64,000 nucleotides of DNA, taken from the sequence record MK310183; one strand, written 5' to 3'. The stretch is from Phage NC-B. Of this stretch, positions 1-64,000 are shown piece by piece. The notes beneath the pieces were generated by a model. That model worked only from the letters and a program-made list of their open reading frames with translations. It ran no database searches and was not told the DNA's origin. How positions within the stretch are numbered: position 1 is the first letter of the stretch; the number at the start of each line of letters is the position of its first letter. Both the position numbers and the translations under genes were made by a program.

Positions 1-35
1 AGCCTTTCATCCCTTCTCAACATGAGTAAGAGAAA

Positions 36-160
36 TACGGGTAGGAAATCACTGGTTAGATATACATGGGTAGATAATCAATGTCTAATATTAATGGGTA
101 GGGTATTTATGGGTAGGCGTACCACTGAACGCAGGTAGGGCAGGGCTTAGGGCTTAAAGG
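36..160. repeat. cluster of short direct repeats, core GGGTAG(G), plus tandem GGGCTTA x2
   Basis: GGGTAG at 39-44, 68-73, 96-101, 111-116; AGGTAGGG 133-140; GGGCTTA at 143-149 and 150-156. Confidence 0.5.
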
Positions 161-310
161 CTGATTGATTTCCTAAAGGCAATTGCATTGGTAATAACCC
201 TTTTTTAAATGAGGACTCCCCCCCTTTTAGGAAACGCGCTCGGAGAGGCTAGGTCCATCCGGTCAAATTGAAATTTTAAACTGTTATATATAAGCATAAG
301 GAATAACTTA

Positions 311-475
311 ATGTGGAAATTGAAGATGATTATTCGTCAACTTAAATGTCAACATGAATACTACCCGATACGAATATCGAGAGGTGATGAACGGTTACAC
401 GCTTATTACAAGAGTACATGGAGATGCGCAGACTGTGGTAAGGTTAGGAATAGTAAATGGGTGGACAAGCCTTAA
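311..475 (+). CDS. hypothetical small Cys-rich protein (54 aa), not in ORF track
   Basis: ATG at 311 with AAGGA 9 nt upstream; open to TAA 473-475; KCQHE...CADCGK cysteine pattern. Confidence 0.25.
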   Translation: MWKLKMIIRQLKCQHEYYPIRISRGDERLHAYYKSTWRCADCGKVRNSKWVDKP

Positions 476-600
476 CATGATATGGCCTTAATGGGTATGC
501 CTTAATGTGGGGTAGCCTTTATGAAGTCCCCTTTACATCAGCGTACATGGGTTAGTACACGGGTGGGCCTTTAGATGAGTACGCCTTTATGGGTTGATCA
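455..600. repeat. degenerate tandem repeats, unit about 14-16 bp, core GCCTT(A/T)A followed by TGGGT-like
   Basis: GCCTT(A/T)A at 469, 485, 499, 515, 567, 583 with 14-16 bp spacing, interleaved with ATGGGT/GGGTAG-like cores. Confidence 0.5.
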
Positions 601-626
601 CTCTCGTTTATCAGAGGAGAACAAAT

Positions 627-887
627 ATGTTTCTAGACTTTTTATCAGAGGTACTTCCCTACTTCCGTACTGAGAAATGTGCATTTGTATTTGATGAAGG
701 GGAGGAGTCAATGACTTGTTTGGGTAGATTAGTAGACCTAGACGACGATGAAGATTTTGATGCTACGATGGACATTAGTTCATTGGGCTGGTTGTACATG
801 CGCTGCTTTGTAAGTTACAAGGCTGAAACGTTTAAAGATTATCGTTATGGTGATAACGTAAATACTGAAGGAGAGAATGATGAATAA
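627..887 (+). CDS. hypothetical acidic protein
   Basis: ORF 594..887 trimmed to internal ATG 627 with GAGGAGA SD 7 nt upstream. Confidence 0.5.
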   Translation: MFLDFLSEVLPYFRTEKCAFVFDEGEESMTCLGRLVDLDDDEDFDATMDISSLGWLYMRCFVSYKAETFKDYRYGDNVNTEGENDE

Positions 888-1536
888 CAATATGACAGGA
901 ACTAATACACTGAATGCAATCTATGAGAACATGGGATGTAAAGGCGAGGTTGTTTACAATGGTTCACTCCGTCCTTTATCAGAGGACACTTTTTATCTGA
1001 ATCGTGTTCATGAAACTACTGGAGGTAAATCCCAAGTTGAGATGGTAAAACAACTGGCTCATGGTTCTGTGTATGGTTATGCTCCTTCAACCCGTGAACT
1101 ATGGGAAGGTTTGATTCCTCGTACAGAAGCTAAAGATGTGAAAGACTATTTCACTGTAGCAAAAGAAGTTAAACGTAAGTGTCCATCCAATTTAGAAGTT
1201 GTTCCGTATGTAGCTGACAAACATGCACACCTACCGGATTATGCCCGTGAAATGATTGAGATGATTGAAGAAGCCGAGTATGAAGCTCTGAATAATTATT
1301 TAAATTCAAAAGATCAATGGTCACGTAATGTAGTAATTGATGAAGAAGGTAATGAAGTAGTTACGTGGGTACATGCTAGTGAACAAGCTCTGGACCCCGA
1401 GCTTGAAGAATACAAAAAATTTTTGGCGTCCTCTTCTTTTGATGTAGAGAATGACAAATCTGTTCCAGTTAGCTGGGAAGGTGAAACTGTAGCTCTCCAG
1501 ACTTTGTTCAACCTACACGTAGGTGATGTAGATTAA
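877..1536 (+). CDS. hypothetical protein (219 aa)
   Basis: ATGATG start after AGGAGAGA SD; followed by terminator hairpin. Confidence 0.6.
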   Translation: MMNNNMTGTNTLNAIYENMGCKGEVVYNGSLRPLSEDTFYLNRVHETTGGKSQVEMVKQLAHGSVYGYAPSTRELWEGLIPRTEAKDVKDYFTVAKEVKRKCPSNLEVVPYVADKHAHLPDYAREMIEMIEEAEYEALNNYLNSKDQWSRNVVIDEEGNEVVTWVHASEQALDPELEEYKKFLASSSFDVENDKSVPVSWEGETVALQTLFNLHVGDVD

Positions 1537-1545
1537 TAAAAGGTG

Positions 1546-1573
1546 TTGCCTCCTCTCGTGGGAGGCTTTTTGT
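1546..1573 (+). terminator. rho-independent terminator
   Basis: GCCTCC(1548-1553)-loop-GGAGGC(1561-1566) then TTTTTGTT. Confidence 0.65.
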
Positions 1574-1601
1574 TATAACGATAATGTAGAAGGAGTATAA
1601 G

Positions 1602-2069
1602 ATGTTTGGAGAAAAAGGAGAACTCACGCCTGCACAGGTAGCTGAGATTACAGGAAGACTGCCCGGAGTAACGGAAGAACTTGAATCCAAGGGCATGGAA
1701 CCAAGCACAGGGAAGTTCACTAAAGGTAATAAATTTGGACGTCCCAAAGGTAGTAGAGGTAAATTGACACAGCTCATGCTCGATCGTGTTGCTGCTAGTC
1801 ATCTGTCTCCTGATGAAGTGTTGATTCAGATTTATGAAGATCCAAATATTCCACCCGATCTTAGATTCAAGGCTGCAAGTAAAGTCGCTGATCTGGTATA
1901 TCCTAAGGCAGCTTCTGTTGAGGTTAAGATTGAGGAAGAGAATGTAATCAATGAAGAGTCACTGAACGCACAGATTCGAGACTTCTTGACTGGTGCACTG
2001 AAAGTGGATGTGCTACCTCCAGAGGACTCTGAGGACGCTGAAAAGGGGGAGGAAGCGGACGAGAGTTAA
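1602..2069 (+). CDS. putative terminase small subunit
   Basis: 155 aa ORF immediately upstream of large terminase; HTH-like segment LTPAQVAEITG; basic KGNKFGRPKGSRGK stretch. Confidence 0.45.
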   Translation: MFGEKGELTPAQVAEITGRLPGVTEELESKGMEPSTGKFTKGNKFGRPKGSRGKLTQLMLDRVAASHLSPDEVLIQIYEDPNIPPDLRFKAASKVADLVYPKAASVEVKIEEENVINEESLNAQIRDFLTGALKVDVLPPEDSEDAEKGEEADES

Positions 2070-2123
2070 TAGGAATAAAGGGGAGGGTTCTTTTCGCGAG
2101 GGATCTCTCCCTTTCTTATTTTA

Positions 2124-3677
2124 TTGGAGGAATATATGTCGTTAGATAAAGAAATCTATGAAGCTCTAACTGGAGACAAGTTGAGTATAGAGGAAAAGAA
2201 AGCTTTGCTCAATATGTTAAAAGAAAGGGACCAGTGGAGAAAATATAACAAGATGTTGGCTTTTAAAGCTTACGACTTTCAGAAGAAATTCTATGCAGCA
2301 GGGTTGAAGCATCGCTTTCGATTCCTGTGCGCAGCTAACCGTGTTGGTAAATCTTACAGCGAGGCATATGAGTTTGCTTGTCATGTCACAGGTCGCTATC
2401 CAACTTGGTGGACAGGTTACAGATTTAATCGACCCATATTGGCTTGGGCAGTAGGGATTACAGGGGACTCTACAAGAAAGGTATTGCAAAAGGAGTTGTT
2501 TGGAACACCTATCGGAAAGGATATGAATCTAATAGGAACAGGTGTTATTCCTCGTGATGCTATCGTATTGGACACGATAGAACGAGATGGGAATAAATTA
2601 CAGATTGTACAAATTAAGCATCAAAACGCGAGAGGCGAGTTTGACGGTTTAAGTACATTAGAGTTCCGTTCTACCCAACAGGGTGAACATACATTGATGG
2701 GTGCTACAGTTGATTATATTTGGCTGGACGAAGAAGATCCATATGAATCTATGGCAATCTTCTCTCAGTGCGTAACACGTACACTTACAACTAAAGGTTT
2801 AGTTACAATTACAGCTACACCAGAGAACGGTTTAACAGAGCTGGTGGATAAGTTTATGAAAGGTGAAGGAGATGAGAACACAGGTTCTCTGTATTTCCAG
2901 AATGCTTCTTGGTGGGATGCTCATGTAGATTTAGGTGGACATATCACTGACCAAGATATTAAAGACATGACTGAAGGTATTCCAACATGGCAGTTAGAGA
3001 TGCGTTCAAAAGGTATGCCGTTGCTTGGTTCTGGTTTGATTTATGACGTATCAGATGACATGATTAAGTGTGATCCCTTTGAGATACCTGATACGTGGAA
3101 ACGTGTTTGTGCTATTGATATTGGTATCGATCACCCGACAGCCGCTGTTTGGACAGCATATGATGCTAACACTGATACGATTTATGTTTATGACTGCTAT
3201 AAAGAAGGTGGGTTTACTCCGGTGTACCATGCACCAGCTATTAATGGTCGTGGTCAGTGGATTCCAGTTATTCTTCCTCACGATGCCGATAATATTGAGA
3301 AGGGAAGTGGTTCGTCTGTTGCTCAATTCTATAAGAATGCAGGAGTTAATGTACAGAGTGAGACCTTCTACAACAAGATTGGAATGGATGGTAAGAAGAA
3401 CTTCTTTGTAGAGCCGGGAATTACTGATATTCGTGAACGTATGATGTCGGGTCGTTTTAAAATCTTTAACATTGCATCTTGTGCTAAACTCTTTGAAGAG
3501 AAAGCTCGCTATCACCGTAAGGTTGGCAAGATTGTTAAGGAACATGATGACTTGATGGATGCTATGCGATATTCAGCTTGTTCTGTAACACATCGTGGAC
3601 GTAGTAAGCATGATGCTAGTTATGGTAGTTCATCGCTTTATCAAGACAATATTAACAGATGGAATCAGACCTACTAA
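2124..3677 (+). CDS. terminase large subunit
   Basis: Walker A-like CAANRVGKS, Walker B-like DYIWLDEED, C-terminal nuclease-like region; 517 aa. Confidence 0.9.
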   Translation: MEEYMSLDKEIYEALTGDKLSIEEKKALLNMLKERDQWRKYNKMLAFKAYDFQKKFYAAGLKHRFRFLCAANRVGKSYSEAYEFACHVTGRYPTWWTGYRFNRPILAWAVGITGDSTRKVLQKELFGTPIGKDMNLIGTGVIPRDAIVLDTIERDGNKLQIVQIKHQNARGEFDGLSTLEFRSTQQGEHTLMGATVDYIWLDEEDPYESMAIFSQCVTRTLTTKGLVTITATPENGLTELVDKFMKGEGDENTGSLYFQNASWWDAHVDLGGHITDQDIKDMTEGIPTWQLEMRSKGMPLLGSGLIYDVSDDMIKCDPFEIPDTWKRVCAIDIGIDHPTAAVWTAYDANTDTIYVYDCYKEGGFTPVYHAPAINGRGQWIPVILPHDADNIEKGSGSSVAQFYKNAGVNVQSETFYNKIGMDGKKNFFVEPGITDIRERMMSGRFKIFNIASCAKLFEEKARYHRKVGKIVKEHDDLMDAMRYSACSVTHRGRSKHDASYGSSSLYQDNINRWNQTY

Positions 3678-3682
3678 AAATA

Positions 3683-3706
3683 GGGGAGGCTTTGTCCTCC
3701 CTTTAG
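3683..3706 (+). terminator. weak hairpin, possible attenuator after terminase
   Basis: GGGAGG-CTTTGT-CCTCCC then TTT only. Confidence 0.3.
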
Positions 3707-3742
3707 TAGTTCCTTCCAAGCTATCACCGAGGGAGAGATTAG

Positions 3743-5986
3743 ATGGCTAAGAAGAAATTTAGTGAAGATGTTTTGGATGAATTACGCGTTGACCTTCAAC
3801 GTCGATTCAATTATGCTCAAGGTTATGTAGACTTAGCTGTAAAAGGCTATGCTCGTGAGGCTTGGGAATACTTCTATGGGAACCTTCCTGCTCCAGTTAC
3901 TGCTGGTAGCTCTAGTTGGGTAGACCGTACGGTATGGGAATCAGTGAATGGTACGCTCCAAGATATCATTAATGTGTTCTGTTCTGGTGACGAAGCGGTA
4001 ACTTTCGTAGCCGATAACCAAGAAGATAGTGATGCTGCTGACGTAGCCACTAAACTTGTCAACCAAATTTTGTTACGTGATAATCCGGGATACAATATTA
4101 TCTCTTCAGCGGCACAAGAGTGTCTGGTTACACGTAACTCTTTTATTAAATATTATTGGGATGAACAGACTTCTACTCAAACAGAAGAAGCAGAGGGCGT
4201 TCCTCCGGAAGCTTTGGCTGCATATGTCCAAGGTTTAGAAGCTGGTGGGCTTCAAGATTTAGAAATCTTTACCACTGACAACGAAGATGGTACAGTGGAT
4301 GTTAAAGTAACTTACAAACAAACAGTAAAACGCGTTAAAGTAGAATATGTTCCTTCAGAACAGATTTTTGTTGACGAACATGCTACCTCTTTTGCAGATG
4401 CTCAGTATTTCTGTCATCGCACACGTAAATCTAAAGAAGATCTGGTTGCTATGGGCTTCCCTAAAGACGAAATTGAAGCTTTTAATGACTGGACTGATAC
4501 AATGGACACCACTCAATCTACTGTTGCATGGTCACGTACTGACTGGAGACAGGATACAGATGCTGATATTGGTGTTGACACTGAAGATATCGCAAGTATG
4601 GTATGGGTTTACGAGCATTACATTCGTACTGGTACGCTCGATAAGAACAAAGAATCAAAACTCTACCAAGTTATTCAAGCAGGTGAGCATATTCTCTCTT
4701 GTGAAGAAGTAACTAGCATTCCTTTTGTAACATTCTGCCCCTATCCTATTCCGGGTTCATTCTATGGACAATCTGTTTATGATATCACCAAAGATATTCA
4801 GGATTTGCGTACCGCTTTGGTTCGTGGTTATATCGATAACGTAAACAATGCTAACTATGGTCGTTATAAGGCTCTTGTAGGTGCTTATGACCGTCGTTCT
4901 CTACTGGATAACCGTCCGGGTGGTGTAGTAGAAATGGAGCGTCAGGATGCGATTGATCTCTTTCCTTACCACAATCTACCTCAGGGTATTGATGGCTTAC
5001 TAGGAATGTCAGATGAGTTGAAAGAGACTCGTACTGGTGTTACTAAGCTTGGTATGGGCATTAACCCTGATGTGTTTAAGAATGATAACGCATATGCAAC
5101 TGTTGGATTGATGATGAATGCTGCTCAGAACCGTCTCCGTATGGTCTGTCGTAACATTGCTCACAACGGTATGGTTGAATTGATGCGTGGTATTTATAAT
5201 TTAGTCCGAGAAAATGGTGAGGTTCCTTTACAAGTACAAACCCCTCGTGGTATGGTTCAGGTTCATCCTAAACAACTGCCTGCTCGTCACAATCTACAAG
5301 TTGTTGTAGCTATCTCTCCTAGCGAGAAATCAGAACGTGCCCAGAAACTAATCAGCCTGAAGCAATTGATTGCTGCTGATGCTCAGTTAGCACCTCTGTT
5401 TACTCTGGAGCAAGATCGTTACATGACTGCACAGATCTTCGAGTTGATGGGAATTAAAGATACTCACAAATACTTAATGCCTCTGGAACAATATCAACCG
5501 CCAGAACCTTCTCCGATGGAAATCCTCCAGCTTGAGATGACTAAAGCACAGGTTGAGAACGTACAGGCTTCTTCTCAGAAGATGATTGCTGATGCATTCG
5601 ACCAGCGTGAACGCACTACGTTTGAACAGCAGAAAGCTGCGGACGAGTTCAGCTTACGTCAAGAAGAACTGCAATTTAAGCAAGAGAATGCTGCTGATCA
5701 GATGACTTTGGAGAATCGTAAAGAAGACAACAGTGCTACACTTGAACAAGCTAAGCATAAGTTGGCTCTGCTCCAGCAACAGGTCCGTCAGTATGAATCT
5801 GTACTTAAAGAATTGCAGATGACTCTTAATCACCAGGTCGATGTTGAGAAAGTTGCAAATCAGGCTAAGATTCAAGATAAGACTTTGGAACTCCAAAAGA
5901 AAGAAGCAAATGAAACTAAGAAAGAACAGCAGAGTTCAATCAAAGATTCACGGATTCCTAACCGTCGTCTTGGTAGTAGAAAATAA
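3743..5986 (+). CDS. portal protein
   Basis: 747 aa gene directly after terminase; charged coiled-coil C-terminal tail; synteny. Confidence 0.75.
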   Translation: MAKKKFSEDVLDELRVDLQRRFNYAQGYVDLAVKGYAREAWEYFYGNLPAPVTAGSSSWVDRTVWESVNGTLQDIINVFCSGDEAVTFVADNQEDSDAADVATKLVNQILLRDNPGYNIISSAAQECLVTRNSFIKYYWDEQTSTQTEEAEGVPPEALAAYVQGLEAGGLQDLEIFTTDNEDGTVDVKVTYKQTVKRVKVEYVPSEQIFVDEHATSFADAQYFCHRTRKSKEDLVAMGFPKDEIEAFNDWTDTMDTTQSTVAWSRTDWRQDTDADIGVDTEDIASMVWVYEHYIRTGTLDKNKESKLYQVIQAGEHILSCEEVTSIPFVTFCPYPIPGSFYGQSVYDITKDIQDLRTALVRGYIDNVNNANYGRYKALVGAYDRRSLLDNRPGGVVEMERQDAIDLFPYHNLPQGIDGLLGMSDELKETRTGVTKLGMGINPDVFKNDNAYATVGLMMNAAQNRLRMVCRNIAHNGMVELMRGIYNLVRENGEVPLQVQTPRGMVQVHPKQLPARHNLQVVVAISPSEKSERAQKLISLKQLIAADAQLAPLFTLEQDRYMTAQIFELMGIKDTHKYLMPLEQYQPPEPSPMEILQLEMTKAQVENVQASSQKMIADAFDQRERTTFEQQKAADEFSLRQEELQFKQENAADQMTLENRKEDNSATLEQAKHKLALLQQQVRQYESVLKELQMTLNHQVDVEKVANQAKIQDKTLELQKKEANETKKEQQSSIKDSRIPNRRLGSRK

Positions 5987-5995
5987 GGATACTGA

Positions 5996-6232
5996 ATGAA
6001 TACAAGACAGCAATTCAATAAAGAGCACGCCGCCGCTTTGGCGGCTCTCAATCACAACGGCATTCTTGACGCAGCATTAGAGGCATTAAAAGAAACCCTC
6101 ATGAGAGATATCGTATTAACCGAGGCTCATGAGAATAAGAAACGCGAAGAGTGTTATCAAAAGTATAAAATGGTTGGTAGCTTAAAAGAGGTCATAAAAG
6201 CTGCTATCAATAATGCAGGAGATATTTCCTAA
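5996..6232 (+). CDS. hypothetical protein
   Basis: 78 aa ORF between portal and scaffold; stop overlaps next start. Confidence 0.45.
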   Translation: MNTRQQFNKEHAAALAALNHNGILDAALEALKETLMRDIVLTEAHENKKREECYQKYKMVGSLKEVIKAAINNAGDIS

Positions 6233-7314
6233 TGGCAAATGATTATATTGACCCGAACGATTTTAAATCTTTCCTCCAACTAGACGACTTAAAAGGCTCC
6301 TTCAAAGAAGAGCTTAGTCAATTAGAATCAGAACGTGAACCAGAAGTGAACATTGATGATGAATTCCCAGAACAGTCTGAGACTTTTGATCTTGATGCTT
6401 CCGACCTTCTCGGTGATGACGATACGTTAGCGTTCGAAGATGAAGATGGTTGGGAAGATCGTGAAGAGGAAGGCGAAGAAGAAGAGGAAGAGTCGGAGTT
6501 CTCTGATGAAGACGATGAAGAAGATGATTCCGGTGAAGCAGATCACGATGAAGCTGCTAACAGTGATGAAGATGGCGAAGAAGGTGAAGTCTTTGACGTA
6601 GATTATGAAACTGTTATCACCCTTCCTGATGGTCGTGAGATGACTATTGAAGAGTTGTCTAATGGCTATTTGACTGGTGCAGAAATGTCCGAACGTGAGA
6701 CTACTTTGCAGCGTCATGTTGAAGCTTTTGAAGAACGTGTTGCTGGCTTGGGGGATGTATTAGAACTAGCTGCCCTAGAAGCAGACCGAGTAATTGAAGA
6801 TTACAACGGTTTTGATTGGGACAAACTCGCACAAGAAGATCCTCAAGCTTATGTAGAAAATAAACGTTTCTTAGAAAAATATACAGCTCGTCGCCAACAG
6901 CTTGAACAAGCTCAGCTTAAAATCAAGCAAGAAGCACTAGCAAAAGAACAACAGCTCTTCCAAGCTAAATGTACTGAGTGTGTAAGCGTACTTAAACGTG
7001 AGATTCCTAATTGGGATGACAACTTGTATCAGAACCTGATGCAGTATGCAATCGACTTAGGTGCTACAGAAGAAGAAGTGCTGAAAGAGAACCGTCCGTC
7101 AATCTTCCTAGCTCTACACAAAGCATACCAGTTTGATAAAGGTAAGCAGCAGGTGATGGCTAAGATTAAACGTCCCGGCTCTCCACGCAAGGTTGTGAAG
7201 TCCGATGCTTCTAAGTCTCGTTCTTCCAATACGCCAGACAACGCTAAGGTTGCCAAGGCATTCTCAGAGGGTCGTATTCGTCACGAAGACGCATTTAAGT
7301 ATCTCGTAGATTAA
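6232..7314 (+). CDS. scaffolding protein
   Basis: extremely acidic N-terminal half (D/E runs), helical coiled-coil C-terminal half, sits between portal and capsid. Confidence 0.7.
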   Translation: MANDYIDPNDFKSFLQLDDLKGSFKEELSQLESEREPEVNIDDEFPEQSETFDLDASDLLGDDDTLAFEDEDGWEDREEEGEEEEEESEFSDEDDEEDDSGEADHDEAANSDEDGEEGEVFDVDYETVITLPDGREMTIEELSNGYLTGAEMSERETTLQRHVEAFEERVAGLGDVLELAALEADRVIEDYNGFDWDKLAQEDPQAYVENKRFLEKYTARRQQLEQAQLKIKQEALAKEQQLFQAKCTECVSVLKREIPNWDDNLYQNLMQYAIDLGATEEEVLKENRPSIFLALHKAYQFDKGKQQVMAKIKRPGSPRKVVKSDASKSRSSNTPDNAKVAKAFSEGRIRHEDAFKYLVD

Positions 7315-7354
7315 TCGACAAATTTATTTTTAATAGTATAGGAGCTAATATAAC

Positions 7355-8413
7355 ATGGCAAATCCAACTTTATTTGTATCTTACGACCAGAATGGTAAAA
7401 AACTTTCTTTTGCTAACTGGATTTCTGTCCTGTCTCCGCAAGACACTCCGTTTGTGTCTATGACTGGTAAAGAGTCTATCAATCAGACTATTTTCAGCTG
7501 GCAGACCGATGCTCTGGCGAGCGTAGATGCTAACAACGCCCACGTCGAAGGTTCTCGTGCTGAAGACGGCGAAATGAAACCGACTGTAATCAAGTCCAAC
7601 GTTACCCAAATTCTGCGTAAAGTTGTTCGTGTTTCTGATACTGCTAACACCACCGCTAACTACGGTCGTGGTCGTGAACTTATGTATCAGCTGGAGAAGA
7701 AAGGTAAAGAGATTAAACGTGACCTCGAGAAAATCTTGCTGTCCGGTCAGGCTCGTACCGATATTCTGGCAGACCAGTATCTGACCAACTCTGCAACTGA
7801 TCCTGCTGTTGTAGGTCAGAATGATACCTCAGCTGCTCGTAAGACTGGTGCTTTCCAGTTCCTGTGTGCACACAACGGTGTTGCTGGTGGTGTTGTTAAG
7901 AAAGAAGATGGTCCTGCTGACCCGGATACTGGTGCAGTAACTGTTAAAGTTGCACAGAATGCTTCTAACCCGACTACGAACATCGGTTTTGATGAAGCTG
8001 ATATCTTTGATATGACTCTGCAACTGTATACCGCCGGTTCTGAAGCAGACATCATCATGATTAACCCTGCTCACGCTAGTATCTTTGCTAAGCTTCAGGA
8101 AAACTCTGTTGGTTCTCGTCAGCGTATCTTTGAGAACACCAAACAGTTCATCTATGAAGTTAACAGCATCACTGACCCACTGGGCCAGAGCTATAAAATC
8201 ATCGTTAACCGTTGGATGCCTGCTGATGCAGTTTACTTCTTCCGCAGCTCTGACTGGACTCAGATGGTTCTTCGTGCTCCGAAACGTACTGAACTGGCGA
8301 AAGATGGTTCTTACGAGAAATGGATGATCGAAATGGAAGTTGGTCTGCGTCACCGCAACCCATATGCTTCCGGTGTACTGTTCACTGCTGCGGGAAAGGT
8401 GGAAGCGGCGTAA
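7355..8413 (+). CDS. major capsid protein (short form)
   Basis: 352 aa ORF after scaffold, strong AGGAG SD, stop TAA 8411-8413. Confidence 0.85.
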   Translation: MANPTLFVSYDQNGKKLSFANWISVLSPQDTPFVSMTGKESINQTIFSWQTDALASVDANNAHVEGSRAEDGEMKPTVIKSNVTQILRKVVRVSDTANTTANYGRGRELMYQLEKKGKEIKRDLEKILLSGQARTDILADQYLTNSATDPAVVGQNDTSAARKTGAFQFLCAHNGVAGGVVKKEDGPADPDTGAVTVKVAQNASNPTTNIGFDEADIFDMTLQLYTAGSEADIIMINPAHASIFAKLQENSVGSRQRIFENTKQFIYEVNSITDPLGQSYKIIVNRWMPADAVYFFRSSDWTQMVLRAPKRTELAKDGSYEKWMIEMEVGLRHRNPYASGVLFTAAGKVEAA

Positions 8414-9192
8414 CAGTAGATTCCGTAACTGTTAGTCCTTCGTCGGTTGCAAGCCTTCCGACGGGGGCTACTCAGCAGTTTACAGCTACAGCAGAAATGA
8501 GCGACGGCTCCACAAGCACAACCGGATTTAATTGGTCCGTTGAGGGCGGTGGGGCTGTTTCTGTTTCTGGGCTATATACTGCACCGAGTACGTCGCAAGA
8601 AACCCCAGCAACTATTACGGCTATTAAAGGTGGTAAGTCAGGTACTGCTACAGTTCTATCTGTTTTTGAACCTGCTACTATTGAAGCCAAAGCTAACATC
8701 TCGGGTAAAGTAGGTGGAAGCACCACAGCTTTTACTACAATGTTTACAGCAACTAACTCTTCAGCAGAAGATTATTCTTTTGTTGTATCTCCGACGTCAG
8801 CAGGAACCGTTAGTGCCGCAGGAGTTTTAACTTTAAGTAATGATGCAACTGGCACAGTTACTGTTAAAGCAACTCATAAAACTCAGTCAGGTGTTGAAGC
8901 TACTATAACCTTTACAGGTGTTGTTGCTAAAGCAGCTATTACTGGAAAAACCGTCACTGGTAAGGTTGGTGGTGATACTATTACGTTTGCTGAGTTATTT
9001 ACAGCAACTAACTCTTCAGCAGAAGATTACAACTTCGTATCAAGTCCTCCTGAAATGACTTCATCTATCGATGAGAGCACTGGTCTTGTTACCTTGGCTG
9101 CTGGCGCTACAGGTGATATCACAATTACTGCTACTCACAAAACACAAACGTCTGTGACAGCAACTGCTACGATTACGGTGGTATCAGAGTAA
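7355..9192 (+). CDS. major capsid protein long form (capsid fused to three Ig-like Big_2-type domains via -1 frameshift at 8392-8398)
   Basis: -1 frame ORF 8320..9192 has no independent SD; contains tandem repeats ...FTATNSSAEDY...TVKATHKTQ... Confidence 0.55.
8392..8398 (+). other. -1 programmed ribosomal frameshift slippery heptamer G_GGA_AAG
   Basis: X_XXY_YYZ heptamer 5 codons before the capsid stop; the -1 frame is open from here to 9192 and encodes Ig-like domains. Confidence 0.6.
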
Positions 9193-9295
9193 CTGTTATT
9201 CTACTAGCACTTATTATCAGTGCAGGTGTGAAAATTACATTTAGAAAGAGTTCTGGTGTTTTCTGTAATCACTGTTAAATCTAGTACATAAGAAT

Positions 9296-9326
9296 AAAGC
9301 CGCCTTCGGGCGGCTTTTCTCATTTT
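9296..9326 (+). terminator. rho-independent terminator
   Basis: GCCGCC-TTCG-GGCGGC then TTTTCTCATTTT. Confidence 0.8.
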
Positions 9327-9390
9327 AAGACCCTTATAAGGAGATATGTAATGTATTCTCTTTGTCTATACACAACTAGGAGGACAAGTT

Positions 9391-10137
9391 ATGGCAATGC
9401 CTGACGTTCAATATCCCATCAATACCTACGGATGGCTTAAGAAAGCTGTGTCCCTCTGGGCTGACAGGGATGATGATGAATTTGTTAATCAGATTCCAAA
9501 CTTTATTAATTTTGCAGAGAAAGAAATCTATCGTAACTTACGAATTCCTCCTCTGGAAAAAGAAGTATACTTAGATATTAAAGATGGTGTGGCTTTTATT
9601 CCACCAGACTATTTAGAAGCTCAGTGGATGATGAGAGCAAGTAATGGACATATGTTCCGAGTAACTTCTCCAGAAGAATTAGATTGGTTGAAAAGAAATA
9701 ACTCAGTAAACCCAACTAACTGGAATCAGGGAGAAGTAAATTTTACTAGGTTGGGAAGTCGGTTCCTGTTCTACCCAGCTATCAACGCTGATACTCCAGT
9801 CTATCCTGATGATGGAAGTCCAATTATTCCGGCAGAAAACTCTGTTATCCTAAGCTATTATGCTGACCCTCCGGAATTTCATGAGGATTCTGATACAAGT
9901 GCAATTTTAACAATAGCTCCAGAGCTTCTTTTGTACTTTACTCTGCGTCATGCAAGCTTGTTTGTCCAAGATGATAATGGGGTTCAGAAATGGTCTGCTT
10001 TAGGGAAAGCTATTCTAGATGAGGTAGTTGAACAGAGTAAGAAAGCTGAATACTCAGGCTCTCCTCTAGTTATTCCTAGAACTATTGACCGTCTTCACAG
10101 CTCTCGTGAGTTGTATGGAATCAAACACTACAGTTAA
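9391..10137 (+). CDS. virion structural protein (possible head-tail adaptor)
   Basis: 248 aa ORF with AGGAGGA SD, first gene after capsid terminator. Confidence 0.45.
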   Translation: MAMPDVQYPINTYGWLKKAVSLWADRDDDEFVNQIPNFINFAEKEIYRNLRIPPLEKEVYLDIKDGVAFIPPDYLEAQWMMRASNGHMFRVTSPEELDWLKRNNSVNPTNWNQGEVNFTRLGSRFLFYPAINADTPVYPDDGSPIIPAENSVILSYYADPPEFHEDSDTSAILTIAPELLLYFTLRHASLFVQDDNGVQKWSALGKAILDEVVEQSKKAEYSGSPLVIPRTIDRLHSSRELYGIKHYS

Positions 10138-10146
10138 GGAGAGATT

Positions 10147-12924
10147 ATGATCGTTTATAACAACCAAGCACCAGCTAATCCTAATAATGTTGGTCAGTTT
10201 GGTGCTACAGAAGGTTCTATTGGAGCCTATAAACAAGCAGCGGAATATGCTGCTGATTCTAAATATTGGGCACTTTTAGCAGAATCTAAATTTGGGACAA
10301 CTGATGACCTGATTGCACAGGTGGAGCGTTTATACCAACAAGGTGTTTTACTCCGAGAAGATATTGAAGATCTGAAGCAGGATTTTGCTGCTCAAGACAT
10401 TCGCTTAATGAATTTGATTGCTCAAACAAATGCTGCTGTTGCAGATGCCAATAACTCAGTTGCACTTATTGATCAAAAGATTGTAGAAGTCCAGAAGCAA
10501 TTGGATATTCTAATGGATATGAAGGTTACTGTCACTACTCTGCCTCCGGGTTCTCAAGCTACTGGCTCTTTTGATAACCAAACTGGTGAGATTAAGCTGG
10601 GAATTCCTGAGGGTGAAAAAGGTGCAGATGGCTCTGTAACAGATCTGTCAACTGTATCTTCTGGGACTCCAGAGCTTGGGGATTTAGGTTTTTATGTAGA
10701 CAAAGATGACAATACTGTACACAAAACCACTCTAGAAAACATTGCTAACCTGATTCCTTCTGTTCGCTCTATCTCTGTCAATGGTGGAGAGGCTCAGGAT
10801 GGTGACGTTGCTTTGGATATTAATAAAACCACAGTGGGTTTAGGTAATGTTCTTAACGTGGCTCAATATAGTCGTCAAGAGATTAATGACAAGTTTGACA
10901 AACCTGTTAAGATTTATCAATCTAAAGCAGAAGCCGATGCAAATGCTCAATATCGTCAAGCCGGAGAATCTGTTTTAGTTTGGGAAGATACTCAGTATGT
11001 ATTCTACACTGTTGCTGCTAATAAAACCTTAACTCCAGTTAAATCTGAAAGTCGTATATTGACAGTAAACTCAAGATCTCCCGACTCTACAGGTAATATT
11101 GATATTACAATACCTACAGGGAACCCTTCTCTGTATTTAGGTGAAATGGTGATGTTTCCTTATGACCCTAATAAAACTGTATCGTATCCCGGTGTGTTGC
11201 CTGCTGATGGTAGATTAGTTTCTAAAGAAAACGCCTCTGATTTAGGTCCATCTCTTGTTAGTGGACAGCTTCCTGTGGTCTCTGAAACAGAATGGCAGGC
11301 CGGTGCTAGACAATACTTCTCTTGGGGTAAATTGGCAGATGGGGTTACTGATGCAGATTCTACTAACTTTATAAGTATCCGACTTCCTGACTGGACTGGT
11401 GGTGAGGCTATCAGGTCTCCTGATTCAGATAAAGATGCTAATTACAAAGGTCGTGTTCAATCTCAGATTCCTTACATTGTAACCGTAAACGGAAAAGCCC
11501 CTGATGATGCTAATGGTAATGTAGTCCTCACAGCTGCTAATGTTGGTGCAGCGGCATCTGGGGCAAATTCAGATATTACCTCTCTTAGTGGACTGACTAC
11601 TCCTCTCTCTGTTGCTCAGGGTGGTACGGGTGTCACCGATATTGGCTCGCTTCGTAGAGCGGCGTTGGTTCAGGGGGTTCTGTGTAATGATCAGGCCGGA
11701 CCTCAATCTTATAACAGTTATAGATCTCCTAACGGGGAATATGCTTTCAAAGTGGATAACTCGGGACTTGTTGCTTCTATTAATGCAGGGACGGAAAATG
11801 TCGTACCTTTTGCTATAGAATCGGGTGGTACAGGAGCCACTTCTGCTTATGATGCCCGTATTTCTTTGGGTTTAGGGAGATTCAGGGAAGAGGGTGTAGA
11901 AACTAAAATCTTCTCCCCAGATTTCGGAACGTATGTATATGTCAACGATACCTCTTGGGGTTGCTATAATACAGAAAGAGGGACTGTACCTTTAGGTATT
12001 GTTCAAGGAGGTACGGGAGCGATAACTGAGGCCGCTGCTCGCGTCAACCTGAAAGTTGATAAACTTATCCAGAGTTCAACTGACACTAAGCTCTTAGATG
12101 GTTCTGGAGAACATACCTTCTTTATTACAGATGCAGATTGGGGGTATTTCAATAACTCTGATTCTTCTCGAGTAGCATTACCGATTATAAGTGGTGGTAC
12201 AGGAGGGAAGACTCCAGCCGAGGGTTCTGAAAAACTAGGAGCTATGCACTGTCAGTATGGTCAATCGACTTTTTATGGTAGCGAAGATTTGCCAACAGGT
12301 ATTGGCTTCTACAATCAAGATGTTTCCCCGTTCCCCGGGGGTAGTGGAGCACCCTACTCCTATGCAGAGATTATGACCATCTCTGAAGGAGGTCGTGGTG
12401 GGAATTGGTCTCAGATTGGTTTCTCTACCATCACCAACCAAGCTCCTCGGTATCGTCAAAGAACTAATGACCCAGCTTTAATTACAAACTGGAGAGATTT
12501 CTTAATCCGAGATTTAAACACAACAGTAGATGTTAATGGTTTTGTCAAAATAGCGTCGCCTATTGTGAAAGTTAAGTCTGACGGCTCTTTTGAAGTTAAC
12601 GATGCAGCGGTTGGTGCGACAGTAGAGAAGCTGGGGGTTGGTATTTATAAGGTTTCTGGTGTCTTAGGTTTTAACTCTGACCCTTCTTGGGGAGGGACTT
12701 CTGGTGGATTCTCAGTTCCTTACAACTCTAACGGATTGGCTCTGCTCTGGGTCGACTATGAGATTGAAGAAACTGGTGATATTATCCTGAAAACCTACCA
12801 TCGTGTCCATGCTGATGCTCCTGTTTTTGCTAGAAATGAAATAGATGGATTAGCGGATGGGGATCCTGTAGATATTCCAGAAGGTCGGTGGATTGATCTT
12901 CGTGTCGAAATGCCATCCAAGTAA
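10147..12924 (+). CDS. tail fibre protein
   Basis: 925 aa; four copies of the tail-fibre repeat GGTG...(A/S)..AR..L(G/K) e.g. SVAQGGTGVTD, IESGGTGATSAYDARISLGL, IVQGGTGAITEAAARVNLKV, IISGGTGGKTPAEGSEKLGA. Confidence 0.7.
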   Translation: MIVYNNQAPANPNNVGQFGATEGSIGAYKQAAEYAADSKYWALLAESKFGTTDDLIAQVERLYQQGVLLREDIEDLKQDFAAQDIRLMNLIAQTNAAVADANNSVALIDQKIVEVQKQLDILMDMKVTVTTLPPGSQATGSFDNQTGEIKLGIPEGEKGADGSVTDLSTVSSGTPELGDLGFYVDKDDNTVHKTTLENIANLIPSVRSISVNGGEAQDGDVALDINKTTVGLGNVLNVAQYSRQEINDKFDKPVKIYQSKAEADANAQYRQAGESVLVWEDTQYVFYTVAANKTLTPVKSESRILTVNSRSPDSTGNIDITIPTGNPSLYLGEMVMFPYDPNKTVSYPGVLPADGRLVSKENASDLGPSLVSGQLPVVSETEWQAGARQYFSWGKLADGVTDADSTNFISIRLPDWTGGEAIRSPDSDKDANYKGRVQSQIPYIVTVNGKAPDDANGNVVLTAANVGAAASGANSDITSLSGLTTPLSVAQGGTGVTDIGSLRRAALVQGVLCNDQAGPQSYNSYRSPNGEYAFKVDNSGLVASINAGTENVVPFAIESGGTGATSAYDARISLGLGRFREEGVETKIFSPDFGTYVYVNDTSWGCYNTERGTVPLGIVQGGTGAITEAAARVNLKVDKLIQSSTDTKLLDGSGEHTFFITDADWGYFNNSDSSRVALPIISGGTGGKTPAEGSEKLGAMHCQYGQSTFYGSEDLPTGIGFYNQDVSPFPGGSGAPYSYAEIMTISEGGRGGNWSQIGFSTITNQAPRYRQRTNDPALITNWRDFLIRDLNTTVDVNGFVKIASPIVKVKSDGSFEVNDAAVGATVEKLGVGIYKVSGVLGFNSDPSWGGTSGGFSVPYNSNGLALLWVDYEIEETGDIILKTYHRVHADAPVFARNEIDGLADGDPVDIPEGRWIDLRVEMPSK

Positions 12925-12932
12925 ATTTAAGA

Positions 12933-12954
12933 ATGCCCTCTTCGGAGGGCTTTA
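12933..12954 (+). terminator. terminator-like hairpin
   Basis: GCCCTC-TTCG-GAGGGC then TTTA. Confidence 0.5.
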
Positions 12955-12967
12955 TGGAGGATTATAA

Positions 12968-15199
12968 ATGTCTAGAGAGTTAATGCCCAAATCTGGGATA
13001 ATGATGCCTCACGTGGTAGTTACTAGAGATGCCGCAGTAGTGGGTGTATCTACTGTAGATGGGGCCGCTGGTGCTATCAACTTAACAGAAAAATACCTTC
13101 AGAAGTCTGACGCTGAAGCAACCTATCAAACGAAAGCAGAAGGGGCTACTAAGCAATATGTAACCGACGCTATCAACCCCATTATGACAAATGCTCTTTT
13201 TAAAGATGACCCCTTTGTTAATAATGACACACCTATTCGCTCTGGCGGTGGTAATGGTGTTGAATCGGTAGATATGATTAAAGTCACCCCTGAGAACACC
13301 ATCAAACTAGGGAGCTATGCTTCTTCTGTTCAGGGGGTTGAGATTCATTCTGCTGGTCGTCTTCAGGTTGTTGATCAGAACGATTCTGGAGTCGAAACTA
13401 AATATCCGGTATACTCCAAAAGATATCGCCCAGAAGTTGAGGATTTACCTTTCGCTTCAATTGGCTCCTATGTTAAAGACTCCAAAGGACGCACTATTGG
13501 TGTAACTCGTACTGGTATCAACTCTGATATCAAACAGCTCACACAGAAAGTTACTTTCACTCAACCAGTAACTGTCCCTGATGCAGTTGGTGATTATGAT
13601 GCGGTTACTTTGAGACAGCTTCGAAACAGTGGTGGCGGTTCTGGTGGTCCTACCATGAGCGGTATCTCTAACTTCGGAATTGGCGACTTTCATTTACGTG
13701 ACAGCCGTGCTTTCATCCCAGCTTTTGAGGTAGTGTCTGATGGGCAGCTTTTGAATCGTGCTGACTACCCAGATTTATGGGCTTATGCACAACTGCTATC
13801 TCCAATCGAAGACTCTCTTTGGTTGAGCGATTGGTCGCAGCGAGGTAGATATTCCAAAGGAGACGGAACAACAACTTTCCGTGTTCCCGATAGGAACGGG
13901 GTTCAGAGTGGTTCTATTAAGTCTTTATTTGCTAGAGGTGACGGTGGCAACTCAGCTAACAACGGAGAGGTTAGACAATCTTCCATTCCTAATATTACTG
14001 GTAAGATTGGTTTTCATGGAAGTGGTGGTGATAACTCGGGTACAGTTTTGGCGAATGGTAGCGGTGCTTTTTCAGTGTCTCAGACAATACCTAGATATTT
14101 AAGCGGTGCAACAATAGTAGCCGCTGGGGCTAGTTCATACGGAGAAGCTAACCTTAATGCGTCTACTGTTAACCCTGTTTATGGTAGGTATCCTGAACTG
14201 GCTGATGAAGTCTTACCTCGCAATTTTACAGGTGTCTGGACTATTCGAGCACACGGTGGATTTACTGCTGCTAACACTTCTTGGTCTGTTATTAACAGTG
14301 ATGCTACAGTGACACCTGACGTGTATGCGAAAGGTGGTTTAATATCATCTGAATATAAAGTATCAGGGGTTGTTAGAGGGTCTGCTACTTTCCAATCGTC
14401 ATACAGGTTAATGAATGATGGAAAGTCTGAAGCATTTGGTGATATCGATGTTAAGACTTCCGAAGGTGGTCTTGGTCATTACTCTTTTAATGAAAAAGGA
14501 AGGCTACAGATAACTAACAGTGGTCCTGATGCTGCTGGTACTTCAGTTTCACTGAAGGGGGTTAATCGAGGCTGGAATGACATACAATTAGACCCCGGAT
14601 ACTCAAGAGAGACCACAGGAGGTGGGATTAACGTTATTAGTGATAATCAGGTTCGAGATAAAATCACAACTGGTATTAACATCTTCTCCTCAATAGACAC
14701 CGGATATCCTACCAAGACTGGTTTTGGGGCATACTCTCCTGGTTCAGATGATTTCGCCAAAGGTTTAATTTATGTCAGTGGGGATGGTGGATTTTTCTCT
14801 CGTTACTTCTTCGACCACTTTGGACAGATTAATGGTACAAATAGAGATGGTCAATTTAGTTATACGAAAAATGGACCATCAGACGAAAGAATAAAACGTG
14901 AGATTAGAGATATTTCCCCAGAGAAAGCCATTAGTGTTATTAAGGGTTTAAATTTCAAATCTTTTATATACACTAATGATGAACAAGAAAGAGTTCGCCG
15001 TGGGGTTATTGCCCAACAGGCAGAGAAAGTGGAACCTCTTTATGTTAAAACTCGAAAATACCCAGGAATGAAGGAAGGTGATCCAGAGATCGAGCAGAAA
15101 GAGCTAGACACTACTCCAATGCTTTTAGATACCATGCAGGTTGTTCAAGATCTGCTGAAGCGTATTGAAGTTCTAGAAGCGAAGTTAGCAGAGAAGTGA
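12968..15199 (+). CDS. tail fibre/tailspike with C-terminal intramolecular chaperone (peptidase S74-like) domain
   Basis: C-terminus PSDERIKREIRDISPEKAISVIKGL...RGVIAQQAEKVEPLY then coiled coil, matching auto-cleaving chaperone domains of phage fibres. Confidence 0.75.
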   Translation: MSRELMPKSGIMMPHVVVTRDAAVVGVSTVDGAAGAINLTEKYLQKSDAEATYQTKAEGATKQYVTDAINPIMTNALFKDDPFVNNDTPIRSGGGNGVESVDMIKVTPENTIKLGSYASSVQGVEIHSAGRLQVVDQNDSGVETKYPVYSKRYRPEVEDLPFASIGSYVKDSKGRTIGVTRTGINSDIKQLTQKVTFTQPVTVPDAVGDYDAVTLRQLRNSGGGSGGPTMSGISNFGIGDFHLRDSRAFIPAFEVVSDGQLLNRADYPDLWAYAQLLSPIEDSLWLSDWSQRGRYSKGDGTTTFRVPDRNGVQSGSIKSLFARGDGGNSANNGEVRQSSIPNITGKIGFHGSGGDNSGTVLANGSGAFSVSQTIPRYLSGATIVAAGASSYGEANLNASTVNPVYGRYPELADEVLPRNFTGVWTIRAHGGFTAANTSWSVINSDATVTPDVYAKGGLISSEYKVSGVVRGSATFQSSYRLMNDGKSEAFGDIDVKTSEGGLGHYSFNEKGRLQITNSGPDAAGTSVSLKGVNRGWNDIQLDPGYSRETTGGGINVISDNQVRDKITTGINIFSSIDTGYPTKTGFGAYSPGSDDFAKGLIYVSGDGGFFSRYFFDHFGQINGTNRDGQFSYTKNGPSDERIKREIRDISPEKAISVIKGLNFKSFIYTNDEQERVRRGVIAQQAEKVEPLYVKTRKYPGMKEGDPEIEQKELDTTPMLLDTMQVVQDLLKRIEVLEAKLAEK

Positions 15200-15202
15200 G
15201 AT

Positions 15203-15225
15203 AAGCCCCTTCGGGGGCTTTTAGG
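15203..15225 (+). terminator. rho-independent terminator
   Basis: AGCCCC-TTCG-GGGGCT then TTTTA. Confidence 0.7.
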
Positions 15226-15288
15226 AGTGAAACTGGTGAATAAGTAATGAAACTACTATATCCAAAAGGAAAATGAAAGGAGAAGAAA

Positions 15289-15507
15289 ATGAAAATGATG
15301 AAACAGGTAACTTATGGTCTAGCTTGCTTAGGGACAGGTTTTGTGATTTCCACAGCAGTACCTGTAAATGCAGTAGGCTCTCATTCTATTATAGAAGCTC
15401 CTGTAGAGAAGCTTAGTTCTCAATGTAAACAAAGGACCATTCAAAATAATTTGGTTGTTATTTGCCCAGACGCTCAATCTTCAGCTCTGAGAAAAATTCT
15501 TCCTTAA
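15289..15507 (+). CDS. small membrane/secreted protein, holin candidate
   Basis: 72 aa, N-terminal hydrophobic segment VTYGLACLGTGFVISTAVPV, strong AAAGGAG SD, immediately upstream of lysozyme. Confidence 0.35.
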   Translation: MKMMKQVTYGLACLGTGFVISTAVPVNAVGSHSIIEAPVEKLSSQCKQRTIQNNLVVICPDAQSSALRKILP

Positions 15508-15540
15508 TTGACCTAAAATAACAACAAAAGGAGGTCAAAG

Positions 15541-16032
15541 ATGGACGCTATCGCATTGCCGCCTGTACAGATGAGCCTAAGTCCGGCTGGTATGGAGTTT
15601 ATCATGAAGCATGAAGGCATGAGAACTAAAGCCTATAAAGACTCCGCTGGAATCTGGACTATATGTGTAGGGGCTACGCGCGATATGAATGGGTATCCAG
15701 TAAGACAAGGATTAACGTATTCTATAGAGGATTGTCTAGCTCTGCTAGATAGAGACACACAAGACTCTGTTCGTGCTACTCAGAAAAACATAAGAGTTCC
15801 TATGCTAGCTCATGAATTTGATGCTGTCACTTCTTTCAACTTTAATGTTGGTGGTGGTGCTTTGTCAACTTCAAAACTTAGGAAAGTGATCAACGGAGAT
15901 GTGAAGGGTGATGTTTACTCAGAGTTCTTACGTTGGGATAAGATAACTGTTAAAGGTGTAAAACAGCAGAGTCCGGGGCTTCACAATCGTAGGGTTGCAG
16001 AAGCAGACCTATACACCACAGGAAAATATTAA
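15541..16032 (+). CDS. lysozyme (glycoside hydrolase family 24, T4-lysozyme-like), likely endolysin
   Basis: catalytic-region motif HEGMRTKAYKDSAGIWTICVGAT. Confidence 0.85.
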   Translation: MDAIALPPVQMSLSPAGMEFIMKHEGMRTKAYKDSAGIWTICVGATRDMNGYPVRQGLTYSIEDCLALLDRDTQDSVRATQKNIRVPMLAHEFDAVTSFNFNVGGGALSTSKLRKVINGDVKGDVYSEFLRWDKITVKGVKQQSPGLHNRRVAEADLYTTGKY

Positions 16033-16044
16033 TGGAGGTGCCTT

Positions 16045-16848
16045 TTGGCTATCGAAACAACTGCGGTAGTAACTACCGACTTAAACCCTCTGTACCCACG
16101 GGACAGGGATTATCTTTATGAAGGGGCTGCCCAGATACGACTGGTCAAACAAGTATTAATTAACACCTTTCCTAACATCACAGAGCCAGTTCAACTTGAC
16201 TCAGATTCTTTCAACATTCTAGCAAACAAGGTCTCCTTTACTGGAGATTCTATGGATGTTGGAGGTTTGATGATCAAAAACTTAACTCCGGGAACAGGAG
16301 ACAAAGACGCTGTAACCAAAGGTCAGATGGAAGCTTTCATGTTGAATTGGATGCAGAATAAACTATACCGTATTGGTGCTTACTACATCACTGAAGAAGA
16401 TATCAACCCCGGAGATTCTAGCTCTCTTGGTTTTGGTTCTTGGGCTAAAGTAACTGGTGTTATTATGGGTACTGGTGTTGTTAACCCTGATGGATCTGTT
16501 CCTAATGCTCAGCGTGTTGAATTCCAAGCAGGTGGCACAGGAGGTCGAGTATTCAACACAATCCGTGCTGACAATATGCCTCTTACTACAATCAATGGTT
16601 CCAGTTTTCAAGTTAGTTCTTATTCTCACTCACATAATATCACGATGGGTCGTGGAGATGCTAGCGGTCACAACAGCAGTCCTAATTGGTATAGTCCGGG
16701 TGGTGGTTATACTCAGGTAACTGATACTAACACTCACTCTCACTCGATTACAGGTTCTGTTAGTTTTGGACGTGATGATGTATCGAGACAACCTATCAAC
16801 ACTTTGCCGCCTTTCAGAGCAGCGCATATCTGGAGACGTATTAGCTAA
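16045..16848 (+). CDS. tail fibre protein (short)
   Basis: DAVTKGQ motif, Gly-rich, paired His motifs HSHNIT / HSHSIT typical of fibre tips. Confidence 0.55.
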   Translation: MAIETTAVVTTDLNPLYPRDRDYLYEGAAQIRLVKQVLINTFPNITEPVQLDSDSFNILANKVSFTGDSMDVGGLMIKNLTPGTGDKDAVTKGQMEAFMLNWMQNKLYRIGAYYITEEDINPGDSSSLGFGSWAKVTGVIMGTGVVNPDGSVPNAQRVEFQAGGTGGRVFNTIRADNMPLTTINGSSFQVSSYSHSHNITMGRGDASGHNSSPNWYSPGGGYTQVTDTNTHSHSITGSVSFGRDDVSRQPINTLPPFRAAHIWRRIS

Positions 16849-16857
16849 GGAGGAACT

Positions 16858-19800
16858 ATGGCGCTTTATCCAATAAAATCTTTAGGGGCTGTAGGGGTTA
16901 TTGCTGACCAAGCTCCGACTGATTTAGCACCTAATGCTTTCACTAATGCTATCAATGCCCGCTTTGTAGAGCAAAGAGTTTTTAAGACGGGGGGCAATGC
17001 CCCTCTTTCTTATGTAGAAGAAGATAAAGAGATTACACCACTTTCTTTTATATCAATGCCTTTTGACTACTATAGTGCAGGTAATAGCTTTCTGATTGTT
17101 GGTACAGACAAAAAGCTATACAAGCTAACAGATGAAAGTTTGACAGATATTAGCCGAAAGGTTGCTACTGTCACAAAAAGAGCTTCCGCTTCTATTAAGA
17201 TATATCCGGTTGTTTCTCAGATTGTTCCTAAAGAAACTTCTATTTCAATGAATTTCAATCAAACTAAAGCCTTGGAAGTTTCTATTCTTCCTGAAGATGC
17301 TAATAACACAGCTTTAGTTTGGGAGGTTAGTAATTCTTCTTATGGTAAAGTAGAAGCTGACACCGAGAACCCTAAAACTGCAACTTTGACGTCTTATGAA
17401 AAAGAAGGGAATTTAGTAGTTACTGTATCAACAGCTGATAAATCTATTAGTGCTCAGATTGCAGTAAACATCATAGATGGTGATTCTGGTATCTTCTTAA
17501 GTCAGGATACAATAACTGTCCGCAAAGGTGGTAACACAACGCTAACTGCTGTTACTGGAAAAACTCCTGTAACTTGGGTCTCTAGTAATGCTTCTGTTGT
17601 GTCTGTAACACCTAATGCTAATACACTGACAGCTACTTTGTCTGCTAATGGTGAGGGTACTGTAACAATAACTGCTGATAACGGAACTAAGAGTGCTTCT
17701 TGTCAAGTTACTGTTATACCTCAGATAGACAGTATCACTCTGAGTCAGACAAGCGTTCAAATGAGCAGGGGTACTCAGTATGTTTTAACTGCTACGGTTA
17801 ATCCTTCAGATGCTCCCAATAAAAGCATAACTTGGACTTCCTCTAATCCTACCATTGCCACAGTTTCTGGAAATAGTACAGAAGCGGTAATAACAGGGTT
17901 ACTAGCTGGGTTTACTGAAATCACAGCTGTTACTCAAGAGGGTGATAGATCAGCAACCTGTACAGTGAGAGTTGATTTAGCTGGGAGAATGATGCGAACT
18001 TCTGCAATGGCTTTATCAGAACCTGTTGTAGATTCTATACAAGAAGAAGAAACCAATAATACTCCTATCGAATCAGAAGAGGTTTTATATTTTGTTAATG
18101 AGCCATCTGGAGTTGATACCTCAGGAATGTATGAAGGTAACAACTTCTATGATTACTCAAACGTCAACGATATGGAAGGTTTTGCACGAGCTGCACTCAT
18201 GTCCAGCGATACTCCGTTGCAATCTTTATCACTAGATATCATCGATGCCTCTCTTGATGTTGGGGAAGATATTGTAATTACAGCCAATGCTTTGCCTGAG
18301 GGAGAGTATTTCTATCAGTGGACAGTGGACAAAGCAGGATATGTTTCAACCACATCTACTACCGGGAAATCTCTAAAACTGACAGCTATTCGTAAAGGTG
18401 AGATCAAAGTTACTTGTACTGCTAGTCAAATGACTCAGAAAGATTATGATGCTTTTGACGACTATCCTTGGTATCACACCATAATCTCTAACTGTGCAGT
18501 GGCTACCACTCACTATGAAACACCACAGGTCAAAGAGTTTGAATCTGAGTATTTCGTAGATCTTCCGGGATGGGGTGAGCAAACAGTCGTTGATAATGAT
18601 GGCAACCCTTCTGTTAAGAAATTTAACTGGAAGTGTGAGCGTATTCGTGCATTCAACAACAGACTTTTTGCTCTGAATATGAGGGAATCTAATGCATCTG
18701 GTGTAACTACTCACTACCCTCTAAGACTTCGGTGGTCGAATTTCGCTAACGAAAACAAAGCTCCATCTCTTTGGGATGATTATGCTTATGATCGTTTAAC
18801 AACTTCAGACCTATCAGCAAACATCGTTGGTCAAACTGAGGCTTTGGAAAATGGGTACGCTGGGTATATAGATTTAGCAGATTCTAACGGAAGCTTGATT
18901 GATGTACTTCCTCTGAAAGATTACCTTTTTGTTTACACGGAGTTCGAAACCTACATTGGCTCTCCAACCAATAACACATATCAGCCCCTTATGTTTAAGA
19001 AGCTGTTTAATGACTCTGGCATACTTGCTCCTGAGTGTGCAGTTGAAGTCGAAGGTGGACACTTCGTAGTAACTCAAAATGATGTGATCTTACATAATGG
19101 TGCATCTAAAAAATCTATAGCATCTAACCGAGTCAAGAATCTTCTCATTAATGAGATCTGTCTAGTAAACCCTCTAGCTACTAGAGTTCACCTACACCAA
19201 GACAAGAAAGAGGTTTGGGTTTTATATGTAGGTCCGGGAGAGCCTAAAGAGAGTTTTGCTTGTAATAAAGCCGCTGTTTGGAATTATGAGTTTGACACTT
19301 GGTCTTTCCGTACAATACCATATGCTCAGTGTATTGGGTTAGTCGATCCACCAGTTCTTGAGAGAGGTCCAATCTGGGCAGATTTTCAAGAGATCACTTG
19401 GGATGATCCCTCTATTAACCAATTAGTCTGGAGAAAGGATGCTAATAACTTCCGTCAAAGGATTACAATAGTTGGCTCTTTCCTGAAGGGATTCTATCAA
19501 GTGGATGTTGGTGCTCTGGACTACATCTATGATAGAACCAATGATAGGATTATAGAAAAACCTTTAGAAATGAGGCTAGAAAGAACTGGTATTGATTTTG
19601 ATAATGTCACTAATGAGTGGAATCAAAAACATATTAATAGATTTAGACCTCAAGTTACTGGTACAGGTACTTATACTTTTGAAGTCGGTGGAAGTCAATT
19701 CTCAAACGAGTATGGACACAATCACTCAACTAAAGAGTTTAGGGTAGGCTCAGATCGTCATGTATCCGTGAGACTGAACCATCCATACCTATTCTATAAT

Positions 19801-19878
19801 GTTATAGATAATGATGTTAACAGTAATGCTTCTATGAATGGTTTAACCATAGAGTTTAGTGTTGGCGGTCGAAGATAA
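16858..19878 (+). CDS. large tail protein with tandem Ig-like (Big_2-type) domains
   Basis: 1006 aa; N-terminal third has repeated approx 85 aa Ig-like units (…TLTA…VSS/TSSN…VTV…). Confidence 0.55.
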   Translation: MALYPIKSLGAVGVIADQAPTDLAPNAFTNAINARFVEQRVFKTGGNAPLSYVEEDKEITPLSFISMPFDYYSAGNSFLIVGTDKKLYKLTDESLTDISRKVATVTKRASASIKIYPVVSQIVPKETSISMNFNQTKALEVSILPEDANNTALVWEVSNSSYGKVEADTENPKTATLTSYEKEGNLVVTVSTADKSISAQIAVNIIDGDSGIFLSQDTITVRKGGNTTLTAVTGKTPVTWVSSNASVVSVTPNANTLTATLSANGEGTVTITADNGTKSASCQVTVIPQIDSITLSQTSVQMSRGTQYVLTATVNPSDAPNKSITWTSSNPTIATVSGNSTEAVITGLLAGFTEITAVTQEGDRSATCTVRVDLAGRMMRTSAMALSEPVVDSIQEEETNNTPIESEEVLYFVNEPSGVDTSGMYEGNNFYDYSNVNDMEGFARAALMSSDTPLQSLSLDIIDASLDVGEDIVITANALPEGEYFYQWTVDKAGYVSTTSTTGKSLKLTAIRKGEIKVTCTASQMTQKDYDAFDDYPWYHTIISNCAVATTHYETPQVKEFESEYFVDLPGWGEQTVVDNDGNPSVKKFNWKCERIRAFNNRLFALNMRESNASGVTTHYPLRLRWSNFANENKAPSLWDDYAYDRLTTSDLSANIVGQTEALENGYAGYIDLADSNGSLIDVLPLKDYLFVYTEFETYIGSPTNNTYQPLMFKKLFNDSGILAPECAVEVEGGHFVVTQNDVILHNGASKKSIASNRVKNLLINEICLVNPLATRVHLHQDKKEVWVLYVGPGEPKESFACNKAAVWNYEFDTWSFRTIPYAQCIGLVDPPVLERGPIWADFQEITWDDPSINQLVWRKDANNFRQRITIVGSFLKGFYQVDVGALDYIYDRTNDRIIEKPLEMRLERTGIDFDNVTNEWNQKHINRFRPQVTGTGTYTFEVGGSQFSNEYGHNHSTKEFRVGSDRHVSVRLNHPYLFYNVIDNDVNSNASMNGLTIEFSVGGRR

Positions 19879-19883
19879 CAAAT

Positions 19884-19912
19884 AGGGGCTTCGGCCCCTT
19901 TTATTGTTTTTA
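19884..19912 (+). terminator. rho-independent terminator
   Basis: GGGGC-TTCG-GCCCC then TTTTATTGTTTTT. Confidence 0.7.
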
Positions 19913-19913
19913 A

Positions 19914-20894
19914 TTGGAGGTACTTATGGGTGCTGGAGGTTTTCGAAAGAATACTGGTAGAAACAACACCACACTTCCGTACAATGTTGGTTTTCTAAAC
20001 AATGTGCAGGATACAGAAACTTACAACGTTGCCGTCTATGATGAACTACAAAAAGTTAGTACAGCAACTAATCAGATGTTTCAAGCTATTGATGAAATAC
20101 ATGAAGAAATTGATGTTAGGATTAAAGCTCTTAATGCAATGAATCTTCAATTTGATGAACTTGAAAACAGAATTACTACAGAGATCGAAACAGCTATTGC
20201 TGATATTCAAACACAGATGGGCAATCTGTCCACTGAAGATATTTGGGATAATTCAGTACAACCGCCAGTTAAGCTAGAAAGTTCTATGGCAGGGTTTAAA
20301 ACTTCTATAGAAGGTAATGAGGTTAAGATACAGTCTGTTGAGGGAATCGTAAACCAGCAGGGAGAGGAAATTGGCTTAGTTCAAACAGAGATCTCCAACA
20401 TTAACAGCAGTCTATCTTCTTATATGAAGCTATCTGACTACGAAGCTACGTGGGGAATTAACTCAAACGTCAACGGCAGGTATGCTGGTGTCAAACTAAC
20501 TAACAACGGCACGAATAGTCAGTTCCAAGTTACAGCTGATAAGTTTGTTGTAGGTGATGGTAACTCAGGTAATACACCTTTTGTGTTTGAAGGAGGTCGA
20601 GCTAAGATAGAGTTTGCTGATATTAAGAATGTCAATATCACAACTGCTCAGATTGCTAATGCTCGTATCCAGTTTGCTCAGATAGATAACGTGTGGATTA
20701 CTGATGGTCAGATTGCCAATCTTACAGCTAACAAGATCACTGCTGGCTCTATGAGTGGTTCAAACTGGAGACTTACTGTTGGCGGGGATTTTGTGATGGG
20801 TGGTACAGGTGGAGCACAGCTCTGGATGAATGGGAATAGAATCGATTTCTATGACGGGAGTGGTGCACTGAGAATCAGGATAGGGAGTTGGTAA
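19914..20894 (+). CDS. tail fibre-like virion protein
   Basis: N-terminal coiled coil; C-terminal repeats AQIANARIQFAQIDNVWITDGQIANLTANKITAG. Confidence 0.45.
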   Translation: MEVLMGAGGFRKNTGRNNTTLPYNVGFLNNVQDTETYNVAVYDELQKVSTATNQMFQAIDEIHEEIDVRIKALNAMNLQFDELENRITTEIETAIADIQTQMGNLSTEDIWDNSVQPPVKLESSMAGFKTSIEGNEVKIQSVEGIVNQQGEEIGLVQTEISNINSSLSSYMKLSDYEATWGINSNVNGRYAGVKLTNNGTNSQFQVTADKFVVGDGNSGNTPFVFEGGRAKIEFADIKNVNITTAQIANARIQFAQIDNVWITDGQIANLTANKITAGSMSGSNWRLTVGGDFVMGGTGGAQLWMNGNRIDFYDGSGALRIRIGSW

Positions 20895-20895
20895 T

Positions 20896-21927
20896 ATGGC
20901 TTATGGAATATGGTGTCAACCTGTAGGACCGGGACCAGCTTCCCCGGCTCCTCTCTTTATTGATAGCGGAAGTACTTTTCCTCAAATAAAAAATTCAATA
21001 AGTGGGAGTTTTAACTTTAATGGGGCTGGAAGGTCTTTTCCTATTAGCGGGTGGGATGGGAGTGGTCAGATAGTGATTGTACCAACAGGCTCTCTTTGTT
21101 GGCAATGGGAGGTTCCTCCTAACTTAATTCCTGATGTATATTGTGTCAACAATATTTATGTAGAGAATAACACATCGTTCAGGGTTACATTAAATCAAAA
21201 TCCGGGAAGCAACCCTTTGTTTGACTGTGGTTTCAATGTATATCAAATCTACCCAAGAGCTGATAGGAACTATGGAATAACCTTCTCTAATACAGCTGAT
21301 TATTTCTCTATCTCAGATGCTGGGATTGTGGGTCAATGCATCTGGGCTTGGCAAGGAACTATAAACAACGCTCTACAGATACCTGATATTGGTGGTTTCT
21401 ATATGCCTAATGCTGTAGTTTTTGCTAACTGGTCTGATGGTGGTGTTGGTTTATCTTATACATCAGGAGATAGGGTGATTCGAGTTTATCAAAACAGGTC
21501 TTATAACAATGGCAACACTAATGAAGGTGGTTCTGTGTTTGCTAGGGTTGCTGTATTTTGTAATGGTGCTGGGGTTCCTGAACACAACGGCGGTTTAAAT
21601 ATATATTCTCCCGGAACTACTCAGTGCGTATTCTCTACTTATAGGTCTCCTTTTACAGTAGACACTTTCGTAGGCTCAGCAGGTGGAAATACTGGCTTAG
21701 CTTATCCTATGATTCCTCTGTCTTCTGGAGTTGGAGCTATCAGAGGAAGTGGGAGTGGTTGGTATTATCAACAAATGCGTTCTCATACCATGTCAGGGTC
21801 TTCAATAGGAACTGGATATGGTAGATATATGTTCCAATGGTCTAACAGTTATGACTTAGGTTCTAATGCTGCTGTTAATATCTCCATCCCTGTAATCAAC
21901 GCTGCTAAGATTTTTGCAGGTTTATGA
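20896..21927 (+). CDS. virion protein (hypothetical)
   Basis: 343 aa, Gly/Asn/Ser-rich, in structural operon. Confidence 0.45.
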   Translation: MAYGIWCQPVGPGPASPAPLFIDSGSTFPQIKNSISGSFNFNGAGRSFPISGWDGSGQIVIVPTGSLCWQWEVPPNLIPDVYCVNNIYVENNTSFRVTLNQNPGSNPLFDCGFNVYQIYPRADRNYGITFSNTADYFSISDAGIVGQCIWAWQGTINNALQIPDIGGFYMPNAVVFANWSDGGVGLSYTSGDRVIRVYQNRSYNNGNTNEGGSVFARVAVFCNGAGVPEHNGGLNIYSPGTTQCVFSTYRSPFTVDTFVGSAGGNTGLAYPMIPLSSGVGAIRGSGSGWYYQQMRSHTMSGSSIGTGYGRYMFQWSNSYDLGSNAAVNISIPVINAAKIFAGL

Positions 21928-21939
21928 TAAGGAGTTTTT

Positions 21940-22737
21940 ATGACAAAAATAATGGGAGTGTCAGAGCTTGACCCTTTGGTCCAACAAGCTTCTAAGAAAT
22001 ATGGCATTCCTGCTGCTCTTATACATGCAGTGATTCAGAGAGAGTCTAATGGAAGACCTTCTGTTGAATCTGGTACAGGACCAGTAGGTTTAATGCAAAT
22101 CAGTAAGGGGTTGGCTAAAGATTATGGATATAAACTTGAAGATAGGTTAGACCCTGCAAAGAATATTGACATGGGTGCTAGATATTTAAGAGATAACCTG
22201 AAAGCTTTTGATGGTGATGTGAGGAAGGCTTTGGTGGGGTATTCAGAAGGAACTGGTGGTGCTAAGCAAATGTTTGCTGGTAAGAGAGGGTTTACACCTC
22301 AAGCTTTAGATTCAATGAATAATAAGCTGTTCCTACCATTCTTTGATAAGAATACAGCAGCGGCACAAGTGGCTAATCCTGTAGGTGCTTTGAAAGCAGT
22401 TCAGCCTGTGGACCAGTTTGATTCTAATACACTGACTAGAGAAGGTGCTGCAAACGCTCCTACTCAAGCAGAGATAGCTGCAAGCAAGGCTGGAGCTTTA
22501 GGTGGTCGTCCTGTAGAGTTTTACTCTGATGAACAATCTACTGGGGAAAATCAAAAACCTCAACAGAACTTTGGAAATGCTGTATTGGCAGCTGCTTCTA
22601 TGCTTGCAGGAAAACAGCCTAACTCTCAAACCGTACAGAGAGCACATGCCCCTACTCAAGCAGGTTCTCGATACAGTCCACAAACACAAGCCGTGCTGAG
22701 ACGTTTGTCTAGCATAGGTACTGATATTTACAGATAA
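21940..22737 (+). CDS. virion-associated lytic transglycosylase (SLT domain) protein
   Basis: SLT signature AVIQRESNGRP...GPVGLMQI with catalytic Glu. Confidence 0.8.
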   Translation: MTKIMGVSELDPLVQQASKKYGIPAALIHAVIQRESNGRPSVESGTGPVGLMQISKGLAKDYGYKLEDRLDPAKNIDMGARYLRDNLKAFDGDVRKALVGYSEGTGGAKQMFAGKRGFTPQALDSMNNKLFLPFFDKNTAAAQVANPVGALKAVQPVDQFDSNTLTREGAANAPTQAEIAASKAGALGGRPVEFYSDEQSTGENQKPQQNFGNAVLAAASMLAGKQPNSQTVQRAHAPTQAGSRYSPQTQAVLRRLSSIGTDIYR

Positions 22738-22746
22738 GGAGGACGT

Positions 22747-23799
22747 ATGTCTCTTTTCGGTTCTGCTCCTAAATCTAAGACTACGGTAGCTCCGTCTTCT
22801 CAGGTTGATGCTCTTCTGAAACAGATTGTAGCAAATGCTCAGGCTATGAATCAAAACGATCAAGGTTTTATTGGTCGTAACGTAGCGGGTTTTAATGAAA
22901 ACCAAACAGCAGCTCTTTCTAATTTAGCAAATTCTAACACACTCAACCAACTCAGTCAGATGTACACCCCTAGAACTCAACAAGGGTTGGACCAGATGAA
23001 TGAGTTGGCTCAGAAATATCAAAACCTAGTTAATAAAGGTGGTATCACTGCTCAGGATGTTAATAATTTTAGCTCTGGATTGAATAGCTCTGCTTTAGCT
23101 AAGTCTACAGGTAAAGCTGCTGCTAATGTATCTCTTGGTAATGGTTCTGATTCAGGTTCTCTTAGACGTGCTGCTGCTCAAGGTGCTGCTCTCTCTTCAG
23201 CGAATACAAACCTTTCTCGTTCTATTCAAGGTAAAAACATGGGTGTTAGCAATCTTATGAATAACAACTCCTATCAGCAAGGTTTGCTCAATGCTCAATC
23301 GGGTCTAGCAAATCAGAATCTGAATCTAGGAGCTGCTGGGGTACAAGCTGGTCAACAGGCAATACAGAATCAGCTCACTGCTGGGAATCTTCAACAACAG
23401 CAAGATCAACTCCAAGCTAACAACAATTGGGAGAATGCTATTGGCAATCAGCAGTATGGTTGGAATCGGCTTAACAACCAGCTTAATGTATTAAACTCAG
23501 TAAGCCCAATGGCTGGGTACACCATTACTAACAAAGGTGCTGCCCCTAATGTTTCACAACAAATCCTTGGTGCTGGGGTTACTGGTCTTGGTATTGCTGG
23601 ACGTCTAGGTGCTTTTACCCCTAATCAGCAAACTACTAATGCTTGGAACTCATACAATGCTTCTGGAGGTCAAGCTGGGATGGCTGGTCCTATGATTGGT
23701 GGCTCAAACCTGTCTCAACAGAATGGTCAGAGCAACTGGTTATCTACCGCAGGAAGTAATATCTTAGGTGGTGTTCTAGGAGCCTTTGGAGCAAATTAA
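22747..23799 (+). CDS. Gln/Asn/Gly-rich internal virion protein (paralog A)
   Basis: starts MSLFGSAPKSKTT; low-complexity Q/N/S/G; paralogous to next gene. Confidence 0.55.
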   Translation: MSLFGSAPKSKTTVAPSSQVDALLKQIVANAQAMNQNDQGFIGRNVAGFNENQTAALSNLANSNTLNQLSQMYTPRTQQGLDQMNELAQKYQNLVNKGGITAQDVNNFSSGLNSSALAKSTGKAAANVSLGNGSDSGSLRRAAAQGAALSSANTNLSRSIQGKNMGVSNLMNNNSYQQGLLNAQSGLANQNLNLGAAGVQAGQQAIQNQLTAGNLQQQQDQLQANNNWENAIGNQQYGWNRLNNQLNVLNSVSPMAGYTITNKGAAPNVSQQILGAGVTGLGIAGRLGAFTPNQQTTNAWNSYNASGGQAGMAGPMIGGSNLSQQNGQSNWLSTAGSNILGGVLGAFGAN

Positions 23800-23808
23800 G
23801 GAGGAGCT

Positions 23809-24777
23809 ATGGCTTTATTTGGTGGTGGGAGTAGCAAGACTACTTCTAAAATGACAAGACCTGACTACATTCAATCCTATATTGACCAGTTGGTCAATCA
23901 GGTTAATAACACTAGTTCAGGTGATTATGTGTATCGAGAAAATGTTGGACTTAATCAAAACCAACAAGAAGCTCTGAACAATCTATCACAATCTGGTGCA
24001 TTAGGTGCACTTTCTTCTCAATACATGGATGCTGCTCAATCTGGCTTAGGTTATCTAGATAACGCATACTCTGGATATAACAACCTATCTAACTCTGGTC
24101 AAATCACTGGGGAACAGATTGGTGCTCTTGCAGGCCAGCTCTATGACGATGAGGCTGTGCAAGCAGCTATTGCAGCGAATAATGAACAAACCCAACAGAG
24201 TTTGGCTAGGAATGCACTTCCTCAAATCTCTCAGCAGTTTGCTGGTCAGCAAGGTTCTGGTGCACGTATGGCTAAATCTTTTGCTCAAGGTGATGCTCTG
24301 AACCAGATGCAGAACACAGCAACCAATATTACTAATAGTGCTTATGACTCCGCTCTAACTCAAGCACAGAACATTCTTTCTGGTAATAGACAAACACAAG
24401 CATCTGCTTTGGGTGGTTTATCTAACATTGGCTCCAATCTTGCTAATCTAGGAAACCAAGCTGGTCAGTTATCACAACAGCAAATGATGAATCAGTGGAA
24501 TGCAGGACTGCAACAGCAGCAACAACAGCAGTCTGATTTGAACAATGCTTATGAGAATGCTCAGAATGCCGCTAATTGGGGTTGGCAGGATATTAACAAT
24601 CAACTAGGTGCTGCCGGGGTTCTTAATGGAGCTTTAGGGACAACCACAACTACTAAAACATCTGGTGGTAGTGGAGGCTTCCTAGGTGGTGCTGCTAGCG
24701 GTGCTGCTGCTGGCTCAGCTTTTGGCCCTTGGGGTGCTTTAGCTGGCGGTGTTATCGGTGGCTTAGCTAGCTCTTAA
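23809..24777 (+). CDS. Gln/Asn/Gly-rich internal virion protein (paralog B)
   Basis: starts MALFGGGSSKTTS; poly-Q stretch; Gly-rich C-terminus. Confidence 0.55.
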   Translation: MALFGGGSSKTTSKMTRPDYIQSYIDQLVNQVNNTSSGDYVYRENVGLNQNQQEALNNLSQSGALGALSSQYMDAAQSGLGYLDNAYSGYNNLSNSGQITGEQIGALAGQLYDDEAVQAAIAANNEQTQQSLARNALPQISQQFAGQQGSGARMAKSFAQGDALNQMQNTATNITNSAYDSALTQAQNILSGNRQTQASALGGLSNIGSNLANLGNQAGQLSQQQMMNQWNAGLQQQQQQQSDLNNAYENAQNAANWGWQDINNQLGAAGVLNGALGTTTTTKTSGGSGGFLGGAASGAAAGSAFGPWGALAGGVIGGLASS

Positions 24778-24791
24778 TTAGGAGAATAATT

Positions 24792-26459
24792 ATGCAACAA
24801 ACTTCTTATGCGTATCTTCGCAGTCAAGACCCAAGAAATCAGATTTATGGTGTTAAACAAGGGGCCGCTTCGGCCTCTCCATACATGGCAAGACCTGCTT
24901 ACCCAGCTGCTGATGTTTCAATGTATAGTCAGAGACCTCCTGCCTCTCCTGTAGGTTTATCCTCTCTTGTTGCTACTGCTCAAGAAGACCAAGAAGCTAT
25001 GTTAAATCCGGGATTTAGGCAGCGCCTTATGGAAGCAGAGAATCAAGGGACTCCTACAAGCCTTCAGGGTATTGATATTGGCGAACCAGCTCCTGCTATG
25101 AATAACCCAGATCTATCCTCTGATGAGGGTCTACAAGCTGCTGGGTTGATGCCTAGTGACCCACTTCCTGTTACTCCTCCTCGTAAACCTCTGGAAGAAA
25201 CAGATAAAGAGTTCTCTCCAGTTCAGGTGGAACAGGCTCAGAATGTTATTAACACTTTAGCTAATAGTAATCCAGCTCCTGAAGGTATGGCTGGTGCAAC
25301 TCGTGCTAAAGACCAAGAACGTATTAATAATGATATTATGGAAGTAGCTAAAGCTAAAGATCCAGCGCAAGCTTGGAATGAGCTTCAGAAGCAACCGTTC
25401 TACCAGAAGTCTAGTTTCTATACTGGCTTAATGGGTGTTGGTCTTTCTATCATGTCAGGTAAATCTCCTATTGAAGCTTTCCAGATTGGTTCTGGCTTAG
25501 CTGCTCAGGATGAAACTAAACAACAACTAGAAGCCAATCGCGATGCTCTGTTAGAACAAGGCTACTCTCAAGATTCAGTTGCTGCTGCAATTGCTTCGGG
25601 AGATCCTTCTCTTCTCAAGATGCGTCAGATGAGTCCTCAGGAGAAAATGGCTCTTGCTGCTCAGGATGAAGAACGTGCTAATCGTGAGTGGGATAGACGT
25701 CAACAGATTCAGGATCAATCAGTTCGTGAACGTGCTGCTGAGACTCGTCGTGCTGCTGAAGAACGTGCTGATGCACAATTTGCTAAACAGAAAGAGCTTA
25801 TTGAATATCGTGATAAGGTTAAAGCAGACCGCGCTGAACAAGCTGCTCAGAGCTTCAACTTCAGTACGAAAGAGCTTCGTAACGTTCAGAATACTGCTGA
25901 AGGTTCTGTTGCTAAGCAGTGGGCAGAAAAAGCTGCTCTGTTTAAACAGTCTCATAAGGACTTGGATTTGGCAGATCAGGCTATTAAAGATAAAGACTAC
26001 CAATCCGCTCGTACCGCTTACATGCAGGCTATTATGAACTCCGCAAGGGCAGAAATTGGTGCTAACCGTTCTCTCCAAGCTGATGACTTGGCCCACTTTG
26101 CAGAAGACCCATCAATCTTTGTTAAGGTTGGTAACACTTGGTCCCTTAAAGCAGGCTATCGTCCTTCTGATGCTGCTCTGTCATACGCTCGTAAGCAGGC
26201 AACTGTTGGTGCTTCTTCGGCTGACAAAGGTGTTCTGGAGTCTAAGAAATCAACTATTGATGCTTATGTGGGTTCTGGCATGAATAAGAAACGTGCAACA
26301 GCTTTGGTTAACCGTGGTATACCTTCTGGCGGTTTCTATGACCCATACAAGACTTTTGATGCAGAAGCTGAAGAATCTGTTGGTGGAGATGCAACCAATC
26401 CTCGCTTAACAGGTGCTCTTTCTTCTTCAGCGGCAGATACGAGTTGGATGTTCCAGTAA
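24792..26459 (+). CDS. internal virion protein (putative)
   Basis: 555 aa in structural operon, charged helical central region. Confidence 0.5.
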   Translation: MQQTSYAYLRSQDPRNQIYGVKQGAASASPYMARPAYPAADVSMYSQRPPASPVGLSSLVATAQEDQEAMLNPGFRQRLMEAENQGTPTSLQGIDIGEPAPAMNNPDLSSDEGLQAAGLMPSDPLPVTPPRKPLEETDKEFSPVQVEQAQNVINTLANSNPAPEGMAGATRAKDQERINNDIMEVAKAKDPAQAWNELQKQPFYQKSSFYTGLMGVGLSIMSGKSPIEAFQIGSGLAAQDETKQQLEANRDALLEQGYSQDSVAAAIASGDPSLLKMRQMSPQEKMALAAQDEERANREWDRRQQIQDQSVRERAAETRRAAEERADAQFAKQKELIEYRDKVKADRAEQAAQSFNFSTKELRNVQNTAEGSVAKQWAEKAALFKQSHKDLDLADQAIKDKDYQSARTAYMQAIMNSARAEIGANRSLQADDLAHFAEDPSIFVKVGNTWSLKAGYRPSDAALSYARKQATVGASSADKGVLESKKSTIDAYVGSGMNKKRATALVNRGIPSGGFYDPYKTFDAEAEESVGGDATNPRLTGALSSSAADTSWMFQ

Positions 26460-26529
26460 TCTAAGACCTAAGTCCTATCTCTTATAATGTATATAGGAGG
26501 TAGGACATTTTTATTTATAAGGAGACGTT

Positions 26530-29500
26530 ATGGCTAATTTAAAATCGTGGGAAGAAGCTTCCAAAGCTCCTGCGTATCTGAACGCCTCTCCAGAGCAACA
26601 GGCTCAAATGAGAGAACAATACAAGGCAGCAGGGGGCACTATTCCTGAGACTCAACCACAAGAGCAACCACAACAAGAAGAACGAGGTGCTATTGGGGAG
26701 TTTGCTCAAGGTGTGTCTAACGCTCTTCAATCAGGTGGTGCTAACATTGCAGCTAGTGCTGCTAAAGGTTTAGGTGGGCTGGTAGAGATTGGTGAAAACT
26801 TAACTGGTTCAGAAACAAGCTATGGTAAGCGCATTCAAGAGAACTCTAAGCAATTGCTGGAAGAACGCTTATCCAAGATAGAAGACGGTTTTGGTAAAAC
26901 AGCTGGTCAGTATGCTGGTGTTGCTGCTGATATTGGTTTGACAGTTGCAAACCCTGCTGTTGCTGCTGCTGTTATCGCAGCTCGTGAAACAGGTCGTGCT
27001 TATGCTGATCAAACTCCTAAAGAAGATGAAGATAAGTCAGTCTTAGATGCTGCTCTTGTTGGTGGTGCTAACTACGCTGCTCAGAAGATACTTCCGGGCA
27101 TGACTGGTACAGCTTCTACTACTCTTGGTCGTGTAGGACAAAGCGTAGCCTCTAACGCAGTTGCTGGTGCTAAGGGTGGTGCTATTGTTGGTGCTGCTGA
27201 AGCTCAGAACAAATATGGGGATGACACTACTCTAGCTAACGTATTAGAAGGGGCTATTGAAGAGGGTGCACTCGGTGCTGCTTATGGTGGGGCGATTGGT
27301 GGGGTTCATGGGTTAATAAGCCGTCCTAGCCCTCAAGTGTTTGATCGTACTCCTGAGCATGTTAAGACTGACATTGCTGCTGAAGATGAGGCTATTCGTA
27401 AAGCTGCTAACGCTGATGAACTTCGTGAAGCCTATGCTAAAGCTGAGAACGCTAATGCTGCCTCTGCTTTAAACCTTCTGGATGAAAATGGTTTCCGAAT
27501 CACAGATGCAGTTGCTATGGACTCTCCTGCTGTTCAGCGTATTTTAAATACAGACCAAAGCCGCGCTGAGAAGGCTGCTACGGTTCAGAAAGATAGCTCT
27601 AATGTTCCCGGTCTTAATCCTCTCGCTTCTCCTAAGAAGACTCAAGGTAAAGCTTTTGCTGACAATGAGTACAACCAGAAACAAGCTGTGGCAATGAAAG
27701 ATGCAATGGCTGACTACACTAAAGATAACACCAAAGCCCTTACTGATGTTCTAGACAATCTAGACCGAGAGTTAGTAGCTCTGAGAGCAAGTGGTGATTT
27801 TACTGGTAGTACTATTGACATTAAAAACCGTACTCAAGCTGATCGTGATTTTATTGATGCTTATAAAACTTTCTACAGCGAAGCTAATCGTTTCAAAGCT
27901 CGTGATGGTGAAGATCTAAACAACTTCATTGATAAAGCTACTCAGTTGCAGAAGCTATCTGAGAATGTTTCTCCAGAGATGAAGAAGGCCATTGGTGGAT
28001 TAAAGAAACTGAAAGGTATGCCTGAAGGTTTTAACCCTATTCAAGATGCTTTCACTCTGAATAATACAGCTAAGTTCATGAGTAACCAAGACCGTGGTTG
28101 GACCTCTCTGACTGATGATGGTTTTCGTGAAGCTCCGGCTCCTGTGCTAGTTAAGAACCCTCTCGGTGCAGCCAAGTATGTGCTTAATCGCTTTACTTCT
28201 GACCGTGCTCGTGCTCAACGTGAGAAGCAACAGTCAGCTAATAGTGAAGCTATCCGCTCTTTGGCTAGGGCTGATTTAGAAGTACAACGAGCTAGGACTC
28301 AGGCTGAAGAAGCAAGAGCAAAAATGGAAGAAGAACCAACCACAGAAGACATCAAATTCCGTACTCAAAATGATGCACCTTCCGAACCGGTTCGTGAGGA
28401 GCCTTCTGCTACTACTGTGACGGAAGAAATTCCTTCCTCTCCAGCTCCAACTGAAACACCTCTTACTGCGAGGGATTTAGTTGCTCAAAGACGTGCTATC
28501 CAACAAGCAGAGCTTAGACGTCAAGAAGCTGAAGCTGCTCAGGCTCAAGAAAGTGCTACACCAGAACCTGAACCACAGCAAGAAGCTCTTACAGCTAGAG
28601 AATTAGTAGCTCAGCGTAGGGCTGTAGCAGAGGCTAAGAAACGTCAAGAGGCAGAGGAAGCAGAACGTGCTAAAGAAGCTCCTGAGGAAGCCGTAGAAGA
28701 GCCTAAAGAGAAACCTGAGCCATTACCTGCTCGTGCTCCTAAAGCTCCTGAGAAGGCTCCTGAGCCTGTTAAACCGTCCCTTGGTGTAGAACGTCTAGCT
28801 TCTATGTCAACTGCTGCTCGTCAAGCAACAAAAGACCGTGCTGATCGATTTGCTCGTTCTTTGTATTCGGCTGCTGCTAAAGCTAAAGCCACTGCGGAAA
28901 ACTTCCTTTCTTACAAGGGAGATCCTAAAGAGCTTATGCGTCGTATCCGTCAGGAAGACCAAGCAAACAACACACAGCGTCATGAAGAGATGGCTAGAAA
29001 CCAACTAGCTTCCCAGCAAGGCATTGCTTCTGCTAAATCTCAACATGTTCGTGCTTCTTTTGCTGATTGGGTGAAAGAACGTGGGTTGCCTTCTGATATT
29101 GCTACTAAGGCTTTACGGGCTGAAGAGAAAGGTTTAGGTGGGAACGTCACAAGTCTAGATTCACTGAAGCGAAGAGCTGAGCGTTTATATCAGAAACAAA
29201 GAGATGATGAGTTTGACCGTCTCTATCGAGAGGCTCTGGAAGAGAATAAAGCTTTTGATAAGAGAGATGCTCCTAAACTGGTAGACCAGAAGAAAGAGCT
29301 TCAGGATGAAATTGGTGCGTTGCTTGATGCTGAACCGTTACGTCCTGCTCAGAAAGATGCTATGCGTAGGATTATGGAAGACTTCGTGGAGAGTAAGTTT
29401 AAATCTTCAGAGAAAGCTGGAAGGGTTGAGGCTTTGGAAGTTGGTCAGATGAAGGATGTGTGGGATGGGTTTATTAATACCTATAACCGAGAAGTTAACA

Positions 29501-30975
29501 TGTTCAACAAGGCTAACAAGAATTCTCAATACGAAGCAGCAGCTAAACACTTGCAAGCACGTCAAGAACGTCTTGAGACGCTCCGTAACAGAGCTAAGGC
29601 TCGCAGTGATGCTAAGGCAGCCATGGAGGCTGAGAAGCAGTCCTTGGAGGCTATAGCGGCTCAGAAATCAGAGATAGAGAAGATGTTCAAAGAATTGCCT
29701 GAAAGTGTCAGAGAGGCTCAGGAAGGGCGTACTTTGAAACAGCTTGCTGCTCACCATGATAAGAACTCTCCAGTACCACCAGAGCGTTTCCGTAGTATCA
29801 TTGAACGTATTCACAACGCTGAGAGTGATTACCTCGATCGAAAACGCCGTTTGACCGAAGCAGAGGAAGATGCTCGTGAAGCTAAGTGGAATAGGATGTA
29901 TGAACAGGCTGAGGAAATGAACCGTAAGTTTGATATCGATGCTAGAGTGAAGAGAGATAAAGCTCTAAAGGAAGCTCAAGAACGAGAGAATGACTTAATG
30001 GCAGTTCAACGTCAGCGTGATGACATTCATAAGCGTTTAGTCAATACTCTGGAAGAGAAGGGAGTTTCTAGGGAAGATGCTGAAGCGTATGCTGGGTCTT
30101 ACATGGATAATCGGTATGCTTTGTTAGAGAAACCAATGACTCCAGTGGAACATCAGAATGCTCGTGCTCGTATCGAATCTGACGTAGAGAAGTTTGTTAA
30201 GAAATACGAAACAGCTACTCCAATCGAAAGAGAGATTGCTAAGGCAACTGGTGATGCAGATGGGAAGGCTTCTGATCTGGATGCAGAAACAGCAAAAGCT
30301 ATTGAAGATGCTCGTAAAGTGGATTCTGACTTTAAGAAACTTTTAGATGAAGAGAAGGAAATGGAGAAGATTCGTTCGGCTCTACCTGAAGATGAAAGAT
30401 CTCAGGCGAACTCTGATATTCTGGAAAGTATCAAGAAACAGGAAGATGATTTTGCTAGCAAAGCAGAGAAAGCTTTTATTGAAGGGAAGGACTTGCAGGA
30501 GTTAGCGAGTGTTGCAGAAGTTCTAGATAGGGTTCATGGTGCAGACAAGGCTGGTAACAACCGTCGATTTGTACGTGCTCTACAGACTGCTGCCGAGAAC
30601 AAGAAACGTTATGGGGATAATCCAGTGGCTTGGTTTAGTGCTGATGATTATTCTGCTATTGCGAAACTTGGTGCTGCTTCGGCAGGTGGTAACAAATCTC
30701 GAGCACTTGAGAAGATCTTTGGTTCTACAGCAGAACAAGCTAAAGGGAAACTTTTAGGGCGGGATGATGTAGCTAAGATTAGGCGTGTGATTGAAGCGAA
30801 TCCTAATGTTAAGATTCCTTCTTACAAGACAACTACTAGACAAGAGTACATGCAGTTCTTGGAGAAGTATAATGACGAGGGAGAGTTGAAAGTCAAACGT
30901 GGTTCTCTGTCTGACAAGTTGGAGAGAGGTAAGCGTCAAGCCAAACTCCGTGTTAGAGTTCGAGCTAAGGAGTAA
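26530..30975 (+). CDS. large internal virion/ejection protein (1481 aa)
   Basis: A/E/K-rich coiled-coil protein, last gene of structural arm; no polymerase motifs. Confidence 0.5.
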   Translation: MANLKSWEEASKAPAYLNASPEQQAQMREQYKAAGGTIPETQPQEQPQQEERGAIGEFAQGVSNALQSGGANIAASAAKGLGGLVEIGENLTGSETSYGKRIQENSKQLLEERLSKIEDGFGKTAGQYAGVAADIGLTVANPAVAAAVIAARETGRAYADQTPKEDEDKSVLDAALVGGANYAAQKILPGMTGTASTTLGRVGQSVASNAVAGAKGGAIVGAAEAQNKYGDDTTLANVLEGAIEEGALGAAYGGAIGGVHGLISRPSPQVFDRTPEHVKTDIAAEDEAIRKAANADELREAYAKAENANAASALNLLDENGFRITDAVAMDSPAVQRILNTDQSRAEKAATVQKDSSNVPGLNPLASPKKTQGKAFADNEYNQKQAVAMKDAMADYTKDNTKALTDVLDNLDRELVALRASGDFTGSTIDIKNRTQADRDFIDAYKTFYSEANRFKARDGEDLNNFIDKATQLQKLSENVSPEMKKAIGGLKKLKGMPEGFNPIQDAFTLNNTAKFMSNQDRGWTSLTDDGFREAPAPVLVKNPLGAAKYVLNRFTSDRARAQREKQQSANSEAIRSLARADLEVQRARTQAEEARAKMEEEPTTEDIKFRTQNDAPSEPVREEPSATTVTEEIPSSPAPTETPLTARDLVAQRRAIQQAELRRQEAEAAQAQESATPEPEPQQEALTARELVAQRRAVAEAKKRQEAEEAERAKEAPEEAVEEPKEKPEPLPARAPKAPEKAPEPVKPSLGVERLASMSTAARQATKDRADRFARSLYSAAAKAKATAENFLSYKGDPKELMRRIRQEDQANNTQRHEEMARNQLASQQGIASAKSQHVRASFADWVKERGLPSDIATKALRAEEKGLGGNVTSLDSLKRRAERLYQKQRDDEFDRLYREALEENKAFDKRDAPKLVDQKKELQDEIGALLDAEPLRPAQKDAMRRIMEDFVESKFKSSEKAGRVEALEVGQMKDVWDGFINTYNREVNMFNKANKNSQYEAAAKHLQARQERLETLRNRAKARSDAKAAMEAEKQSLEAIAAQKSEIEKMFKELPESVREAQEGRTLKQLAAHHDKNSPVPPERFRSIIERIHNAESDYLDRKRRLTEAEEDAREAKWNRMYEQAEEMNRKFDIDARVKRDKALKEAQERENDLMAVQRQRDDIHKRLVNTLEEKGVSREDAEAYAGSYMDNRYALLEKPMTPVEHQNARARIESDVEKFVKKYETATPIEREIAKATGDADGKASDLDAETAKAIEDARKVDSDFKKLLDEEKEMEKIRSALPEDERSQANSDILESIKKQEDDFASKAEKAFIEGKDLQELASVAEVLDRVHGADKAGNNRRFVRALQTAAENKKRYGDNPVAWFSADDYSAIAKLGAASAGGNKSRALEKIFGSTAEQAKGKLLGRDDVAKIRRVIEANPNVKIPSYKTTTRQEYMQFLEKYNDEGELKVKRGSLSDKLERGKRQAKLRVRVRAKE

Positions 30976-30981
30976 ACAAGA

Positions 30982-31022
30982 AAAGCCCCCAACCTGTAAA
31001 AAGGAAGGGGGCTTCTTTATTT
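30982..31022. terminator. bidirectional terminator at convergence of the two arms
   Basis: GCCCCC(30985-30990)-16 nt loop-GGGGGC(31007-31012), T-rich on both flanks. Confidence 0.7.
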
Positions 31023-31080
31023 CTAGATGTTAGAATCCATCAAATTCATCATACATCCCAATTTTCTTCTTCAAAGTCAA

Positions 31081-31347
31081 TCATAAAACCTCCCAATCAT
31101 CTGCAAATAGATCACCTTGAGATGGAACCCATCCGGGCTGTACAATACCTTGAGCATTCTTTAAAACCAGATGAGGGGCAATATAGAACTGACCTACAAT
31201 ATCAGCTTTTTCGTAAAGAGAACCCGGTAGAGCTTCTTCTACTTCATAACCACCTGCTTTAAAGACAAACTGGTTTGCACCATTCCAACCAGAGCGAGTG
31301 ACCTTTTTCCCTTCTTTTACTTTAATAAGCGCTGAACTAAAATCCAT
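31081..31347 (-). CDS. hypothetical protein (possible DUF2829-like)
   Basis: 88 aa; N-terminal ALIKVKEGKKVTRSGWNG resembles a motif I associate with DUF2829 phage proteins (memory only). Confidence 0.5.
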   Translation of the reverse strand: MDFSSALIKVKEGKKVTRSGWNGANQFVFKAGGYEVEEALPGSLYEKADIVGQFYIAPHLVLKNAQGIVQPGWVPSQGDLFADDWEVL

Positions 31348-31355
31348 TTGTTCTC

Positions 31356-31655
31356 CTAGATTAAATCATAATACTTAATAATATCGGAGAGCTTAAACTC
31401 TCGAATGTCATTCTTGTCGTTGTCCCAAGCGGTCATTATCCAACAAGGTTTGCCCCCATTATGATAACGGGAAGAAGCAACTGAGGTTCGTAAAGGAATA
31501 ACGGAGCGGTCTGCAATTTCACCTCTCCAATTACGATAGCTAAAACGAAGAGTTTGTGTCGTAGATACTTGATCATTTGTGCTTTCCTTGTTCATGGATT
31601 CAAAGACTTCCTTTTCTTCAGGAGTCTCTAGATTTTTTAAATTCACGTCTTGCAT
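31356..31655 (-). CDS. hypothetical protein
   Basis: 99 aa ORF. Confidence 0.5.
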   Translation of the reverse strand: MQDVNLKNLETPEEKEVFESMNKESTNDQVSTTQTLRFSYRNWRGEIADRSVIPLRTSVASSRYHNGGKPCWIMTAWDNDKNDIREFKLSDIIKYYDLI

Positions 31656-32022
31656 CGTTTTCCTCTTTAGTTTTTATCTTATGGCAAGGCTCTTTGCATA
31701 AGACTTGAAAACCATCTTTCTCAACTAAAGCCCTCTCGATGATTTCATCCCAAGTAGCTTCATGGTCCACTGGAACAATAGGCTTTATATGGTCTACTGC
31801 TACGTCTTTAAGAGGAGAATCATTACCACACATGGCGCACTTGTAATGCATTGCCAGTTTGCCAGTTTTAGGGTTGATTTTACGTTCTGTCTGAGCCTCT
31901 TTGAGAGAATCAAACATAGGTTTCCATTTCCTAGTCAGAGAACGAATCCCTGACTTAATGAAGGAGTTATAACGTGCTTCAGTCCACTGACCAGAGCATC
32001 TTGTCTTCTCAGCTTTCGCCAT
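31618..32022 (-). CDS. HNH endonuclease
   Basis: HYKCAMCG...VDHIKP...LCKEPCHKIK HNH/zinc-finger pattern. Confidence 0.75.
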   Translation of the reverse strand: MAKAEKTRCSGQWTEARYNSFIKSGIRSLTRKWKPMFDSLKEAQTERKINPKTGKLAMHYKCAMCGNDSPLKDVAVDHIKPIVPVDHEATWDEIIERALVEKDGFQVLCKEPCHKIKTKEENDARREFKKSRDS

Positions 32023-32200
32023 AACCTACATCCATATCAGCATCTTCCCAAATGCGTTTATTGACTCGGTGTGATTCTTTATCAGCACGAGGGATACGAC
32101 CTGTGCGACGATCAAATGCTTGGTGCTTAATCTTTTGATCTTTACGAGATTCACGAGTAGAGAAGTTTTCATCATACGAACGATAGTCAAATTTACCCAT
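32009..32200 (-). CDS. hypothetical basic protein
   Basis: 63 aa ORF. Confidence 0.35.
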   Translation of the reverse strand: MGKFDYRSYDENFSTRESRKDQKIKHQAFDRRTGRIPRADKESHRVNKRIWEDADMDVGYGES

Positions 32201-32210
32201 TATAATATCC

Positions 32211-33032
32211 TTATTCCCAAGTTTTATCTAACCATGACCAATCAAAGAGGTCACCTTCAGCTTGTCCAACGAAGAGCAATCGAGCGTTTTCTAACATCTT
32301 ATCTTCTGCTTCTTCCTCGAACCTCTTATAGTATTCCATTCGTATAATATGATAAAGAGTCCACTTATCGAATACCTTCTCAATAAGTTTGATTGCAGCC
32401 TTGCTACCAATGCCTTTACGACGCATTACTAGATTGCCACCCCATATCATTTCAACCTTCTCACCACATCCGGGAATGTTATCTGTGCTATCCCCGATCA
32501 GCATCTGGTAGAAGAAGTTCTGCCATGCTACTTCCTCTGGTACATAGTGAGGAGGTACTTCTTTCTGTCTCTCCCCGCAAGCCCAACGGTAATGCCATCC
32601 GGGGGTGATTAACAAATCTTTATCACGGGTGCAAATGATAGTGTTCTTATCACGTCTCTGTCTTTCAGCTAAGGCATCATCTGCCTCTCTCCCAAAAACT
32701 TCAACGAATTCATAATTCTCTTTAATGTAATCGCTGACATTTTGCCAGTGGTGAGGTCTTTCTCCCGGTGGTCGATTAGCTTTATAACCTTGCTGCTTAG
32801 CAATATCAAACCGAAAATTACCACCTTCGCTGAAGTAAAAGATTGTTTTCTCGCAACCAGACCTTGCAATGATTACATCTATTTTATGTTGAAGTCGTTC
32901 AATCAAGAATCCATAATCAACTGGAACACGACCTGTGTCTAGAAAAGGATGCTCTTGTGTAAGAGCACCGACTTCATATCGCAGAACATCTGCATCTACA
33001 ATTGCTACTTCCGGATAGATTACATCAGACAT
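32211..33032 (-). CDS. 5'-3' exonuclease / flap endonuclease
   Basis: motifs IVDADVLRYE, GREADDALA, TRDKDLL, GDSTDNIPG; start moved to internal ATG 33032 (overlaps upstream stop by 8 nt). Confidence 0.85.
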   Translation of the reverse strand: MSDVIYPEVAIVDADVLRYEVGALTQEHPFLDTGRVPVDYGFLIERLQHKIDVIIARSGCEKTIFYFSEGGNFRFDIAKQQGYKANRPPGERPHHWQNVSDYIKENYEFVEVFGREADDALAERQRRDKNTIICTRDKDLLITPGWHYRWACGERQKEVPPHYVPEEVAWQNFFYQMLIGDSTDNIPGCGEKVEMIWGGNLVMRRKGIGSKAAIKLIEKVFDKWTLYHIIRMEYYKRFEEEAEDKMLENARLLFVGQAEGDLFDWSWLDKTWE

Positions 33033-33621
33033 AGAGACCTCTCCGTGTCCCTTCAATAATCCACTCCAAATCCTCCACTGCCTCTTCTACAGAACGGTCG
33101 TTAAAGAGGAGATAGGTTGGTAGATTTGTTCCTTCAATATAAGAACGAGAGTCCCCTTCAAAGGAGCAGCCATCTCGGAGAATCTGAACTACTCGAACAT
33201 GGAAGTGTTTCTCTAGTTCTTCAACTTCTGCTTTAAATCCACCATCAGAGAAGACGATAACATCATTCTGTGATGGGATACGTTGTTGAATATTGCTAAC
33301 AGCAAGTTTACCCATGCAGGTCTCACCAAACATGGGCTTCAGATAGTTCTCACTAGTTGCAATCATCAAGTCTCGAACTGACTTACCGTCCCATTCAGGA
33401 CGGCTATGTTCTTTCCACTCACGATCGTTGTACAGCTCCATGAACTCATAAAGAGGTAGACCTAATGCAGCAGCAGCCACTCGATACATAGGCTCCTTAA
33501 AAGCCTTTACATGCGGCCTAAACTCGGTGTTACCAAGTGTTTTCTCTAACCAAGAATTAGCGATTGTGTCTTTACCACAACCCGGTGGTCCATTCAGAAT
33601 TACTACTAATGGTTTACTCAT
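33025..33621 (-). CDS. P-loop kinase, putative (d)NMP kinase
   Basis: Walker A LNGPPGCGKDT. Confidence 0.55.
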   Translation of the reverse strand: MSKPLVVILNGPPGCGKDTIANSWLEKTLGNTEFRPHVKAFKEPMYRVAAAALGLPLYEFMELYNDREWKEHSRPEWDGKSVRDLMIATSENYLKPMFGETCMGKLAVSNIQQRIPSQNDVIVFSDGGFKAEVEELEKHFHVRVVQILRDGCSFEGDSRSYIEGTNLPTYLLFNDRSVEEAVEDLEWIIEGTRRGLYV

Positions 33622-34271
33622 TATTGAATCATCCCTTGAAGATCTTCTTTATCAAAGTGCTTCTCTACTACCGCTTCATACAGATCACGATTCTCTGAAT
33701 AACGACGATAGAAGGTTCCGTGTGAAATTCCCAACTCTTGCTGGATGTGATCATGTGGGATGCCGAGAAAGAGCATTGAGAACATGCTTGCCATCTTACG
33801 GTTTTCCATAATGTCACTCAGGTCTTGGAAGAAGAAAAAGATTCTAGATTCCAAGAACGGATCTCCAGTAGAATCATGCTTATCCATCGCAATCTCTAAA
33901 GGACTTTCCCATGAATTCATCTCAGGAGGTCTAAACATATCAGCCTCTGGAATAGAGTAGATACGTCGGTCTCCAACTGTCTGACGATTAGAACGAATCG
34001 ACCAGATGATATTCTTGACACGATAAGTCATGTGCTCAATATCTTTTTCATCAGTGAGCAGAAGTTCTTCTTGCTTTGCAAACACAAAACGCCAAGCGTT
34101 CAGTAATACTTCCTGAGCAACATCCTCTGCCTCGTGATAGTCTTTAATGTCATACATAAAATACTTATGCACAACTTTCCAGTTCTCTCGATAAAATTCA
34201 TCGAAGGTTGGATAATATTTAATAGGTATGCCATGAATACGATAGCGTGTGGGTGTTGTCTTTTTCTTCAT
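33621..34271 (-). CDS. phage-encoded sigma factor (sigma-70/ECF-like)
   Basis: region-2-like [18 protein letters not shown] and C-terminal [24 protein letters not shown]. Confidence 0.7.
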
Positions 34272-34295
34272 AAGTCGTCCTTAACTTACTTTACA

Positions 34296-34520
34296 TTAAA
34301 CTACACAGAATAAATACATTGCTGTATCAGGACAAGGGATGGCTGTCTGAATGCCACTTACTTTAATCCACATATCCTCTTCAGAGTCATAATAAGCCCA
34401 ATAGGACTGATCTCCATCTACAAAGAATTTAAAGGTTCGTCCCCAAACCTGATTATTGTATTCCCATACTGCATGAAGCTGAGTAACACCTTCTGGTATT
34501 GTAAGTTCCGCTCTGATCAT
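34296..34520 (-). CDS. hypothetical protein
   Basis: 74 aa ORF; start overlaps upstream stop (ATGA). Confidence 0.45.
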   Translation of the reverse strand: MIRAELTIPEGVTQLHAVWEYNNQVWGRTFKFFVDGDQSYWAYYDSEEDMWIKVSGIQTAIPCPDTAMYLFCVV

Positions 34521-34777
34521 TGTATTCCTCTCTCCTTGAGAGCTTTAAGCAAACCGTTGTGGTTAGCGGCACAGGTTGTATAATTGTCCTGATACCACTC
34601 GAGTGTTGTTGCAAGTGCTACTCCCTGTCCACTCTGAAGTAAAGGGAGGTCTACATCACATTCAGCTTTTAGGTTTGTTGGTAAGGGCATTAGCTGCCTG
34701 CTGTTGTCGCTCGTTGAACAAGCTGACATACTCATCACTAGCACACACATTGTAAAAAACTGGCTTAGTCTTTTCAT
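34517..34777 (-). CDS. o-spanin (Rz1-like outer-membrane lipoprotein)
   Basis: signal peptide with lipobox ...VMSMSAC; Pro-rich mature part; gene overlaps i-spanin 3' end in another frame. Confidence 0.6.
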   Translation of the reverse strand: MKRLSQFFTMCVLVMSMSACSTSDNSRQLMPLPTNLKAECDVDLPLLQSGQGVALATTLEWYQDNYTTCAANHNGLLKALKERGIQ

Positions 34778-35009
34778 AATGCATCTCTTTGTAAATAGTT
34801 TCCGTGTTCTTCTTCCAGTTTGATAAACCAGTCAGAACTTTCTGAGCCACTTCATCAGCAGCCTTAGCTCTCTCAATCTCAATCTCTTGCTGTTTCTTCT
34901 CTTGGTCAAGAGCATTGCTGTCATTTCGATATTGCTCAAACTTGACACCACCAAAGAAAATCAGAGCTGTGAAGATTAAAAAACCTATATTGTTTTGAAG
35001 CTTTTCCAT
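34662..35009 (-). CDS. i-spanin (Rz-like)
   Basis: N-terminal TM (IGFLIFTALIFFGG) then coiled-coil periplasmic domain; start set to ATG 35009 (GGAG SD) because GTG 35033 lies inside the upstream terminator. Confidence 0.6.
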   Translation of the reverse strand: MEKLQNNIGFLIFTALIFFGGVKFEQYRNDSNALDQEKKQQEIEIERAKAADEVAQKVLTGLSNWKKNTETIYKEMHYEKTKPVFYNVCASDEYVSLFNERQQQAANALTNKPKS

Positions 35010-35021
35010 TTTAACTCCAAC

Positions 35022-35049
35022 GAAAAAAGCCACCCGAAGGTGGCTAAGC
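35022..35049 (-). terminator. rho-independent terminator
   Basis: minus-strand AGCCACC-UUCG-GGUGGCU then UUUUUUCG. Confidence 0.75.
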
Positions 35050-35067
35050 TATTACAAGGAGAGATTC

Positions 35068-35808
35068 TTAGAATGGAGAGTCATCCTCTTCAAAGGTTGA
35101 TTGCGGCTCTTCATTAATGGTAGGGATGCTTGGAGTAGCATCTTTCTGTTCAGTGTCAGAAGCTTTAGTAACTTCACGACCAGCCAGAGGGATATTCTTA
35201 GCATCGTTAGCTTGAGTCAAGAGGTTACGTTGGAATGGGAAGATTGCTTGATAAGCAGCTAAGTTAGCGTCAGTCTCAGCATACGGTTCGAAGAAGATCA
35301 ACTCACTACGAGGAGCACCTACCGCGTCACGATATTTAGTCGGGATTGGAGTGATGCTTTTAATGGAGTTTTTCTTCTCACCAGCTTTGTTTACATAGGA
35401 ATTAACCAGAATGTTAACAGGCTGACCTAACAGCATATCTTTAAACCAACCCAAATCACCTTTCAGTGCTTGAACACTTGGGTCGATCATTTTAATCAGA
35501 TTTAGAATACCAGAGTTCTTAGCTCGTGGATTTACATCGAAAGATTTAAACTGGCAAGCAGGACGAGGGTCCAGAGGTTTGCCTTCATTATCAGTCCCTG
35601 TTGCATCTACGCCAATCAGCTCAAAAGCTAAGTCCATACGGAAAGCTGGATTCTTAGGAGTAACTGCTTTGGTTTTAGGGTCAATCCAAGGGTCACGATT
35701 GTGAACACCCAAACCTACAACACGAACAATACGTGCTTCGTACTCACCATCAGGGATTACATTGTAGTTGGATTTACGGGATACAGACAGTTCAGGGATC
35801 ATAGACAT
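35068..35808 (-). CDS. putative single-stranded DNA-binding protein
   Basis: 246 aa; acidic C-terminal tail ending ...FEEDDSPF (SSB-like terminal Phe); first gene after AT-rich intergenic region. Confidence 0.5.
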   Translation of the reverse strand: MSMIPELSVSRKSNYNVIPDGEYEARIVRVVGLGVHNRDPWIDPKTKAVTPKNPAFRMDLAFELIGVDATGTDNEGKPLDPRPACQFKSFDVNPRAKNSGILNLIKMIDPSVQALKGDLGWFKDMLLGQPVNILVNSYVNKAGEKKNSIKSITPIPTKYRDAVGAPRSELIFFEPYAETDANLAAYQAIFPFQRNLLTQANDAKNIPLAGREVTKASDTEQKDATPSIPTINEEPQSTFEEDDSPF

Positions 35809-36141
35809 ATTAATATTTCCTTATATAGATTTAAGATTGTTGCTCTCTTTGAGCGGTTTGTATACTATATACATTACACTTATACAGATAAGGTTCTATT
35901 ATACTATAACCTTTTTGGTAGTAGATAATGACAAGTAGTAATGTATATATGGTATAGCTAGTAAAGCTATTGCAGGCTTGTATATTGGGCAATCATTGTA
36001 ACCCTTGCAAGTACCGAAGGGCAGGAGACACCTGCGAGATAAAAATAGAGAATTAAGGAAATCCTTGATTTAGGTTGAGGACTCCTAGGACTTTGATTCT
36101 CTATTAAAATCAAAAGAAAACTTAACTTAAAACAATAACTT
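35809..36141. promoter_or_regulatory. long AT-rich intergenic region, candidate promoter cluster or origin
   Basis: 333 bp non-coding; repeated TATAC/TATACT motifs; inverted repeat AGAGAAT...ATTCTCT around a CCTAGG palindrome. Confidence 0.35.
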
Positions 36142-36780
36142 CTACCATTCTAAAAGACCTTTAAAACTAGTTTGTTCTACTGTTCTCTGATAAGGTAAGT
36201 TAGATTCTGCTTGTTTGCTTAACATCTCTTGTACTTTATCAGTAATTGGATAATCTTTTTGTAATAAAGAAGCTATCCACTCTTTCCTACTTTCCAGTTC
36301 TTTTCTAATCTCTTGCAGAGACACAGCTTTGTAATCAATTTGTTCCATAGAGGTACAAAAATATCTCCAATCTTTGATAGTAGAGTTATGAGTATGAGCA
36401 TAGATATTATACTTTCCTCTCATTTCATCAGAGTGAATAGGAATATGAGTTACCCAAAATTCTTTGTATTTATAATCACCACTGATGTGTCTAAAGACTT
36501 TCATCATATCAGGGAGAAGTTCTAATCTGTCATGATTTCCTAAGACAAGATGTTTCTCTCCCTTTACTTCAGCGATAATATCAAGTGCATATTTCTCAAA
36601 CACCCAATCACCTGTAAAGAAAGTTTTATCACGTTTAGTAACATGGTCGAACGCTGCTAAGATAGCTTTGTCATGTTCTTCAATACTACTAAACTTCTTT
36701 CTAAAATTACAGATGTTACGATGGCCTAGGTGACCATCACCTGCAAAATAAACTTCAGCCATTCTCGTATGTGTCCTCAT
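36142..36780 (-). CDS. calcineurin-like metallophosphoesterase
   Basis: motifs GDGHLGHRN (GDxHG), GDWVF, LVLGNHD (GNHD). Confidence 0.75.
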   Translation of the reverse strand: MRTHTRMAEVYFAGDGHLGHRNICNFRKKFSSIEEHDKAILAAFDHVTKRDKTFFTGDWVFEKYALDIIAEVKGEKHLVLGNHDRLELLPDMMKVFRHISGDYKYKEFWVTHIPIHSDEMRGKYNIYAHTHNSTIKDWRYFCTSMEQIDYKAVSLQEIRKELESRKEWIASLLQKDYPITDKVQEMLSKQAESNLPYQRTVEQTSFKGLLEW

Positions 36781-36922
36781 AATATGAGTAGTTGAAGGAT
36801 TCAGCTTTCGTTTCAGCCTCCTCCATATCGTCTGTTTCCAGAATCACTTTCCAGCCAGAACCTTCAGGATACTCAGCCCCTTCGTCTAGCCAGACTTTAT
36901 ACCGTTTAGATAGTGCAACCAT
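36755..36922 (-). CDS. small acidic protein (paralog of 37490..37669)
   Basis: shares K(R/K)YxVW...GxGGWxxILxTDxxEEAExxAxxxNxxYYE with 37490..37669; start set to ATG 36922. Confidence 0.45.
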   Translation of the reverse strand: MVALSKRYKVWLDEGAEYPEGSGWKVILETDDMEEAETKAESFNYSYYEDTYENG

Positions 36923-37109
36923 CGCAGATATAATCTCCACTCAAGGATTCTTGTAAGAGACGAGATTGCTCATCGGCATACAAAGCATCAATTTCTTCCT
37001 TGAGCTTTGCAAGCTCTACAAAGTTGATAAGTTGCCCATAATCTGTCGCATCTGTGATAAATTGAAACAAACCTGTCGCATCATTTTTAATAATATATTC
37101 ATTAGACAT
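36906..37109 (-). CDS. hypothetical protein
   Basis: 67 aa ORF. Confidence 0.4.
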   Translation of the reverse strand: MSNEYIIKNDATGLFQFITDATDYGQLINFVELAKLKEEIDALYADEQSRLLQESLSGDYICDGCTI

Positions 37110-37333
37110 TATAGCAACTCCCTTTGTTTACTGTTGATAACAGTCATCGCTGTTACTGGGTTGTTTGTTCCAAGATATTCTAGAACAGAGACACCCTTAG
37201 TCGGTTTATCAGCCTCTATGTAATTCTTAACCTTGCCACCAAGAACCGCTAGAGAAGCCTGAGCTTCTGCTTCATCAGTATGAACTCGGTCAACTGTTTT
37301 CTTTCCAATCGTGTAAGTGTGAACGTAAATCAT
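37109..37333 (-). CDS. hypothetical protein
   Basis: 74 aa ORF. Confidence 0.4.
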   Translation of the reverse strand: MIYVHTYTIGKKTVDRVHTDEAEAQASLAVLGGKVKNYIEADKPTKGVSVLEYLGTNNPVTAMTVINSKQRELL

Positions 37334-37536
37334 TTAACTTCCTCAATATCGACTAATTCAAAACTTCCTATTTCTTCAAGTTTGATAATCTCTTTAACCT
37401 TCTCAACAGCTTTAATAGGGTTTTCTTCTTCTACAACTTTACACCCTGACACTTCAAGACTTCCTGTTCCACGAAGGTATAAATTTAACTTATAAACTAC
37501 TTTGTAGTATTTCATCGTGCTCCCAATTTCTTTCAT
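37330..37536 (-). CDS. hypothetical protein
   Basis: 68 aa ORF. Confidence 0.4.
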   Translation of the reverse strand: MKEIGSTMKYYKVVYKLNLYLRGTGSLEVSGCKVVEEENPIKAVEKVKEIIKLEEIGSFELVDIEEVK

Positions 37537-37669
37537 AATATCCAGAGTTGTAGTTTAGGGCGCATTTCTCGGCCTCTTCTATGTTGTCTGTGTTTAGGAT
37601 ATTAACCCAACCACCAACTTCATCAAAACCCTCTTCTTCTTCATTAAACCATACGCTGTATTTCTTCAT
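37490..37669 (-). CDS. small acidic protein (paralog of 36755..36922)
   Basis: start set to ATG 37669 (MKKYSVWF...). Confidence 0.45.
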   Translation of the reverse strand: MKKYSVWFNEEEEGFDEVGGWVNILNTDNIEEAEKCALNYNSGYYERNWEHDEILQSSL

Positions 37670-37841
37670 CTTGATAAGACTCTCCCCCAATCCTTGATGT
37701 AACAGCGACCGTCAACCCACTTGGTCTCTGATTTAAACTCTTTTGAGATTCGAGTCTCGCAATCTTCTTTACTGTAATCTCCAAGAGCATCCATCGCCCA
37801 AAGAAACAGAGCAATTACAATAGACCAGATTAGAAACTTCT

Positions 37842-38234
37842 TCATCGTATCACCAGAGGCTCTTCAGAGTATACAGGAGAGGCTATTTCTACCGGAGGTG
37901 CTGCTCTAAGGTCATTAAGCCTTACGCCCTTCAGCATACCATCTAGGTGGTCCATTTTAGGGATACCTACAGGGAAGTCATCAATCCAAACATCCACAAA
38001 GAAACCCAAGCTCTGGGTGACGGAATCCTTCTGAACACCGTTGCAAAAGATAACAGGAATATCTAGACTTGCTGCATCTGCTAGAAGCTCCTCATTTGAA
38101 TACCCATTGGGTTGAGCAAAACGATAGGTGACAATACGTACATCATGTCCACGAGATTTCATAAGACCTACAATGTGGGTCCACATCTCTTTGTCCACTG
38201 TAAAAGTATCATCATAATCTAAACCAATATTCAT
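37842..38234 (-). CDS. HAD-superfamily phosphatase (putative nucleotidase)
   Basis: N-terminal MNIGLDYDDTFT contains the DxDxT motif. Confidence 0.55.
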   Translation of the reverse strand: MNIGLDYDDTFTVDKEMWTHIVGLMKSRGHDVRIVTYRFAQPNGYSNEELLADAASLDIPVIFCNGVQKDSVTQSLGFFVDVWIDDFPVGIPKMDHLDGMLKGVRLNDLRAAPPVEIASPVYSEEPLVIR

Positions 38235-38244
38235 ATTAGCCTCT

Positions 38245-38272
38245 TAGACAAGAAAAGCCACCCGAAGGTAGC
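38245..38272 (-). terminator. rho-independent terminator
   Basis: minus-strand GCUACC-UUCG-GGUGGC then UUUUCUUGUC, right after stop of 38273..38518. Confidence 0.7.
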
Positions 38273-38518
38273 TTATTTATTCTGTGTTTCCAGTTCGCTG
38301 ATACGAACTTTCAAACCGTTAATCTCAGCCTGAGCAGCTTCTAGTTTAATTAGAGCTTCTTCAGCGTCAGCTTCTGTTTGAAGAACCGCAGTGGTTAGTT
38401 CGTATAAAGCTTGGCGGAGAGAGTCTTTGCCCATAGCATGAATCTGTGCAACAAAGAATTGCTTACCTTCCGTGGTTTCCAAAGTCTCTTTTAATTCTTT
38501 AGATGTTAAAGTCATCAT
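38273..38518 (-). CDS. hypothetical coiled-coil protein
   Basis: 81 aa helical protein; start shares a base with upstream stop (TAATG). Confidence 0.5.
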   Translation of the reverse strand: MMTLTSKELKETLETTEGKQFFVAQIHAMGKDSLRQALYELTTAVLQTEADAEEALIKLEAAQAEINGLKVRISELETQNK

Positions 38519-38685
38519 TACTCCCTTTCATAAATTTTAAGAACTGTACCGCCATCTGCTTCAATCTGAGCAACTACTTCATCGCGCTCTTCATCAGAAT
38601 AAACCAGTTGGTTGTGAAATTTGCCTGTACTATCTTGGAAATATACATTCCATTTTGGAGCAGGTTTACGAATCAAATCCATCAT
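38518..38685 (-). CDS. hypothetical small protein (55 aa), not in ORF track
   Basis: ATGATG start with GAGGAGA SD 7 nt upstream; stop TAA overlaps next gene start. Confidence 0.35.
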   Translation of the reverse strand: MMDLIRKPAPKWNVYFQDSTGKFHNQLVYSDEERDEVVAQIEADGGTVLKIYERE

Positions 38686-38873
38686 TGATCTTTCTCCTCT
38701 CGTTCAACCCATGTACGGAAAAGCTCCCCATACACTTTGGCATCATCAAAACGTCCTTCTTCCTGTGCGAGTTTTTGTTGCTTCAAGCACCATTCAGAAC
38801 TTTTTACTTCTTCCACTTCCTTGTCTCCTTAAAAAGAACTAATCAATAAGACTAGTTCATTTCGTAATACGAT

Positions 38874-39065
38874 TCAGCTCTTCCACGGGAGGTTGATGGT
38901 TAAATTCTTAATGGAGAAATCTTTATCAGGAAACTCTTCCATTAACTCAGCCGCTTCTTGAATAGCTTTTCTTTCTGTGTTATAGATGCAGAAATGTCCA
39001 TTACAGCAAACAATTGCATCTTTTGCTCCCGTAATGGCCCATGTTTCATGTACATGTCTAGTCAC
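38874..39065 (-). CDS. hypothetical protein
   Basis: 63 aa ORF. Confidence 0.45.
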   Translation of the reverse strand: MTRHVHETWAITGAKDAIVCCNGHFCIYNTERKAIQEAAELMEEFPDKDFSIKNLTINLPWKS

Positions 39066-39082
39066 TATTCCTCCACTACAAA

Positions 39083-40930
39083 TTAGTGAGTGTGATTCCA
39101 GTTTAACCCAATCTTACAGTCAGATGCCAGAGGGCATTCCATTTTGAGATACTCACCTGCTTTACGAACACACTCTTCAGTGAGGGTACGAAGTTTGTTA
39201 ACATCGTCACGATGTACAGTGAACTGGCCTTCATCATGCATGTCAATAACCTTCGCACAACGAACACCATCACGCTCAATCCATTTATTAAGGAATAGCA
39301 TTGCATACTTCATAACAATCGCCCCAGCGCTCTGTAAGAGAGTATTTAAGGCTTTATGAACCATAACCTTTCCAGTTGCATCTCTTCTCATTGTAATACG
39401 ACGTCCATCCACACCGTAGATGTATCCACTTTGTGCTTTCTCTGTCATACGTTCAATAAGAATTGCAATACAAGGATTCTCTGCTAAGAATCTTGCCCTC
39501 ATGACAGCTCCTTCATCAGAGCCACCGCCTACGATGCTTCCTAACTTAGCGTCACCAGCTCCGTAGTTGAATGCGTAGATAAATGTTTTAGCATTATCAC
39601 GAGTAGGAAGGCCAGCAAGTTTTTGGTTATGTGAGTGAATATCTCCTTCTAAAAGAATATCTCTGTACATAACAGCAGAAGCTAGACCGCGTTCAGCTTC
39701 TCGTTTCTTAGCCGGGTTGTTTTCTCGCTCTGCTTCAGCGAGCATCTCACGACATTCTTTAATAAGGTAGTGAGCTAGCATCCTCAGCTCAAGACCAGAG
39801 CCATCGTAACCTAAGAAGATTTCACGACCAGCAGGAACATAGAACTTATAGGCACCTACAGGTTTGTCTTTCTTGCCCGGTTTTCCCACTTCGTAGATAA
39901 TGTTAGTACCCTTTCGTACGTAACACCCATCAGGGATATGGTTGGTAATGATGAAAGGATGGTTATGACTATCGTCTGAGGAATAGTCAGATTGAAAAAG
40001 ACTGCGGCACTCGTGACCAAACAAACCGCGAGAAGGAATATTAACAACAATGCGATGTTTAAAACGAAATGTCGGAGTAGCGCAGCTATTAGCTTCGGCG
40101 GACAACTTACCATCTTTACGTTCCTTGTCGATAAGCCCGCTAATCAAACCTAGCCTGTGAGCCGCTACAACGCGTCTCTTAAGCAAACTTCCTACACCCC
40201 CTAGCTCACCCCCAAGCCCTTCTTCAAGAGTCTCCTCAAGGTTTGTAGGGGCTGTAGGCCACTTGTTTGATGTAGCCAAAGCTTTTTTGATTTCATCAAA
40301 GGTTACAGGCTTCTTCCTATTAGGGTTAAGACCTAAACCGCTGACATAAGCTTTCATATAATTGACAGTGTGATAACGGAAGTGCTTATCCAAAAACCTT
40401 CGGATATCAGCATCTATCATCTCTGCTGTCTGTTTCTCTTTAGCGTTACCTCGAATCCAAGCAGAATACCATGCAGAGTATGTACCATACTTCTTCATAG
40501 CTTTACGAATTTCAAAAGTATTCCAAGGTTTCTTAGAATAATTCCACTCTGGAGGTATAAAACCTTCATCCATCAAGGCTTCTTTAATACGTGCATCTTT
40601 TGATGGGTCAAAATCTACATACTCAACGCAAGTAAACGCCCCACCGATATCTTCTCTTTTAAGACCAACCCTATCGCAATAGAGCTGAGGCCACTTCTGT
40701 AAAGCACCTGACTTCTTAAAAGGCTTAGCATAAGTTGAACCATCCACCCGCATTTTAGGGAGGAGAGGAATCAGTTCTTTATCAATATTGACAATAATCT
40801 CTTTGAGAAGGTGAACAAACCACCGAGCGTTTCTTCTGTTGAAGTTGACTCCATGCTTCGCTTGTTTTGAGATTATATCAGCGACTGTCATCTCCGTTAT
40901 GAAAGGTAACTTATCAGGGTTATCCATCAC
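39083..40930 (-). CDS. DNA polymerase, family A (polymerase domain only)
   Basis: motif A DGSGLELRMLAHY, motif B RDNAKTFIYAFNYGAG, motif C VIDMHDE; no exonuclease motifs in this ORF. Confidence 0.85.
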   Translation of the reverse strand: MMDNPDKLPFITEMTVADIISKQAKHGVNFNRRNARWFVHLLKEIIVNIDKELIPLLPKMRVDGSTYAKPFKKSGALQKWPQLYCDRVGLKREDIGGAFTCVEYVDFDPSKDARIKEALMDEGFIPPEWNYSKKPWNTFEIRKAMKKYGTYSAWYSAWIRGNAKEKQTAEMIDADIRRFLDKHFRYHTVNYMKAYVSGLGLNPNRKKPVTFDEIKKALATSNKWPTAPTNLEETLEEGLGGELGGVGSLLKRRVVAAHRLGLISGLIDKERKDGKLSAEANSCATPTFRFKHRIVVNIPSRGLFGHECRSLFQSDYSSDDSHNHPFIITNHIPDGCYVRKGTNIIYEVGKPGKKDKPVGAYKFYVPAGREIFLGYDGSGLELRMLAHYLIKECREMLAEAERENNPAKKREAERGLASAVMYRDILLEGDIHSHNQKLAGLPTRDNAKTFIYAFNYGAGDAKLGSIVGGGSDEGAVMRARFLAENPCIAILIERMTEKAQSGYIYGVDGRRITMRRDATGKVMVHKALNTLLQSAGAIVMKYAMLFLNKWIERDGVRCAKVIDMHDEGQFTVHRDDVNKLRTLTEECVRKAGEYLKMECPLASDCKIGLNWNHTH

Positions 40931-40943
40931 CCACTCCTTATAG

Positions 40944-41297
40944 TTATTGGTATATTAAATCTGTGAATGCTTGGTTGTCTTCAACAATATCTAAAGCTTC
41001 ATATGAATCAGCCAATTCATCCACATAAAAGACTGCTGGAATATCTTCTGCTCGTTGTCTACGAGCTTCTCTCTGTTCGTTGCTGTTTCTCTGAACCTGT
41101 GCAAGTTTCATACCCCACACCTGCTCATATAACTCTGGATACTTGTCACTAACCACTACATAGTTTCGAGCTGATTGGTTTCTATTAATCTTCGCTGTCA
41201 ACTCAATAAACTGGCGAAACTCTTGAATAGAGAGGTTGTCATGAATATTATCCCACTTGAGAACGCAGTGACGTTCTAGGCGTTGAGGTACTGGCAT
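40944..41297 (-). CDS. hypothetical protein
   Basis: 117 aa ORF. Confidence 0.5.
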   Translation of the reverse strand: MPVPQRLERHCVLKWDNIHDNLSIQEFRQFIELTAKINRNQSARNYVVVSDKYPELYEQVWGMKLAQVQRNSNEQREARRQRAEDIPAVFYVDELADSYEALDIVEDNQAFTDLIYQ

Positions 41298-41300
41298 AAC

Positions 41301-41558
41301 TTACTCCACTGTAGGGAATGGTTTTAGGTTGTTCATGGCTGTACGAACATCAGCACAGATTTCAGGGTCACGATAAGAGAGGAATTTACCATCCTTACCA
41401 CGAATCATTACATTAGTCCGTGCTGTTTTATTAGGCAATAAAGAAATCCCTTCAATAAGATGGTTGGTAGGGTGTTGTCCTTGATTAACCTTGTAGTCAT
41501 GAGTCTGAGCGTCACCATTAAAGAGATGATCACGAATTTGGATTAAGCTAATCTTCAT
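41301..41558 (-). CDS. hypothetical protein, TARTNV-motif family (paralog 1)
   Basis: …NKTARTNVMIRGKDGKFLSYRD…NLKPFP; start set to ATG 41558. Confidence 0.5.
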   Translation of the reverse strand: MKISLIQIRDHLFNGDAQTHDYKVNQGQHPTNHLIEGISLLPNKTARTNVMIRGKDGKFLSYRDPEICADVRTAMNNLKPFPTVE

Positions 41559-41559
41559 A

Positions 41560-41811
41560 TTATGCACCAAAGTTAGGGAAAGGTTTCAGATTTTCAATAG
41601 ACTTAGCAATACGCTTAGGAACATCCTTATCACGGAAGGAGATGAACTTTCCATCAGGACCACGAAGGGCTACATTAGTACGAGCTGTTGTTTTGTTAAA
41701 CTGAATCATCTCAACAGAGCTTGTAACATTTTCTACAGGAAAAGTATAGCTCTCAGTTGTGTTCAGAGAAGGGAGGAAATCAGTTACAGTGATGTAAGTT
41801 ACTTTAGACAT
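41560..41811 (-). CDS. hypothetical protein, TARTNV-motif family (paralog 2)
   Basis: …NKTTARTNVALRGPDGKFISFRD…NLKPFP; start set to ATG 41811 because GTG 41847 lies inside the terminator. Confidence 0.5.
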   Translation of the reverse strand: MSKVTYITVTDFLPSLNTTESYTFPVENVTSSVEMIQFNKTTARTNVALRGPDGKFISFRDKDVPKRIAKSIENLKPFPNFGA

Positions 41812-41829
41812 ATTTATTACCTTAGGTTC

Positions 41830-41862
41830 TATAAAAGAAAAGGCCACCCGAAATGGGTAGCC
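41830..41862 (-). terminator. rho-independent terminator
   Basis: minus-strand GGCUACCC-AUUUC-GGGUGGCC then UUUUCUUUUAU. Confidence 0.75.
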
Positions 41863-41867
41863 TTATA

Positions 41868-42185
41868 TCAACTTGAGCTTAAAGCTCCTTTGCGACCGCC
41901 TGCTGATTTTCCAGCACGATCTCCACTTTTGCCGCCGTTCGAGCGATTTCGAGAGACTGATTCAACACGTAAGTTACTTGACGCATTAGAACCTCCCGAC
42001 TTGATTGATCGTTTGTGTCCAACATCTTTACCTCGGACAGCAGCTTTTCCATCGCGCTTTTCAACGATGCGACGTGCACGGTGGCGCTGAGCATCTCCGC
42101 TCTTGCTACCAACGCCGGTCTCACCCCTTGCGATTGCAGTTCTTCGTTCTTGTGCATAATCACGTTTCGCCTTATCGGTCATCAT
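41868..42185 (-). CDS. basic Gly/Ser/Arg/Lys-rich low-complexity protein (KGG-repeat-like?)
   Basis: 105 aa ORF with strong TAAGGAG SD; locally GC-rich; a second long ORF (41879..42163) overlaps in another frame. Confidence 0.4.
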   Translation of the reverse strand: MMTDKAKRDYAQERRTAIARGETGVGSKSGDAQRHRARRIVEKRDGKAAVRGKDVGHKRSIKSGGSNASSNLRVESVSRNRSNGGKSGDRAGKSAGGRKGALSSS

Positions 42186-42187
42186 AA

Positions 42188-42217
42188 CTCCTTAATATAT
42201 CAGTGTACACTAAGGAG
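42188..42217 (-). promoter_or_regulatory. SD-sequestering hairpin upstream of 41868..42185
   Basis: inverted repeat CTCCTTA (42188-42194) / TAAGGAG (42211-42217); in the mRNA the anti-SD arm pairs with the SD. Confidence 0.4.
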
Positions 42218-42229
42218 TATACATTATGT

Positions 42230-42967
42230 TTATGATTTTTCAGATTCCATTGCTTTAACAATAGCTTTACAGAAACCTGAACGAACAATATCATCCGATT
42301 CGCCATCTACTAGAGCGGCAAATTCAAATAACTGGTGACGGTAGATGAAATCAGTAGCCCAATCAAGACCGCTCTCACCACGCATGTCGTGCTGGTTAGT
42401 GTCCCCCATACAGAACATCTGAGAGGTTTCACCAAGACGTGTCATGATTGAATATGCTTCATCAGGAGTAGTGTTCTGGAACTCATCAACAATCACGATA
42501 GCATCGTTGAACGAGCGACCACGTAGATATTCCAGAGGTACGAACTCAATATTACCATTACCTACTTGACATTCGTAGAAACCTTTACCGTAGCGCTGAG
42601 TAATAACATCAACGATTGGCATTAGGTATGGTTCAAACTTCTCACGAAGCCCACCGGGAAGTAATCCAAGACTATTACCCATACCAACAGCAGGTCGGCT
42701 TAGGATAATCTTCTCAATCTTCCCACTCTTCAGAGCATCAATCACTGTAGAAGTGATTACGAAGGTCTTACCACAACCAGCAGGAGCATCTGTGAATACA
42801 ACCTGTTTGGTTTTAATTGCATCAAGCAGCTCACTCTGGAATTGGTTCTGAGGTACTACCGGCTTAGCAAGAACTACTTCTTCAAATTCCCGCTTTCCTT
42901 TCTTGGTGACGAGAGCTTCACGACGTAATTCTCTCCGTGATGCTTTCCGAGATTCTCTACGACTCAT
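42230..42967 (-). CDS. phoH: PhoH-like ATPase
   Basis: DAPAGCGKTF Walker A, ILSRPAVGMGNSLGLLPGGLREKFEPY PhoH signature. Confidence 0.85.
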   Translation of the reverse strand: MSRRESRKASRRELRREALVTKKGKREFEEVVLAKPVVPQNQFQSELLDAIKTKQVVFTDAPAGCGKTFVITSTVIDALKSGKIEKIILSRPAVGMGNSLGLLPGGLREKFEPYLMPIVDVITQRYGKGFYECQVGNGNIEFVPLEYLRGRSFNDAIVIVDEFQNTTPDEAYSIMTRLGETSQMFCMGDTNQHDMRGESGLDWATDFIYRHQLFEFAALVDGESDDIVRSGFCKAIVKAMESEKS

Positions 42968-43145
42968 TTCCTACCTCCGTGTTCTTCATATAAGAAGCTA
43001 CAGGATTTACACTCTGAGCAATGGATACCTATAACCTTAATTTCGACAAACTTCTTATTCTTCCCTTTAGTCGGGGAGCCTTTGGCAAGCTCCCGTATTA
43101 CTTTCGAGTCCAAATGGAGAAGAGTTGATTCACATTTAAAACATT

Positions 43146-43466
43146 TCAGATTGATTTGTCCTTATGTAAACGGTATACTTCAGTAGCCATACAAGCTATA
43201 CGCTCGTCATGAGGAAGATGCATACCAGTGGAGCCATTCCATCCATTGAACTCTGAATCAAAGAATCCGATAGGCTCAGGATACATCTCTTGCAAAGTGG
43301 TTAAGTCATCGGCCACTTGTTGCCATTTGTCATCAGACCAGATTGGGTCATCCAACCAATAATACAAATAGGAGTGGATAAGCATCTGTGTTCTGTATCG
43401 TTTAATCACTTCAGCAGGACTAATCTCGTTTCCGTTACCAGTCCTAAATGTATTATCGTTGATCAT
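43146..43466 (-). CDS. hypothetical protein
   Basis: 106 aa ORF. Confidence 0.5.
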   Translation of the reverse strand: MINDNTFRTGNGNEISPAEVIKRYRTQMLIHSYLYYWLDDPIWSDDKWQQVADDLTTLQEMYPEPIGFFDSEFNGWNGSTGMHLPHDERIACMATEVYRLHKDKSI

Positions 43467-43775
43467 TTAGATAACCTTGTGCTCGTAGATGCTGGGGTTG
43501 AAATAATGCAACCAGTTTATATATTGTTTCTGTTCAAGGTAGTGTCTGCAATCATGACAAAAAGCATGACCCAAACCTGTTTCCTCGTTCAGCTTGAAGT
43601 TGATAAGAAGCTTCTGCTTTTGACAGAAGCTACATGCTTTAGTGGGCTTCACGTAGTGCATCCCATGAGATTGGGAAAAGTTTACGAAGCTCTTCATCAA
43701 CAGTTGATGCGAACACTCGTACTTCATACTGAGCATGGTCTGACAGCCGCTGACGACATAACTCTGACCAACCAT
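43467..43775 (-). CDS. hypothetical Zn-ribbon protein (start uncertain)
   Basis: Cys pairs CSFC...CHDC; 5' part overlaps the 3' end of thyX, true start probably internal (ATG at 43697 or 43661). Confidence 0.4.
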   Translation of the reverse strand: MVGQSYVVSGCQTMLSMKYECSHQLLMKSFVNFSQSHGMHYVKPTKACSFCQKQKLLINFKLNEETGLGHAFCHDCRHYLEQKQYINWLHYFNPSIYEHKVI

Positions 43776-44289
43776 ACAAAGAGCCTGTCCACACCCATTC
43801 AGTGATCATGCCCTGAGGCAATACAAATCGAGCTTGCTCTGGAGCAATAAACTTAATTAATTCATCATACGACTCAAGAGCTGTTTCATATGCCCGATTA
43901 ATCAGAACTAGTGCAGAGTTTTGTGCTCCTGTGGTGAGGAGATTCCCCGCACCTGCATGGAGGTCCGAAGGTCTTTCAAAAATCTCTTTAGGGATGAAGA
44001 GTTCAACTGCTCCATCTTTATACCGCCGGGACATTTCGTTCCACGAGAATCCAACTTGATGCTTGCCCAGCTGTCTCGCAATTGCGATTGGCGCTTTGCA
44101 TCGGAAGCTAATTGTCGGATGACGGAATGGTGTGACATGCTTTTCTCTGGCAAGGAACTTGATAAGGCGTTCATCTCGTTCATTTAACTCTCCTTCACGA
44201 GTAACCCCAAAAGAAACTCGAGCTGCATTAACAACAGATTTATCAGAACCCATTGCTTCGATTAGTGTTGCTTGTAATTGTTCATTCAT
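43639..44289 (-). CDS. thyX: flavin-dependent thymidylate synthase ThyX-like (divergent)
   Basis: AARVSFG..., HVTPFRHP, RLSDHAQYEV match ThyX; canonical RHR motif replaced by KHQ (LGKHQVGFSWNEMSRRY). Confidence 0.75.
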   Translation of the reverse strand: MNEQLQATLIEAMGSDKSVVNAARVSFGVTREGELNERDERLIKFLAREKHVTPFRHPTISFRCKAPIAIARQLGKHQVGFSWNEMSRRYKDGAVELFIPKEIFERPSDLHAGAGNLLTTGAQNSALVLINRAYETALESYDELIKFIAPEQARFVLPQGMITEWVWTGSLYGWSELCRQRLSDHAQYEVRVFASTVDEELRKLFPISWDALREAH

Positions 44290-44303
44290 CCTTGAACTCT
44301 TCC

Positions 44304-44519
44304 TTAATAATGAATCTTTTTATAAACCATATTGCTTCCGCCTTCTGTTTCAATCCCTTTCTGAATTGTAATCTTAGAAGCGCCAGTGTTAGCAATTTTC
44401 AAAGCTCGCTTAAATCTGCGAGCCTCTTTCCGTGTGGAGTATGTTGAGAAGCTAGGGATTGTACTATCAAAATTAAACCACTTAACTACCCAAAAAGTAA
44501 TCCAAGGTTTCTTTGCCAT
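44304..44519 (-). CDS. small basic protein, TRKEAR-motif family (paralog 3)
   Basis: 71 aa; shares W.V..W...F.TRKEAR..K and C-terminal Tyr with 46386..46598 and 46598..46813. Confidence 0.5.
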   Translation of the reverse strand: MAKKPWITFWVVKWFNFDSTIPSFSTYSTRKEARRFKRALKIANTGASKITIQKGIETEGGSNMVYKKIHY

Positions 44520-44520
44520 A

Positions 44521-44796
44521 TTACTTACCTTTCAGAGCCGTGTCTAAAAATGCACGGAGATTAGATTCAGTTTGCATACCTGACAAGCTGTAGTGAGCAC
44601 CACTATTCTTATCAGGGACTACAAAGGCTGGGATACTGCGAACACCGTATTCAATAGCTCGCTCTCGACCATCACCTTCAGAGATGTTTACCTCTTCAAC
44701 TTCAACGTTGTAATCAGCCACAACCTTCTTAAACACAGGAGCCATAGCTGCACACGGAGCACATGAATTACTATAAAACTTAATTACTTTACTCAT
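44521..44796 (-). CDS. thioredoxin-like protein
   Basis: VIKFYSNSCAPCAAMAP (CxxC), YGVRSIPAFVV, NLRAFLDTAL; start set to ATG 44796 (AAGGA SD). Confidence 0.7.
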   Translation of the reverse strand: MSKVIKFYSNSCAPCAAMAPVFKKVVADYNVEVEEVNISEGDGRERAIEYGVRSIPAFVVPDKNSGAHYSLSGMQTESNLRAFLDTALKGK

Positions 44797-44986
44797 TCTA
44801 TTCCTTGTTAATAAACAGGTTGATATGACGCTGGGTAGCAGGAACAACAATAAAAGATTTATACTGACCTTTTGCTAAGTCATGAGCAATCTTCTTTGTC
44901 TGACCAAGACCCATCACACAGCCACTAACGATAATGGCATGTGCTTGTAATTCTTCAGGTAGGTTTAGTTTCACTCTTTGGATTCC

Positions 44987-45172
44987 TTATAGCATACAAA
45001 GAATAATAACAAGAGGTAGTGTTATAGCAAAATGTACCAGAACAACACTACCTAGCTTGATAGCTTTAACATCCTCTTCTGCTGGGTTTTCTTTAATTGC
45101 TAAATTTCGAGCTTTATATATAACAGTACCAACTATTAACGACCACACGGCCCACACAATCAGTGAAATCAT
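44987..45172 (-). CDS. small two-TM membrane protein (paralog 1)
   Basis: MISLIVWAVWSLIVGTVIY...KENP...LGSVVLVHFAITLPLVIIL. Confidence 0.5.
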   Translation of the reverse strand: MISLIVWAVWSLIVGTVIYKARNLAIKENPAEEDVKAIKLGSVVLVHFAITLPLVIILCML

Positions 45173-45181
45173 GTCAAACCC

Positions 45182-45361
45182 TTATGCAGTCAACAGGTGG
45201 AGAAGGAAAGGAATGACAACAGAGAAAACTACCAGAGCAATGCTACCATGTTTAATAGGTTTGGCATCATTTGGATTTTCTTTAAGCATCTGTTTCTGAG
45301 CCAGATAAACGATACCACCAACAAGAATTGCCCATACAGACCACACGATTGCTGAAAACAT
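45182..45361 (-). CDS. small two-TM membrane protein (paralog 2)
   Basis: MFSAIVWSVWAILVGGIVY...KENP...HGSIALVVFSVVIPFLLHL; start set to ATG 45361. Confidence 0.5.
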   Translation of the reverse strand: MFSAIVWSVWAILVGGIVYLAQKQMLKENPNDAKPIKHGSIALVVFSVVIPFLLHLLTA

Positions 45362-45424
45362 ATTCATATCCTTATAAAGAAGTTCGCCCCACCTCTTAAA
45401 CAAAGAGACAGGGCGGAGGTTTGA

Positions 45425-46000
45425 TTAGTAAGACACGTCACCACTGGAGTGGGACATGTTGCTCTTGACGAAGTAACAGAACTTGCCAAGACCTTCATTA
45501 ATTTCTTGAAGCATACTCTGATCAACTGGATAGGTGCACAAGTCTGAATCAAACTCGTCCATCTTCTCAATGATACACATAAGAGTCATGCACATGTCGG
45601 AAAGCATACCGTCCATGTCGAGATCAGCGTTACCTTCTCGGAACCAAGCATGACCTAAATAGTTACTAGCAGTAGCATCCACTTTAACACAGTGAAAGCG
45701 CATACGCTCTGCTATTCGGTCGCCTGCCTCACGAGCATAATCTTCTAGTTCATCGAACATACCATGAACACCTTGGAAACCAGCTCCAGAGACGTTCCAG
45801 TGGTAGTTCTTTGCTTTGATGTGTAGAAGTTCAAGGTTAGCTTGCACACCACACAAGATGTGTTCTAAGCTGTTACCACTAATCAGTTTATTCATTCCCT
45901 CAAGACGAGAAATAGAAGAGTCAGTAGTAGAGAATGGGTTGCTAGGACCCACTCTTGTTAGCTCTGGTAAATCGAAGACATTATTATGCATTAGGTGCAT
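45425..46000 (-). CDS. dps: Dps-like ferritin-fold protein
   Basis: LELLHIKAKNYHWNVSGAGFQGVHGMFDELEDYAREAGDRIAERMR closely matches the Dps ferroxidase-centre region (H, H, D, E positions conserved). Confidence 0.8.
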   Translation of the reverse strand: MHLMHNNVFDLPELTRVGPSNPFSTTDSSISRLEGMNKLISGNSLEHILCGVQANLELLHIKAKNYHWNVSGAGFQGVHGMFDELEDYAREAGDRIAERMRFHCVKVDATASNYLGHAWFREGNADLDMDGMLSDMCMTLMCIIEKMDEFDSDLCTYPVDQSMLQEINEGLGKFCYFVKSNMSHSSGDVSY

Positions 46001-46313
46001 CCCCTTCTAAGTTAGTTGAATTAGCTACATTACGAGCAATGTTATCCATGACCTGCTGTGTGATAACAATGCAATTCTGAGGGTCTACTGATTTAGAACG
46101 CCCCATTTCAGGGTCATAGACTTTGACTCGCTTGGCTGTTGAGCCAGTAACTTGCAACACTTTGAGAAGATAACCTTGATTTCCAATAGACCATGCAACA
46201 ACATCACGATTCTTGATATAACGACCAAGCATATCCCGATGATAGAACTGCTGCATAACTTTAGCTTTGCTAATCTCTTCAGATGGCGGAGCCACTTTAC
46301 TCAAATCTAACAT
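45984..46313 (-). CDS. hypothetical protein
   Basis: 109 aa ORF. Confidence 0.5.
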   Translation of the reverse strand: MLDLSKVAPPSEEISKAKVMQQFYHRDMLGRYIKNRDVVAWSIGNQGYLLKVLQVTGSTAKRVKVYDPEMGRSKSVDPQNCIVITQQVMDNIARNVANSTNLEGDAPNA

Positions 46314-46385
46314 TTCACTCTCTCCTGTTTAACACAATATTCTTATACTGTATATACATTTGAGAGTGATCATATCTACTACCAA

Positions 46386-46598
46386 TCAGTAGTAAACATA
46401 TCCAGAGATATATGAGCCTTTATCCCCACTAAACTCAAACCATCGATGCATGTCAGCACGTTTAACCGTACCGACTAGAGCTTTCATATTCTTCTTAGCA
46501 ATACGAGCCTCTTTACGAGTGTTAAACAGTTTGATACTATCTTTACCTAGATGGACACCATCTTCCCAAACAACACGAACAGCCCACATCTTTTTCAT
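46386..46598 (-). CDS. small basic protein, TRKEAR-motif family (paralog 2)
   Basis: MKKMWAVRVVWEDG...FNTRKEARIAKK...SGYVYY. Confidence 0.5.
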   Translation of the reverse strand: MKKMWAVRVVWEDGVHLGKDSIKLFNTRKEARIAKKNMKALVGTVKRADMHRWFEFSGDKGSYISGYVYY

Positions 46599-46813
46599 TA
46601 GTAATGTACCTTTCCGCTGATATAAATACGGCCTGAGGTATACTCATAGCCCTTGAGAATCTTAACAGAGATAAGATATCCAGTGTGTAATTCACTGAAT
46701 GATTTCTTAAGCCTACGTGCATCTTCTCGTGTTTTCTGGTAGGTCATGGTCACACCCCCACTTGTCCACTCTGTCTTAACTAACCAAATTCTTTTCATAA
46801 GACCTGCTCTCAT
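46598..46813 (-). CDS. small basic protein, TRKEAR-motif family (paralog 1)
   Basis: ...WLVKTEW...YQKTREDARRLKK...SGKVHY; stop/start overlap with paralog 2. Confidence 0.5.
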   Translation of the reverse strand: MRAGLMKRIWLVKTEWTSGGVTMTYQKTREDARRLKKSFSELHTGYLISVKILKGYEYTSGRIYISGKVHY

Positions 46814-47347
46814 TTAGACACCCTTAGAAGCAACTACACCTTCGCTACCATTATAGCGACCCTTAACTGCATAGGAATGTTCACCAGCATGTGAATGCTC
46901 AAACATCACCATCTGACCAACACGCATACCAGCACGAACTCGTAAGCTGTGGTGCTTGGTTACGTTATGAAATTCGAATGTCAGCTTGCTGTTGTTAAAC
47001 CCAGCGTCTGCCCAACCAGCATGTAAATGGTTCAGGCCACAACGAGCCATCGAAGATCGCAAAACAAACAAACTGGAGATGTTATCTGGAAGGTTGAACT
47101 CTTCCATTGAGTGAGCCAAGAAGAATTGTCCCGGAGTGATGATAATACCATCTTCAGGGATTTTTACTTCTTTCCACTTGAGGTTTTCTTTAGCATCAAT
47201 GTCAACAATACCATCAGCCTGTTCTTCAACAAGGATAGTATCACCAATGCGGATATCCACGCTAGCAGCGTTAACATATTTATGCTCCGCATCTAAAAAG
47301 CCATTATCAATAACGCTGTGTAATTCTTGAGAACCTAAAAGACTCAT
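46814..47347 (-). CDS. dcd: dCTP deaminase (Dcd/dUTPase superfamily)
   Basis: AASVDIRIGD, RSSMARCGLNHLHAGWADAGF, LRVRAGMRVGQMVMFE match Dcd. Confidence 0.8.
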   Translation of the reverse strand: MSLLGSQELHSVIDNGFLDAEHKYVNAASVDIRIGDTILVEEQADGIVDIDAKENLKWKEVKIPEDGIIITPGQFFLAHSMEEFNLPDNISSLFVLRSSMARCGLNHLHAGWADAGFNNSKLTFEFHNVTKHHSLRVRAGMRVGQMVMFEHSHAGEHSYAVKGRYNGSEGVVASKGV

Positions 47348-48789
47348 GAGTTTCTGTTTCCTTGTACGGATGATGCCAAATTATTAATCATGTTGCGAGC
47401 TGTTTCACGAGATAGTGTAACACCTGCTAAGTTGTTACGAAGCTCACCAGATAGTTCACGAGCAGTAGCTCGAAGTTCTGCACCAAGTGCAGTGTCAGAG
47501 TGAGCCAGACCGTTACGACGACCAACAGGTCGAGGAGCTTCGTTAGCGTCATTAGCTAATGATGCAAAACCAATATGAGCAGCTTCACGAGCCGCTATAG
47601 CTGATACTCGATCTTCTGTAGGGGTTGGTAAATCACCAACGTCTACACGTTCGATATCACTAGCACGAATTCCACCAACAACAGATCTTACTGTTTCCCA
47701 TGAACGACGAGAACGCTGCAAATCATCCATTGATGGAGAAGAAACAGGACGAGCAGTTCCCCCTGAGACATGCCATGTATGGTTGTGGGTGTCCGTCCCG
47801 GAAGAGCGTGAACTAACACGTAAGTCACCGGTAAAAGTTTCACGAGGTGCCACTGTAGAAGGAGCTGCGAATCTTGCCTGTTGCCAAGAATCACGTCTGT
47901 TGGTTCCCGGAGTCCAAGGCTGCGTGATTGCTTCAGCACCTATAGTGGTTAATCCGCTAGACCATTCTGTCTGTAGATTAACTTCCTCGTCCAGATAACT
48001 ACGACCCCTTTCCTGAGGAATGTTTAATATAGTTTCCATCATCTTCAGGGTATAATGACGACGCTGATTCTGATATAAATTTACACCAGCCATAGGTCCA
48101 ACTAAATCACTAATCAGGTGAACTTCTGGCTCACCGAAAGCTCCCATTGCAAGGTGCATATATTCAGTAGAACTGCTATAAACTGCAACAGTTGCTTCAG
48201 GCCACTTCTTGTGAACATACTTCATTTCACGACTAGATACCACAGGAATGTCACGAGTGTATGACATTGCAAACAAACCTTCGTTTGACACATACAGATT
48301 ACCAAGAGTCATAAACCCTTGACAGATCATAGGGAAGCGACGGCTTAAAGTGTCCATATCCAAAGGTAGATTAATCATCATCTGGATTTTAACTTGATCA
48401 ATCTCAATTTCCAGAATCTCTTGGAAAGTGAAAAGCGCTTCAGCATAAGTTGTCCCGTTAACAGGTTGAACTAGTCGAGATGTTACTTGAAGTCCCTTAC
48501 TCTCTGTCCAAGACAAGAAGTTGTCGAGGAACAGTGCAGCATTGCCTACGTTAGCAGGGCTATTTTCCTGACGAGTGTTCCAACGAAGACCGCCTTGAAC
48601 TAGGAAGATATCAACATCATTCGGAGTTCTATTTTGGAAGAACGTATCACGGATAGCACCACCTGCAATAACAGGATAGATGCCATCAGGGACTACGTTA
48701 TCTCTGATCAAATTACGAATCAGGTCAAGCCCTACACTGAGGGCTTCTCCTTCTTGAAGGTTCAATTCAGACAATGGAATCTTAATCAT
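47344..48789 (-). CDS. nucleotidyltransferase (CCA-adding / poly(A) polymerase head-domain type) with disordered Arg/Ser-rich C-terminal half
   Basis: VIAGGAIRDTFFQNRTPNDVDIFLV matches the GGxxRD...DxD head-domain signature; C-terminal about 230 aa are R/S/T/A/G-rich low complexity. Confidence 0.6.
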   Translation of the reverse strand: MIKIPLSELNLQEGEALSVGLDLIRNLIRDNVVPDGIYPVIAGGAIRDTFFQNRTPNDVDIFLVQGGLRWNTRQENSPANVGNAALFLDNFLSWTESKGLQVTSRLVQPVNGTTYAEALFTFQEILEIEIDQVKIQMMINLPLDMDTLSRRFPMICQGFMTLGNLYVSNEGLFAMSYTRDIPVVSSREMKYVHKKWPEATVAVYSSSTEYMHLAMGAFGEPEVHLISDLVGPMAGVNLYQNQRRHYTLKMMETILNIPQERGRSYLDEEVNLQTEWSSGLTTIGAEAITQPWTPGTNRRDSWQQARFAAPSTVAPRETFTGDLRVSSRSSGTDTHNHTWHVSGGTARPVSSPSMDDLQRSRRSWETVRSVVGGIRASDIERVDVGDLPTPTEDRVSAIAAREAAHIGFASLANDANEAPRPVGRRNGLAHSDTALGAELRATARELSGELRNNLAGVTLSRETARNMINNLASSVQGNRNS

Positions 48790-48791
48790 TT

Positions 48792-49340
48792 CTACATTTT
48801 CCAGTTGAGAGATGGGGGATTTCTATAATCAAATCCTGCCATTTGGCAAAGACACATGTAAACCTTAACTGTTAAGTTAACGTCTTGCTCACAATACGTG
48901 AACATGTCTTCAGTGAAAGCATCCCATGCTTCTTCCTGTTCACCATAGTCACCCTTCAGCTCTCCCAGAAATTCGCCCCATTGCTTGAGGCCATGACCGC
49001 GAGGGCCATGTCTAGGGTCGCCTTTGGGGTATTCTGGACTGTCACCAATACGGTCAGGCTTGAGGTATCGACTCAGGCACAGGGTATCAAAGACATTAAA
49101 ACGAAAAGGTATCACATGAGAGTAGAATTTAAAGAGAGCACATAAATCATAATCAATGATGTTATGTCCAATCACAACATCAGCCTCTTTGAGTTTATAA
49201 AGAGCATCCTCAATCTCATGTGGTCTAAACCCCCAACGCTCTCCTGAGAGAACATCAAAAATCCAAACACACCAGATATCAGAGACTTCTTCATACAACC
49301 CGTTGGCTTCTATGTCAAAAGCGTAAAGTTTCTTATCCAT
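48792..49340 (-). CDS. 3'-5' exonuclease (DnaQ/DEDD, Pol I proofreading type), separate gene
   Basis: Exo I FDIEANGL, Exo [10 protein letters not shown], Exo [11 protein letters not shown]; start set to ATG 49340. Confidence 0.8.
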
Positions 49341-49776
49341 AAGATTTTTCCAGATACCGCAAGGCGGAGCGTATAATCTCAAGGTCATCTTTTAAATAAC
49401 CTATCCCTGAATTGCACGATCTGCATAGGATTCCTCTAACAACACCTGTTTCGTGACAATGGTCCACACAAGCAATTTTACTTATGTTTTTCATTTCATC
49501 CGAGATGCTTAACTCTTTGCCGCAAATAGCACAAGAGTTATCCTGAGAACCCAATAGAGCTTTGACGTCATCAAGACTTAAACCATATTGCTTCAGTGAG
49601 TTTTTCCTAGAAGCTTTTCGGTGAATCTCTTTAACACCCTCTATATTGTGATATCTGAACATAGTCCTGTCATTCATGCAGACTTTACAAGAAGACCTAT
49701 ACCTGCCAGACTCAGACCTCTTATAGAAAGCGTCTAGGGGTTTTTCAACCCCACACTTACTACAGGTTTTTACCAA
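49333..49776 (-). CDS. endonuclease VII-like Holliday-junction resolvase
   Basis: [24 protein letters not shown] matches the T4 endo VII core; N-terminal zinc-ribbon cysteines. Confidence 0.8.
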
Positions 49777-51560
49777 GGCCGTGCCTCCCCATCTTGTGTT
49801 AGAAGGGAAGCTGCATCTTCTCCGTTGGTGACTGTAAACGGATTATCTTCATCAACTTCATGATCTTCTCGTTCCACAAGACGACCTGTTTCGTTGATGT
49901 ATTTGGTATAGCAAACCCCTGTCTGTCCATAGTTACGCTCTTTGAGCAGACGTATGATTGACAAGTTTTTACCTAACCCATCCGCTTGCTTATTACGTTC
50001 GAAACCGATAATACATTGACACCAGCGCATTAATGAACGTGAGCCAGTAAACTGTACTTCTTTAACCTGACCACCTTCTTCGTGAGGGGCACCGCCCGCC
50101 GGAGCATTCAAGTGAGATAACACAAAAGCAGTGAAGTCTAATTCCTTACACATACCAGCAAGCTCTGAAGCAATCTTACTGATTTCTGTATTCACTTCGG
50201 ATGGAGTTAAGTGAGATACCAATGCAGTGATGTTATCAAGGATGATAAACTTACACTGATTCTCAACTACCCAAAAGCGAATACACTGCTTAATGTCTTC
50301 CCACTCATTCTGTCCAAAGTTGTCGTATAAGAAAAACTTATCAGCGTATCGAAGTGCTTCATCTCGTAGCTGACTTTCTTCATACTCAACATCTGGTCGG
50401 TGAAATGGAACAGATGCAGACTTACCAGCAATGTTCTTAACAGACATGCCTACCTTCTCTTCCAAGAAGAAGCCACCACCATTAAAACCATGCTCAAGGC
50501 AAAGCCATGCTACCAGTTCGTGTGCGATTAAGGTTTTACCTGAACCAACACCACCTCCGATTGCAACCATCTCTCCCCAACGAATACCAAAGGTCATGTC
50601 ATTGAGAGTTTTCCACGGATAAGGGATACCCCATTCCGCTTTCTTCAGAGCGTCTTCAAGGCAGTCAAAAACTGTAACAGCTCCAGCAGGAGATTCCCGC
50701 TTAGCTGAATACTTCAGATTATTGAAAAGCTCTTGACCTCTCCCTGCCAGTAACATGTCGTTTGCATCTTTGATTTCCTTTTCCTGTCCGTTGTAAGTAA
50801 ACGTACCTTTTGGAATTCTTGCAAACTTGACATGTGGGTACAGAGAACGACCTTTAGTCAATGCAATCTCACCTGCATCATCATTGTCCATGCAGAGTAC
50901 AATCTCCTCGAAACCGTTAATAAAATCACGATTTCTTGATAACACAGAAGAGATTGAACCTGCACCGAACGGAAGAGAGACACAAGCAGGTTTGATATTA
51001 GTTGCGTTTGTGAACGCAGTAAGTACGTGGAATCCAGACATACAAGAGAGTGGGTCTTCAAAGATGAAGAGCTTCTTATTGTAAACATCGCCACGTTGTG
51101 CTTGAGCCATACCAAATAAGTCGGCTTCTTTCACATTACCTACATAATAGAACTTCTTGCTGTCTAGAAGTTTTACTTCATATCCAACAATATTCCCATC
51201 ACGTTCACGAGGGAAGAAGTAGCTGTCAGGAGTTTGACCGTCTGTTTGACTTAAACCAATACGGCATCCATAACGTTCAGATACAGCTTTAGGAATTAAG
51301 CGACGAGTCAATTCTCCCTGAGGAAGCTCTAAGCAATCGTCTAAGACTTCTCGGAGTTCTTCAGGGGACAGCTCTTTCTTTTCATTAGGAGTGGGCGTCG
51401 TTCCTTTCTCGAAGATTTCATACGCACCACATCTGTTACATGAACCCCACTCCTCACCGGACTCTTCATTTCGGAAGAGAATCATGTGATTGCGGGTCTT
51501 ATCACGACCATGAGAGATACACTCTTTACAGCCCGTGTCTCCCAAAATGATCTTTGACAT
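49770..51560 (-). CDS. DNA primase/helicase (T7 gp4-like)
   Basis: N-terminal zinc ribbon CKECISHG...CNRCGAY; helicase Walker A GGGVGSGKT, Walker B FIILDNIT. Confidence 0.85.
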   Translation of the reverse strand: MSKIILGDTGCKECISHGRDKTRNHMILFRNEESGEEWGSCNRCGAYEIFEKGTTPTPNEKKELSPEELREVLDDCLELPQGELTRRLIPKAVSERYGCRIGLSQTDGQTPDSYFFPRERDGNIVGYEVKLLDSKKFYYVGNVKEADLFGMAQAQRGDVYNKKLFIFEDPLSCMSGFHVLTAFTNATNIKPACVSLPFGAGSISSVLSRNRDFINGFEEIVLCMDNDDAGEIALTKGRSLYPHVKFARIPKGTFTYNGQEKEIKDANDMLLAGRGQELFNNLKYSAKRESPAGAVTVFDCLEDALKKAEWGIPYPWKTLNDMTFGIRWGEMVAIGGGVGSGKTLIAHELVAWLCLEHGFNGGGFFLEEKVGMSVKNIAGKSASVPFHRPDVEYEESQLRDEALRYADKFFLYDNFGQNEWEDIKQCIRFWVVENQCKFIILDNITALVSHLTPSEVNTEISKIASELAGMCKELDFTAFVLSHLNAPAGGAPHEEGGQVKEVQFTGSRSLMRWCQCIIGFERNKQADGLGKNLSIIRLLKERNYGQTGVCYTKYINETGRLVEREDHEVDEDNPFTVTNGEDAASLLTQDGEARPW

Positions 51561-51595
51561 GCTCTATCCTCCTTGGAATTCCTTGAGCAATCTTC

Positions 51596-51802
51596 TTAGT
51601 AAAACGATCGTATTTCTTCCCACACATCATCTTGCAAGTTTCTAAAACCCTGCAAGGTTTGCTTTGTTCTGTGAATAAATTCTTCAGAGTGCTTATCAGG
51701 TGTGAGCATACTGACAAACTTTTCATAGCGATTAATCTTCCACCGCATCTTCAAGTAGTCAGATTCCAGCTTTCTTAACTTCTGCCTGTCAGTTACTGTC
51801 AT
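51596..51802 (-). CDS. hypothetical protein
   Basis: ORF 51596..51898 trimmed to ATG 51802 to limit overlap with upstream gene. Confidence 0.4.
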   Translation of the reverse strand: MTVTDRQKLRKLESDYLKMRWKINRYEKFVSMLTPDKHSEEFIHRTKQTLQGFRNLQDDVWEEIRSFY

Positions 51803-52220
51803 CCTTCTCACCTGCCAGATATGCTGTCCAGTCACCAGATTCAACCAGAACATCTTGTTCTTCGTCGATGTGATAAATCCACGCTTCCACAGTTTCACCG
51901 CTGTCCAATAATACTGGAATCAGCGTACGCTTGTAAAAGGTGTATGGGTTATCATTACCACGATGACCTTCCAGACCGTCATACGGACCTTCCAGACCAG
52001 CTTGGGTTGTTTCAAAGACCTCTACACGAACAGGCTTACCGTTGCTGTCATGCTCCAGAGATACACTTGGGAAGTATGCTGTGCAATACTGATACAGGTT
52101 ACAGTTGTTTACTGTCCACCCTTCACCAATAGACACACCACCTGCGCGAGCATTGATAGCGTGGTTGTGTTGACCTTTACGAAGAGAACCATACGTTGCA
52201 ACTAATACTTTATCAGACAT
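51789..52220 (-). CDS. gamma-glutamyl cyclotransferase-like (AIG2/GGCT family) protein
   Basis: N-terminal VATYGSLRKGQHNH (YGSL motif). Confidence 0.7.
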   Translation of the reverse strand: MSDKVLVATYGSLRKGQHNHAINARAGGVSIGEGWTVNNCNLYQYCTAYFPSVSLEHDSNGKPVRVEVFETTQAGLEGPYDGLEGHRGNDNPYTFYKRTLIPVLLDSGETVEAWIYHIDEEQDVLVESGDWTAYLAGEKDDSN

Positions 52221-52224
52221 TACA

Positions 52225-52422
52225 TTACCTTTTGTTTAAAATTTCTTTTGTACAAGAAGTCCCGTTACACACGAGAACTGTTTGAGTTATAGAATCGACA
52301 ACTGTTACATGGCTGCCGCATTGAGTTATGATTTGACCTCTCCCTGAATCTTTAGAGATGCATTCATCAGCGGCGATTGCTGACACACTGAATAAGGAGA
52401 GGAAAAATAGAATCTTTTTCAT
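52225..52422 (-). CDS. small secreted Cys-containing protein
   Basis: signal peptide MKKILFFLSLFSVSAIAADE; 5 Cys in mature part. Confidence 0.45.
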   Translation of the reverse strand: MKKILFFLSLFSVSAIAADECISKDSGRGQIITQCGSHVTVVDSITQTVLVCNGTSCTKEILNKR

Positions 52423-52428
52423 TGCTGC

Positions 52429-52845
52429 TTACCAATCATGTTGGAAACCAGAATATCCAGAGAAGATGATTGATCGGATTGGCTTTTCAGGGAATTCTTC
52501 AAAACATCCCTTAATGGCTTTCTTGGTTTCATCAGACATTGACTCTTTTTCGCCAAACCAGTATTCTTCAAAAATATCAGAGAAGATATAAGTTCGGTAT
52601 CTTTCCAAGTCATAAAAACCTTCCACTGCACCTGTAACAGCTCGACTGATCGTACTAGAAGCTACAGGAAATAAATCACTGTGCTCCATAAATAAACACC
52701 AACGATCAAAGAGTGGAATCTCTTCATCTTTCAGAAGACTCTCTAATTCTTCCTTTGCCTCTTTCTTATTCTTCTCAAAGAGGTTTTTGGAATATTCTAC
52801 ATCTAAGATACGACTCTTAAACATATCCAGTTTATTGTCAACCAT
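52429..52845 (-). CDS. hypothetical protein
   Basis: 138 aa ORF. Confidence 0.5.
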   Translation of the reverse strand: MVDNKLDMFKSRILDVEYSKNLFEKNKKEAKEELESLLKDEEIPLFDRWCLFMEHSDLFPVASSTISRAVTGAVEGFYDLERYRTYIFSDIFEEYWFGEKESMSDETKKAIKGCFEEFPEKPIRSIIFSGYSGFQHDW

Positions 52846-52901
52846 TTACAACCTCCAGTTAAATTCGAACTAGCCTCCTCTTTCGAAGAGGCTAAAGCAA
52901 A

Positions 52902-53087
52902 TTATTCTACTTCGAAGTGTTTGATCACACCAGTTAGTACATCAGATTGGAATGTACCCACTAGCTCTGCGCCTCGGAAGAAATTGACATTTGTTCCTAG
53001 TGTTTCAAAGCGCTCTGCTTGAATGTCCAGAGATTGAATATTCCCTTCTGATGTTACTGTACGAAACATGATTGTATATTTATTCAT
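52902..53087 (-). CDS. hypothetical protein
   Basis: 61 aa ORF. Confidence 0.4.
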   Translation of the reverse strand: MNKYTIMFRTVTSEGNIQSLDIQAERFETLGTNVNFFRGAELVGTFQSDVLTGVIKHFEVE

Positions 53088-53326
53088 AGACTTGTTACTC
53101 CCTTATCTGCTTGTGCAATAGCAAAAATTCGCTCTACACATTCCATTGAGTCTTTATCACCACGCTTTAAGAAGGTGACGATAGCAGAGAATTGATTACC
53201 AATCATTCTCTTATTGGTGATACCAAACTCTTCACAGAGTTGGTTAATCATTTTACGAGAGCCTACAATCAGAGGCTCTTTTTCTTCAGTCATTCCACGG
53301 CTGATCAAATCTTCGATAGACAACAT
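53084..53326 (-). CDS. hypothetical protein
   Basis: 80 aa ORF; ATGA overlap with downstream gene. Confidence 0.45.
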   Translation of the reverse strand: MLSIEDLISRGMTEEKEPLIVGSRKMINQLCEEFGITNKRMIGNQFSAIVTFLKRGDKDSMECVERIFAIAQADKGVTSL

Positions 53327-53352
53327 TACAAATTCCTTTTTGTTTAATTTAA

Positions 53353-54588
53353 TTATAGAGTTACTGCTACTTCGCTACCTTCAACATTGACAGACTCTAA
53401 CTTGCGAGGGTTATGAATCTGGACTGGATTGACCGGAACGTTCCAACCACTGCGGTAGAAGTTACGACCATCACAGAACAGGATGACATTGGCAGACATT
53501 GCATTCGGTTGCAGGTTGTTGTGGACATGACGGATATTTGCAATCCAGTAGCCACGAGACAAAGTGTAGCCAGTAGGTGCATTACGAATAGTTTGAGTAT
53601 TCATCTGACCTTCCAGTTGCATTTCTTCAGGAACCATATCAACTGAATCAATCGGCTGTGCTACTTGTCCTTCCAGTGCAAAGTTTTCATCATCAGCACT
53701 TTCACTGTCATCAACCAACTCACCATCTCCGTCTTCAATCGGAGTCTGGTAAACCACTTTATACTGAGGAGTATAGAGAGGGTTCTGAGCTTTAACAAAC
53801 TCAAGAATGTTATGACGGTAGGTATCCAGAGTTGTACCAGTCAGGCCCGGTGCTGTATTAACTTCCAGTACCCACGCTTCTTGACCTTTGGTGATAATAT
53901 CAACTGCACCGAAATCCAGACCCATTGATTCAACAGCTTTCACTGCATTGATCAGAGAGGCGTCATTCGGAGCATCTGTGAAGGAGCTTGAGTAAACCCA
54001 GCCAGTGTGGTGATTACGAATATCTTCACGATAGTTAGGGTCTTCGCGATAACCATTGCGACGAATCTTCTTCTGAACATAGGTGATTACACCTTTGAAC
54101 ACATGGACACGCCACTCACGACGTGGGCCTTGAATGCCTTTAGTGTACAGTTCAGCTCGACCAAGACCATCACCCGGTTCTACAACAACAATGCCCGAAC
54201 CAGAGTGACCAGTCAGCTCATGGCGCTCATACACAATATTACCAGTGTTTGACCACTCTTGAGCAGTCTCTTGAGCATCTGTGTATTCCACAGTTTTAAC
54301 ACCTGCTTGGTCCATCACGCTGAAAGCACGACGTTTGTTCGCTGCCATATGTAAGGCTGCGGTACGGTTAAGGACGGTTGAAGAACCAAAGAATGATTCA
54401 GGATAGCGACGGTTCCCGTAGTTAACAACCACATCACCTTCACGAGAACGCCAGCGGCTATTCTCTGAAAGAAGACCCATCACGTTAGCATTGATGCGTT
54501 CATCACGGATAGTATCACTGATAGCAGATACTAGAGCGTTAACAGAATCAGACGGGCCATACGGAAGAACACGGATACGAGTAGTCAT
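53353..54588 (-). CDS. ATP-grasp ligase (RimK/glutathione-synthetase-like)
   Basis: C-terminal GLDFGAVDIITKGQEAWVLEVNTAPGLTG matches the ATP-grasp Mg/ATP-binding signature; HSGSGIVVVEPG. Confidence 0.7.
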   Translation of the reverse strand: MTTRIRVLPYGPSDSVNALVSAISDTIRDERINANVMGLLSENSRWRSREGDVVVNYGNRRYPESFFGSSTVLNRTAALHMAANKRRAFSVMDQAGVKTVEYTDAQETAQEWSNTGNIVYERHELTGHSGSGIVVVEPGDGLGRAELYTKGIQGPRREWRVHVFKGVITYVQKKIRRNGYREDPNYREDIRNHHTGWVYSSSFTDAPNDASLINAVKAVESMGLDFGAVDIITKGQEAWVLEVNTAPGLTGTTLDTYRHNILEFVKAQNPLYTPQYKVVYQTPIEDGDGELVDDSESADDENFALEGQVAQPIDSVDMVPEEMQLEGQMNTQTIRNAPTGYTLSRGYWIANIRHVHNNLQPNAMSANVILFCDGRNFYRSGWNVPVNPVQIHNPRKLESVNVEGSEVAVTL

Positions 54589-54591
54589 TTT

Positions 54592-54813
54592 TTAGATACC
54601 TTTTAGTTTAAGAATTTCGTTACGACAGGATTGAATTTTAGCTTCGATTGCCCAATACTCAGCGAACATTTCGTCTTCTTGGGCATCGCTTGGAGAGTCG
54701 ATTAAGTTAAAAGCAAACGGATACAGCTTTCGCTGCTCCGTTACCAGTTGTTGAAGTCGGAGTTGTTGATACTCCAGCATTGTCAGGTGAGGCTTAGCTC
54801 CCCTGTTTGACAT
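54592..54813 (-). CDS. hypothetical protein
   Basis: ORF 54592..54822 trimmed to ATG 54813. Confidence 0.4.
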   Translation of the reverse strand: MSNRGAKPHLTMLEYQQLRLQQLVTEQRKLYPFAFNLIDSPSDAQEDEMFAEYWAIEAKIQSCRNEILKLKGI

Positions 54814-55027
54814 GAGGCTCAACTTTAATCCCCTTCATTTTAACATAGTCAGCCAACACGTTATTAATAACGGTTGGAAAAGGGATTTCTACTGGAGAGT
54901 CAACCAGCTTCCCAATACCTTCTTGCATCCACTTCTGGATTGCTCGGAGGTTATCACATCCTGTGCTTGTCATCGGAATACGGCGGGTAGTTACCACGTT
55001 ATCCAACATCAGTTTACGAACTTCCAT
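54794..55027 (-). CDS. hypothetical protein
   Basis: 77 aa ORF. Confidence 0.45.
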   Translation of the reverse strand: MEVRKLMLDNVVTTRRIPMTSTGCDNLRAIQKWMQEGIGKLVDSPVEIPFPTVINNVLADYVKMKGIKVEPHVKQGS

Positions 55028-55038
55028 AACTATACCTC

Positions 55039-57072
55039 TTAGTGTTTACCTTTACAGTAATCTGAATTACAGATCACCCTGTTTTCTTTGTTCAGTGAGC
55101 AAGTTTCTGCATCACGCCACGGAATTTGTTTATAACAGACTGCACAAAACCCAATTGAAGTCCAGAGGGCTTTTGTAAACTCAGCTGTTCGTTGTCCATC
55201 GTAACTGACAACTGTTTTTCGGAGAGAGGTTGACTTTTCTGGAAATGTCTCCGCTTTCTCAGCGGGTACCTCCTTTGGGGCATTCTTTGGACCATAAACA
55301 GAGATGGCATAGGTATCACCACCACGTTTTTCCAAATACGAATTAGGAACATCTGCAAGTGTGATATCCCCTGAACGTTTTGCTGAGCTAACCATTACAA
55401 TCATACGGCTAAGCATACGTTCATCAACACGAACAGCTACTTCAGGACGACGTGGGTTGGTTGTGTCCACTGCTTTAGTCCAAATATAACCCTCAGACAG
55501 CGTAACATTCTTTACTTTGTCTTTGATTTCTTTGGAGCAGATATAACAAACGTCTTCACCACGAAGTTTACTCATTTCGTTGTCAAACTCGAAATCAGTC
55601 TTGACTTCACCACAGATAGCACATACACCCAAAGGCACATCTTCTTCCTCTTCAGAGGTTTTAGATAACGCTTCGAAGCATTCTGGATGCCAGTATGCCT
55701 GATAAGCAAACACAGCCTTACGAGCATCTTTCCAGTCAATGTGCTTATCACAACCACCACAGTCACCATGAGAGTGAGACTCCCAGAACTTACGAGTGAC
55801 TTCTACACCATTCTTAGTGATGAAGGAGTCCTCTGCATCAAAAGGGATATCATCATCAAAATCAGCAGTAGTGCTTTGAGGCTCCTTATCTGTAGCATCA
55901 ACAAACAGCCCTGAAGTTAGTACGAGGCGAATCATACTGTCCACTTCGGAGATACAAGCAATCGTCCCGCGATATACTACCTTTGGGTTTTCAAGAGCCT
56001 TAAGATATTCATCTTTGGCTACGTTGTGAACATCCCCTTCGACATACTCTTGGGCTTTATCATCGTAGATGTAACCAACCATCTTACCACGATCTGTGTT
56101 GTTATAAGCATGGAACTCGTGAGGAATAATATCCACACGACCATCACGACGATAAGGAAGACCACGATCGGCAGCCAGTTTGTTCTGGTCTTCAATCGCT
56201 TTACGACGACGAATGTCTCCGCTTGTCACGCCGGGCTTGTCGTCTTTGTTTCCGTAAATGTCGCTTGTGCTGCTGCTTGATTTGTTTGTCTGTTGGTTCT
56301 GATATAGAGAGGAGTTCGAGTAATAGCCGCCCCAGCGACTCGTTATCGTAAAAACCGGAAGCTTGTGCTCCACCTCTTGAACCAGAGTCATACGACTGTT
56401 AGACACATCAAAGATATACTCAGTTCCCACTTTACACTCGAAGTGGTCATTGATACGGTTCTTATGGGACTTAGAACGCTCTAAAATCCACATAAGCATA
56501 GCTTCTTCAGAAGCCCCAAACCAATCTAAACCACAACGGGCTAGGTGGAAAGGACGCTCATCATTACGGATAATGTGAAGCGTGTTGTCTTTAGCATCAT
56601 GCCAAATCAAAGTGAATGCACCATCCAGTTTTTGGATAGTCTCTGCTGCTCCAATGGTGTTAATTGAGTGGCAGATGTTTTCACTATCAACTTCGAAACG
56701 TTTACTGTCAGGAAGGAGATCTTGATCTAACAGGGTTCCATTATGAACCAGAGTGATATCACCGTGAGTAAATGGGTGAGCGTTTCGAGCATTGACAGCC
56801 CCACGAGTGGCATGTCGGCTATGACCAACAATCCACGAAGGAGGAACTACGTAGTTCGTAAGTCCTTTGGTAATATTCTTATATTCTGTCTGGAGCATAA
56901 AAGCGTAAGAAGGAAGAGCTTCTTTGTAAGAGAAGACTTGCTTTTCACCTTTACGCTGACCAAACACACCAGTTGAGTGCTGTCCACGGAAAACACCAGC
57001 ATACAGAAGTTGGTTGAAAATATCCAAATCTGTTGAGGTCATGTTGCCGCCAGCTAATACGATACCACAAAT
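55039..57072 (-). CDS. class-II glutamine amidotransferase (Ntn-hydrolase) domain protein with Cys-rich C-terminal extension; predicted non-AUG (ATT) start
   Basis: GVFRGQHSTGVF, GHSRHATRGAVNARNAHPF, LVHNGTL match the GlmS/PurF-type GATase domain; in-frame codons just upstream of the ATG read K-I-C-G-I-V-L-A-G-G-N, i.e. the conserved (M)CGIV N-terminus, bounded by a stop two codons further up. Confidence 0.75.
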   Translation of the reverse strand: MCGIVLAGGNMTSTDLDIFNQLLYAGVFRGQHSTGVFGQRKGEKQVFSYKEALPSYAFMLQTEYKNITKGLTNYVVPPSWIVGHSRHATRGAVNARNAHPFTHGDITLVHNGTLLDQDLLPDSKRFEVDSENICHSINTIGAAETIQKLDGAFTLIWHDAKDNTLHIIRNDERPFHLARCGLDWFGASEEAMLMWILERSKSHKNRINDHFECKVGTEYIFDVSNSRMTLVQEVEHKLPVFTITSRWGGYYSNSSLYQNQQTNKSSSSTSDIYGNKDDKPGVTSGDIRRRKAIEDQNKLAADRGLPYRRDGRVDIIPHEFHAYNNTDRGKMVGYIYDDKAQEYVEGDVHNVAKDEYLKALENPKVVYRGTIACISEVDSMIRLVLTSGLFVDATDKEPQSTTADFDDDIPFDAEDSFITKNGVEVTRKFWESHSHGDCGGCDKHIDWKDARKAVFAYQAYWHPECFEALSKTSEEEEDVPLGVCAICGEVKTDFEFDNEMSKLRGEDVCYICSKEIKDKVKNVTLSEGYIWTKAVDTTNPRRPEVAVRVDERMLSRMIVMVSSAKRSGDITLADVPNSYLEKRGGDTYAISVYGPKNAPKEVPAEKAETFPEKSTSLRKTVVSYDGQRTAEFTKALWTSIGFCAVCYKQIPWRDAETCSLNKENRVICNSDYCKGKH

Positions 57073-57149
57073 TTTCTAATCCACCTGAAGGGTAAACCCT
57101 TTCATCTAATTAACCTTTAAATGCGCCCTTTATCAGAGCGCCCATTGTG

Positions 57150-58250
57150 TTACAGCAGTCGTTCTAACTGCATTTCCAGATGATCTGGAATATAACCAGT
57201 GACATTATCATCACTACTGCCTGATTCACGCATCAATGCAAACATGTGACGAATCTCACCAACCGTTGCGGTTCGTGTATTCTCAATCTGGTTAGAGTAA
57301 TGAGATAAGATTTCTTCATAGACACGGTTAGCATTACCACGAACATATCCCAAGAAACCATAGAAGTCATTCATGTCACGAAGATTAATCAAGATTTCTC
57401 CATCAGAACCTGTCTGATGTACACGAACTCGACCGACCAAAGTTACAGATCGCTCACGACAGAACAGAATATCTCGAGCAAGACGATACCCTTCAGTGAG
57501 ATCACTATCTCTTGGGGTGTAGTCTAGAGGTAGATGTTGAATCATAGGAGCGAAGCGCAGCTCATTCAACTTCTCAACATAAGCTTCATTGTCTAAATCT
57601 GCATATTCAACAGCCAGTTTCTTGAGAACCAAGAAACGATTGACCAGATTTAGCAGCTGACTCTTTTTCCACTTCGGCTCTGAGATACGGAACTCAACAG
57701 AACCAAACTGAGAGAGAGGTAACAGATTAAGGGAGGTGTACTTGTCCCAGCTATTAACAAGAGTACGGAAGAAATCTTCCCCATCTCGGTTGAACGCTGA
57801 TGAAGCATTCATAACTTGAGCTTGAACAACAGCAAAAGCTGGGCAGAAGTTACTACGGTAACGATGATATCCAGAACATTTGAACATCATCTTTTCATAG
57901 AACGTCCACCCAAGAATAACTTTCTTAAGGATATTACTATCAGCGTCCCGCATATCCATATGAACGTGAGTGGAGCAGCGCCAAGTTCCCTCGGCTCCAG
58001 AATCCTGTACCGCTTCACTCAGATTGTTAATAGCACGAAGTAATTCTTCACCGTTGTAAGGTCGTGAACAAACTAACTCACAACCATCACGAAGAGAGCC
58101 GTCTTCAGTACAAACCCACATATCGACGTCAATGTCAGTCGTACCTTCAACCTCTAACTCAATACCAACACCACACTGAAAGGCAATACTTGGATGCGGT
58201 TCAGATAAGCGAGGGTTACGGTATCCAAAAACTTGTGCTACGGTTGTCAT
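57150..58250 (-). CDS. amidoligase-like protein (glutamine-synthetase-like fold)
   Basis: GVGIELEVEG and STHVHMD motifs; sits next to the GATase and near a GGCT gene, the neighbourhood I recall being described for this family. Confidence 0.6.
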   Translation of the reverse strand: MTTVAQVFGYRNPRLSEPHPSIAFQCGVGIELEVEGTTDIDVDMWVCTEDGSLRDGCELVCSRPYNGEELLRAINNLSEAVQDSGAEGTWRCSTHVHMDMRDADSNILKKVILGWTFYEKMMFKCSGYHRYRSNFCPAFAVVQAQVMNASSAFNRDGEDFFRTLVNSWDKYTSLNLLPLSQFGSVEFRISEPKWKKSQLLNLVNRFLVLKKLAVEYADLDNEAYVEKLNELRFAPMIQHLPLDYTPRDSDLTEGYRLARDILFCRERSVTLVGRVRVHQTGSDGEILINLRDMNDFYGFLGYVRGNANRVYEEILSHYSNQIENTRTATVGEIRHMFALMRESGSSDDNVTGYIPDHLEMQLERLL

Positions 58251-58873
58251 AATGATTCCACCAACTCTACATTATATGATGACAGGTCTGAAGAAATATG
58301 CTTGAACTTCTCCAGAAGGTTTAAAGATTGACGACCATTGTCGCCATAACCAGCTTCAAGAAGCACGTTTCCAACGTAAGCCCCTTTGTAATAAACTTTT
58401 CCATCGACAGGATTGATATAGATGAAACGAGTAACCAACCCTTCAAACTCTGGATTAAACAGGTTGTACACCAAATCACCCGGAATCGAACGTCCGAGAG
58501 AAGGTGGAGCACCACGAAGTTTATTCCCCATCAAGCCTTTAGCTCGCTGACGAACAGGGTTAATATGGGTCCAGCTCACCATGTTATTACCATGCTGAAG
58601 GTATCCTACATCTGGAGACTCCAGAATGAGGTTGTGATCAAACACTGGGATATTACTAACAATCTGACGTTCAAACTGACCTTCAGAGTTTTTAGTCCAG
58701 CGTTCCGCCTCAAACACTAAAGACATTTCAGCGTCGTGTGAGTAGTCGTCGATATCAAAGTTACCTTGCTGACGAACATCAAGCACATATAGAGGGAGGT
58801 TTTTACCATCAGGTGATCGCTGAGCAATCCATGTTCCACAATAATAGTGTTGAAAATCTCTTAACAGGCTCAC
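58247..58873 (-). CDS. hypothetical protein
   Basis: 208 aa ORF, ATGA overlap. Confidence 0.5.
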   Translation of the reverse strand: MSLLRDFQHYYCGTWIAQRSPDGKNLPLYVLDVRQQGNFDIDDYSHDAEMSLVFEAERWTKNSEGQFERQIVSNIPVFDHNLILESPDVGYLQHGNNMVSWTHINPVRQRAKGLMGNKLRGAPPSLGRSIPGDLVYNLFNPEFEGLVTRFIYINPVDGKVYYKGAYVGNVLLEAGYGDNGRQSLNLLEKFKHISSDLSSYNVELVESL

Positions 58874-58882
58874 AATATCACC

Positions 58883-59689
58883 TTATACAATCTGGAGTTT
58901 AGAGGAGAATTTATCCGCTTCTTTAACATCGTTACTGTTGATGATGTTGTGAAGCTTTTCAATTGGAAGGCGAGAGTGAAGTGACATCAATACTTCTATA
59001 TCACAACCCTGAACAACCTTATCCACTTGCTCATAAACAAACTTGCGAGTGGACTTATCACCAATCCAGAAGTTAGAAAGAGAACGATATTCAATACCGT
59101 AATCTTTGTAGCGAATGGCAGAAGCCTTTCCGTACAACTCTTTACGACGAGTGTCTTTATCCATGATCACAGCTGGCAAGGACAGGAAGTAATCACACAA
59201 CACACCCAACATCATTTGAGTTTGTCGAGTAATCTCTAAAGTCCCGGAGACACCAAGGTGCACATGACCCCCAGCAGTACGCAAACCTTTATCAGTTGCG
59301 ACCGGTGAAGGGTTCTTTTGTCCAGTGAAGGCATTGAAATCAGGAGTACAACCAAATACAAAGGCTGACGGATGGAAAGATTCAAGCTCTTCTGAAGTGA
59401 ACACATGAGAGCTAATCCCAAGTGCTGCCTCCATGCCACGTTCATTGAGAACTTTGTTAGTCAGATCAATACCGCGCTGAATGTTATCATCAAACGCTTC
59501 AAACCCTTTCTGTGGGTTAATATCAAACTCGGCCAGAACGTTGTCTTCTTGAAGACGAACATCAGGAGCCAGATCAATTTTATTATCTTTAGAACAGCCC
59601 AGCTTACCAGCCACAGAGGTGATAATACCGGAAGCAGTACGAACAAACATTTCAGGGTCAGAGCCAATAAGGAAAGCGCGCTTAGTCAT
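58883..59689 (-). CDS. hypothetical protein (possible second ligase-fold protein)
   Basis: AFLIGSDPEMFV and GGHVHLGV resemble the acidic-strand plus HVH pattern of 57150..58250; start set to ATG 59689. Confidence 0.45.
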   Translation of the reverse strand: MTKRAFLIGSDPEMFVRTASGIITSVAGKLGCSKDNKIDLAPDVRLQEDNVLAEFDINPQKGFEAFDDNIQRGIDLTNKVLNERGMEAALGISSHVFTSEELESFHPSAFVFGCTPDFNAFTGQKNPSPVATDKGLRTAGGHVHLGVSGTLEITRQTQMMLGVLCDYFLSLPAVIMDKDTRRKELYGKASAIRYKDYGIEYRSLSNFWIGDKSTRKFVYEQVDKVVQGCDIEVLMSLHSRLPIEKLHNIINSNDVKEADKFSSKLQIV

Positions 59690-60632
59690 TGTAATACTCC
59701 ACGAGTTCATCAAAAAGGGAAACAACACGAGCACCAGCTTCTTCTGGTGTCATTGAGGAAGGTACTGCTTGCATCAGACGTTCGATAAAACTTCGAACAG
59801 TAATTCTGTCCATACGCTGATCTAATACTTCTCGCTTGTGACCTGCACAAGTTGACCAGAGACGTAACCACTCACTCATACTCTCATAATGGTCAGGGTC
59901 TTGGTCACGACGACGTGCCATACGACGGAGAACTCCATCATTATGGTTTCGTACATAACCATCTCGGTTGTCATCAACACCGAATACATTCTGAACCCAT
60001 ACGTTTTCAGAAAATTCATCAGTGGTGCAAATTAATGGCAGAAATGCAATTGCACTCATGTCGCCATCAAAATAAGTCGCTGCTGACTCATCGGTTGAGT
60101 CTACGTCATTACTATAACACCAGCGACCAAAGAAGTTACGACTTAAACCAGCTAAGCGTAGAGCTAAACCGATTCGTTGTCGCTTAAGCAACTCTTCCTT
60201 GTCTTGTACGCCTTCCTGAAGGAACTCCATTCCATTAAAATCACCATCCAAATAGCTACGGATGGTCATTAGTCCAGTAAACACCTTGTCTGCTGGATGG
60301 TTTCGAAGGTTCACGGCAATGGAGTTCACCGAAGTGACAGAGAACATATCTTTATAGCAAGACATTGAGTTAAAAATATCTGTTGCTTCAACTAAAGCTC
60401 TTTCGATATCTTTAGCTGGCACGCCATAAAAATTGTGAGGCCAGAAGTTAATAACTTCAATTTCTGAAGTTCTATCACGAAGGCTTGTTCGGTTACGACT
60501 TTCACCGTTAATGTCTGTAACAGAATACATGTGCATGCAGTTAAAAGTACCAAAGCAAGCTCTTCCTTTGAACACTGACTCACCGAAATCCTCTGCCGGT
60601 GTTACCGGAGCAATCGATGCGGAGATTGACAT
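59682..60632 (-). CDS. hypothetical protein
   Basis: 316 aa ORF. Confidence 0.5.
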   Translation of the reverse strand: MSISASIAPVTPAEDFGESVFKGRACFGTFNCMHMYSVTDINGESRNRTSLRDRTSEIEVINFWPHNFYGVPAKDIERALVEATDIFNSMSCYKDMFSVTSVNSIAVNLRNHPADKVFTGLMTIRSYLDGDFNGMEFLQEGVQDKEELLKRQRIGLALRLAGLSRNFFGRWCYSNDVDSTDESAATYFDGDMSAIAFLPLICTTDEFSENVWVQNVFGVDDNRDGYVRNHNDGVLRRMARRRDQDPDHYESMSEWLRLWSTCAGHKREVLDQRMDRITVRSFIERLMQAVPSSMTPEEAGARVVSLFDELVEYYND

Positions 60633-60640
60633 ATTCGCCT

Positions 60641-61858
60641 CTATTTATTAAAGAATAGTTTTTCCATAATGGTTTCCCACTCTTCTGAGGGGAGGGTTGA
60701 GAACCCGTTTCCGTGAAGCCTGTTTGTCATGCAACTAATAATATTGTACATGTTGTAGCTTCGGGTGGATTCTGTTCCATTGTTCCAGTTATAACCGAAA
60801 ACAATTTTATCGAAGGAGGTTTTATCCGTAGTTACTTCTCGGATAAACTCAACCAAGAGCGATTTCTCTGTGATGACCGCACGTTCACCATCTGGCAGAT
60901 TGCAATACTGAGGAAGAAGGATTGGTAAGAACATCGAATTGTTCACTCGACAATCACGAACACCTTCACTGCGATAGATTAGGCTTGAGAAGTCTTCATC
61001 ACGCAGGTGTCCTTCACCTTCAGTGTATTCACACTGTCGCCACTTGGTCTGGCGAGGCTCAATCATTGTACTACCAACGCCTACTGTATACAGAGACGCT
61101 TGGAAAATACATGAATCGTAATCATTCCCCGTTAAAGCAACTTGCTCGTTGCCGAACACATCCACTGAAGAGTTAATCAGTCGGCTGAATGCAAGAGAGG
61201 CTAAAGGGGACCAGCCTTTCTTATACATCTTGTTCAGCATTTCATACACAGCAGATTTTTCATCATCTGTATAGAATGTACGATTCAGCATCAGATAGAA
61301 CAGAGCGCGATCAGCAGGACAACCATCAGTACAAACACCCATGAATCCTACTTCATGCCATACCAGACATGAGTCAGAATCTTTATCCATGAATGCTTCA
61401 AAGGCTTCCATTACAGCCCTGTCAGTAACATCAGGACGGTTGTTTTCTTCTGCCCATGTTTCTACATGAGAAGGAGGACGAGGGTCTCCATTCTCCACCC
61501 CTTCGCGGAAATATTGAGTGGTAATAGGCTTTTTATCACCATAACGTTTTACACCATAAGCGGGAAGGTGTGTACCAGAGTTCCAGATGTACTTAATTTC
61601 GGACATAGGCATCATGTTTTCGAGAACGTTCTCTTCAGCAGTGCCTTGACGAACCATCATATTTTCACTCCACACCTTAATGCGGATATTCCAGCCGTAG
61701 TTGCTGTCGTATGTGCAGTAGTAGTCAGGATCACCGTCTTCATCTTCACCATAATCACCACCCTGATAGTAACCCGCTTTCAGGAAACCATAACAAGGAG
61801 GCCAAACAGTTACAACGTCTTCTGATTCTTTCCAGCTTTGAAGTGTTACAGGGAACAT
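60641..61858 (-). CDS. hypothetical protein
   Basis: ORF 60641..61957 trimmed to ATG 61858 (AGAGG SD, no overlap with upstream gene). Confidence 0.5.
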   Translation of the reverse strand: MFPVTLQSWKESEDVVTVWPPCYGFLKAGYYQGGDYGEDEDGDPDYYCTYDSNYGWNIRIKVWSENMMVRQGTAEENVLENMMPMSEIKYIWNSGTHLPAYGVKRYGDKKPITTQYFREGVENGDPRPPSHVETWAEENNRPDVTDRAVMEAFEAFMDKDSDSCLVWHEVGFMGVCTDGCPADRALFYLMLNRTFYTDDEKSAVYEMLNKMYKKGWSPLASLAFSRLINSSVDVFGNEQVALTGNDYDSCIFQASLYTVGVGSTMIEPRQTKWRQCEYTEGEGHLRDEDFSSLIYRSEGVRDCRVNNSMFLPILLPQYCNLPDGERAVITEKSLLVEFIREVTTDKTSFDKIVFGYNWNNGTESTRSYNMYNIISCMTNRLHGNGFSTLPSEEWETIMEKLFFNK

Positions 61859-61868
61859 TTTTACCTCT

Positions 61869-62231
61869 TTACTCTGATACCAGAAGGCCCAGAGATTTGC
61901 GAATGTAGTCAATACTACGGAAGTTTCGATAGTTCTCTTGGAAGCGCATCTTTTCAAACTCTGCTTCCTGAAGCTCTACCTCTGCTGCTTTATATCCCGA
62001 TAAAGCTAAACTCACCACATCCTGAGGCAAGACATTACGACGACGAATAAGATATTTATTCGCTTTTAATTTACCTTGTGCACGAGCCATTTTGGCCTTT
62101 GCCGCCTTGATTCCATGAGAAATCCAAAGCAGTTGCTGCTTCAGGTCTTCCTCGTCCATACCACCTAAATCGTTTGCTACTTTATGCAGCGTAGACAGGT
62201 TTACATGGCCTTTAATGGGGCGTAGGTTCAT
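61869..62231 (-). CDS. hypothetical protein
   Basis: 120 aa basic helical ORF. Confidence 0.5.
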   Translation of the reverse strand: MNLRPIKGHVNLSTLHKVANDLGGMDEEDLKQQLLWISHGIKAAKAKMARAQGKLKANKYLIRRRNVLPQDVVSLALSGYKAAEVELQEAEFEKMRFQENYRNFRSIDYIRKSLGLLVSE

Positions 62232-62395
62232 AACTTCTCCTGTTTGTCACATTGATTGGTTAGCCAGTTGTAAGACCCTCTGTTATTCTTGCTTAACTCA
62301 CAAGATACAAAGGAAGTCACACGGGCAAACCCCACAGTGGCTAAGCAAATAAAGATTGCTGCCAATAAGAATTTAGCTTTCAACTTATTATCCAT
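62228..62395 (-). CDS. hypothetical small secreted/membrane protein (55 aa), not in ORF track
   Basis: MDNKLKAKFLLAAIFICLATVGFA signal-like N-terminus; AGAGG SD; stop TGA overlaps next ATG (ATGA). Confidence 0.35.
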   Translation of the reverse strand: MDNKLKAKFLLAAIFICLATVGFARVTSFVSCELSKNNRGSYNWLTNQCDKQEKL

Positions 62396-62636
62396 ACAAC
62401 CTCTTCTTTGAACTTAAAAAAGGACTCTCCTAAGAGAGCCAAGCTTTAAGGCCAATTAAATAGATATCACCCAATATCTGTGGATAACCTGCTCTTAAAA
62501 TATTCTATCCGACGGATGTTCGAGGATTACTCCTCTCCCTAGCATCGGCCCCATACGGGTAAGATTAAATTAAGTTTAGGTTAGTTGAGCCAGAATAGCT
62601 CACATAGCCCTCTGATACTCACAAGGGCTATAGATG

Positions 62637-62888
62637 TTACTCTGTGGCTCCGTCGAATCGGAGGATTGCTGTTGGAACAGGAATCACCACCATGTCAATC
62701 TCTAAACGGAAGAGATGACCTGTACTTAGCTGAACTGCTGTTACAGGTTTAGCGATACCCCCAACAGAAGCTGAGGGGATTCGAATAAAGAACTCCCCCG
62801 GATATTCAGTTGCACGGAATACATCTCCCGGTGTCATGTCCTTTACTTGGACAACCAATTCAGGAGGTTGTTTATTAGCAATTTGCAT
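62637..62888 (-). CDS. hypothetical protein
   Basis: 83 aa ORF after a 240-bp non-coding region. Confidence 0.45.
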   Translation of the reverse strand: MQIANKQPPELVVQVKDMTPGDVFRATEYPGEFFIRIPSASVGGIAKPVTAVQLSTGHLFRLEIDMVVIPVPTAILRFDGATE

Positions 62889-63121
62889 TACAGACCTTTC
62901 TTAGCACGATCTTTGGCAGTTTTGCCGGTGCGAATACGGTGGGAAACATTAACCAATTCGCCGCCTTCGACGATGGTTACGCTTTTGTTTTTCGCAATAT
63001 CGAATACAGTCTTCTCTGTACCGCCCAGACGAATCTGTTTAGGTTCGCTGTGGGTCTGAGTTGATTTAGACCGGAACTGGAACGGCTGACGGATGGCATC
63101 AATTGCGCTAACTTTAGACAT
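62888..63121 (-). CDS. hypothetical protein
   Basis: 77 aa ORF. Confidence 0.45.
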   Translation of the reverse strand: MSKVSAIDAIRQPFQFRSKSTQTHSEPKQIRLGGTEKTVFDIAKNKSVTIVEGGELVNVSHRIRTGKTAKDRAKKGL

Positions 63122-63148
63122 GTTTTATTACCTTACATTAAAGAGAGA

Positions 63149-63562
63149 TTAAACAACAAATTGGAACGCTTTGTATCCAAACTTGTAAGAGAAGTCGTGC
63201 TTGAATTTCACTACACGACCACGATCACGGAAAGATTTCAGACGGCTAATAAAGCCAGCCATCGGCTCAGGGTCAATAGGGCTACGAATCTTCATAGCTA
63301 CAGAGTGCAGCTTGAAGCGTTTACCAGTGCTACAGGCCATCATCACATACTCCATACGAGTAGTCCAGATGTTGAGCACCATGCTTGTTTTCTCCGCTGA
63401 CCAACCAGTCTTGCGGGCGATTTCCTTGTGGACATTAAGCTCCAAAGGAAGAGGGAATTGCTTGTTGAATGAAGCCGGATATAGCTTGACCAGAAGGTCA
63501 ATGTTTTCTTTATACGTTAAATAAGCCAATTTCTTGCTTACGTTGGGGAATTTCCCAGCCAT
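63149..63562 (-). CDS. ProQ/FinO-domain-like RNA-binding protein (putative)
   Basis: LVKLYPASFNKQFPLPLELNVHKEI and VLNIWTTRMEYV...GKRFKLHS align with the ProQ N-terminal domain pattern; start set to ATG 63562. Confidence 0.5.
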   Translation of the reverse strand: MAGKFPNVSKKLAYLTYKENIDLLVKLYPASFNKQFPLPLELNVHKEIARKTGWSAEKTSMVLNIWTTRMEYVMMACSTGKRFKLHSVAMKIRSPIDPEPMAGFISRLKSFRDRGRVVKFKHDFSYKFGYKAFQFVV

Positions 63563-63761
63563 TTTTTGAAGCTCCAAAACAGCGCCGAAAAGAGAGGCGT
63601 CATAGTAGCTAAAGGGAGGAGAGAAGAGGGCTTATTTACTTGCCTTTTTCTGTCCGTTAATGTACCAGATAACTGAGCCATCAGGCTGTCGCTGACCAAA
63701 GCCTTTCAGGTTAACCATTTCTTCTTCAGAGTAGGCACGTTTTCTCACTGAGTTTCTCCTG

Positions 63762-63992
63762 TCAATAGAAGGTGTGTGTAGAGTCATCGTTCATACATAA
63801 CCAAACGAAGAAGACAATCACACAGAAAGCAATAACACCGAGAATTGCAAGGATTATAGTGTTAGCTAATGTGATATCTAACACGCTTTGCAGATACATA
63901 AAGAACTGTACGACACCACATATCATTAGCACGACACCAACAACAATGAGGAGCCAATATGTGCAGAGAAGGGCTGCATCCAATAGTGACAC
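63762..63992 (-). CDS. small hydrophobic membrane protein (two predicted TM segments)
   Basis: 76 aa, LLCTYWLLIVVGVVLMICGVV and IILAILGVIAFCVIVFFVWL. Confidence 0.5.
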   Translation of the reverse strand: MSLLDAALLCTYWLLIVVGVVLMICGVVQFFMYLQSVLDITLANTIILAILGVIAFCVIVFFVWLCMNDDSTHTFY

Positions 63993-64000
63993 ATATTTTG

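Follow-up and report, generated by a model that had tools for sequence, protein, structure and literature searches.

The 105-amino-acid (aa) open reading frame (ORF) at positions 41868..42185 (minus strand) of Phage NC-B, an ortholog of the phiEco32 gene phi32_58, appears to form a transcription unit of its own whose Shine-Dalgarno (SD) sequence would be locked in RNA reading through from upstream and free in RNA starting at the adjoining promoter for the phage sigma factor gp36, the product being HNH-like; we put the probability of this reading at about 0.6. The hairpin is most likely a promoter-gated translational lock of the phage T4 gene e type, apparently undescribed for the phiEco32-type group, and the locus is an already catalogued core gene with a known promoter. 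We favor the switch because a promoter-to-SD cassette is near-invariant in 87 phages, because a rearranged variant of this cassette keeps the same logic, and because a similar helix at a second promoter (P68) shows what looks like a compensatory change. The window, i.e., the whole 64,000-nucleotide (nt) stretch of DNA that was analyzed (sequence record MK310183), comes from a Kuravirus (phiEco32-like coliphage). Its positions 41000-43000 are 99% identical to Escherichia phages vB_EcoP-101114UKE3 and IME267, and about 98 Kuravirus records match this region. In the literature other than Pavlova et al. (2012), we found no published description of the hairpin or of its relation to the transcription start site; one paper considered as an earlier description (PMC12247714) proved to be unrelated.

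All genes surrounding the 105-aa ORF lie on the minus strand, in the order phoH-like gene (42230..42967; Pfam PhoH, E = 8e-56), 105-aa ORF, terminator, two phrog_6814 paralogs, a 117-aa ORF, and DNA polymerase (39083-40930), which is downstream of the 105-aa ORF. The phoH stop codon (42232-42230) is located 4 nt 5' of the promoter element and 11 nt 5' of the hairpin. Directly after the stop codon of the 105-aa ORF there is an intrinsic terminator (41831..41864, minus strand; a 10-bp stem with 6 G-C pairs, then UUUUCUUUU), and a terminator is annotated at the equivalent place in the sequence records of phages 4E8 and SU7. Promoter and terminator bound a single-gene transcription unit of approximately 375 nt, which would consist of the promoter, a 29-nt leader, the gene, and the terminator, nested in a longer operon that runs leftward and includes phoH. 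The interval between phoH and the 105-aa gene showed no terminator-like site, and phoH transcription is thus the expected source of read-through RNA carrying the sequence complementary to the SD (anti-SD). The true start of the ORF is probably the second ATG (42182, minus strand; 104 aa), which gives an SD spacing of 5 nt rather than 2 and agrees with relatives, whose proteins begin MTDK... The two tandem paralogous small genes directly 3' of the terminator (41301-41570 and 41560-41811, minus strand) both belong to phrog_6814 (E of about 1e-30); for the second of these, the GTG start at 41847 given by the ORF finder is probably wrong, and the ATG at 41811, which follows AAGGTAATAAAT, fits better.

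The minus-strand leader of the gene reads TAA (the phoH stop)-ACA-TAATGTATA-CTCCTTA-GTGTACACTGATATAT-TAAGGAG-TT-ATGATG. The SD TAAGGAG that the earlier note had assigned to the 105-aa ORF is present at 42194-42188, and the inverted repeat that it had placed at 42188-42194 / 42211-42217 is real and longer than claimed, its arms covering 42187-42199 and 42206-42218. In the RNA, the 5' arm ACUCCUUAGUGUA (42206..42218, minus strand) contains the anti-SD core CUCCUUA (42217-42211), and the 3' arm UAUAUUAAGGAGU (42187..42199, minus strand) includes the SD UAAGGAG (42194-42188); together they form 13 pairs, including G-U, around a 6-nt loop. The read-through RNA folds with -14.7 (centroid) to -15.7 kcal/mol (z = -3.3), and only 1 of 200 shuffled sequences folds as well. 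The pairing probability from the SD to the AUG is 0.92, which ranks first among the 82 SD-bearing genes in the window (mean, 0.52; standard deviation [sd], 0.13). In RNA starting at 42211, the folding energy is -0.6 kcal/mol, the SD is free, and the same probability is 0.34 for RNA from the gene's own promoter.

These values suggest the following mechanism. RNA initiated upstream of phoH and continuing through it would carry ACUCCUUA, which would pair with UAAGGAGU to form the 13-bp hairpin and hide the SD. RNA from the gene's own promoter would start at about A42211, just past the anti-SD, so that no hairpin could form and free translation would be expected. Synthesis of the protein would then have to await activity of the phage sigma factor. 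The translational control proposed earlier from the inverted repeat is accordingly borne out as to SD sequestration, which is predicted, and is plausible as to control; it can be sharpened in that only the read-through RNA can form the hairpin. Other roles for the structure were considered. An RNase III site was ruled out since the stem has just 13 bp, and a terminator or attenuator was ruled out since the hairpin is not followed by a U-tract. Scanning 41500-42600 against Rfam yielded sub-threshold matches only, and these fell on the terminator.

The promoter element TAATGTATA (42218..42226, minus strand) matches the gp36 consensus tAATGTAtA exactly (9/9) and occupies the position of the phiEco32 middle promoter P58; including this element, there are four exact matches to tAATGTAtA in the 64 kb. 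A phage sigma factor gene is present at 33621-34271 (minus strand; phrog_1740, E = 1e-43). In phiEco32, the motif occurs upstream of genes 6, 13, 26, 40, 58, and 68, consistent with experimentally detected promoters (PMC4331800), and the promoter preceding the gene-58 ortholog belongs to a set of three middle promoters (PMC4281155). P58 and phi32_58 were described by Pavlova et al. (2012), as cited in PMC4331800, PMC8948821, and PMC4281155. For the activity of the promoter in phiEco32 and for the distance between element and start, we rely on the literature, in which transcripts start 6 to 8 bp downstream of the consensus tAATGTAtA (PMC8948821) and AATGTA is centered at -11.5 (PMC12276001). 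With this published spacing, we infer a start site in Phage NC-B at 42210..42212 (minus strand). The likeliest position is A42211, since AATGTA would then lie at -14 to -9, and this nucleotide is the last base of the anti-SD CUCCUUA. The anti-SD is located between the promoter element and the predicted start and would therefore be missing from RNA made from the gene's own promoter. CTCCTTA does not follow the other TAATGTATA promoters of the window, which places it outside the promoter consensus.

The corresponding region of phiEco32 carries a promoter-to-SD cassette identical to that of the window over 42 nt. Its gene phi32_58 is orthologous to the window gene, with approximately 90% protein identity, and is found at the same position between the phoH region and DNA polymerase; the immediate upstream neighbor is phoH in the window and phi32_59 in phiEco32. 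Among GenBank Kuravirus records, the 42- to 46-nt cassette is 100% identical in 83 of 87, and the coding sequence adjoining it is just 81 to 86% identical. Which gene lies upstream of the cassette varies from phage to phage, and among Kuraviruses the distance from its stop codon to the hairpin varies as well. Only two cassette variants were seen, one changing a stem pair from U-A to U-G and the other affecting a single loop base. With the cassette nearly invariant across these 87 records, there was no covariation to find within the P58 stem.

A rearranged form of the cassette was found in four more distant relatives (L029, L030, L040, and L042; approximately 71 to 72% protein identity), in which the anti-SD AGACUCCUU is located 21 nt upstream of a promoter-like element, TATTGTATA. 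The layout is AGACTCCTT, 21 nt, TATTGTATA-C-GTGTACAC...AAGGAG, i.e., the anti-SD has moved across the promoter-like element and its pairing with the SD is kept. As in the window, the SD is predicted to be sequestered in read-through RNA only (about -30 kcal/mol), with the pairing probability falling from 0.72 to 0.81 in this RNA to 0.34 to 0.42. The promoter-like element deviates from the conserved core AATGTA by a mismatch (ATTGTA), and its activity is uncertain; one of the contigs carries a canonical TAATGTATA elsewhere.

A second instance of the P58-like design is found in the window at a P68-like promoter, AAATGTATA (46361-46353, minus strand). This promoter is bracketed by an 8-bp helix with arms UCACUCUC (46369-46362) and GAGAGUGA (46322-46315), which overlaps the SD and spacer of the gene at 46313-45984 (minus strand). 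Across six phages, one pair of the helix is C-G in two (the window and L046) and A-U in four (phiEco32, ECBP2, and two others), and it is never broken. The sequences thus compared indicate a compensatory change.

Several observations speak against the switch. The loop, including a perfect palindrome, GTGTACAC, is as conserved as the stem, which means that constraints beyond RNA pairing, such as a promoter-proximal DNA site or a protein-binding site, may contribute. Like P58, P68, which lies upstream of it, is classed as a middle promoter, so the temporal gain from silencing read-through copies is not obvious. Some relatives manage without the cassette, namely ES17, SU7, Grimontviridae, and several metagenomic relatives. 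In ES17 and SU7, HNH homing-endonuclease ORFs fill the interval from phoH to gene 58, and the last of these overlaps gene 58 at TAATG; in Grimontviridae and the metagenomic relatives, translational coupling through an overlapping TAATG or ATGA takes the place of the cassette.

The sequences on either side of the gene-58 ortholog are a hot spot for genes of HNH homing endonucleases, with insertions at 508-1206 in L023 (ES17), 3686-4085 in L002 (SU7), 2369-2863 in L001 (4E8), and 1509-2003 in L025 (Bas89). ES17 and SU7 each have one annotated and one unannotated HNH ORF upstream, in place of the promoter/hairpin cassette, and the unannotated ORF ends in ...CANCHAIHTFNQRESGEI. In 4E8, Bas89, EK010, and E20-1, the insertion is downstream of gene 58 and overlaps its stop codon.

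Two other explanations of the conserved leader have to be weighed against the switch. One holds that the hairpin is a general attenuator or coupling device present on most of the mRNAs and opened by ribosomes terminating upstream or by a trans-acting factor, in which case the protein level would be tied to upstream translation, independent of the promoter of origin. The phoH stop codon is close enough, at 11 nt before the hairpin, for a terminating ribosome to reach the hairpin's foot, and many relatives do express the homolog through an overlapping TAATG or ATGA. We nevertheless regard this explanation as unlikely, given that the cassette is invariant among Kuraviruses in which the upstream gene and the stop-to-hairpin distance vary, that an exact phage-sigma element abuts the anti-SD with the predicted start falling precisely at the anti-SD 3' end, and that the rearranged variant also places its anti-SD upstream of a promoter-like element.

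According to the other explanation, the conserved 42-nt block is constrained as DNA and the RNA hairpin is incidental. The constraint could stem from promoter-proximal or initially transcribed sequence needs of the gp36-gp79 holoenzyme or from an operator for a regulator, conceivably the HNH-like product itself by analogy with I-TevI autorepression; T4 intron endonucleases are known to bind operators overlapping their own promoters (PMC2988022). The conservation of the loop bases and the palindrome at the level of the stem is in keeping with such a constraint, as is the presence of GTGTACAC or GTATACAC in both architectures. A purely DNA-level cause does not account for the absence of CTCCTTA after the other TAATGTATA promoters or for the compensatory change in the similar P68 helix, and it is hard to reconcile, without RNA pairing, with a rearranged variant that loses CTCCTTA from the promoter-to-start interval and regains it upstream, still complementary to the SD. 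We therefore consider it improbable as the sole explanation, and a DNA-level constraint could coexist with the RNA switch. The palindrome GTGTACAC lies within 42200-42210 (minus strand), at +2 to +9 of the predicted transcript, and may serve as an operator or be needed as part of the initially transcribed sequence. Matches to the cassette pattern in viral contigs at integrase-upstream sites (TGTATAC..GTGTACAC palindrome) were judged to be chance or operator-like resemblance.

The promoter-gated switch has documented counterparts in other phages. In T4 e, soc, 49, I-TevI, and segB and in Aeh1 mobE, the ribosome-binding site is sequestered in early or middle read-through RNA, and a late promoter adjoining the hairpin yields transcripts without the 5' arm (PMC3014915, PMC2988022). 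The window gene shares with these cases its place inside a longer operon, a stable helix hiding the SD, and a phage-sigma promoter placed such that the gene's own RNA would lack the 5' arm. Three features of the T4 e-type arrangement are predicted here, i.e., a sequestered SD, a promoter whose transcripts would lack the 5' arm (with the start as predicted), and upstream read-through. Several of the T-even switches control nucleases of the HNH or GIY-YIG type, which fits the HNH-fold product of the window gene. The systems differ in phage family, in the sigma factor (gp36 in the window and gp55 in T4), in the promoter motif (tAATGTAtA and TATAAATA, respectively), and in the promoter class (middle in the window and late in the T4 cases). 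A further difference is that the anti-SD of the window is located in the 6 nt separating the promoter element from +1. The window gene is a conserved core gene and neither a mobile homing endonuclease gene nor a lysis gene, and the T4 switches are documented, whereas that of the window is a prediction from sequence and folding.

The region had first drawn attention as a GC-rich island with two overlapping ORFs, of 105 and 94 aa, and both ORFs are present on the minus strand, the 94-aa ORF (41879..42163) in the +1 frame. The GC enrichment is real (48.9% versus 42.3% for the window; 98th percentile, with an sd of 3.0% for 352-nt windows) but modest, as about 10 other stretches are equal or higher. 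By codon position, the GC content of the 105-aa ORF is 58%, 59%, and 34%. Its GC3 of 0.340 is at the phage mean (0.345 ± 0.042 for 17 long genes of the window), and the excess is confined to codon positions 1 and 2 (0.59 versus 0.47) because the protein is rich in G, R, A, and S (R16, G16, S15, A12, and K11 of 105 residues). The gene is also core to the phiEco32 and 7-11 groups, and the suggestion of horizontal acquisition was accordingly dropped.

The proposal of a dual-coding locus did not hold either. Codons with T at position 2 number just 13 of 106, which makes +1 stop codons rare, and +1 frames open for 94 codons or more arose in 13% of codon shuffles and in 13% of synonymous resamplings with the phage's own codon usage. 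The +1 frame is likewise open in most homologs because of the same composition. Kuravirus and Pseudomonas phages share the main-frame peptide RGETGVGSKSGDAQRHRARR without change while its synonymous sites vary freely, including changes from AGC to TCN, and the +1 translation across this stretch is not conserved. Pfam and phrog searches returned no significant family match for the 94-aa frame. Judged from these sequence comparisons, the 94-aa ORF is a by-product of main-frame composition and no gene. That the stretch is a horizontally acquired GC-rich island, or that it truly encodes two proteins in overlapping same-strand frames, is hence very improbable, even though local GC reaches the 98th percentile and the +1 frame is unbroken in most homologs: the GC excess is limited to codon positions 1 and 2 of a phage-group core gene, an open frame is expected with P = 0.13, and the +1 protein, which has no family match, diverges where the main frame is invariant. 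At codons 27 to 39 of the 105-aa ORF (42068-42106, minus strand), a 39-nt sequence, AGCAAGAGCGGAGATGCTCAGCGCCACCGTGCACGTCGC, does not differ by a single nucleotide between the window and the four Kuravirus relatives with which it was compared, and the neighboring codons vary synonymously; candidate explanations are a target site of a homing endonuclease, a recombination tract, and an RNA element.

The protein encoded by the 105-aa ORF matches phrog_4590 (E = 3e-40) and corresponds to ECBP2_0054 (94% identity) as well as to phi32_58. It is small and basic and has more than 200 homologs, nearly all of approximately 95 to 115 aa, in Kuravirus, Grimontviridae (7-11-like and Privateer-like), Bruynoghevirus (LUZ24 and tf), and Aeromonas, Vibrio, and Photobacterium phages. 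The gene is among the approximately 24 core genes common to the phiEco32 and 7-11 phage groups (PMC8948821 supplement; PMC4281155) and is usually located no more than 1 to 2 kb from DNA polymerase in the phages examined. Around the homolog of Salmonella phage SE131, the pattern of a 7-11-type late promoter (GTAATG-N16-ACTA) was not found. An alignment of 32 diverse members revealed 25 invariant positions in two blocks, ER..A..RGETG.GSKSGDA.RHRARR and V(D/G)H......GG.N...NL.......N...GG. The invariant residues include H57, N71, and N80, which, from their position in the motif, we infer to be the H-N-N positions of an HNH protein (i.e., catalytic His, structural Asn, and metal-ligand Asn).

The window protein has no Pfam match at E ≤ 1 and falls below the HNH gathering score (PF01844, PF13392, and related models). 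Relatives give weak Pfam matches to HNH (23/32; best E = 0.0015) and HNH_3 (7/32; best E = 7.5e-05). An AlphaFold model (pLDDT 70.7; approximately 80 to 83 over residues 31 to 80) has a beta-beta-alpha unit at residues 53 to 82, and HNHc proteins dominate its Foldseek matches among viral models. A profile search of PDB sequences with the protein returned nothing relevant. On the strength of the model and the motif, we read the protein as a minimal, cysteine-less HNH (beta-beta-alpha) fold, with a probable role as a nuclease or nickase in connection with the replication module; this activity is predicted from the fold.

Small stand-alone HNH proteins offer a comparison, namely the Geobacter Gme HNH nicking endonuclease (4h9d), the phage GVE2 HNH protein (5h0o), and packaging proteins of the HK97 gp74 type. 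These proteins and the window protein are all approximately 100 aa and have in common the beta-beta-alpha core and conserved His...Asn...Asn positions. Unlike them, the window protein is without zinc-binding cysteines, reaches no Pfam HNH threshold, and has the extra invariant N-terminal motif ER..A..RGETG.GSKSGDA.RHRARR; its gene is beside replication genes and not next to terminase. In Kuravirus, Grimontviridae, and Bruynoghevirus, the cysteine-less mini-HNH family keeps its place beside DNA polymerase. Bruynoghevirus includes phage tf, the genome of which carries site-specific nicks made by a nickase that has not been identified. The tf nick consensus occurs once per strand in the window. 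As a possible nick-site signal, CTTTATCA, which came from a search for k-mers over-represented on one strand, was rejected: it occurs 15 times on the plus strand and 3 times on the minus strand of the whole window (approximately 1.7 expected per strand), but this bias tracks gene orientation. Codon or dipeptide usage, and not a polar DNA signal, probably accounts for the bias (TGATAAAG is read as GAT AAA G on coding strands).

Three further sites of the window, all on the plus strand, also show unusual sequence contexts. A late promoter-like TAATGTATA (26485-26493) is at the center of a 13-bp inverted repeat, CCTATCTCTTATA / TATAGGAGGTAGG, followed by CATTTTTATTTAT (26470-26520 as a whole), and looks like the terminator of an upstream gene overlapping the promoter of a 1481-aa gene. 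At 1582-1604, TAATGTAGA (one mismatch) is directly followed by AGGAGTATAAGATG; a start 6 to 8 nt downstream would leave a leader of just approximately 5 nt, and the mRNA of this putative promoter would be almost leaderless and without an SD. At 9330-9375, TAATGTATT is in the loop of a hairpin, UAUAAGGAGAUAU / AUUCUCUUUGU, the 5' arm of which includes AAGGAGATATGTAA, i.e., an SD followed by a start-stop mini-ORF.

A broader proposition would be that Kuravirus gp36 middle promoters generally lie inside SD-sequestering hairpins and that the mini-HNH protein is a replication-associated site-specific nickase that is harmful if made early; we consider this a long shot. Were it true, it would apply to P58 and P68 at least, and translation of the first gene would depend on the promoter from which its mRNA came. 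It would mean that the T4 gene e strategy had arisen a second time, independently and around another sigma factor, and the most tightly gated product would be a member of the uncharacterized cysteine-less mini-HNH family.

The analysis removes two attractive wrong readings of this locus, the horizontally acquired island and the dual-coding locus; genes rich in G, R, S, and K routinely have long open +1 frames, which composition explains. It also flags a widespread, uncharacterized small HNH-like family in phage replication modules, the members of which are probably harmful if expressed early. For engineering, which is relevant to therapeutic Kuraviruses, payloads placed near P58 or P68 may be translated from the local promoter only. 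If the switch works as predicted, it would add a post-transcriptional layer to the well-studied sigma-factor cascade of phiEco32-type phages, in which the promoter of origin would decide whether an mRNA is translated, by the same logic that T4 uses for lysozyme and homing endonucleases.

Follow-up and report, generated by a model that had tools for sequence, protein, structure and literature searches.

The thyX locus and its neighbours

The window analysed here is the whole 64,000-nucleotide stretch of Phage NC-B (sequence record MK310183). Between positions 43000 and 47500 its DNA is 92-95% identical to the phiEco32-like coliphages 4E8, vB_EcoP-101114UKE3, IME267, ECBP2, Bas87 and Bas88, the last two being BASEL phages. 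The window is that of a phiEco32-like coliphage, and the matched phages belong to the genus Kuravirus of the subfamily Gordonclarkvirinae. The minus strand carries every gene from about 31 kb to 64 kb, which form the early/replication module. Profile scans (Pfam, PHROGs and NCBIfam) covered about 45 ORFs of this 31-64 kb region. The G+C content of the window ranges from 0.38 to 0.46 (about 42% for the genome), and that of E. coli is 50.8% (PMC10733785). The following features were considered:

33025..33621, minus strand: deoxynucleoside monophosphate kinase, 198 aa, likely converting dTMP to dTDP (phrog_139 at 1.4e-40)
43639..44289, minus strand: thyX, flavin-dependent thymidylate synthase of the KHx/SRRY subfamily, 216 aa (Pfam, NCBIfam, PHROG and AlphaFold2)
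44020..44064, minus strand: variant ThyX motif K76-H77-Q78-V-G-F-S82-W-N-E85-M-S87-R88-R89-Y90, replacing RHR-x2-S-x2-E-x-S-G-R-Y (translation and alignment)
46814..47347, minus strand: dCTP deaminase (dcd), 177 aa, possibly dUMP-forming (Pfam DCD at 6.5e-35; TIGR02274 at 108.8 bits, cut-off 92.8)
47344-48789, minus strand: 'nucleotidyltransferase', 481 aa, with a GGAIRD...DVD motif recognised by eye, overlapping the dcd start by 4 nt

The thyX ORF opens with an ATG start codon and has a GGA-rich stretch upstream. Its product matched Pfam Thy1 PF02511 over profile positions 1-190 of 191 (E 1.1e-42, 146.4 bits, cut-off 24.8), exceeded the cut-off of the NCBIfam equivalog TIGR02170 (123.4 bits against 87.9) and hit the phrog_85 thymidylate synthase family at 3.8e-61. 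The AlphaFold2 model reached a pLDDT of 93 and a pTM of 0.87, and Foldseek superimposed it on T. maritima ThyX structures with TM scores of 0.80-0.85 (E ~1e-17), i.e. it has the ThyX fold. The original prediction of a ThyX-like protein was thus borne out by PF02511, TIGR02170 and the modelled fold. Phage vB_EcoP-101114UKE3 encodes a protein of identical sequence (100%), annotated as a thymidylate synthase. The thyX/thy1 genes of vB_EcoP-101114UKE3, SU10, Bas87, ECBP2 and Salmonella phage 7-11 are orthologues with 65-100% identity, the same position and the same KHQ, and no substantive difference from the phiEco32-like orthologues was seen; Bas87 carries an additional HNH endonuclease gene immediately upstream of thyX. 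The gene is therefore an ordinary phage thymidylate synthase that was annotated before in a well-sampled phage group.

The 481-aa protein beside dcd had no Pfam, NCBIfam or PDB sequence match, its AlphaFold2 model reached a pLDDT of only 34.8, and the only homologues found were at least 85% identical. By eye, its GGAIRD...DVD motif is reminiscent of the head domain found in CCA-adding enzymes and poly(A) polymerases. The motif would hint no less at RNA 3'-end chemistry than at a role in DNA modification.

The variant motif and the residues around it

Translation of positions 44020-44064 on the minus strand reads KHQVGFSWNEMSRRY. A phmmer search against all PDB sequences aligned K76-H77-Q78 to R78-H79-R80 of T. 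maritima ThyX, with S88-G89-R90-Y91 of the latter further along the motif, and two independent MAFFT alignments gave the same register for the triad (native T. maritima numbers are chain numbers converted on the assumption of a 12-residue tag). The first Ser of the motif is preceded by one additional residue relative to T. maritima ThyX, and an intact RHR occurs at no other place in the 216-aa protein. The original reading of the triad as Lys-His-Gln therefore holds, and the alignment disposes of the idea that the true motif lies elsewhere and intact. The literal ThyX signature is RHRX7S (Myllykallio 2002, as quoted in PMC2826268). The query departs from it with K76-H77-Q78-X8-S87: the first Arg is replaced by Lys and the third residue by Gln, the spacer is longer by one residue, and the His and the distal Ser are retained. 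About 400 homologues that we examined, chromosomal bacterial genes among them, deviate from RHRX7S in the same way, so the signature defines the canonical subfamily and not the entire homologous family. Going by these alignments, we file the protein as a predicted ThyX of the KHx/SRRY subfamily and not of the canonical RHR type.

The solved enzymes T. maritima ThyX (TM0449; PDB 1o26 and others) and T. thermophilus Thy1 (6j61) share the fold and about 32% identity with the query. Residues common to the query and T. maritima are H53, R74, Q75, H79, E86, S88, R90, Y91, R147, R174 and H178 (T. maritima numbering). The query differs from both enzymes by KHQ for RHR, by Arg for the Gly before the catalytic Arg and by APEQAR...LPQ for PREVAR...LPL, and T. 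maritima R165 is replaced by Tyr. T. thermophilus ThyX has RHR, yet it is also without an R165 equivalent. The R165 position is unconserved in the subfamily, whereas the adjoining T-G-S-L is nearly invariant. A further ThyX-fold chain, 4p5a, which is presumably PolB (the chain label reads only 'Thymidylate synthase ThyX'), matched at E 2.3e-17 and is far more distant than true ThyX at 6e-29. PolB is a ThyX paralogue of polyoxin biosynthesis (PMC5954106), and unlike PolB the query locus has no nucleoside-antibiotic gene context.

The assumption of the original prediction that RHR binds the dUMP phosphate is largely wrong. According to a review (PMC6514825), the triad forms hydrogen bonds with FAD at its ribityl and at the phosphates of the AMP and FMN moieties, its first Arg alone additionally contacts the isoalloxazine and dUMP, and the equivalent of R165 is named beside RHR as an FAD-phosphate binder. 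Because RHR mainly holds FAD phosphates, the KHQ substitutions would bear on cofactor anchoring and not on substrate choice. R78 of T. maritima points at N1/C2=O of the reduced flavin and stabilises its anionic form (PMC11940539). Replacement of this first Arg of the triad by Lys is plausibly conservative. In other flavoproteins a lysine is able to fill the role facing N1/C2=O. Characteristic of ThyX is a homotetramer with bound FAD, in which three subunits contribute to each active site. Counterparts of T. maritima R80 and R165, two arginines that grip the FAD phosphates in the solved enzymes, are missing from the query, and for this reason FAD binding by the query is an assumption. PMC3352284 contains no mutational data on the RHR residues, and our literature search found no biochemically characterised KHx/SRRY member and no published assay.

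Residues described in solved ThyX as dUMP-binding, uracil-polarising or folate-stacking (PMC6514825, PMC11940539) were all present at the positions checked in the query (H57, R72, Q73, E85, S87, R89, Y90, R154 and R181). Across 112 subfamily sequences S87, Y90, R154 and R181 (T. maritima S88, Y91, R147 and R174) are invariant, and conservation of H57, Q73, E85 and R89 (T. maritima H53, Q75, E86 and R90) is 90% or higher; a closer alignment of 24 sequences shows R72 (T. maritima R74) without exception, and H185 of the query aligns with T. maritima H178. At the position just ahead of the catalytic Arg (T. maritima G89), 396 of the 400 non-RHR sequences compared have Arg, and all ten sequences of an RHR set (the T. 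maritima and T. thermophilus enzymes and eight ThyX of phages from GenBank records) have Gly or Ala. Loss of the third Arg and the change from SGRY to SRRY thus appear to come as a package. The compared sequences fall into two clades, and therefore the correlation may reflect one ancient event and not repeated compensation.

Distribution of the subfamily and purifying selection on thyX

Of the 120 database homologues closest to the query, 116 had the pattern KHQ-xGF-SWNExSRRY, at identities down to 53%; Salmonella phage 7-11, Chaseviridae (SKA49 among them) and many metagenomic phages are represented in this set. A HMMER search was run exhaustively over 1.84 billion cluster representatives (50% identity) and the best 150, all with E < 1e-36, were analysed. 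None of these 150 carried an RHR triad: KHQ was found in 69 and KHK in 20, and the rest had other K/R-H-x forms (RHT, KHT, RHQ, KHV and others). Three homologues (P0121, P0132 and P0260) contain an HNH-containing intein inserted exactly between xGF and S of the motif; inteins typically sit at conserved functional sites. Pairwise dN/dS of thyX was 0.07 against Bas87 and 0.17 against SU10, demonstrating that the gene is under purifying selection. Judged from the homologues compared, KHQ is a conserved signature of a large ThyX subfamily and neither decay nor drift. The neutral drift of a degenerate motif offered in the original prediction is contradicted by the fixation of the triad across this subfamily, by the dN/dS values and by the correlated changes described above. 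A second element, the KQGS loop, occurs in 129 of the 150 representatives, and 119 of 120 sequences of the marine and Nitrospinaceae type have it too. The loop is replaced in the enteric-phage subclade, by LHxGxG in the Kuravirus/7-11 clade and by KLMTQ in the Chaseviridae clade.

One genome per GTDB species was scanned with sequence patterns, which returned 36 loci of the KHQ-type subfamily. The patterns were taken from the 24-sequence alignment and contained KHQ and SRRY, so that the matches carry the motif by construction and only their genomic context is informative. Four Nitrospinaceae MAGs share the gene order AcrB, HlyD, thyX, IspH, MlaA, and 25 contigs, the longest of 334 kb, encode a Nitrospinota KHQ-type protein. 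In two Spirochaetia, one of them represented by the 1.79-Mb chromosome OZ251568.1, thyX stands in an operon-like run with dihydroorotate dehydrogenase (pyrD) and OMP decarboxylase/OPRT (pyrF/E), and in Poribacteria and Dehalococcoidia it lies among ordinary metabolic, non-phage neighbours. These bacterial KHQ-type thyX genes look like resident chromosomal genes, and from this genomic context the KHQ-type enzyme is implied to make dTMP. A 4.7-kb 'Prochlorococcus' single-cell contig (L022) was rejected as a cellular case, as a gp32-like ORF recognised by eye, which agrees with a gp32-containing context seen elsewhere in the analysis, makes it probably a myophage fragment. Contigs of Herbiconiux (526 bp) and Deinococcus (267 bp) were set aside as possible contamination in view of their size.

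Among phages, KHQ-type ThyX is very abundant in T4-like marine myophages, and KHQ also occurs in Chaseviridae and Salmonella phage 7-11. The bacterial and the T4-like myophage proteins share KHQ-VGx-x-WNExSRRY with the query at 41-46% identity; they have the KQGS loop, and where the classic motif has its first Ser they frequently carry Val or Ala. The KHK triad is found in an N4-like phage and in Barba phages, and in some Streptomyces and Bacillus phages the His is gone as well (KYA, KYV) and SRRY is retained. We know of no report of non-canonical DNA for the KHQ and KHK phage groups named in this paragraph.

Pyrimidine supply and the question of modified DNA

The dCTP deaminase gene lies 2.5 kb upstream of thyX on the same strand. 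The solved chains closest to its product are 4xjc, which we take to be the bifunctional Bacillus halodurans enzyme, and 2qxx/2qlp of M. tuberculosis (E ~1e-14), with E. coli 1xs1 reaching only 5e-7. In PMC5519681 the mycobacterial enzyme is likewise described as a bifunctional dCTP deaminase/dUTPase with dUMP as direct product. The phage dCTP deaminase may possibly be dUMP-forming as well. A separate dUTPase was not found among the roughly 45 ORFs scanned between 31 and 64 kb, and E. coli encodes a dUTPase of its own. The absence of a phage dUTPase means little, because the deaminase is closest to a bifunctional enzyme and a host dUTPase is available. The deoxynucleoside monophosphate kinase gene is annotated also in the Kuravirus-like phage YF01 (PMC9965538). 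Most likely the phage thus encodes a standard supply line from dCTP through dUMP and dTMP to dTDP, as far as can be predicted from its genes. The original prediction was right about a nearby dCTP deaminase and, for the ORFs scanned in 31-64 kb, about the lack of a recognisable dUTPase; the non-standard pathway that it derived from them falls with the host dUTPase and the bifunctional-like deaminase.

The BASEL paper (PMC11990801) reported that Gordonclarkvirinae withstand restriction-modification systems remarkably well, with neither a modification pathway nor an inhibitor known, and it speculated on dU-containing DNA in this group from the dCTP deaminase and the adjoining nucleotidyltransferase. 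The window contains 11 EcoRI, 29 EcoRV and 8 EcoKI sites, and EcoP1 sites are plentiful as well; site avoidance was therefore ruled out as the cause of the resistance. CTGCAG, GAGCTC and GGCC-containing sites are strongly avoided in the window, which suggests that the DNA is exposed to restriction. In vitro, EcoRV and EcoRI cut virion DNA of Kuravirus SR02 into fragment patterns (PMC11997193). This digestion speaks weakly against a bulky thymine (hyper)modification and leaves room for dU or hmdU. DNAs containing dU or hmdU are cut by many enzymes.

Phages with dU-DNA (PBS1-like) have no thymidylate synthase and carry functions that degrade dTMP and inhibit Ung or dUTPase. Avoidance of dTMP synthesis is not what we found here: purifying selection on thyX is strong and the phage also has a dNMP kinase gene, which argues against dU-DNA in Gordonclarkvirinae. 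No Ung/dUTPase inhibitor, glycosylase inhibitor or dTMPase/dTMP phosphatase was recognised among the ORFs scanned (31-64 kb). Systems for 5-hmdU hypermodification comprise genes for a ThyA-like dUMP hydroxymethylase, a 5-hmdU DNA kinase and a transferase. By Pfam, PHROGs and NCBIfam no such hydroxymethylase, kinase or transferase was detected among the same ORFs of 31-64 kb.

A probable working thymidylate synthase and its alternatives

Taken together, the ORF probably codes for a functional flavin-dependent thymidylate synthase belonging to a ThyX subfamily that is both distinct and widespread. The enzyme would turn dUMP, CH2-THF and NADPH into dTMP. Its FAD-phosphate clamp would be built differently, with K-H-Q (or K-H-x) for R-H-R, an additional Arg (R88), where T. 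maritima has G89, that may play a compensating role, and a replacement of T. maritima R165 beside the conserved T-G-S-L segment. The Lys at position one of the triad could still neutralise the N1/C2=O charge of the reduced flavin, and the residues for dUMP and folate binding and for the chemistry would be unchanged. The phage dCTP deaminase would supply dUTP for the host dUTPase, or dUMP directly, and the dNMP kinase would take the step after ThyX. The pathway would thereby raise the dTTP supply for a genome of 42% G+C replicating in a host of 51% G+C. Against this reading we counted the loss of R80/R165 and of the KQGS loop, the restriction resistance of Gordonclarkvirinae and the fact that the phage gene is dispensable in principle, because the host already has ThyA.

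Dispensability is also the starting point for regarding the ORF as a decaying or catalytically dead relic, whose motif drifted because the gene is superfluous next to host ThyA. In the historical signature two residues out of three have indeed been replaced, but the dN/dS of 0.07-0.17, a motif that is identical in homologues down to 53% identity, the conservation of the remaining checked functional residues across the subfamily, the confident AlphaFold2 model and the inteins placed exactly inside the motif make this extremely improbable. Somewhat closer to the sequence changes themselves is a thymidylate synthase with different flavin handling (FMN, another hold on FAD or another reductant), i.e. 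a biochemically distinct ThyX class. The missing equivalents of R80 and R165 and the correlated gain of R88, T168-G169-S170-L171 and APEQAR for PREVAR would fit such a class. However, Lys/Gln together with the new Arg may do no more than re-create the usual FAD site, and R165 has no equivalent in the RHR-bearing T. thermophilus enzyme either; we regard this explanation as unlikely.

The original prediction also raised an altered substrate or product. In this case ThyX would make a non-canonical pyrimidine nucleotide (e.g. 5-hydroxymethyl-dUMP by water capture of the exocyclic-methylene intermediate) or use another substrate, and a modified base in DNA would contribute to restriction resistance. 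The resistance of Gordonclarkvirinae to the tested systems despite plentiful EcoRI, EcoRV and EcoKI sites, the divergent KQGS loop of the enteric-phage subclade, and the many nearby ORFs and a large amidoligase/GATase cluster without assigned function would be in line with this. On the other hand, KHQ/SRRY is common to syntenic chromosomal genes of bacteria and to many phage groups, and the checked residues around dUMP and flavin are all conserved. The ORFs scanned include no candidate for the accessory functions named above, the SR02 patterns oppose bulky hypermodification (dU/hmdU being still compatible), and the avoided sites suggest DNA that is exposed to restriction. An altered substrate or product is thus not indicated, and we consider it very unlikely. 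The more specific proposal that the KHQ ThyX of Gordonclarkvirinae, having also lost the KQGS loop, makes a C5-modified dUMP such as 5-hydroxymethyl-dUMP, which is incorporated into DNA and explains the restriction resistance in vivo, is in our view highly doubtful. The small probability that we keep for an altered product is owed to the unexplained restriction resistance of the group.

If dU-DNA falls away, the restriction resistance of Gordonclarkvirinae needs another explanation. For the ThyX family, the comparison of homologues indicates that the KHQ/SRRY motif marks an under-described subfamily. The textbook signature RHRX7S leaves out this large group of KHx...SRRY enzymes, which marine and enteric phages carry in abundance and several bacterial phyla encode on the chromosome, and motif-based filters, such as the one in PMC2826268, may discard its members.

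The loop region of ThyX and a possible exchange of thyX between lineages

In the subfamily of ThyX proteins characterised by a K-H-x triad and an SRRY motif, the KQGS loop was nearly invariant, being present in 129 of 150 representatives and in 119 of 120 marine sequences. At this position the NC-B protein carries DLHAGAG (residues 108-112 and onward, window ~43954-43968, minus strand); the loop reads LHxG[SA]G in the Kuravirus and 7-11 phages and KLMTQ in the Chaseviridae. HNH-containing inteins were observed exactly within the ThyX motif of three homologues outside the window (P0121, P0132 and P0260), inserted between KHx-xGF and S/C-xNExSRRY.

The chromosomal ThyX of Nitrospinaceae (locus L012) and that of T4-like marine myophages (contigs L047-L049) share ~76% identity and, because of this similarity, the sequences suggest that thyX was exchanged fairly recently between these phage and host lineages.

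Genes around thyX and dcd

The interval between thyX and the dCTP deaminase gene dcd on the minus strand holds a thioredoxin and a ferritin/Dps-like protein, and a ligase-domain protein and a putative nucleotidyltransferase are also encoded nearby:

43146-43466 (-), stand-alone NAD+-binding Ia-domain protein, 106 aa (Pfam Nlig-Ia, 3.9e-33)
44521-44850 (-), thioredoxin
45425-46000 (-), ferritin/Dps-like 'DNA binding protein' (Pfam Ferritin, 7.3e-08; phrog_3636)
47344-48789 (-), 'nucleotidyltransferase', 481 aa (phrog_12715)

The 106-aa protein corresponds to the N-terminal Ia domain of NAD-dependent DNA ligase only and is annotated as 'DNA ligase' in related phages despite the absence of the catalytic domains. 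The 481-aa ORF overlaps the start of dcd by 4 nt and contains a GGAIRD...DVD motif resembling the heads of CCA-adding and poly(A) polymerase enzymes, followed by a long, low-complexity, Ser/Arg-rich C-terminal half. Searches of this protein against Pfam, NCBIfam and PDB returned no matches, the homologues found were all at least 85% identical to it, and its AF2 model had a pLDDT of 35.

Palindrome avoidance and the amide-bond enzyme cluster

Site counts over the whole window revealed a selective avoidance of palindromes: CTGCAG (14.6 expected) and GAGCTC (15.4 expected) were both absent, as was every GGCC-containing hexamer, and CCWGG occurred just 3 times. Neither GAATTC (n=11) nor GATATC (n=29) was avoided.

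Enzymes of amide-bond chemistry were found grouped in one large cluster (51789-61957, minus strand), which also includes several ORFs of unknown function:

51789-52220 (-), gamma-glutamyl cyclotransferase
52429-52845 (-), DUF7020 protein
53353-54588 (-), ATP-grasp RimK-like protein
55039-57042 (-), class-II glutamine amidotransferase, 667 aa
57150-58250 (-), Amidoligase_2
58883-59734 (-), 'phiEco32-like COOH-NH2 ligase type 2'

This cluster could have a bearing on the unexplained restriction resistance of the Gordonclarkvirinae, the subfamily to which this phage belongs.

Follow-up and report, generated by a model that had tools for sequence, protein, structure and literature searches.

Phage NC-B (sequence record MK310183) carries three small minus-strand genes, designated A, B and C, that belong to a multigene family specific to its lineage and have the properties of expressed genes under selection. 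The basic character of the encoded proteins suggests, with a probability of roughly 40%, that the family binds a polyanion, most likely nucleic acid. The genes were studied in a stretch of 64,000 nucleotides, hereafter called the window, which comes from a coliphage of the Kuravirus group (phiEco32-like). The dN/dS values of 0.15–0.33 indicate that the genes are under purifying selection.

The first-pass annotation had described three related open reading frames, two of them adjacent with overlapping stop and start codons and the third about 2 kb away. All three are present in the minus strand (Table 1). The stop codon of C and the start codon of B share one base in the sequence TAATG, an architecture that would provide for translational coupling. 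Gene A is located 1.87 kb downstream of the B/C pair, directly 3′ of the thioredoxin gene, and the junction of the thioredoxin stop codon with the A start codon reads TAA-T-ATG. C begins right behind the stop codon of the dCTP deaminase gene. The exact start of C is ambiguous, since the Shine–Dalgarno sequence (AAGGG, spacing of 7 nt) is better for the upstream ATG, at 46813, whereas the alternative ATG at 46798, giving a product of 66 aa (MKRIW...), fits the N-terminus of the family. A family HMM run over the window found no copies beyond A, B and C; ORF 32009–32200 was considered as a fourth copy and rejected, with an E-value of only 0.05 and without the fold-defining residues. No Rfam families or tRNAs were found in the window.

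Table 1. Family genes, their neighbours and associated signals in the window.
Feature	Position	Strand	Description
Copy C (gp70-type)	46598..46813	-	71 aa ORF; first of the tandem pair
Copy B (gp69-type)	46386..46598	-	70 aa ORF; last before the early/middle boundary
Copy A (A1-type)	44304..44519	-	71 aa ORF; middle gene block, between thioredoxin and ThyX
C/B stop–start junction TAATG	46596..46600	-	1-base overlap of the C stop with the B start
dCTP deaminase gene	46814..47347	-	Pfam DCD, 6.5e-35; upstream neighbour of the array
Gene for gp68-like 109-aa conserved protein	45984..46313	-	ORF without Pfam match; downstream neighbour of the array, first middle gene
Thioredoxin gene	44521..44796	-	Pfam Thioredoxin, 2.2e-12; upstream neighbour of A
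ThyX thymidylate synthase gene	43639..44289	-	Pfam Thy1, 1.1e-42; downstream neighbour of A
Putative middle promoter core AATGTATA	46353..46360	-	P68 equivalent, gp36-sigma-dependent; motif 25 nt downstream of B

The paralogy of the three ORFs is significant. Pairwise BLASTP gave E-values of 1e-06 for A–C and B–C and 1e-03 for A–B. Smith–Waterman scores compared with 2000 shuffles corresponded to z = 11.4 (A–C), 10.2 (B–C) and 5.0 (A–B), and the observed score was attained by no shuffle for the first two pairs and by 3 of 2000 for A–B. All three proteins match one profile, phrog_4939 (PHROGs v4, where its class is unknown function), with E-values of 2.6e-22 for A (residues 6–71 on positions 1–67 of the 67-position profile), 5e-22 for B (residues 1–70) and 3.8e-21 for C (residues 6–71). 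The proposal of duplicated and diverging small basic proteins is thus borne out as a real family. The motifs first proposed for it needed partial revision. A C-terminal tyrosine is indeed common to A, B and C, and a tryptophan motif is present, but B and C have the spacing W-x-V-x(3)-W and A has W-x-V-x-W, instead of W-x-V-x(2)-W, while F-x-TRKEAR-x(2)-KK is exact in B and in B only. Across 36 diverse family members, W5, T27, R28 and R32 are the only invariant residues; A31, K35 and the C-terminal tyrosine are at least 94% conserved, and A, B and C each carry all of these residues. Therefore, W ... T-R-x-x-A-R-x-x-K-[KR] ... Y-COOH can be taken as the family signature.

The phiEco32 homologues of A, B and C are gp69, gp70 and gp71 (phi32_69–71), and their orthologues in more than 90 Kuravirus-group genomes are annotated as hypothetical proteins. 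The proteins have about 65–80 residues and are encoded in tandem arrays with varying copy number. The family was found in 93 phage records, all of Escherichia or Shigella phages except two labelled just “phage”, and an exhaustive profile search yielded 24 clusters among 1.84 billion representatives. By these searches, the family is confined to the phiEco32-like lineage of E. coli podophages and its uncultured relatives. No Pfam match at E < 1 was obtained for A, B, C or the 36 family members, NCBIfam gave no meaningful match and the best E-value in a profile search of PDB sequences was just 0.99. A Foldseek search of BFVD returned only uncharacterised proteins of Kuravirus-group and 7-11/GAP52-like phages, and the broad alignment A3, used as query in another word-indexed search, recovered 77 proteins of 48–87 aa, none with a Pfam domain or an informative name. 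GAP52 gp065 may be a remote homologue (HMM E-value of 0.65, hhalign P of 0.006 over 36 columns, Foldseek E-value of 6.6e-3). Nothing relevant was found in the literature searched for phi32_69–71, SU10_069/070 and phrog_4939.

Two candidate relatives were rejected. DUF2188 (PF09954) comprises proteins of about 60–70 aa whose pattern (W-x-V ... T-x-x-EA ... h-I-H ... G) is similar only superficially; the hhalign probability was 0.8% against a DUF2188 consensus whose own score on PF09954 is 7e-30. The gp79-type RNA polymerase regulator of phiEco32 (PDB 9m7y, chain G) is likewise small and comes from the same early block as the family. It has an alpha-helix at its N-terminus and binds both gp36 and the clamp of RNA polymerase (PMC12276001). 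The comparison of the family with the gp79 homologue of the window (53084–53326) gave an hhalign probability of 0.2%.

AlphaFold models of B (pLDDT 87.9, pTM 0.73) and C (pLDDT 85.2) share the b-b-a-b-b topology, and each protein is predicted to be a single small domain with the order beta1-beta2-alpha-beta3-beta4. All 36 diverse members are basic, with a pI of 9.5–10.9 and a net charge of +5 to +12. Six positions (8, 28, 32, 35, 36 and 52) are near-invariantly cationic, with a K/R frequency of at least 0.89. In the predicted fold, K/R8 is located on beta1, R28, R32, K35 and K/R36 on the sole helix and K/R52 on beta3, so that four of the six are on one helix face (T-R-x-x-A-R-x-x-K-K), with the invariant T27 as the helix N-cap. 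Hydrophobic residues at 31, 34, 38 and 41 mark the face of the helix predicted to be buried, and from this periodicity the basic residues would align as an exposed ridge.

The position of the genes relative to transcription classes was assessed by homology and by promoter motifs. In SU10, genes 69–125 are early and genes 25–68 are middle; the gene-class assignments are based on secondary statements in PMC4281155, PMC8948821 and PMC12276001. Homology to phiEco32 and SU10 places B and C as the final genes of the early transcription unit. The location in an early region assumed in the first-pass annotation therefore holds for this pair but not for A, which is placed between the thioredoxin and ThyX genes, inside the middle nucleotide-metabolism unit. 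The middle promoter consensus is tAATGTAtA (PMC8948821), and P68 is classed as a middle promoter (PMC12276001). The core AATGTATA has 8 matches in the window versus 2.7 expected by chance. In a sigma-70 promoter and terminator scan of positions 43500–47500, sites were no commoner than by chance.

Binding of nucleic acids or other polyanions is the usual property of small proteins that are basic across an entire family, whereas the small proteins with which phages inhibit host enzymes are in many cases acidic mimics of DNA. The preferred reading, polyanion binding, is that the cationic surface would contact most likely the phosphate backbone of RNA or DNA, while the variable loops (beta1-beta2, helix-beta3 and beta3-beta4), which vary by paralogue type, may tune the ligand or partner. 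Judging by gene architecture, the overlapping stop/start junctions would cause the copies to be made in fixed ratios, and the copies may act as a hetero-oligomer. The C–B pair would be made at the end of the early transcript and accumulate at the switch to middle expression, that is, to replication and nucleotide metabolism. Candidate targets would be the host nucleoid, phage DNA, mRNA and the ribosome. Several observations bear against parts of this proposal. An acidic protein would be an equally suitable partner for a basic surface, and no homology to characterised DNA- or RNA-binding domains was found in Pfam, NCBIfam or PDB sequences. C and B variants occur in mixed combinations, which speaks against a hetero-oligomer.

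The arrangement of the genes is conserved, with variation in copy number. Site 1, between the dCTP deaminase gene and the P68-type middle promoter, contains two to five tandem genes with overlapping stop and start codons; site 2, between the thioredoxin and ThyX genes, contains zero to two copies. This layout is repeated in 16 GenBank loci and in five metagenomic contigs, those long enough for flanking genes to show. One stop/start coordinate is common to successive copies in each of the 16 GenBank loci as well as in the metagenomic arrays, and the coupled C–B pair is present in 17/17 Kuravirus-group genomes examined, the window included. The dCTP deaminase gene flanks the array in every locus examined, even in divergent metagenomic ones, and the gp68-like gene is its invariant downstream neighbour by synteny. 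HNH homing endonuclease genes adjoin both family positions.

This synteny raises the possibility that the proteins are accessory or regulatory subunits of dTMP-synthesis enzymes, binding dCTP deaminase, ThyX, thioredoxin or a nucleotide in order to modulate or assemble them. Both sites adjoin these enzymes in all loci, even at 25–30% family identity, and the starts of the family genes are coupled to the dcd and trx stop codons. The geometry of the invariant T27-R28 at the predicted helix N-terminus is of a kind that is often phosphate-binding, and a nucleotide could be contacted through the helix N-terminus and basic residues. However, the entire replication module is syntenic in the group, so that adjacency says little. 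Orthologues of A occur in 4E8, Bas87 and ECBP2, but phiEco32, SU10 and Bas89 lack them, site 2 being empty there despite the presence of ThyX and thioredoxin. Moreover, several divergent paralogues are hard to rationalise for a single enzyme partner, and nonsynonymous change in the enzymes is about six-fold slower. A role as enzyme subunits is considered improbable.

The rate of evolution distinguishes the family from its surroundings. Its dN/dS is about 0.3 versus about 0.05 for neighbouring genes, roughly six-fold above dcd, gp68 and dps, with individual values of 0.15 for A and 0.054 for the gp68-like gene. The constraint is distributed unevenly: in B, the core holding the basic ridge (residues 19–36) is the most constrained part, with a dN/dS of 0.09–0.13, and the loops reach 0.99 (residues 7–18) and 0.78 (residues 55–66). 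The C-terminal hairpin of C, SGRIYISGKVHY, is under strong constraint (0.10). The B–C cassette is 95–98% identical to that of Bas89, whose flanks are 75–80% identical. B is 97% identical to the Bas89 orthologue but just 47–61% identical to the orthologues in the overall closest genomes; compared with 4E8 and Bas87, B shows only 65–70% identity, against 94–99% for the flanks. From these sequence identities, recombination is concluded to exchange the B–C cassette between lineages.

These features also bear on the proposal in the first-pass annotation of a host-takeover or anti-defence role, in which a host protein, for instance a defence component or an acidic host factor, would be bound by each paralogue and thereby inhibited or redirected; paralogues and variable loops would then mirror an arms race. 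The dN/dS, which exceeds that of the neighbours about six-fold and peaks in the two B loops, the cassette history differing from that of the flanks, the array copy number of two to five together with truncated copies and the early class of B and C by homology are all in its favour, and copy-number variation and cassette exchange are no less compatible with an accessory role in an arms race than with polyanion binding. On the other hand, known anti-defence families are absent among the matches found, and phenotype data are absent from the literature searched. Presence of the coupled pair in every genome examined is unusual for a dispensable accessory gene, the whole-gene dN/dS does not exceed 1 and the residues invariant in all paralogue types imply one ligand. 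The HNH homing endonuclease genes beside both positions may have given rise to the mosaicism as a side effect. RNA polymerase is an unlikely target because host RNA polymerase was reportedly recovered with gp36 and gp79 only. A host-directed role is thus regarded as possible but not likely. The ubiquity of the C–B pair, a dN/dS far below 1 and the shared cationic surface make a common polyanionic ligand likelier than diverse host proteins.

A further alternative considers the family as packaged, DNA-associated internal proteins injected with the DNA, by analogy with T4 IPI–III. The T4 IP hyperplastic locus encodes small, basic, rapidly diverging paralogues, with their number and alleles varying among close relatives, and the family of the window is likewise small and strongly basic, with a locus polymorphic in copy number and alleles. 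However, the T4 IP genes are expressed late and encode a capsid-targeting sequence, whereas the family genes are in early and middle blocks rather than among late head genes, and no capsid-targeting or protease-cleavage motif is evident in the proteins. Mass spectrometry of a crude SU10 preparation detected 34 proteins, several early and middle ones among them but not gp69–72; this absence is weak evidence, as small basic proteins yield few tryptic peptides. Packaging with the DNA would seem very improbable.

An extension of the preferred reading, polyanion binding, is that the family would found a new class of b-b-a-b-b polyanion-binding mini-domains, in which hetero-oligomers of coupled paralogues would target RNA or DNA at the switch from early to middle expression and interchangeable cassettes would set target specificity. 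Examples of such actions might be shutdown of the host nucleoid or mRNA, or the organisation of phage replication templates. This wider proposal is doubtful.

Phages of the Kuravirus group are therapeutic candidates against pathogenic E. coli, and about two thirds of their genes have no assigned function. Few gene sets in these genomes are multi-copy, and the family is among them; it is located at the early/middle boundary, and its fold, though confidently predicted, lacks a solved relative. Identification of the ligand would supply a further step in the phiEco32 infection programme, for which gp36 and gp79 otherwise provide the only explanation, and might define a new small module binding nucleic acid or a host factor. 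If the proteins are ordinary dispensable accessories, their interest is merely local.

Phage phiEco32 is the reference for the arrangement found in the window. Its gp69–71 agree with the window proteins in length, invariant residues and genomic positions. The array of the window consists of the minimal two genes, C and B, without the gp71-type copy of phiEco32, and an extra A1-type copy behind thioredoxin is present in the window but not in phiEco32. The B–C alleles are those of Bas89, not those of the closest overall relatives. The top structural match to the family is PsaD, a subunit of photosystem I. Functional analogies can be drawn with the arginine-rich RNA-binding helices of lambda N and HIV Rev (TRQARR) and with the small basic chromatin proteins Sso7d and Cren7; the features in common are a Thr-capped helix with Arg/Lys at i, i+4, i+7 and i+8 and a protein size of about 7–8 kDa with a pI of about 10.

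The three open reading frames noted in the first-pass annotation (copies A, B and C) are present as described there, and their similarity is not due to chance. BLASTP gave E-values of 1e-06 for A–C, 1e-06 for B–C and 1e-03 for A–B, and local alignment scores lay 11.4, 10.2 and 5.0 standard deviations, respectively, above those of 2000 shuffles. Each copy separately matched phrog_4939 (function unknown) over its full length with E ~1e-22. The overlap reported for the tandem pair was borne out, with the stop codon of C and the start codon of B overlapping in TAATG; copy A starts one base past the thioredoxin stop. The family HMM found no further copy in the window. The motifs proposed earlier (W-x-V-x(2)-W, F-x-TRKEAR-x(2)-KK and a C-terminal Tyr) are approximate forms only, and the signature of 36 diverse members consists of W5, T27, R28, A31, R32, K35 and K/R36 with Tyr as the last residue. 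The observation as such is confirmed, and the interpretation attached to it is partly supported.

Megablast of the region 43000–49000 matched 98 phage records, nearly all of Escherichia or Shigella phages, with phages 4E8, vB_EcoP-101114UKE3, Bas87, IME267 and ECBP2 as the best matches at ~93% identity. All these relatives are Gordonclarkvirinae, the Kuravirus group of phiEco32-like podophages. From ~32 kb onward every gene lies on the minus strand, in agreement with the GC-skew switch there, and the family is located in the replication and nucleotide-metabolism block. In transcriptional order, this block consists of primase/helicase, HNH-like ORF, polymerase exonuclease subunit, nucleotidyltransferase, dCTP deaminase, copy C, copy B, gp68-like protein, Dps/ferritin-like protein, two small membrane proteins and a 58-aa ORF, thioredoxin, copy A, ThyX, stand-alone Nlig-Ia domain protein and PhoH. 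Neither tRNA genes nor, at the gathering threshold, Rfam families were found anywhere in the window (1–64000). The coordinates of the features are listed in the table.

Coordinates of the features discussed, in the window and in relatives (L numbers denote loci or contigs of relatives)
Feature	Coordinates	Strand	Remarks
AATGTATA sites	21235, 24920, 26486, 35940	+	
AATGTATA sites	35868, 38642, 42218	-	
Nlig-Ia domain protein	43146-43466	-	106 aa, stand-alone
Cys- and His-rich ORF	43467-43775	-	102 aa; 137-nt overlap with thyX 3' end, other frame
Copy A	44304-44519	-	71 aa, A1 type
Second paralogue pair	44987-45172, 45182-45361	-	~60 aa each
AATGTATA site	46353-46360	-	25 nt after B stop, 40 nt before gp68-like start
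Copy B	46386-46598	-	70 aa, gp69 type
Copy C	46598-46813	-	71 aa, gp70 type; candidate starts 46813 and 46798, homologues annotated with either
'Nucleotidyltransferase'	47344-48789	-	481 aa, phiEco32 gp73 homologue
HNH-like Cys-rich ORF	49333-49776	-	between primase/helicase and polymerase exonuclease subunit
gp79 homologue	53084-53326	-	phiEco32 gp79: RNA polymerase regulator
Five-copy array, L020	4765-5912		uncultured 87-kb relative
Array, L024	2738-3677		truncated copy, then three intact copies
GAP52 gp065, L007	10272-10514	-	80 aa; adjoins DNA polymerase I
HNH insert, L001	4759-5226		
HNH insert, L004	3079-3588		
HNH inserts, L008	1882-2391, 5086-5577		
HNH inserts, L011	2298-2753, 4682-5152		
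HNH insert, L012	1815-2324		
HNH insert, L016	5086-5577		
HNH inserts, L018	1815-2324, 4683-5153		

The 'nucleotidyltransferase' has no Pfam match at E 1e-3, and its C-terminal half is long and Ser/Arg/Ala-rich; the stretch 47400–48700 cannot be aligned with, or diverges strongly from, phiEco32, Bas89 and metagenomic relatives, while the flanks do align. The Nlig-Ia protein (Pfam Nlig-Ia, 3.9e-33) corresponds solely to domain Ia, the NAD+-binding part of NAD-dependent DNA ligase, and is called 'DNA ligase' in relatives despite the missing catalytic domains. The Cys- and His-rich ORF is an annotated gene in phage 4E8 (g061c), and its true start may be further downstream. The stretch separating the two family positions holds another tandem pair of paralogues, 45% identical (E 2e-17); each member has two predicted hydrophobic segments and no Pfam match, and both are kept in relatives as 'hypothetical protein'.

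Copies were mapped with the family HMM in 16 GenBank loci, metagenomic contigs and the window, and they occur at two fixed positions. At position 1 they form a head-to-tail array flanked by the dCTP deaminase and gp68-like genes, and this array always ends in a gp70-type (C) and then a gp69-type (B) copy, stop and start sharing one base; this overlapping pair is firmly established for every Kuravirus-group genome examined. A gp71-type copy is added upstream in ten loci, and divergent relatives carry three to five copies, all junctions of the consecutive five-copy array having overlapping stop and start codons. That array and the truncated copy in L024 are direct evidence of birth-and-death turnover. 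Position 2, between thioredoxin and ThyX, is empty in phiEco32, SU10 and Bas89, holds two copies in Bas87 and otherwise one, of subtype A1 (as in the window) or A2. The total is 2–4 copies per Kuravirus-group genome, the window having three (the minimal array and one A1). Adjacency to enzymes of dTMP synthesis could suggest an accessory role for them, which appears improbable, as this adjacency is the sole hint and lies inside a wholly syntenic module.

A tblastn search with B as the query found the family in 93 phage records. All of them belong to this phage group, and they include phiEco32, where gp69, gp70 and gp71 are three consecutive genes after the dCTP deaminase gene, gp72. In an exhaustive HMMER profile search, 1.84 billion representative proteins yielded only 24 clusters at E <=1e-3, all of 65–78 aa, and word-indexed searches of 5.8 billion clusters returned 42 and 77 proteins, respectively, with no Pfam domain and named only 'hypothetical protein' or 'phage protein'. 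The most divergent members (25–35% identity) come from uncultured phage contigs with conserved gene order: GGACT, primase/helicase, exonuclease, nucleotidyltransferase-like, DCD, array, gp68-like, ferritin-like, thioredoxin, optional copy and ThyX. Foldseek against viral models also pointed to uncharacterised proteins of 7-11/GAP52-like phages (E ~1e-3). Among these phages, Cronobacter phage GAP52 encodes gp065, which has a similar predicted fold and carries W-x-V ... W ... Y-D-TRKAAR (Foldseek E 6.6e-3, hhalign P 0.006, HMM E 0.65); this protein may be a distant member from outside Gordonclarkvirinae, plausible but unproven. Copies A, B and C have every defining feature tested of phrog_4939 and the phiEco32 gp69–71 group and are members of both. 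Membership in DUF2188 and in the gp79 family was rejected, and no family represented in Pfam, NCBIfam or the PDB includes them. The family is a catalogued yet uncharacterised orphan family.

Pairwise Nei-Gojobori dN/dS (pairs with dS 0.05–1.5) was 0.33 for B, 0.33 for C, 0.30 for gp71-type, 0.31 for A2 and 0.15 for A1, compared with 0.046 for dcd, 0.054 for gp68-like, 0.062 for Dps-like, 0.11 for ThyX and 0.175 for thioredoxin. The family genes thus encode real proteins under purifying selection, which tolerate a roughly sixfold higher level of amino-acid change than the adjacent enzymes. In B, tight constraint (0.09–0.13) falls on the segment KDSIKLFNTRKEARIAKK, and the values reach 0.99 in the beta1–beta2 loop (7–18) and 0.78 in the beta3–beta4 turn (55–66). 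The constrained part of C is the C-terminal hairpin SGRIYISGKVHY (0.10), and its variable parts are the helix end and the following loop (0.5–0.6). As no sliding segment of B or C exceeded 1, the values do not demonstrate positive selection. Against 4E8 and Bas87, nucleotide identity is 94–99% in the flanks and drops to 65–70% in B; against Bas89, it is 75–80% in the flanks and 95–98% in the B–C pair. This mosaic profile indicates that the B–C cassette moved between lineages by recombination, and C and B alleles are found in mixed combinations. HNH homing-endonuclease genes are often inserted beside both positions in relatives, as annotated or unannotated ORFs that follow dcd or separate the thioredoxin/A-copy site from ThyX; the window has none at either position. 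We infer that neighbouring homing endonucleases possibly helped the transfer, and homing-associated co-conversion could explain the mosaic. The family is firmly established as real, lineage-restricted, tandemly amplified, single-domain and basic, with copies born, lost and exchanged by recombination.

AlphaFold2 with family alignments gave confident models for B (pLDDT 87.9, pTM 0.73) and C (pLDDT 85.2, pTM 0.66), with the same predicted topology of a long beta1, beta2, a helix of 12–13 residues, a long beta3 and beta4. The basic character noted earlier extends to all 36 diverse members (pI 9.5–10.9, net charge +5 to +12, mean +8). Lys or Arg occupies positions 8 (beta1), 28, 32, 35, 36 (helix) and 52 (beta3) in at least 89% of members and positions 2, 3, 39 and 47 in 58–74%. 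Judging by sequence periodicity and the DSSP string, the hydrophobic helix positions 31, 34, 38 and 41 would form the buried face, R28, R32, K35, K36 and K39 would line one adjacent stripe (i, i+4, i+7/8, i+11), and the invariant T27 would be the N-cap. By the same reasoning, the outward residues of beta1 and beta3 (A6, R8; T49, H51, K52) appear small, polar or basic, not greasy.

The SU10 paper assigns genes 69–125 to the early and 25–68 to the middle class by homology with phiEco32. P68, an experimentally used middle promoter, needs the phage sigma factor gp36 and is stimulated by gp79 (PMC12276001), and the consensus of gp36-dependent promoters is tAATGTAtA (PMC8948821). The promoter core AATGTATA occurs 8 times in the window against 2.7 expected. 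By homology with SU10 and phiEco32, the early unit would end with C and B, and A would belong to the middle unit, so that the earlier placement in early regions would hold for B and C and not for A. No terminator-like signal separates C/B from A. The window's gp79 homologue (PDB 9m7y chain G, E 1.2e-35) also weakly resembles TAL-effector repeat proteins (whole-sequence E 1.7e-10 to 2.4e-05, no single significant stretch), a resemblance probably summed over repeats. Early position and the locus dynamics fit the first-pass suggestion of host-takeover or anti-defence factors binding host proteins; this is possible but somewhat unlikely, fitting less well with the universally conserved C–B pair and the common invariant surface. 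A packaged role like that of T4 internal proteins is very unlikely, both gene class and SU10 proteomics speaking against it.

The one feature common to all paralogue types is the predicted cationic ridge and sheet, and the most economical mechanism is that this surface binds a polyanion, RNA or DNA being the most probable. Specificity or partner would be set for each paralogue by its variable loops, and the copies would be made in fixed relative amounts by virtue of the overlapping stop/start junctions, possibly for a hetero-oligomer. We give this joint mechanism a probability of roughly 0.4. The literature searchable for this analysis does not describe the family architecture, namely two fixed slots, a C–B overlapping pair in all genomes examined and arrays of 2–5 copies, nor the cassette exchange and the conserved T-R-x-x-A-R-x-x-K-K ridge on an unmatched predicted fold. 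By analogy with known systems, copies A, B and C may function in the manner of small basic proteins that bind nucleic acids, or of Arg-rich RNA-binding helices.

Follow-up and report, generated by a model that had tools for sequence, protein, structure and literature searches.

The locus considered here raises the question of what a phage with a T7-like replisome does with a thioredoxin of its own. E. coli TrxA is the processivity factor of T7 DNA polymerase (gp5), and for the phage protein the initial annotation had left two options, i.e., a partner of the phage polymerase that makes replication independent of host TrxA, or a redox role. We assessed both, along with further alternatives, for the thioredoxin gene of Phage NC-B (record MK310183), from which a stretch of 64,000 nt was analysed (the window in the following).

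The 9 kb around the thioredoxin gene show 96.6% (i.e., about 97%) identity to Escherichia phages 4E8 and AnnaHegner_Bas87 (Bas87 hereafter) and 90-97% identity to ~20 more phiEco32-like E. coli phages, several of which are typed Kuravirus in their records. The gene order of the window is also that of the 4E8/Bas87-type kuravirus records. Given this identity and the matching gene order, the window, on sequence comparison, covers the greater part of the genome of an E. coli podophage with C3 morphotype that belongs to a known type (Kuravirus, phiEco32-like). Its thioredoxin gene lies between a Dps/ferritin-like gene and the gene of ThyX, and the same arm holds the dCTP deaminase, the primase-helicase, the exonuclease subunit and the polymerase. 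The thioredoxin gene and its immediate surroundings comprise the following features.

43639..44289, minus strand: ThyX, flavin-dependent thymidylate synthase (Pfam Thy1, E 1e-42)
44304..44519, minus strand: downstream 71-aa ORF, phrog_4939 (no function assigned), between the thioredoxin gene and ThyX
44521..44796, minus strand: mini-thioredoxin gene, 91 aa (sequence, Pfam, PHROG, AlphaFold, Foldseek, dN/dS)
44632..44634, minus strand: codon of Pro55, the equivalent of E. coli TrxA cis-Pro76 (RSIPAF vs RGIPTL; alignment)
44752..44763, minus strand: codons of the CAPC redox motif (Cys12, Ala13, Pro14, Cys15; direct sequence reading)
44798..44974, minus strand: upstream 58-aa ORF, phrog_19504 (no function assigned)
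45425..46000, minus strand: Dps/ferritin-like 'DNA-binding protein' (Pfam/PHROG matches, synteny)
46814..47347, minus strand: dCTP deaminase (Pfam DCD, E 6e-35)

The thioredoxin ORF is read on the minus strand from an ATG at 44796, preceded by an AAGGA ribosome-binding site, to a TAA at 44523..44521. Its product of 91 aa is MSKVIKFYSNSCAPCAAMAPVFKKVVADYNVEVEEVNISEGDGRERAIEYGVRSIPAFVVPDKNSGAHYSLSGMQTESNLRAFLDTALKGK. The 58-aa ORF stops 1 nt before the thioredoxin ATG and the 71-aa ORF starts 1 nt after the thioredoxin stop; given these 1-nt gaps on both sides, the three ORFs are therefore taken to be translationally coupled, with the thioredoxin gene inside a tight operon. Between the thioredoxin gene and ThyX, other kuravirus isolates have HNH endonucleases or nothing where the window has the 71-aa ORF. 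This ORF is missing from that position in SU10-type relatives, in which the thioredoxin gene abuts ThyX. Synteny places ThyX immediately after the thioredoxin gene in several relatives, and the Dps-like gene is a conserved neighbour in all relatives that have the thioredoxin in the nucleotide-metabolism/replication module.

The protein matches the Pfam Thioredoxin family (PF00085) with 47.3 bits against a cut-off of 23.5 bits (E 2e-12) as well as PHROG 22 'thioredoxin domain', and aligns with E. coli TrxA at 29% identity (E 7e-14). Among 149 PDB thioredoxin-fold chains, the best phmmer match has E 8e-9. An AlphaFold model built with 75 homologues (pLDDT 95.8) shows the order beta-alpha-beta-alpha-beta-beta-alpha, i.e., the N-terminal beta1/alpha1 of classical thioredoxin (~20 residues) is absent. 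For this model, the best PDB folds according to Foldseek are true thioredoxins (E. coli TrxA, S. aureus, others) with a TM of about 0.8 and an rmsd of 1.7-2.1 Å; for E. coli TrxA, the rmsd is about 1.9 Å. The label 'minimal thioredoxin' is accurate because the protein is a thioredoxin core without beta1/alpha1.

The active site S-C-A-P-C is found at residues 11-15, and an R-S-I-P loop carries Pro55. Thus, core fold, CxPC motif, a cis-Pro loop with R and I, and the equivalent of G92 are shared with TrxA. Beside being phage-encoded and shorter, the protein differs from TrxA by Ser in place of Trp before the first Cys (SCAPC vs the canonical WCGPC) and by Lys at the position of the buried Asp26. 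No glutaredoxin or NrdH was among its top 50 sequence and fold matches, and its motif is CAPC rather than of the CPYC/CVQC type. Judged by sequence and predicted fold, the protein is a true thioredoxin and not a glutaredoxin or NrdH redoxin, which also sets it apart from the glutaredoxin-like NrdC of T4.

A Pfam TraF match had prompted us to consider a periplasmic Dsb/TraF-like role. This was ruled out, since there is no signal peptide and the protein starts at its first beta-strand; the role is also contradicted by the best folds, which are cytoplasmic thioredoxins.

A word-indexed homologue search gave just 9 close relatives, such that an exhaustive search of 1.8 billion representatives, with 1,494 matches, was needed to reveal the mini-thioredoxin family. 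Many of the best matches of this search are proteins of 81-100 aa that start, as here, at the first strand before the CxxC. Across 75 aligned mini-thioredoxins of this length, Cys12 and Cys15 are invariant, while conservation exceeds 90% for P14, the cis-Pro and G73, which corresponds to G92 of TrxA. The residue before the first Cys is Trp in the family consensus and Ser or Gln in kuraviruses. Among GenBank phages outside Gordonclarkvirinae, Cronobacter phage GAP52 and Proteus phage Privateer have the nearest thioredoxins (38%). The closest relatives from phages other than C3 podophages are the mini-thioredoxins of T5-like phages (Demerecviridae), which are also N-terminally truncated and show about 40% identity over two-thirds of the protein (about 63 residues). 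The polymerase of T5-like phages is of a different kind and processive by itself, and these phages also encode reductases; for one of them, phage Shivani, the neighbourhood of the thioredoxin gene was uninformative.

The gene is conserved across Gordonclarkvirinae. For the thioredoxin orthologues of three other phages of this group, dN/dS is 0.05-0.21 with synonymous sites near saturation, i.e., the gene is under strong purifying selection and is not a chance ORF. Furthermore, the SU10 orthologue (about 79% identical) was found by mass spectrometry with 52.8% coverage in a PEG-precipitated lysate. Since this sample was merely PEG-precipitated, the detection shows expression and not virion packaging. 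The thioredoxin ORF is hence a real, selected and, as seen for the SU10 orthologue, expressed gene. A virion or assembly factor, as suggested by the SU10 'virion' proteome, was ruled out for the same reason and because early enzymes were also present in that sample. The selection and expression data likewise essentially refute the idea that the gene is a decaying or non-functional remnant of a lost ribonucleotide-reductase module. It could be argued from the absence in kuraviruses of NrdD/NrdG, which their closest thioredoxin-bearing relatives keep; with an active site that is intact and a gene that is conserved across the whole group, we consider it highly improbable.

To relate the protein to replication, the replisome genes of the same arm have to be taken into account.

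39083..40930, minus strand: polymerase subunit of a split T7-type family A DNA polymerase (PDB, hhalign, AlphaFold, Foldseek)
40598..40762, minus strand: thumb insertion of the polymerase, residues about 57-111 (aligns with the T7 thioredoxin-binding domain)
48792..49388, minus strand: separate 3'-5' exonuclease subunit of the polymerase (T7 gp5 similarity; weak Pfam DNA_pol_A_exo1 match)
49770..51560, minus strand: T7 gp4-like primase-helicase (PDB 5ikn_D, E 4e-34)

The best PDB match of the polymerase is T7 gp5 (E 4e-33, vs 8e-10 for Klenow), and a profile of 98 polymerase relatives is colinear with T7 gp5 residues 213-704 (hhalign, E 3e-56). Its AlphaFold model (pLDDT 93) is also nearest to T7 gp5 when compared by Foldseek (E 6e-27, vs 5e-17 for Bst). 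The 198-aa exonuclease subunit is 34% identical to T7 gp5 residues 5-178, i.e., the exonuclease domain (E 1e-15). The polymerase ORF thus reads as the polymerase half only of a split enzyme with a separate exonuclease; split T7-like polymerases have already been described (PMC10201439). As its relatives are 614 aa long, the start codon of the polymerase is probably not the GTG but the ATG that comes one codon later. In translation, the primase-helicase has an acidic C-terminal tail ending in Trp, which recalls the acidic, Phe-terminated tail of T7 gp4. Three observations of the initial annotation are therefore sound: the minimal thioredoxin with a CAPC site, its location within a replication and nucleotide-metabolism arm, and the T7-like replisome with a family A polymerase.

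According to the polymerase model, helix H extends to residue 56 and helix H1 begins at residue 112; the intervening ~55 residues adopt an ordered strand-helix-strand arrangement. The criterion used for thioredoxin-dependent T7-type polymerases in PMC10201439 is a thumb-tip insertion of 50 aa or more that separates helices H and H1, and the insertion of the kuravirus polymerase is of this size. HMMER, BLASTP, MAFFT and hhalign all align it with the T7 thioredoxin-binding domain (BLASTP E 6e-5, polymerase residues 54-135 vs T7 283-362). In comparison with the T7 domain, which we take to span roughly gp5 residues 262-338, ~22 residues are missing in the form of three gaps. The largest gap falls in the N-terminal half of the domain, where we assume basic loop A of T7 to be located. 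Beside being split, the kuravirus polymerase thus differs from T7 gp5 by a shorter insertion. The C-terminal half of the insertion is strikingly alike (T7 REYVAGAPYTPVEHVVFNPS vs polymerase REDIGGA-FTCVEYVDFDPS), and the insertion holds a putative docking strand G97-A-F-T100-C-V102-E103, plus E94.

Molecular dynamics starting from the crystal structure identified E319, P325, T327, V329, E330 and Y265 as the T7 residues that touch thioredoxin, with K90, A93, I75, R73 and I72 as partners on the thioredoxin side (PMC5984650). The T7 residues E319, T327, V329 and E330 are identical in the phage polymerase (E94, T100, V102 and E103), while P325 is replaced by Ala and Y265 is not alignable. For the phage thioredoxin, R73 and I75 of TrxA are kept as R52 and I54; I72 is Val, Gly74 is Ser and Lys90, the partner of E319, is Leu. 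The polymerase therewith appears to bear a thioredoxin-docking-like surface, which is real support for a processivity function and the main new point in its favour. C101 of the polymerase, at the position of T7 P328, was also considered as a mixed-disulfide partner of the thioredoxin and ruled out, as it is Ala or Val in close relatives.

The phage thioredoxin might thus be a processivity subunit that docks on the thumb insertion like TrxA on T7 gp5, clamps the polymerase to DNA and frees the phage from host trxA. Hosts are known to become resistant to T7 by losing trxA, which provides a selective rationale. The polymerase is of T7 type in both sequence and structure, its insertion is colinear with the T7 thioredoxin-binding domain, and contact residues are kept on both sides of the putative interface. 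The gp4-like primase-helicase with its acidic, aromatic-ended tail adds that the T7 architecture is deeply conserved. Moreover, kuraviruses keep the thioredoxin despite having no ribonucleotide reductase, and thioredoxin homologues occur in every C3-morphotype phage compared in the Privateer paper (PMC7881722). Such a role is compatible with a redox role, i.e., the two could coexist. We consider it plausible but rather unlikely, and slightly less probable again its more specific form, in which exonuclease, polymerase and phage thioredoxin as third subunit would form one enzyme, the thioredoxin docking on the shortened domain such that the phage escapes resistance by loss of host trxA.

One reason for this assessment is the distribution of the docking strand. 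Across the clade of 98 polymerases, the insertion shows little or no variation, including G97, P98, F99, F107 and D108. Insertion and docking strand are equally conserved where thioredoxin was not found: an HMM search with all filters off gave none for the LUZ24-like Pseudomonas phage fHoPae04, whose genome is complete, and there is none within 10 kb of the polymerase in two 90-120-kb metagenomic relatives (L086, L099). On the other hand, Trp replaces the equivalent of E330 in GAP52 and Privateer, two phages with a module thioredoxin, as well as in Aeromonas phage APT65, which has a thioredoxin-like gene beside nrdAB and outside the replication module. As far as sequences can tell, conservation of the docking strand does not depend on whether a phage has a thioredoxin of its own, and host TrxA would be an equally good or better candidate if the strand binds any thioredoxin. 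For this comparison, co-occurrence was assembled from individual contigs and GenBank genomes, since most of what the polymerase profile matched in IMG/VR were marine T7-like polymerases aligned to its C-terminal half only, with just 4 loci from the split-polymerase clade.

Further points speak against a processivity subunit. The ~22 missing residues of the T7 domain and the substitutions at K90 and G74 weaken the analogy to the T7 complex. T7 has no need for the redox capacity of thioredoxin, yet the two cysteines do not vary within the mini-thioredoxin family. Finally, no phage-encoded thioredoxin with such a role is known.

The closest precedent is the thioredoxin of cyanophage Syn5, the only phage thioredoxin studied experimentally, which is redox-active and boosts genome replication (bioRxiv 10.1101/2025.10.05.680603). 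According to this 2026 preprint, the role of phage thioredoxins had 'never been investigated' before; AF3 docks the host thioredoxin on the T7-like Syn5 polymerase like TrxA on T7 gp5, while the phage thioredoxin is not docked (bioRxiv 10.1101/2025.10.05.680603). Syn5 and the kuraviruses share a phage-encoded thioredoxin next to a T7-like polymerase as well as the two competing hypotheses. By analogy, host thioredoxin would be the likelier partner of the kuravirus polymerase, too. In contrast to the kuraviruses, Syn5 has its own ribonucleotide reductase as an obvious client.

Regarding the two options named at the outset, the docking residues kept in the polymerase thus lend some substance to a partnership with the thioredoxin, while the equal conservation of the insertion in thioredoxin-less relatives counts against both this partnership and independence from TrxA. 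The redox option is better supported because of this conservation, the nucleotide-metabolism and reductase genes in the neighbourhood, the invariant cysteines and the Syn5 precedent.

For a redox role, the question of possible client enzymes arises. When the window and the complete Bas87 genome were searched by tblastn with the proteins of relatives, no NrdA, NrdB, NrdD or NrdG was found (E > 0.2), nor is any ribonucleotide reductase annotated there. This agrees with the initial annotation, which had seen no such enzyme. The situation differs among relatives. In L094 and L098, the order Dps-like, thioredoxin, ThyX is followed by NrdD and NrdG ahead of the polymerase; the L098 polymerase is 70% identical to that of the window, and L094 was located via its thioredoxin, which is 49% identical. 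GAP52 has the order dCTP deaminase, thioredoxin, one further gene, Dps and NrdD, with NrdG further on. Privateer combines a cassette of this type (dCTP deaminase-Trx-x-Dps-NrdD) with T4-like NrdA and NrdB.

In APT65, the sole member of the mini-thioredoxin family (gene 34, 76 aa, motif CQAC, HMM E 2e-17) is found directly beside nrdA-nrdB instead of ThyX. The replication module of APT65 is the same as that of the window with regard to replisome and genome plan, i.e., APT65 shares the split polymerase, the primase-helicase, Dps, ThyX and dCTP deaminase. Kuraviruses consequently appear to carry the thioredoxin while the reductases of their relatives were either lost from their lineage or never gained by it.

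Our preferred reading, which we hold tentatively and at somewhat less than even chance, is that of a redox-active thioredoxin of the nucleotide-supply module that would be reduced by host TrxB and donate mainly to the class Ia ribonucleotide reductase of the host. After infection, host thioredoxin reductase (TrxB) and NADPH would keep the phage thioredoxin reduced, and Cys12/Cys15 would pass electrons to disulfide-using enzymes that feed DNA synthesis. As kuraviruses have no ribonucleotide reductase of their own, the likeliest client would be the host class Ia reductase NrdAB, while in relatives it may be the phage's own NrdAB. This reading is in accordance with the thioredoxin placement by Pfam, PDB, AlphaFold and Foldseek, the invariant cysteines, the purifying selection, the synteny with nucleotide-metabolism genes and the NrdAB of APT65 and Privateer. 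Most likely, the mini-thioredoxin is a core middle gene of the nucleotide-metabolism/replication module in phiEco32-like C3-morphotype podophages, and we predict the protein to be catalytically competent and cytoplasmic.

Several observations are at odds with a redox role in nucleotide supply. First of all, kuraviruses lack a ribonucleotide reductase, and E. coli is already rich in TrxA and Grx1 for NrdAB, such that it is not evident why a further reductant would be required. A dNMP kinase is annotated in Bas87 and the phage also has nucleases, which suggests salvage of host DNA over de novo reduction. The reductases that most often adjoin the thioredoxin in relatives are NrdD/NrdG of T4 type, and these use formate and are not known to use thioredoxin. 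In addition, Ser before the first Cys and Lys at the Asp26 position count against assuming the usual redox potential or recognition by TrxB.

The conserved neighbours also permit a different set of clients. The thioredoxin may provide local redox protection together with the Dps/ferritin-like protein and ThyX, or reduce Msr, peroxiredoxins or PAPS reductase in the course of host takeover. The damage to be limited would be oxidative, as thymidylate synthases of the flavin-dependent type can release H2O2 in air. The Dps-Trx-ThyX order is kept in the window, CHD5UKE1, L094 and L098, and in GAP52 and Privateer, Dps is at most 2 genes away from the thioredoxin. In addition, the redox site is intact, and a proteome-scale screen predicted a phage thioredoxin to bind host MsrA. 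However, APT65 and L086 keep Dps and ThyX with no thioredoxin at that spot, and we know of no biochemical link between thioredoxin and either ThyX or Dps. As the case is made from gene neighbourhood, we regard this explanation as improbable. Overall, we rank a redox function in nucleotide supply first, the processivity subunit second and Dps/ThyX or other clients third.

Neither the gene nor the polymerase-cofactor hypothesis is new. The 'thiol-disulphide isomerase and thioredoxin' of phiEco32 (ABY52866.1), SU10 CDS65 and Bas87_0059 represent the same gene at the same position, with orthologues that are 73-99% identical, and Bas87 as well as RefSeq kuraviruses carry the annotation 'thioredoxin domain'. 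The GAP52 record also refers to the phiEco32 entry ABY52866.1. For C3 podophages, the Privateer paper put forward in 2021 that a thioredoxin of the phage works with the T7-like polymerase and thereby increases processivity (PMC7881722). Our literature search found no experiment on this hypothesis for kuraviruses and nothing on kuravirus trxA dependence. What the present comparison adds is the residue-level case for a putative docking strand, its apparent independence of thioredoxin possession, the absence of reductases from kuraviruses and the link to reductases in relatives.

If the protein is a reductant only, it is an ordinary auxiliary metabolic gene product. Should it turn out to be part of the polymerase, this would be the first case of a phage thioredoxin shown to serve as a polymerase clamp, i.e., the phage would have internalised a host dependency factor, and a compact processive polymerase system could result. 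Kuraviruses offer a clean and tractable test of this, given their E. coli hosts, a T7-type polymerase with a putative docking strand, a phage thioredoxin and no reductase to confound the outcome.

The family A polymerase is encoded by two non-adjacent genes, one for the exonuclease and one for the polymerase subunit, with about 8 kb of sequence and over 15 other genes intervening. The entire nucleotide-metabolism cassette sits between them. In LUZ24-like phages the polymerase is likewise split, and its halves are annotated as 'DNA polymerase part I/II'. The replication features concerned are:

39083..40930 (-), polymerase subunit of the family A polymerase, a separate gene
40217..40519 (-), helical elaboration after thumb helix H1 (polymerase residues about 138-238), confident in the polymerase model
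48792..49388 (-), exonuclease subunit of the family A polymerase, a separate gene
49770..51560 (-), T7 gp4-like primase-helicase with an acidic C-terminus

Beside the thioredoxin-binding-domain-like insertion, the structural model confidently shows a second, helical elaboration of the polymerase, i.e., the one following H1, which is about 70 residues longer than its counterpart in T7 gp5. It is found clade-wide in a shorter form, and an extension at the same position has been described for phiKMV-like polymerases (PMC10201439). The primase-helicase ends in an acidic tail with an aromatic last residue (...EDHEVDEDNPF...DGEARPW). This tail resembles the T7 gp4 tail, which binds the polymerase's thioredoxin-binding domain.

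Within the cassette, the thioredoxin gene is flanked by the following features:

45425..46000 (-), Dps/ferritin-like protein, N-terminally extended by about 40 aa
45182..45403 and 44987..45172 (both -), two small hydrophobic ORFs, tandem paralogues (both phrog_9296)
44304..44519 (-), 71-aa ORF between the thioredoxin gene and ThyX (compare relatives' loci L096, L001 and L097)
43467..43775 (-), 102-aa ORF overlapping the ThyX 3' end, phrog_15951 (C-terminal part)
43146..43466 (-), 106-aa protein with an Nlig-Ia domain only (Pfam Nlig-Ia, E 4e-33)

The Dps/ferritin-like gene is the most constant neighbor of the thioredoxin gene across relatives, and its naming in public records varies ('DNA binding protein', even 'integrase'). 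The phrog_9296 pair is located between it and the thioredoxin operon. On the other side, the interval up to ThyX differs among relatives, i.e., it holds the 71-aa ORF in the window and is empty in the SU10-type CHD5UKE1, whereas Bas87 has small ORFs there together with an HNH endonuclease; in EP335 an HNH endonuclease overlaps the thioredoxin 3' end. The spot looks like a homing-endonuclease hot spot.

The 102-aa ORF shares about 137 nt with the 3' end of ThyX. Since the PHROG match is confined to the C-terminal 57 residues, translation probably begins at an internal ATG; the annotation of phage 4E8 uses the long form. The adjacent stand-alone protein corresponds to a single domain of NAD-dependent DNA ligase, the N-terminal Ia domain that binds NAD+, and has no other part of the enzyme. 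It is annotated as 'DNA ligase' in Bas87; being far too short for this role, it may instead modulate host LigA.

A more distant relative (L100, 85-kb contig, polymerase 46% identical) encodes a 70-aa CGPC mini-redoxin directly after a dUTPase/dCTP-deaminase gene:

L100 7523..7735 (+), CGPC mini-redoxin, 70 aa

No ribonucleotide reductase was found within 10 kb of it. The module thus carries a small redoxin without a nearby reductase in a second instance.

A further feature lies among the early genes:

51789..60632 (-), early-gene cluster (Pfam matches and Bas87 annotation)

This cluster, which LUZ24-like Pseudomonas phages and APT65 also have, holds GGACT/gamma-glutamyl cyclotransferase-like, ATP-grasp, class II glutamine amidotransferase and amidoligase genes by Pfam as well as a COOH-NH2 ligase per the Bas87 annotation, and presumably constitutes a peptide- or metabolite-modifying system.
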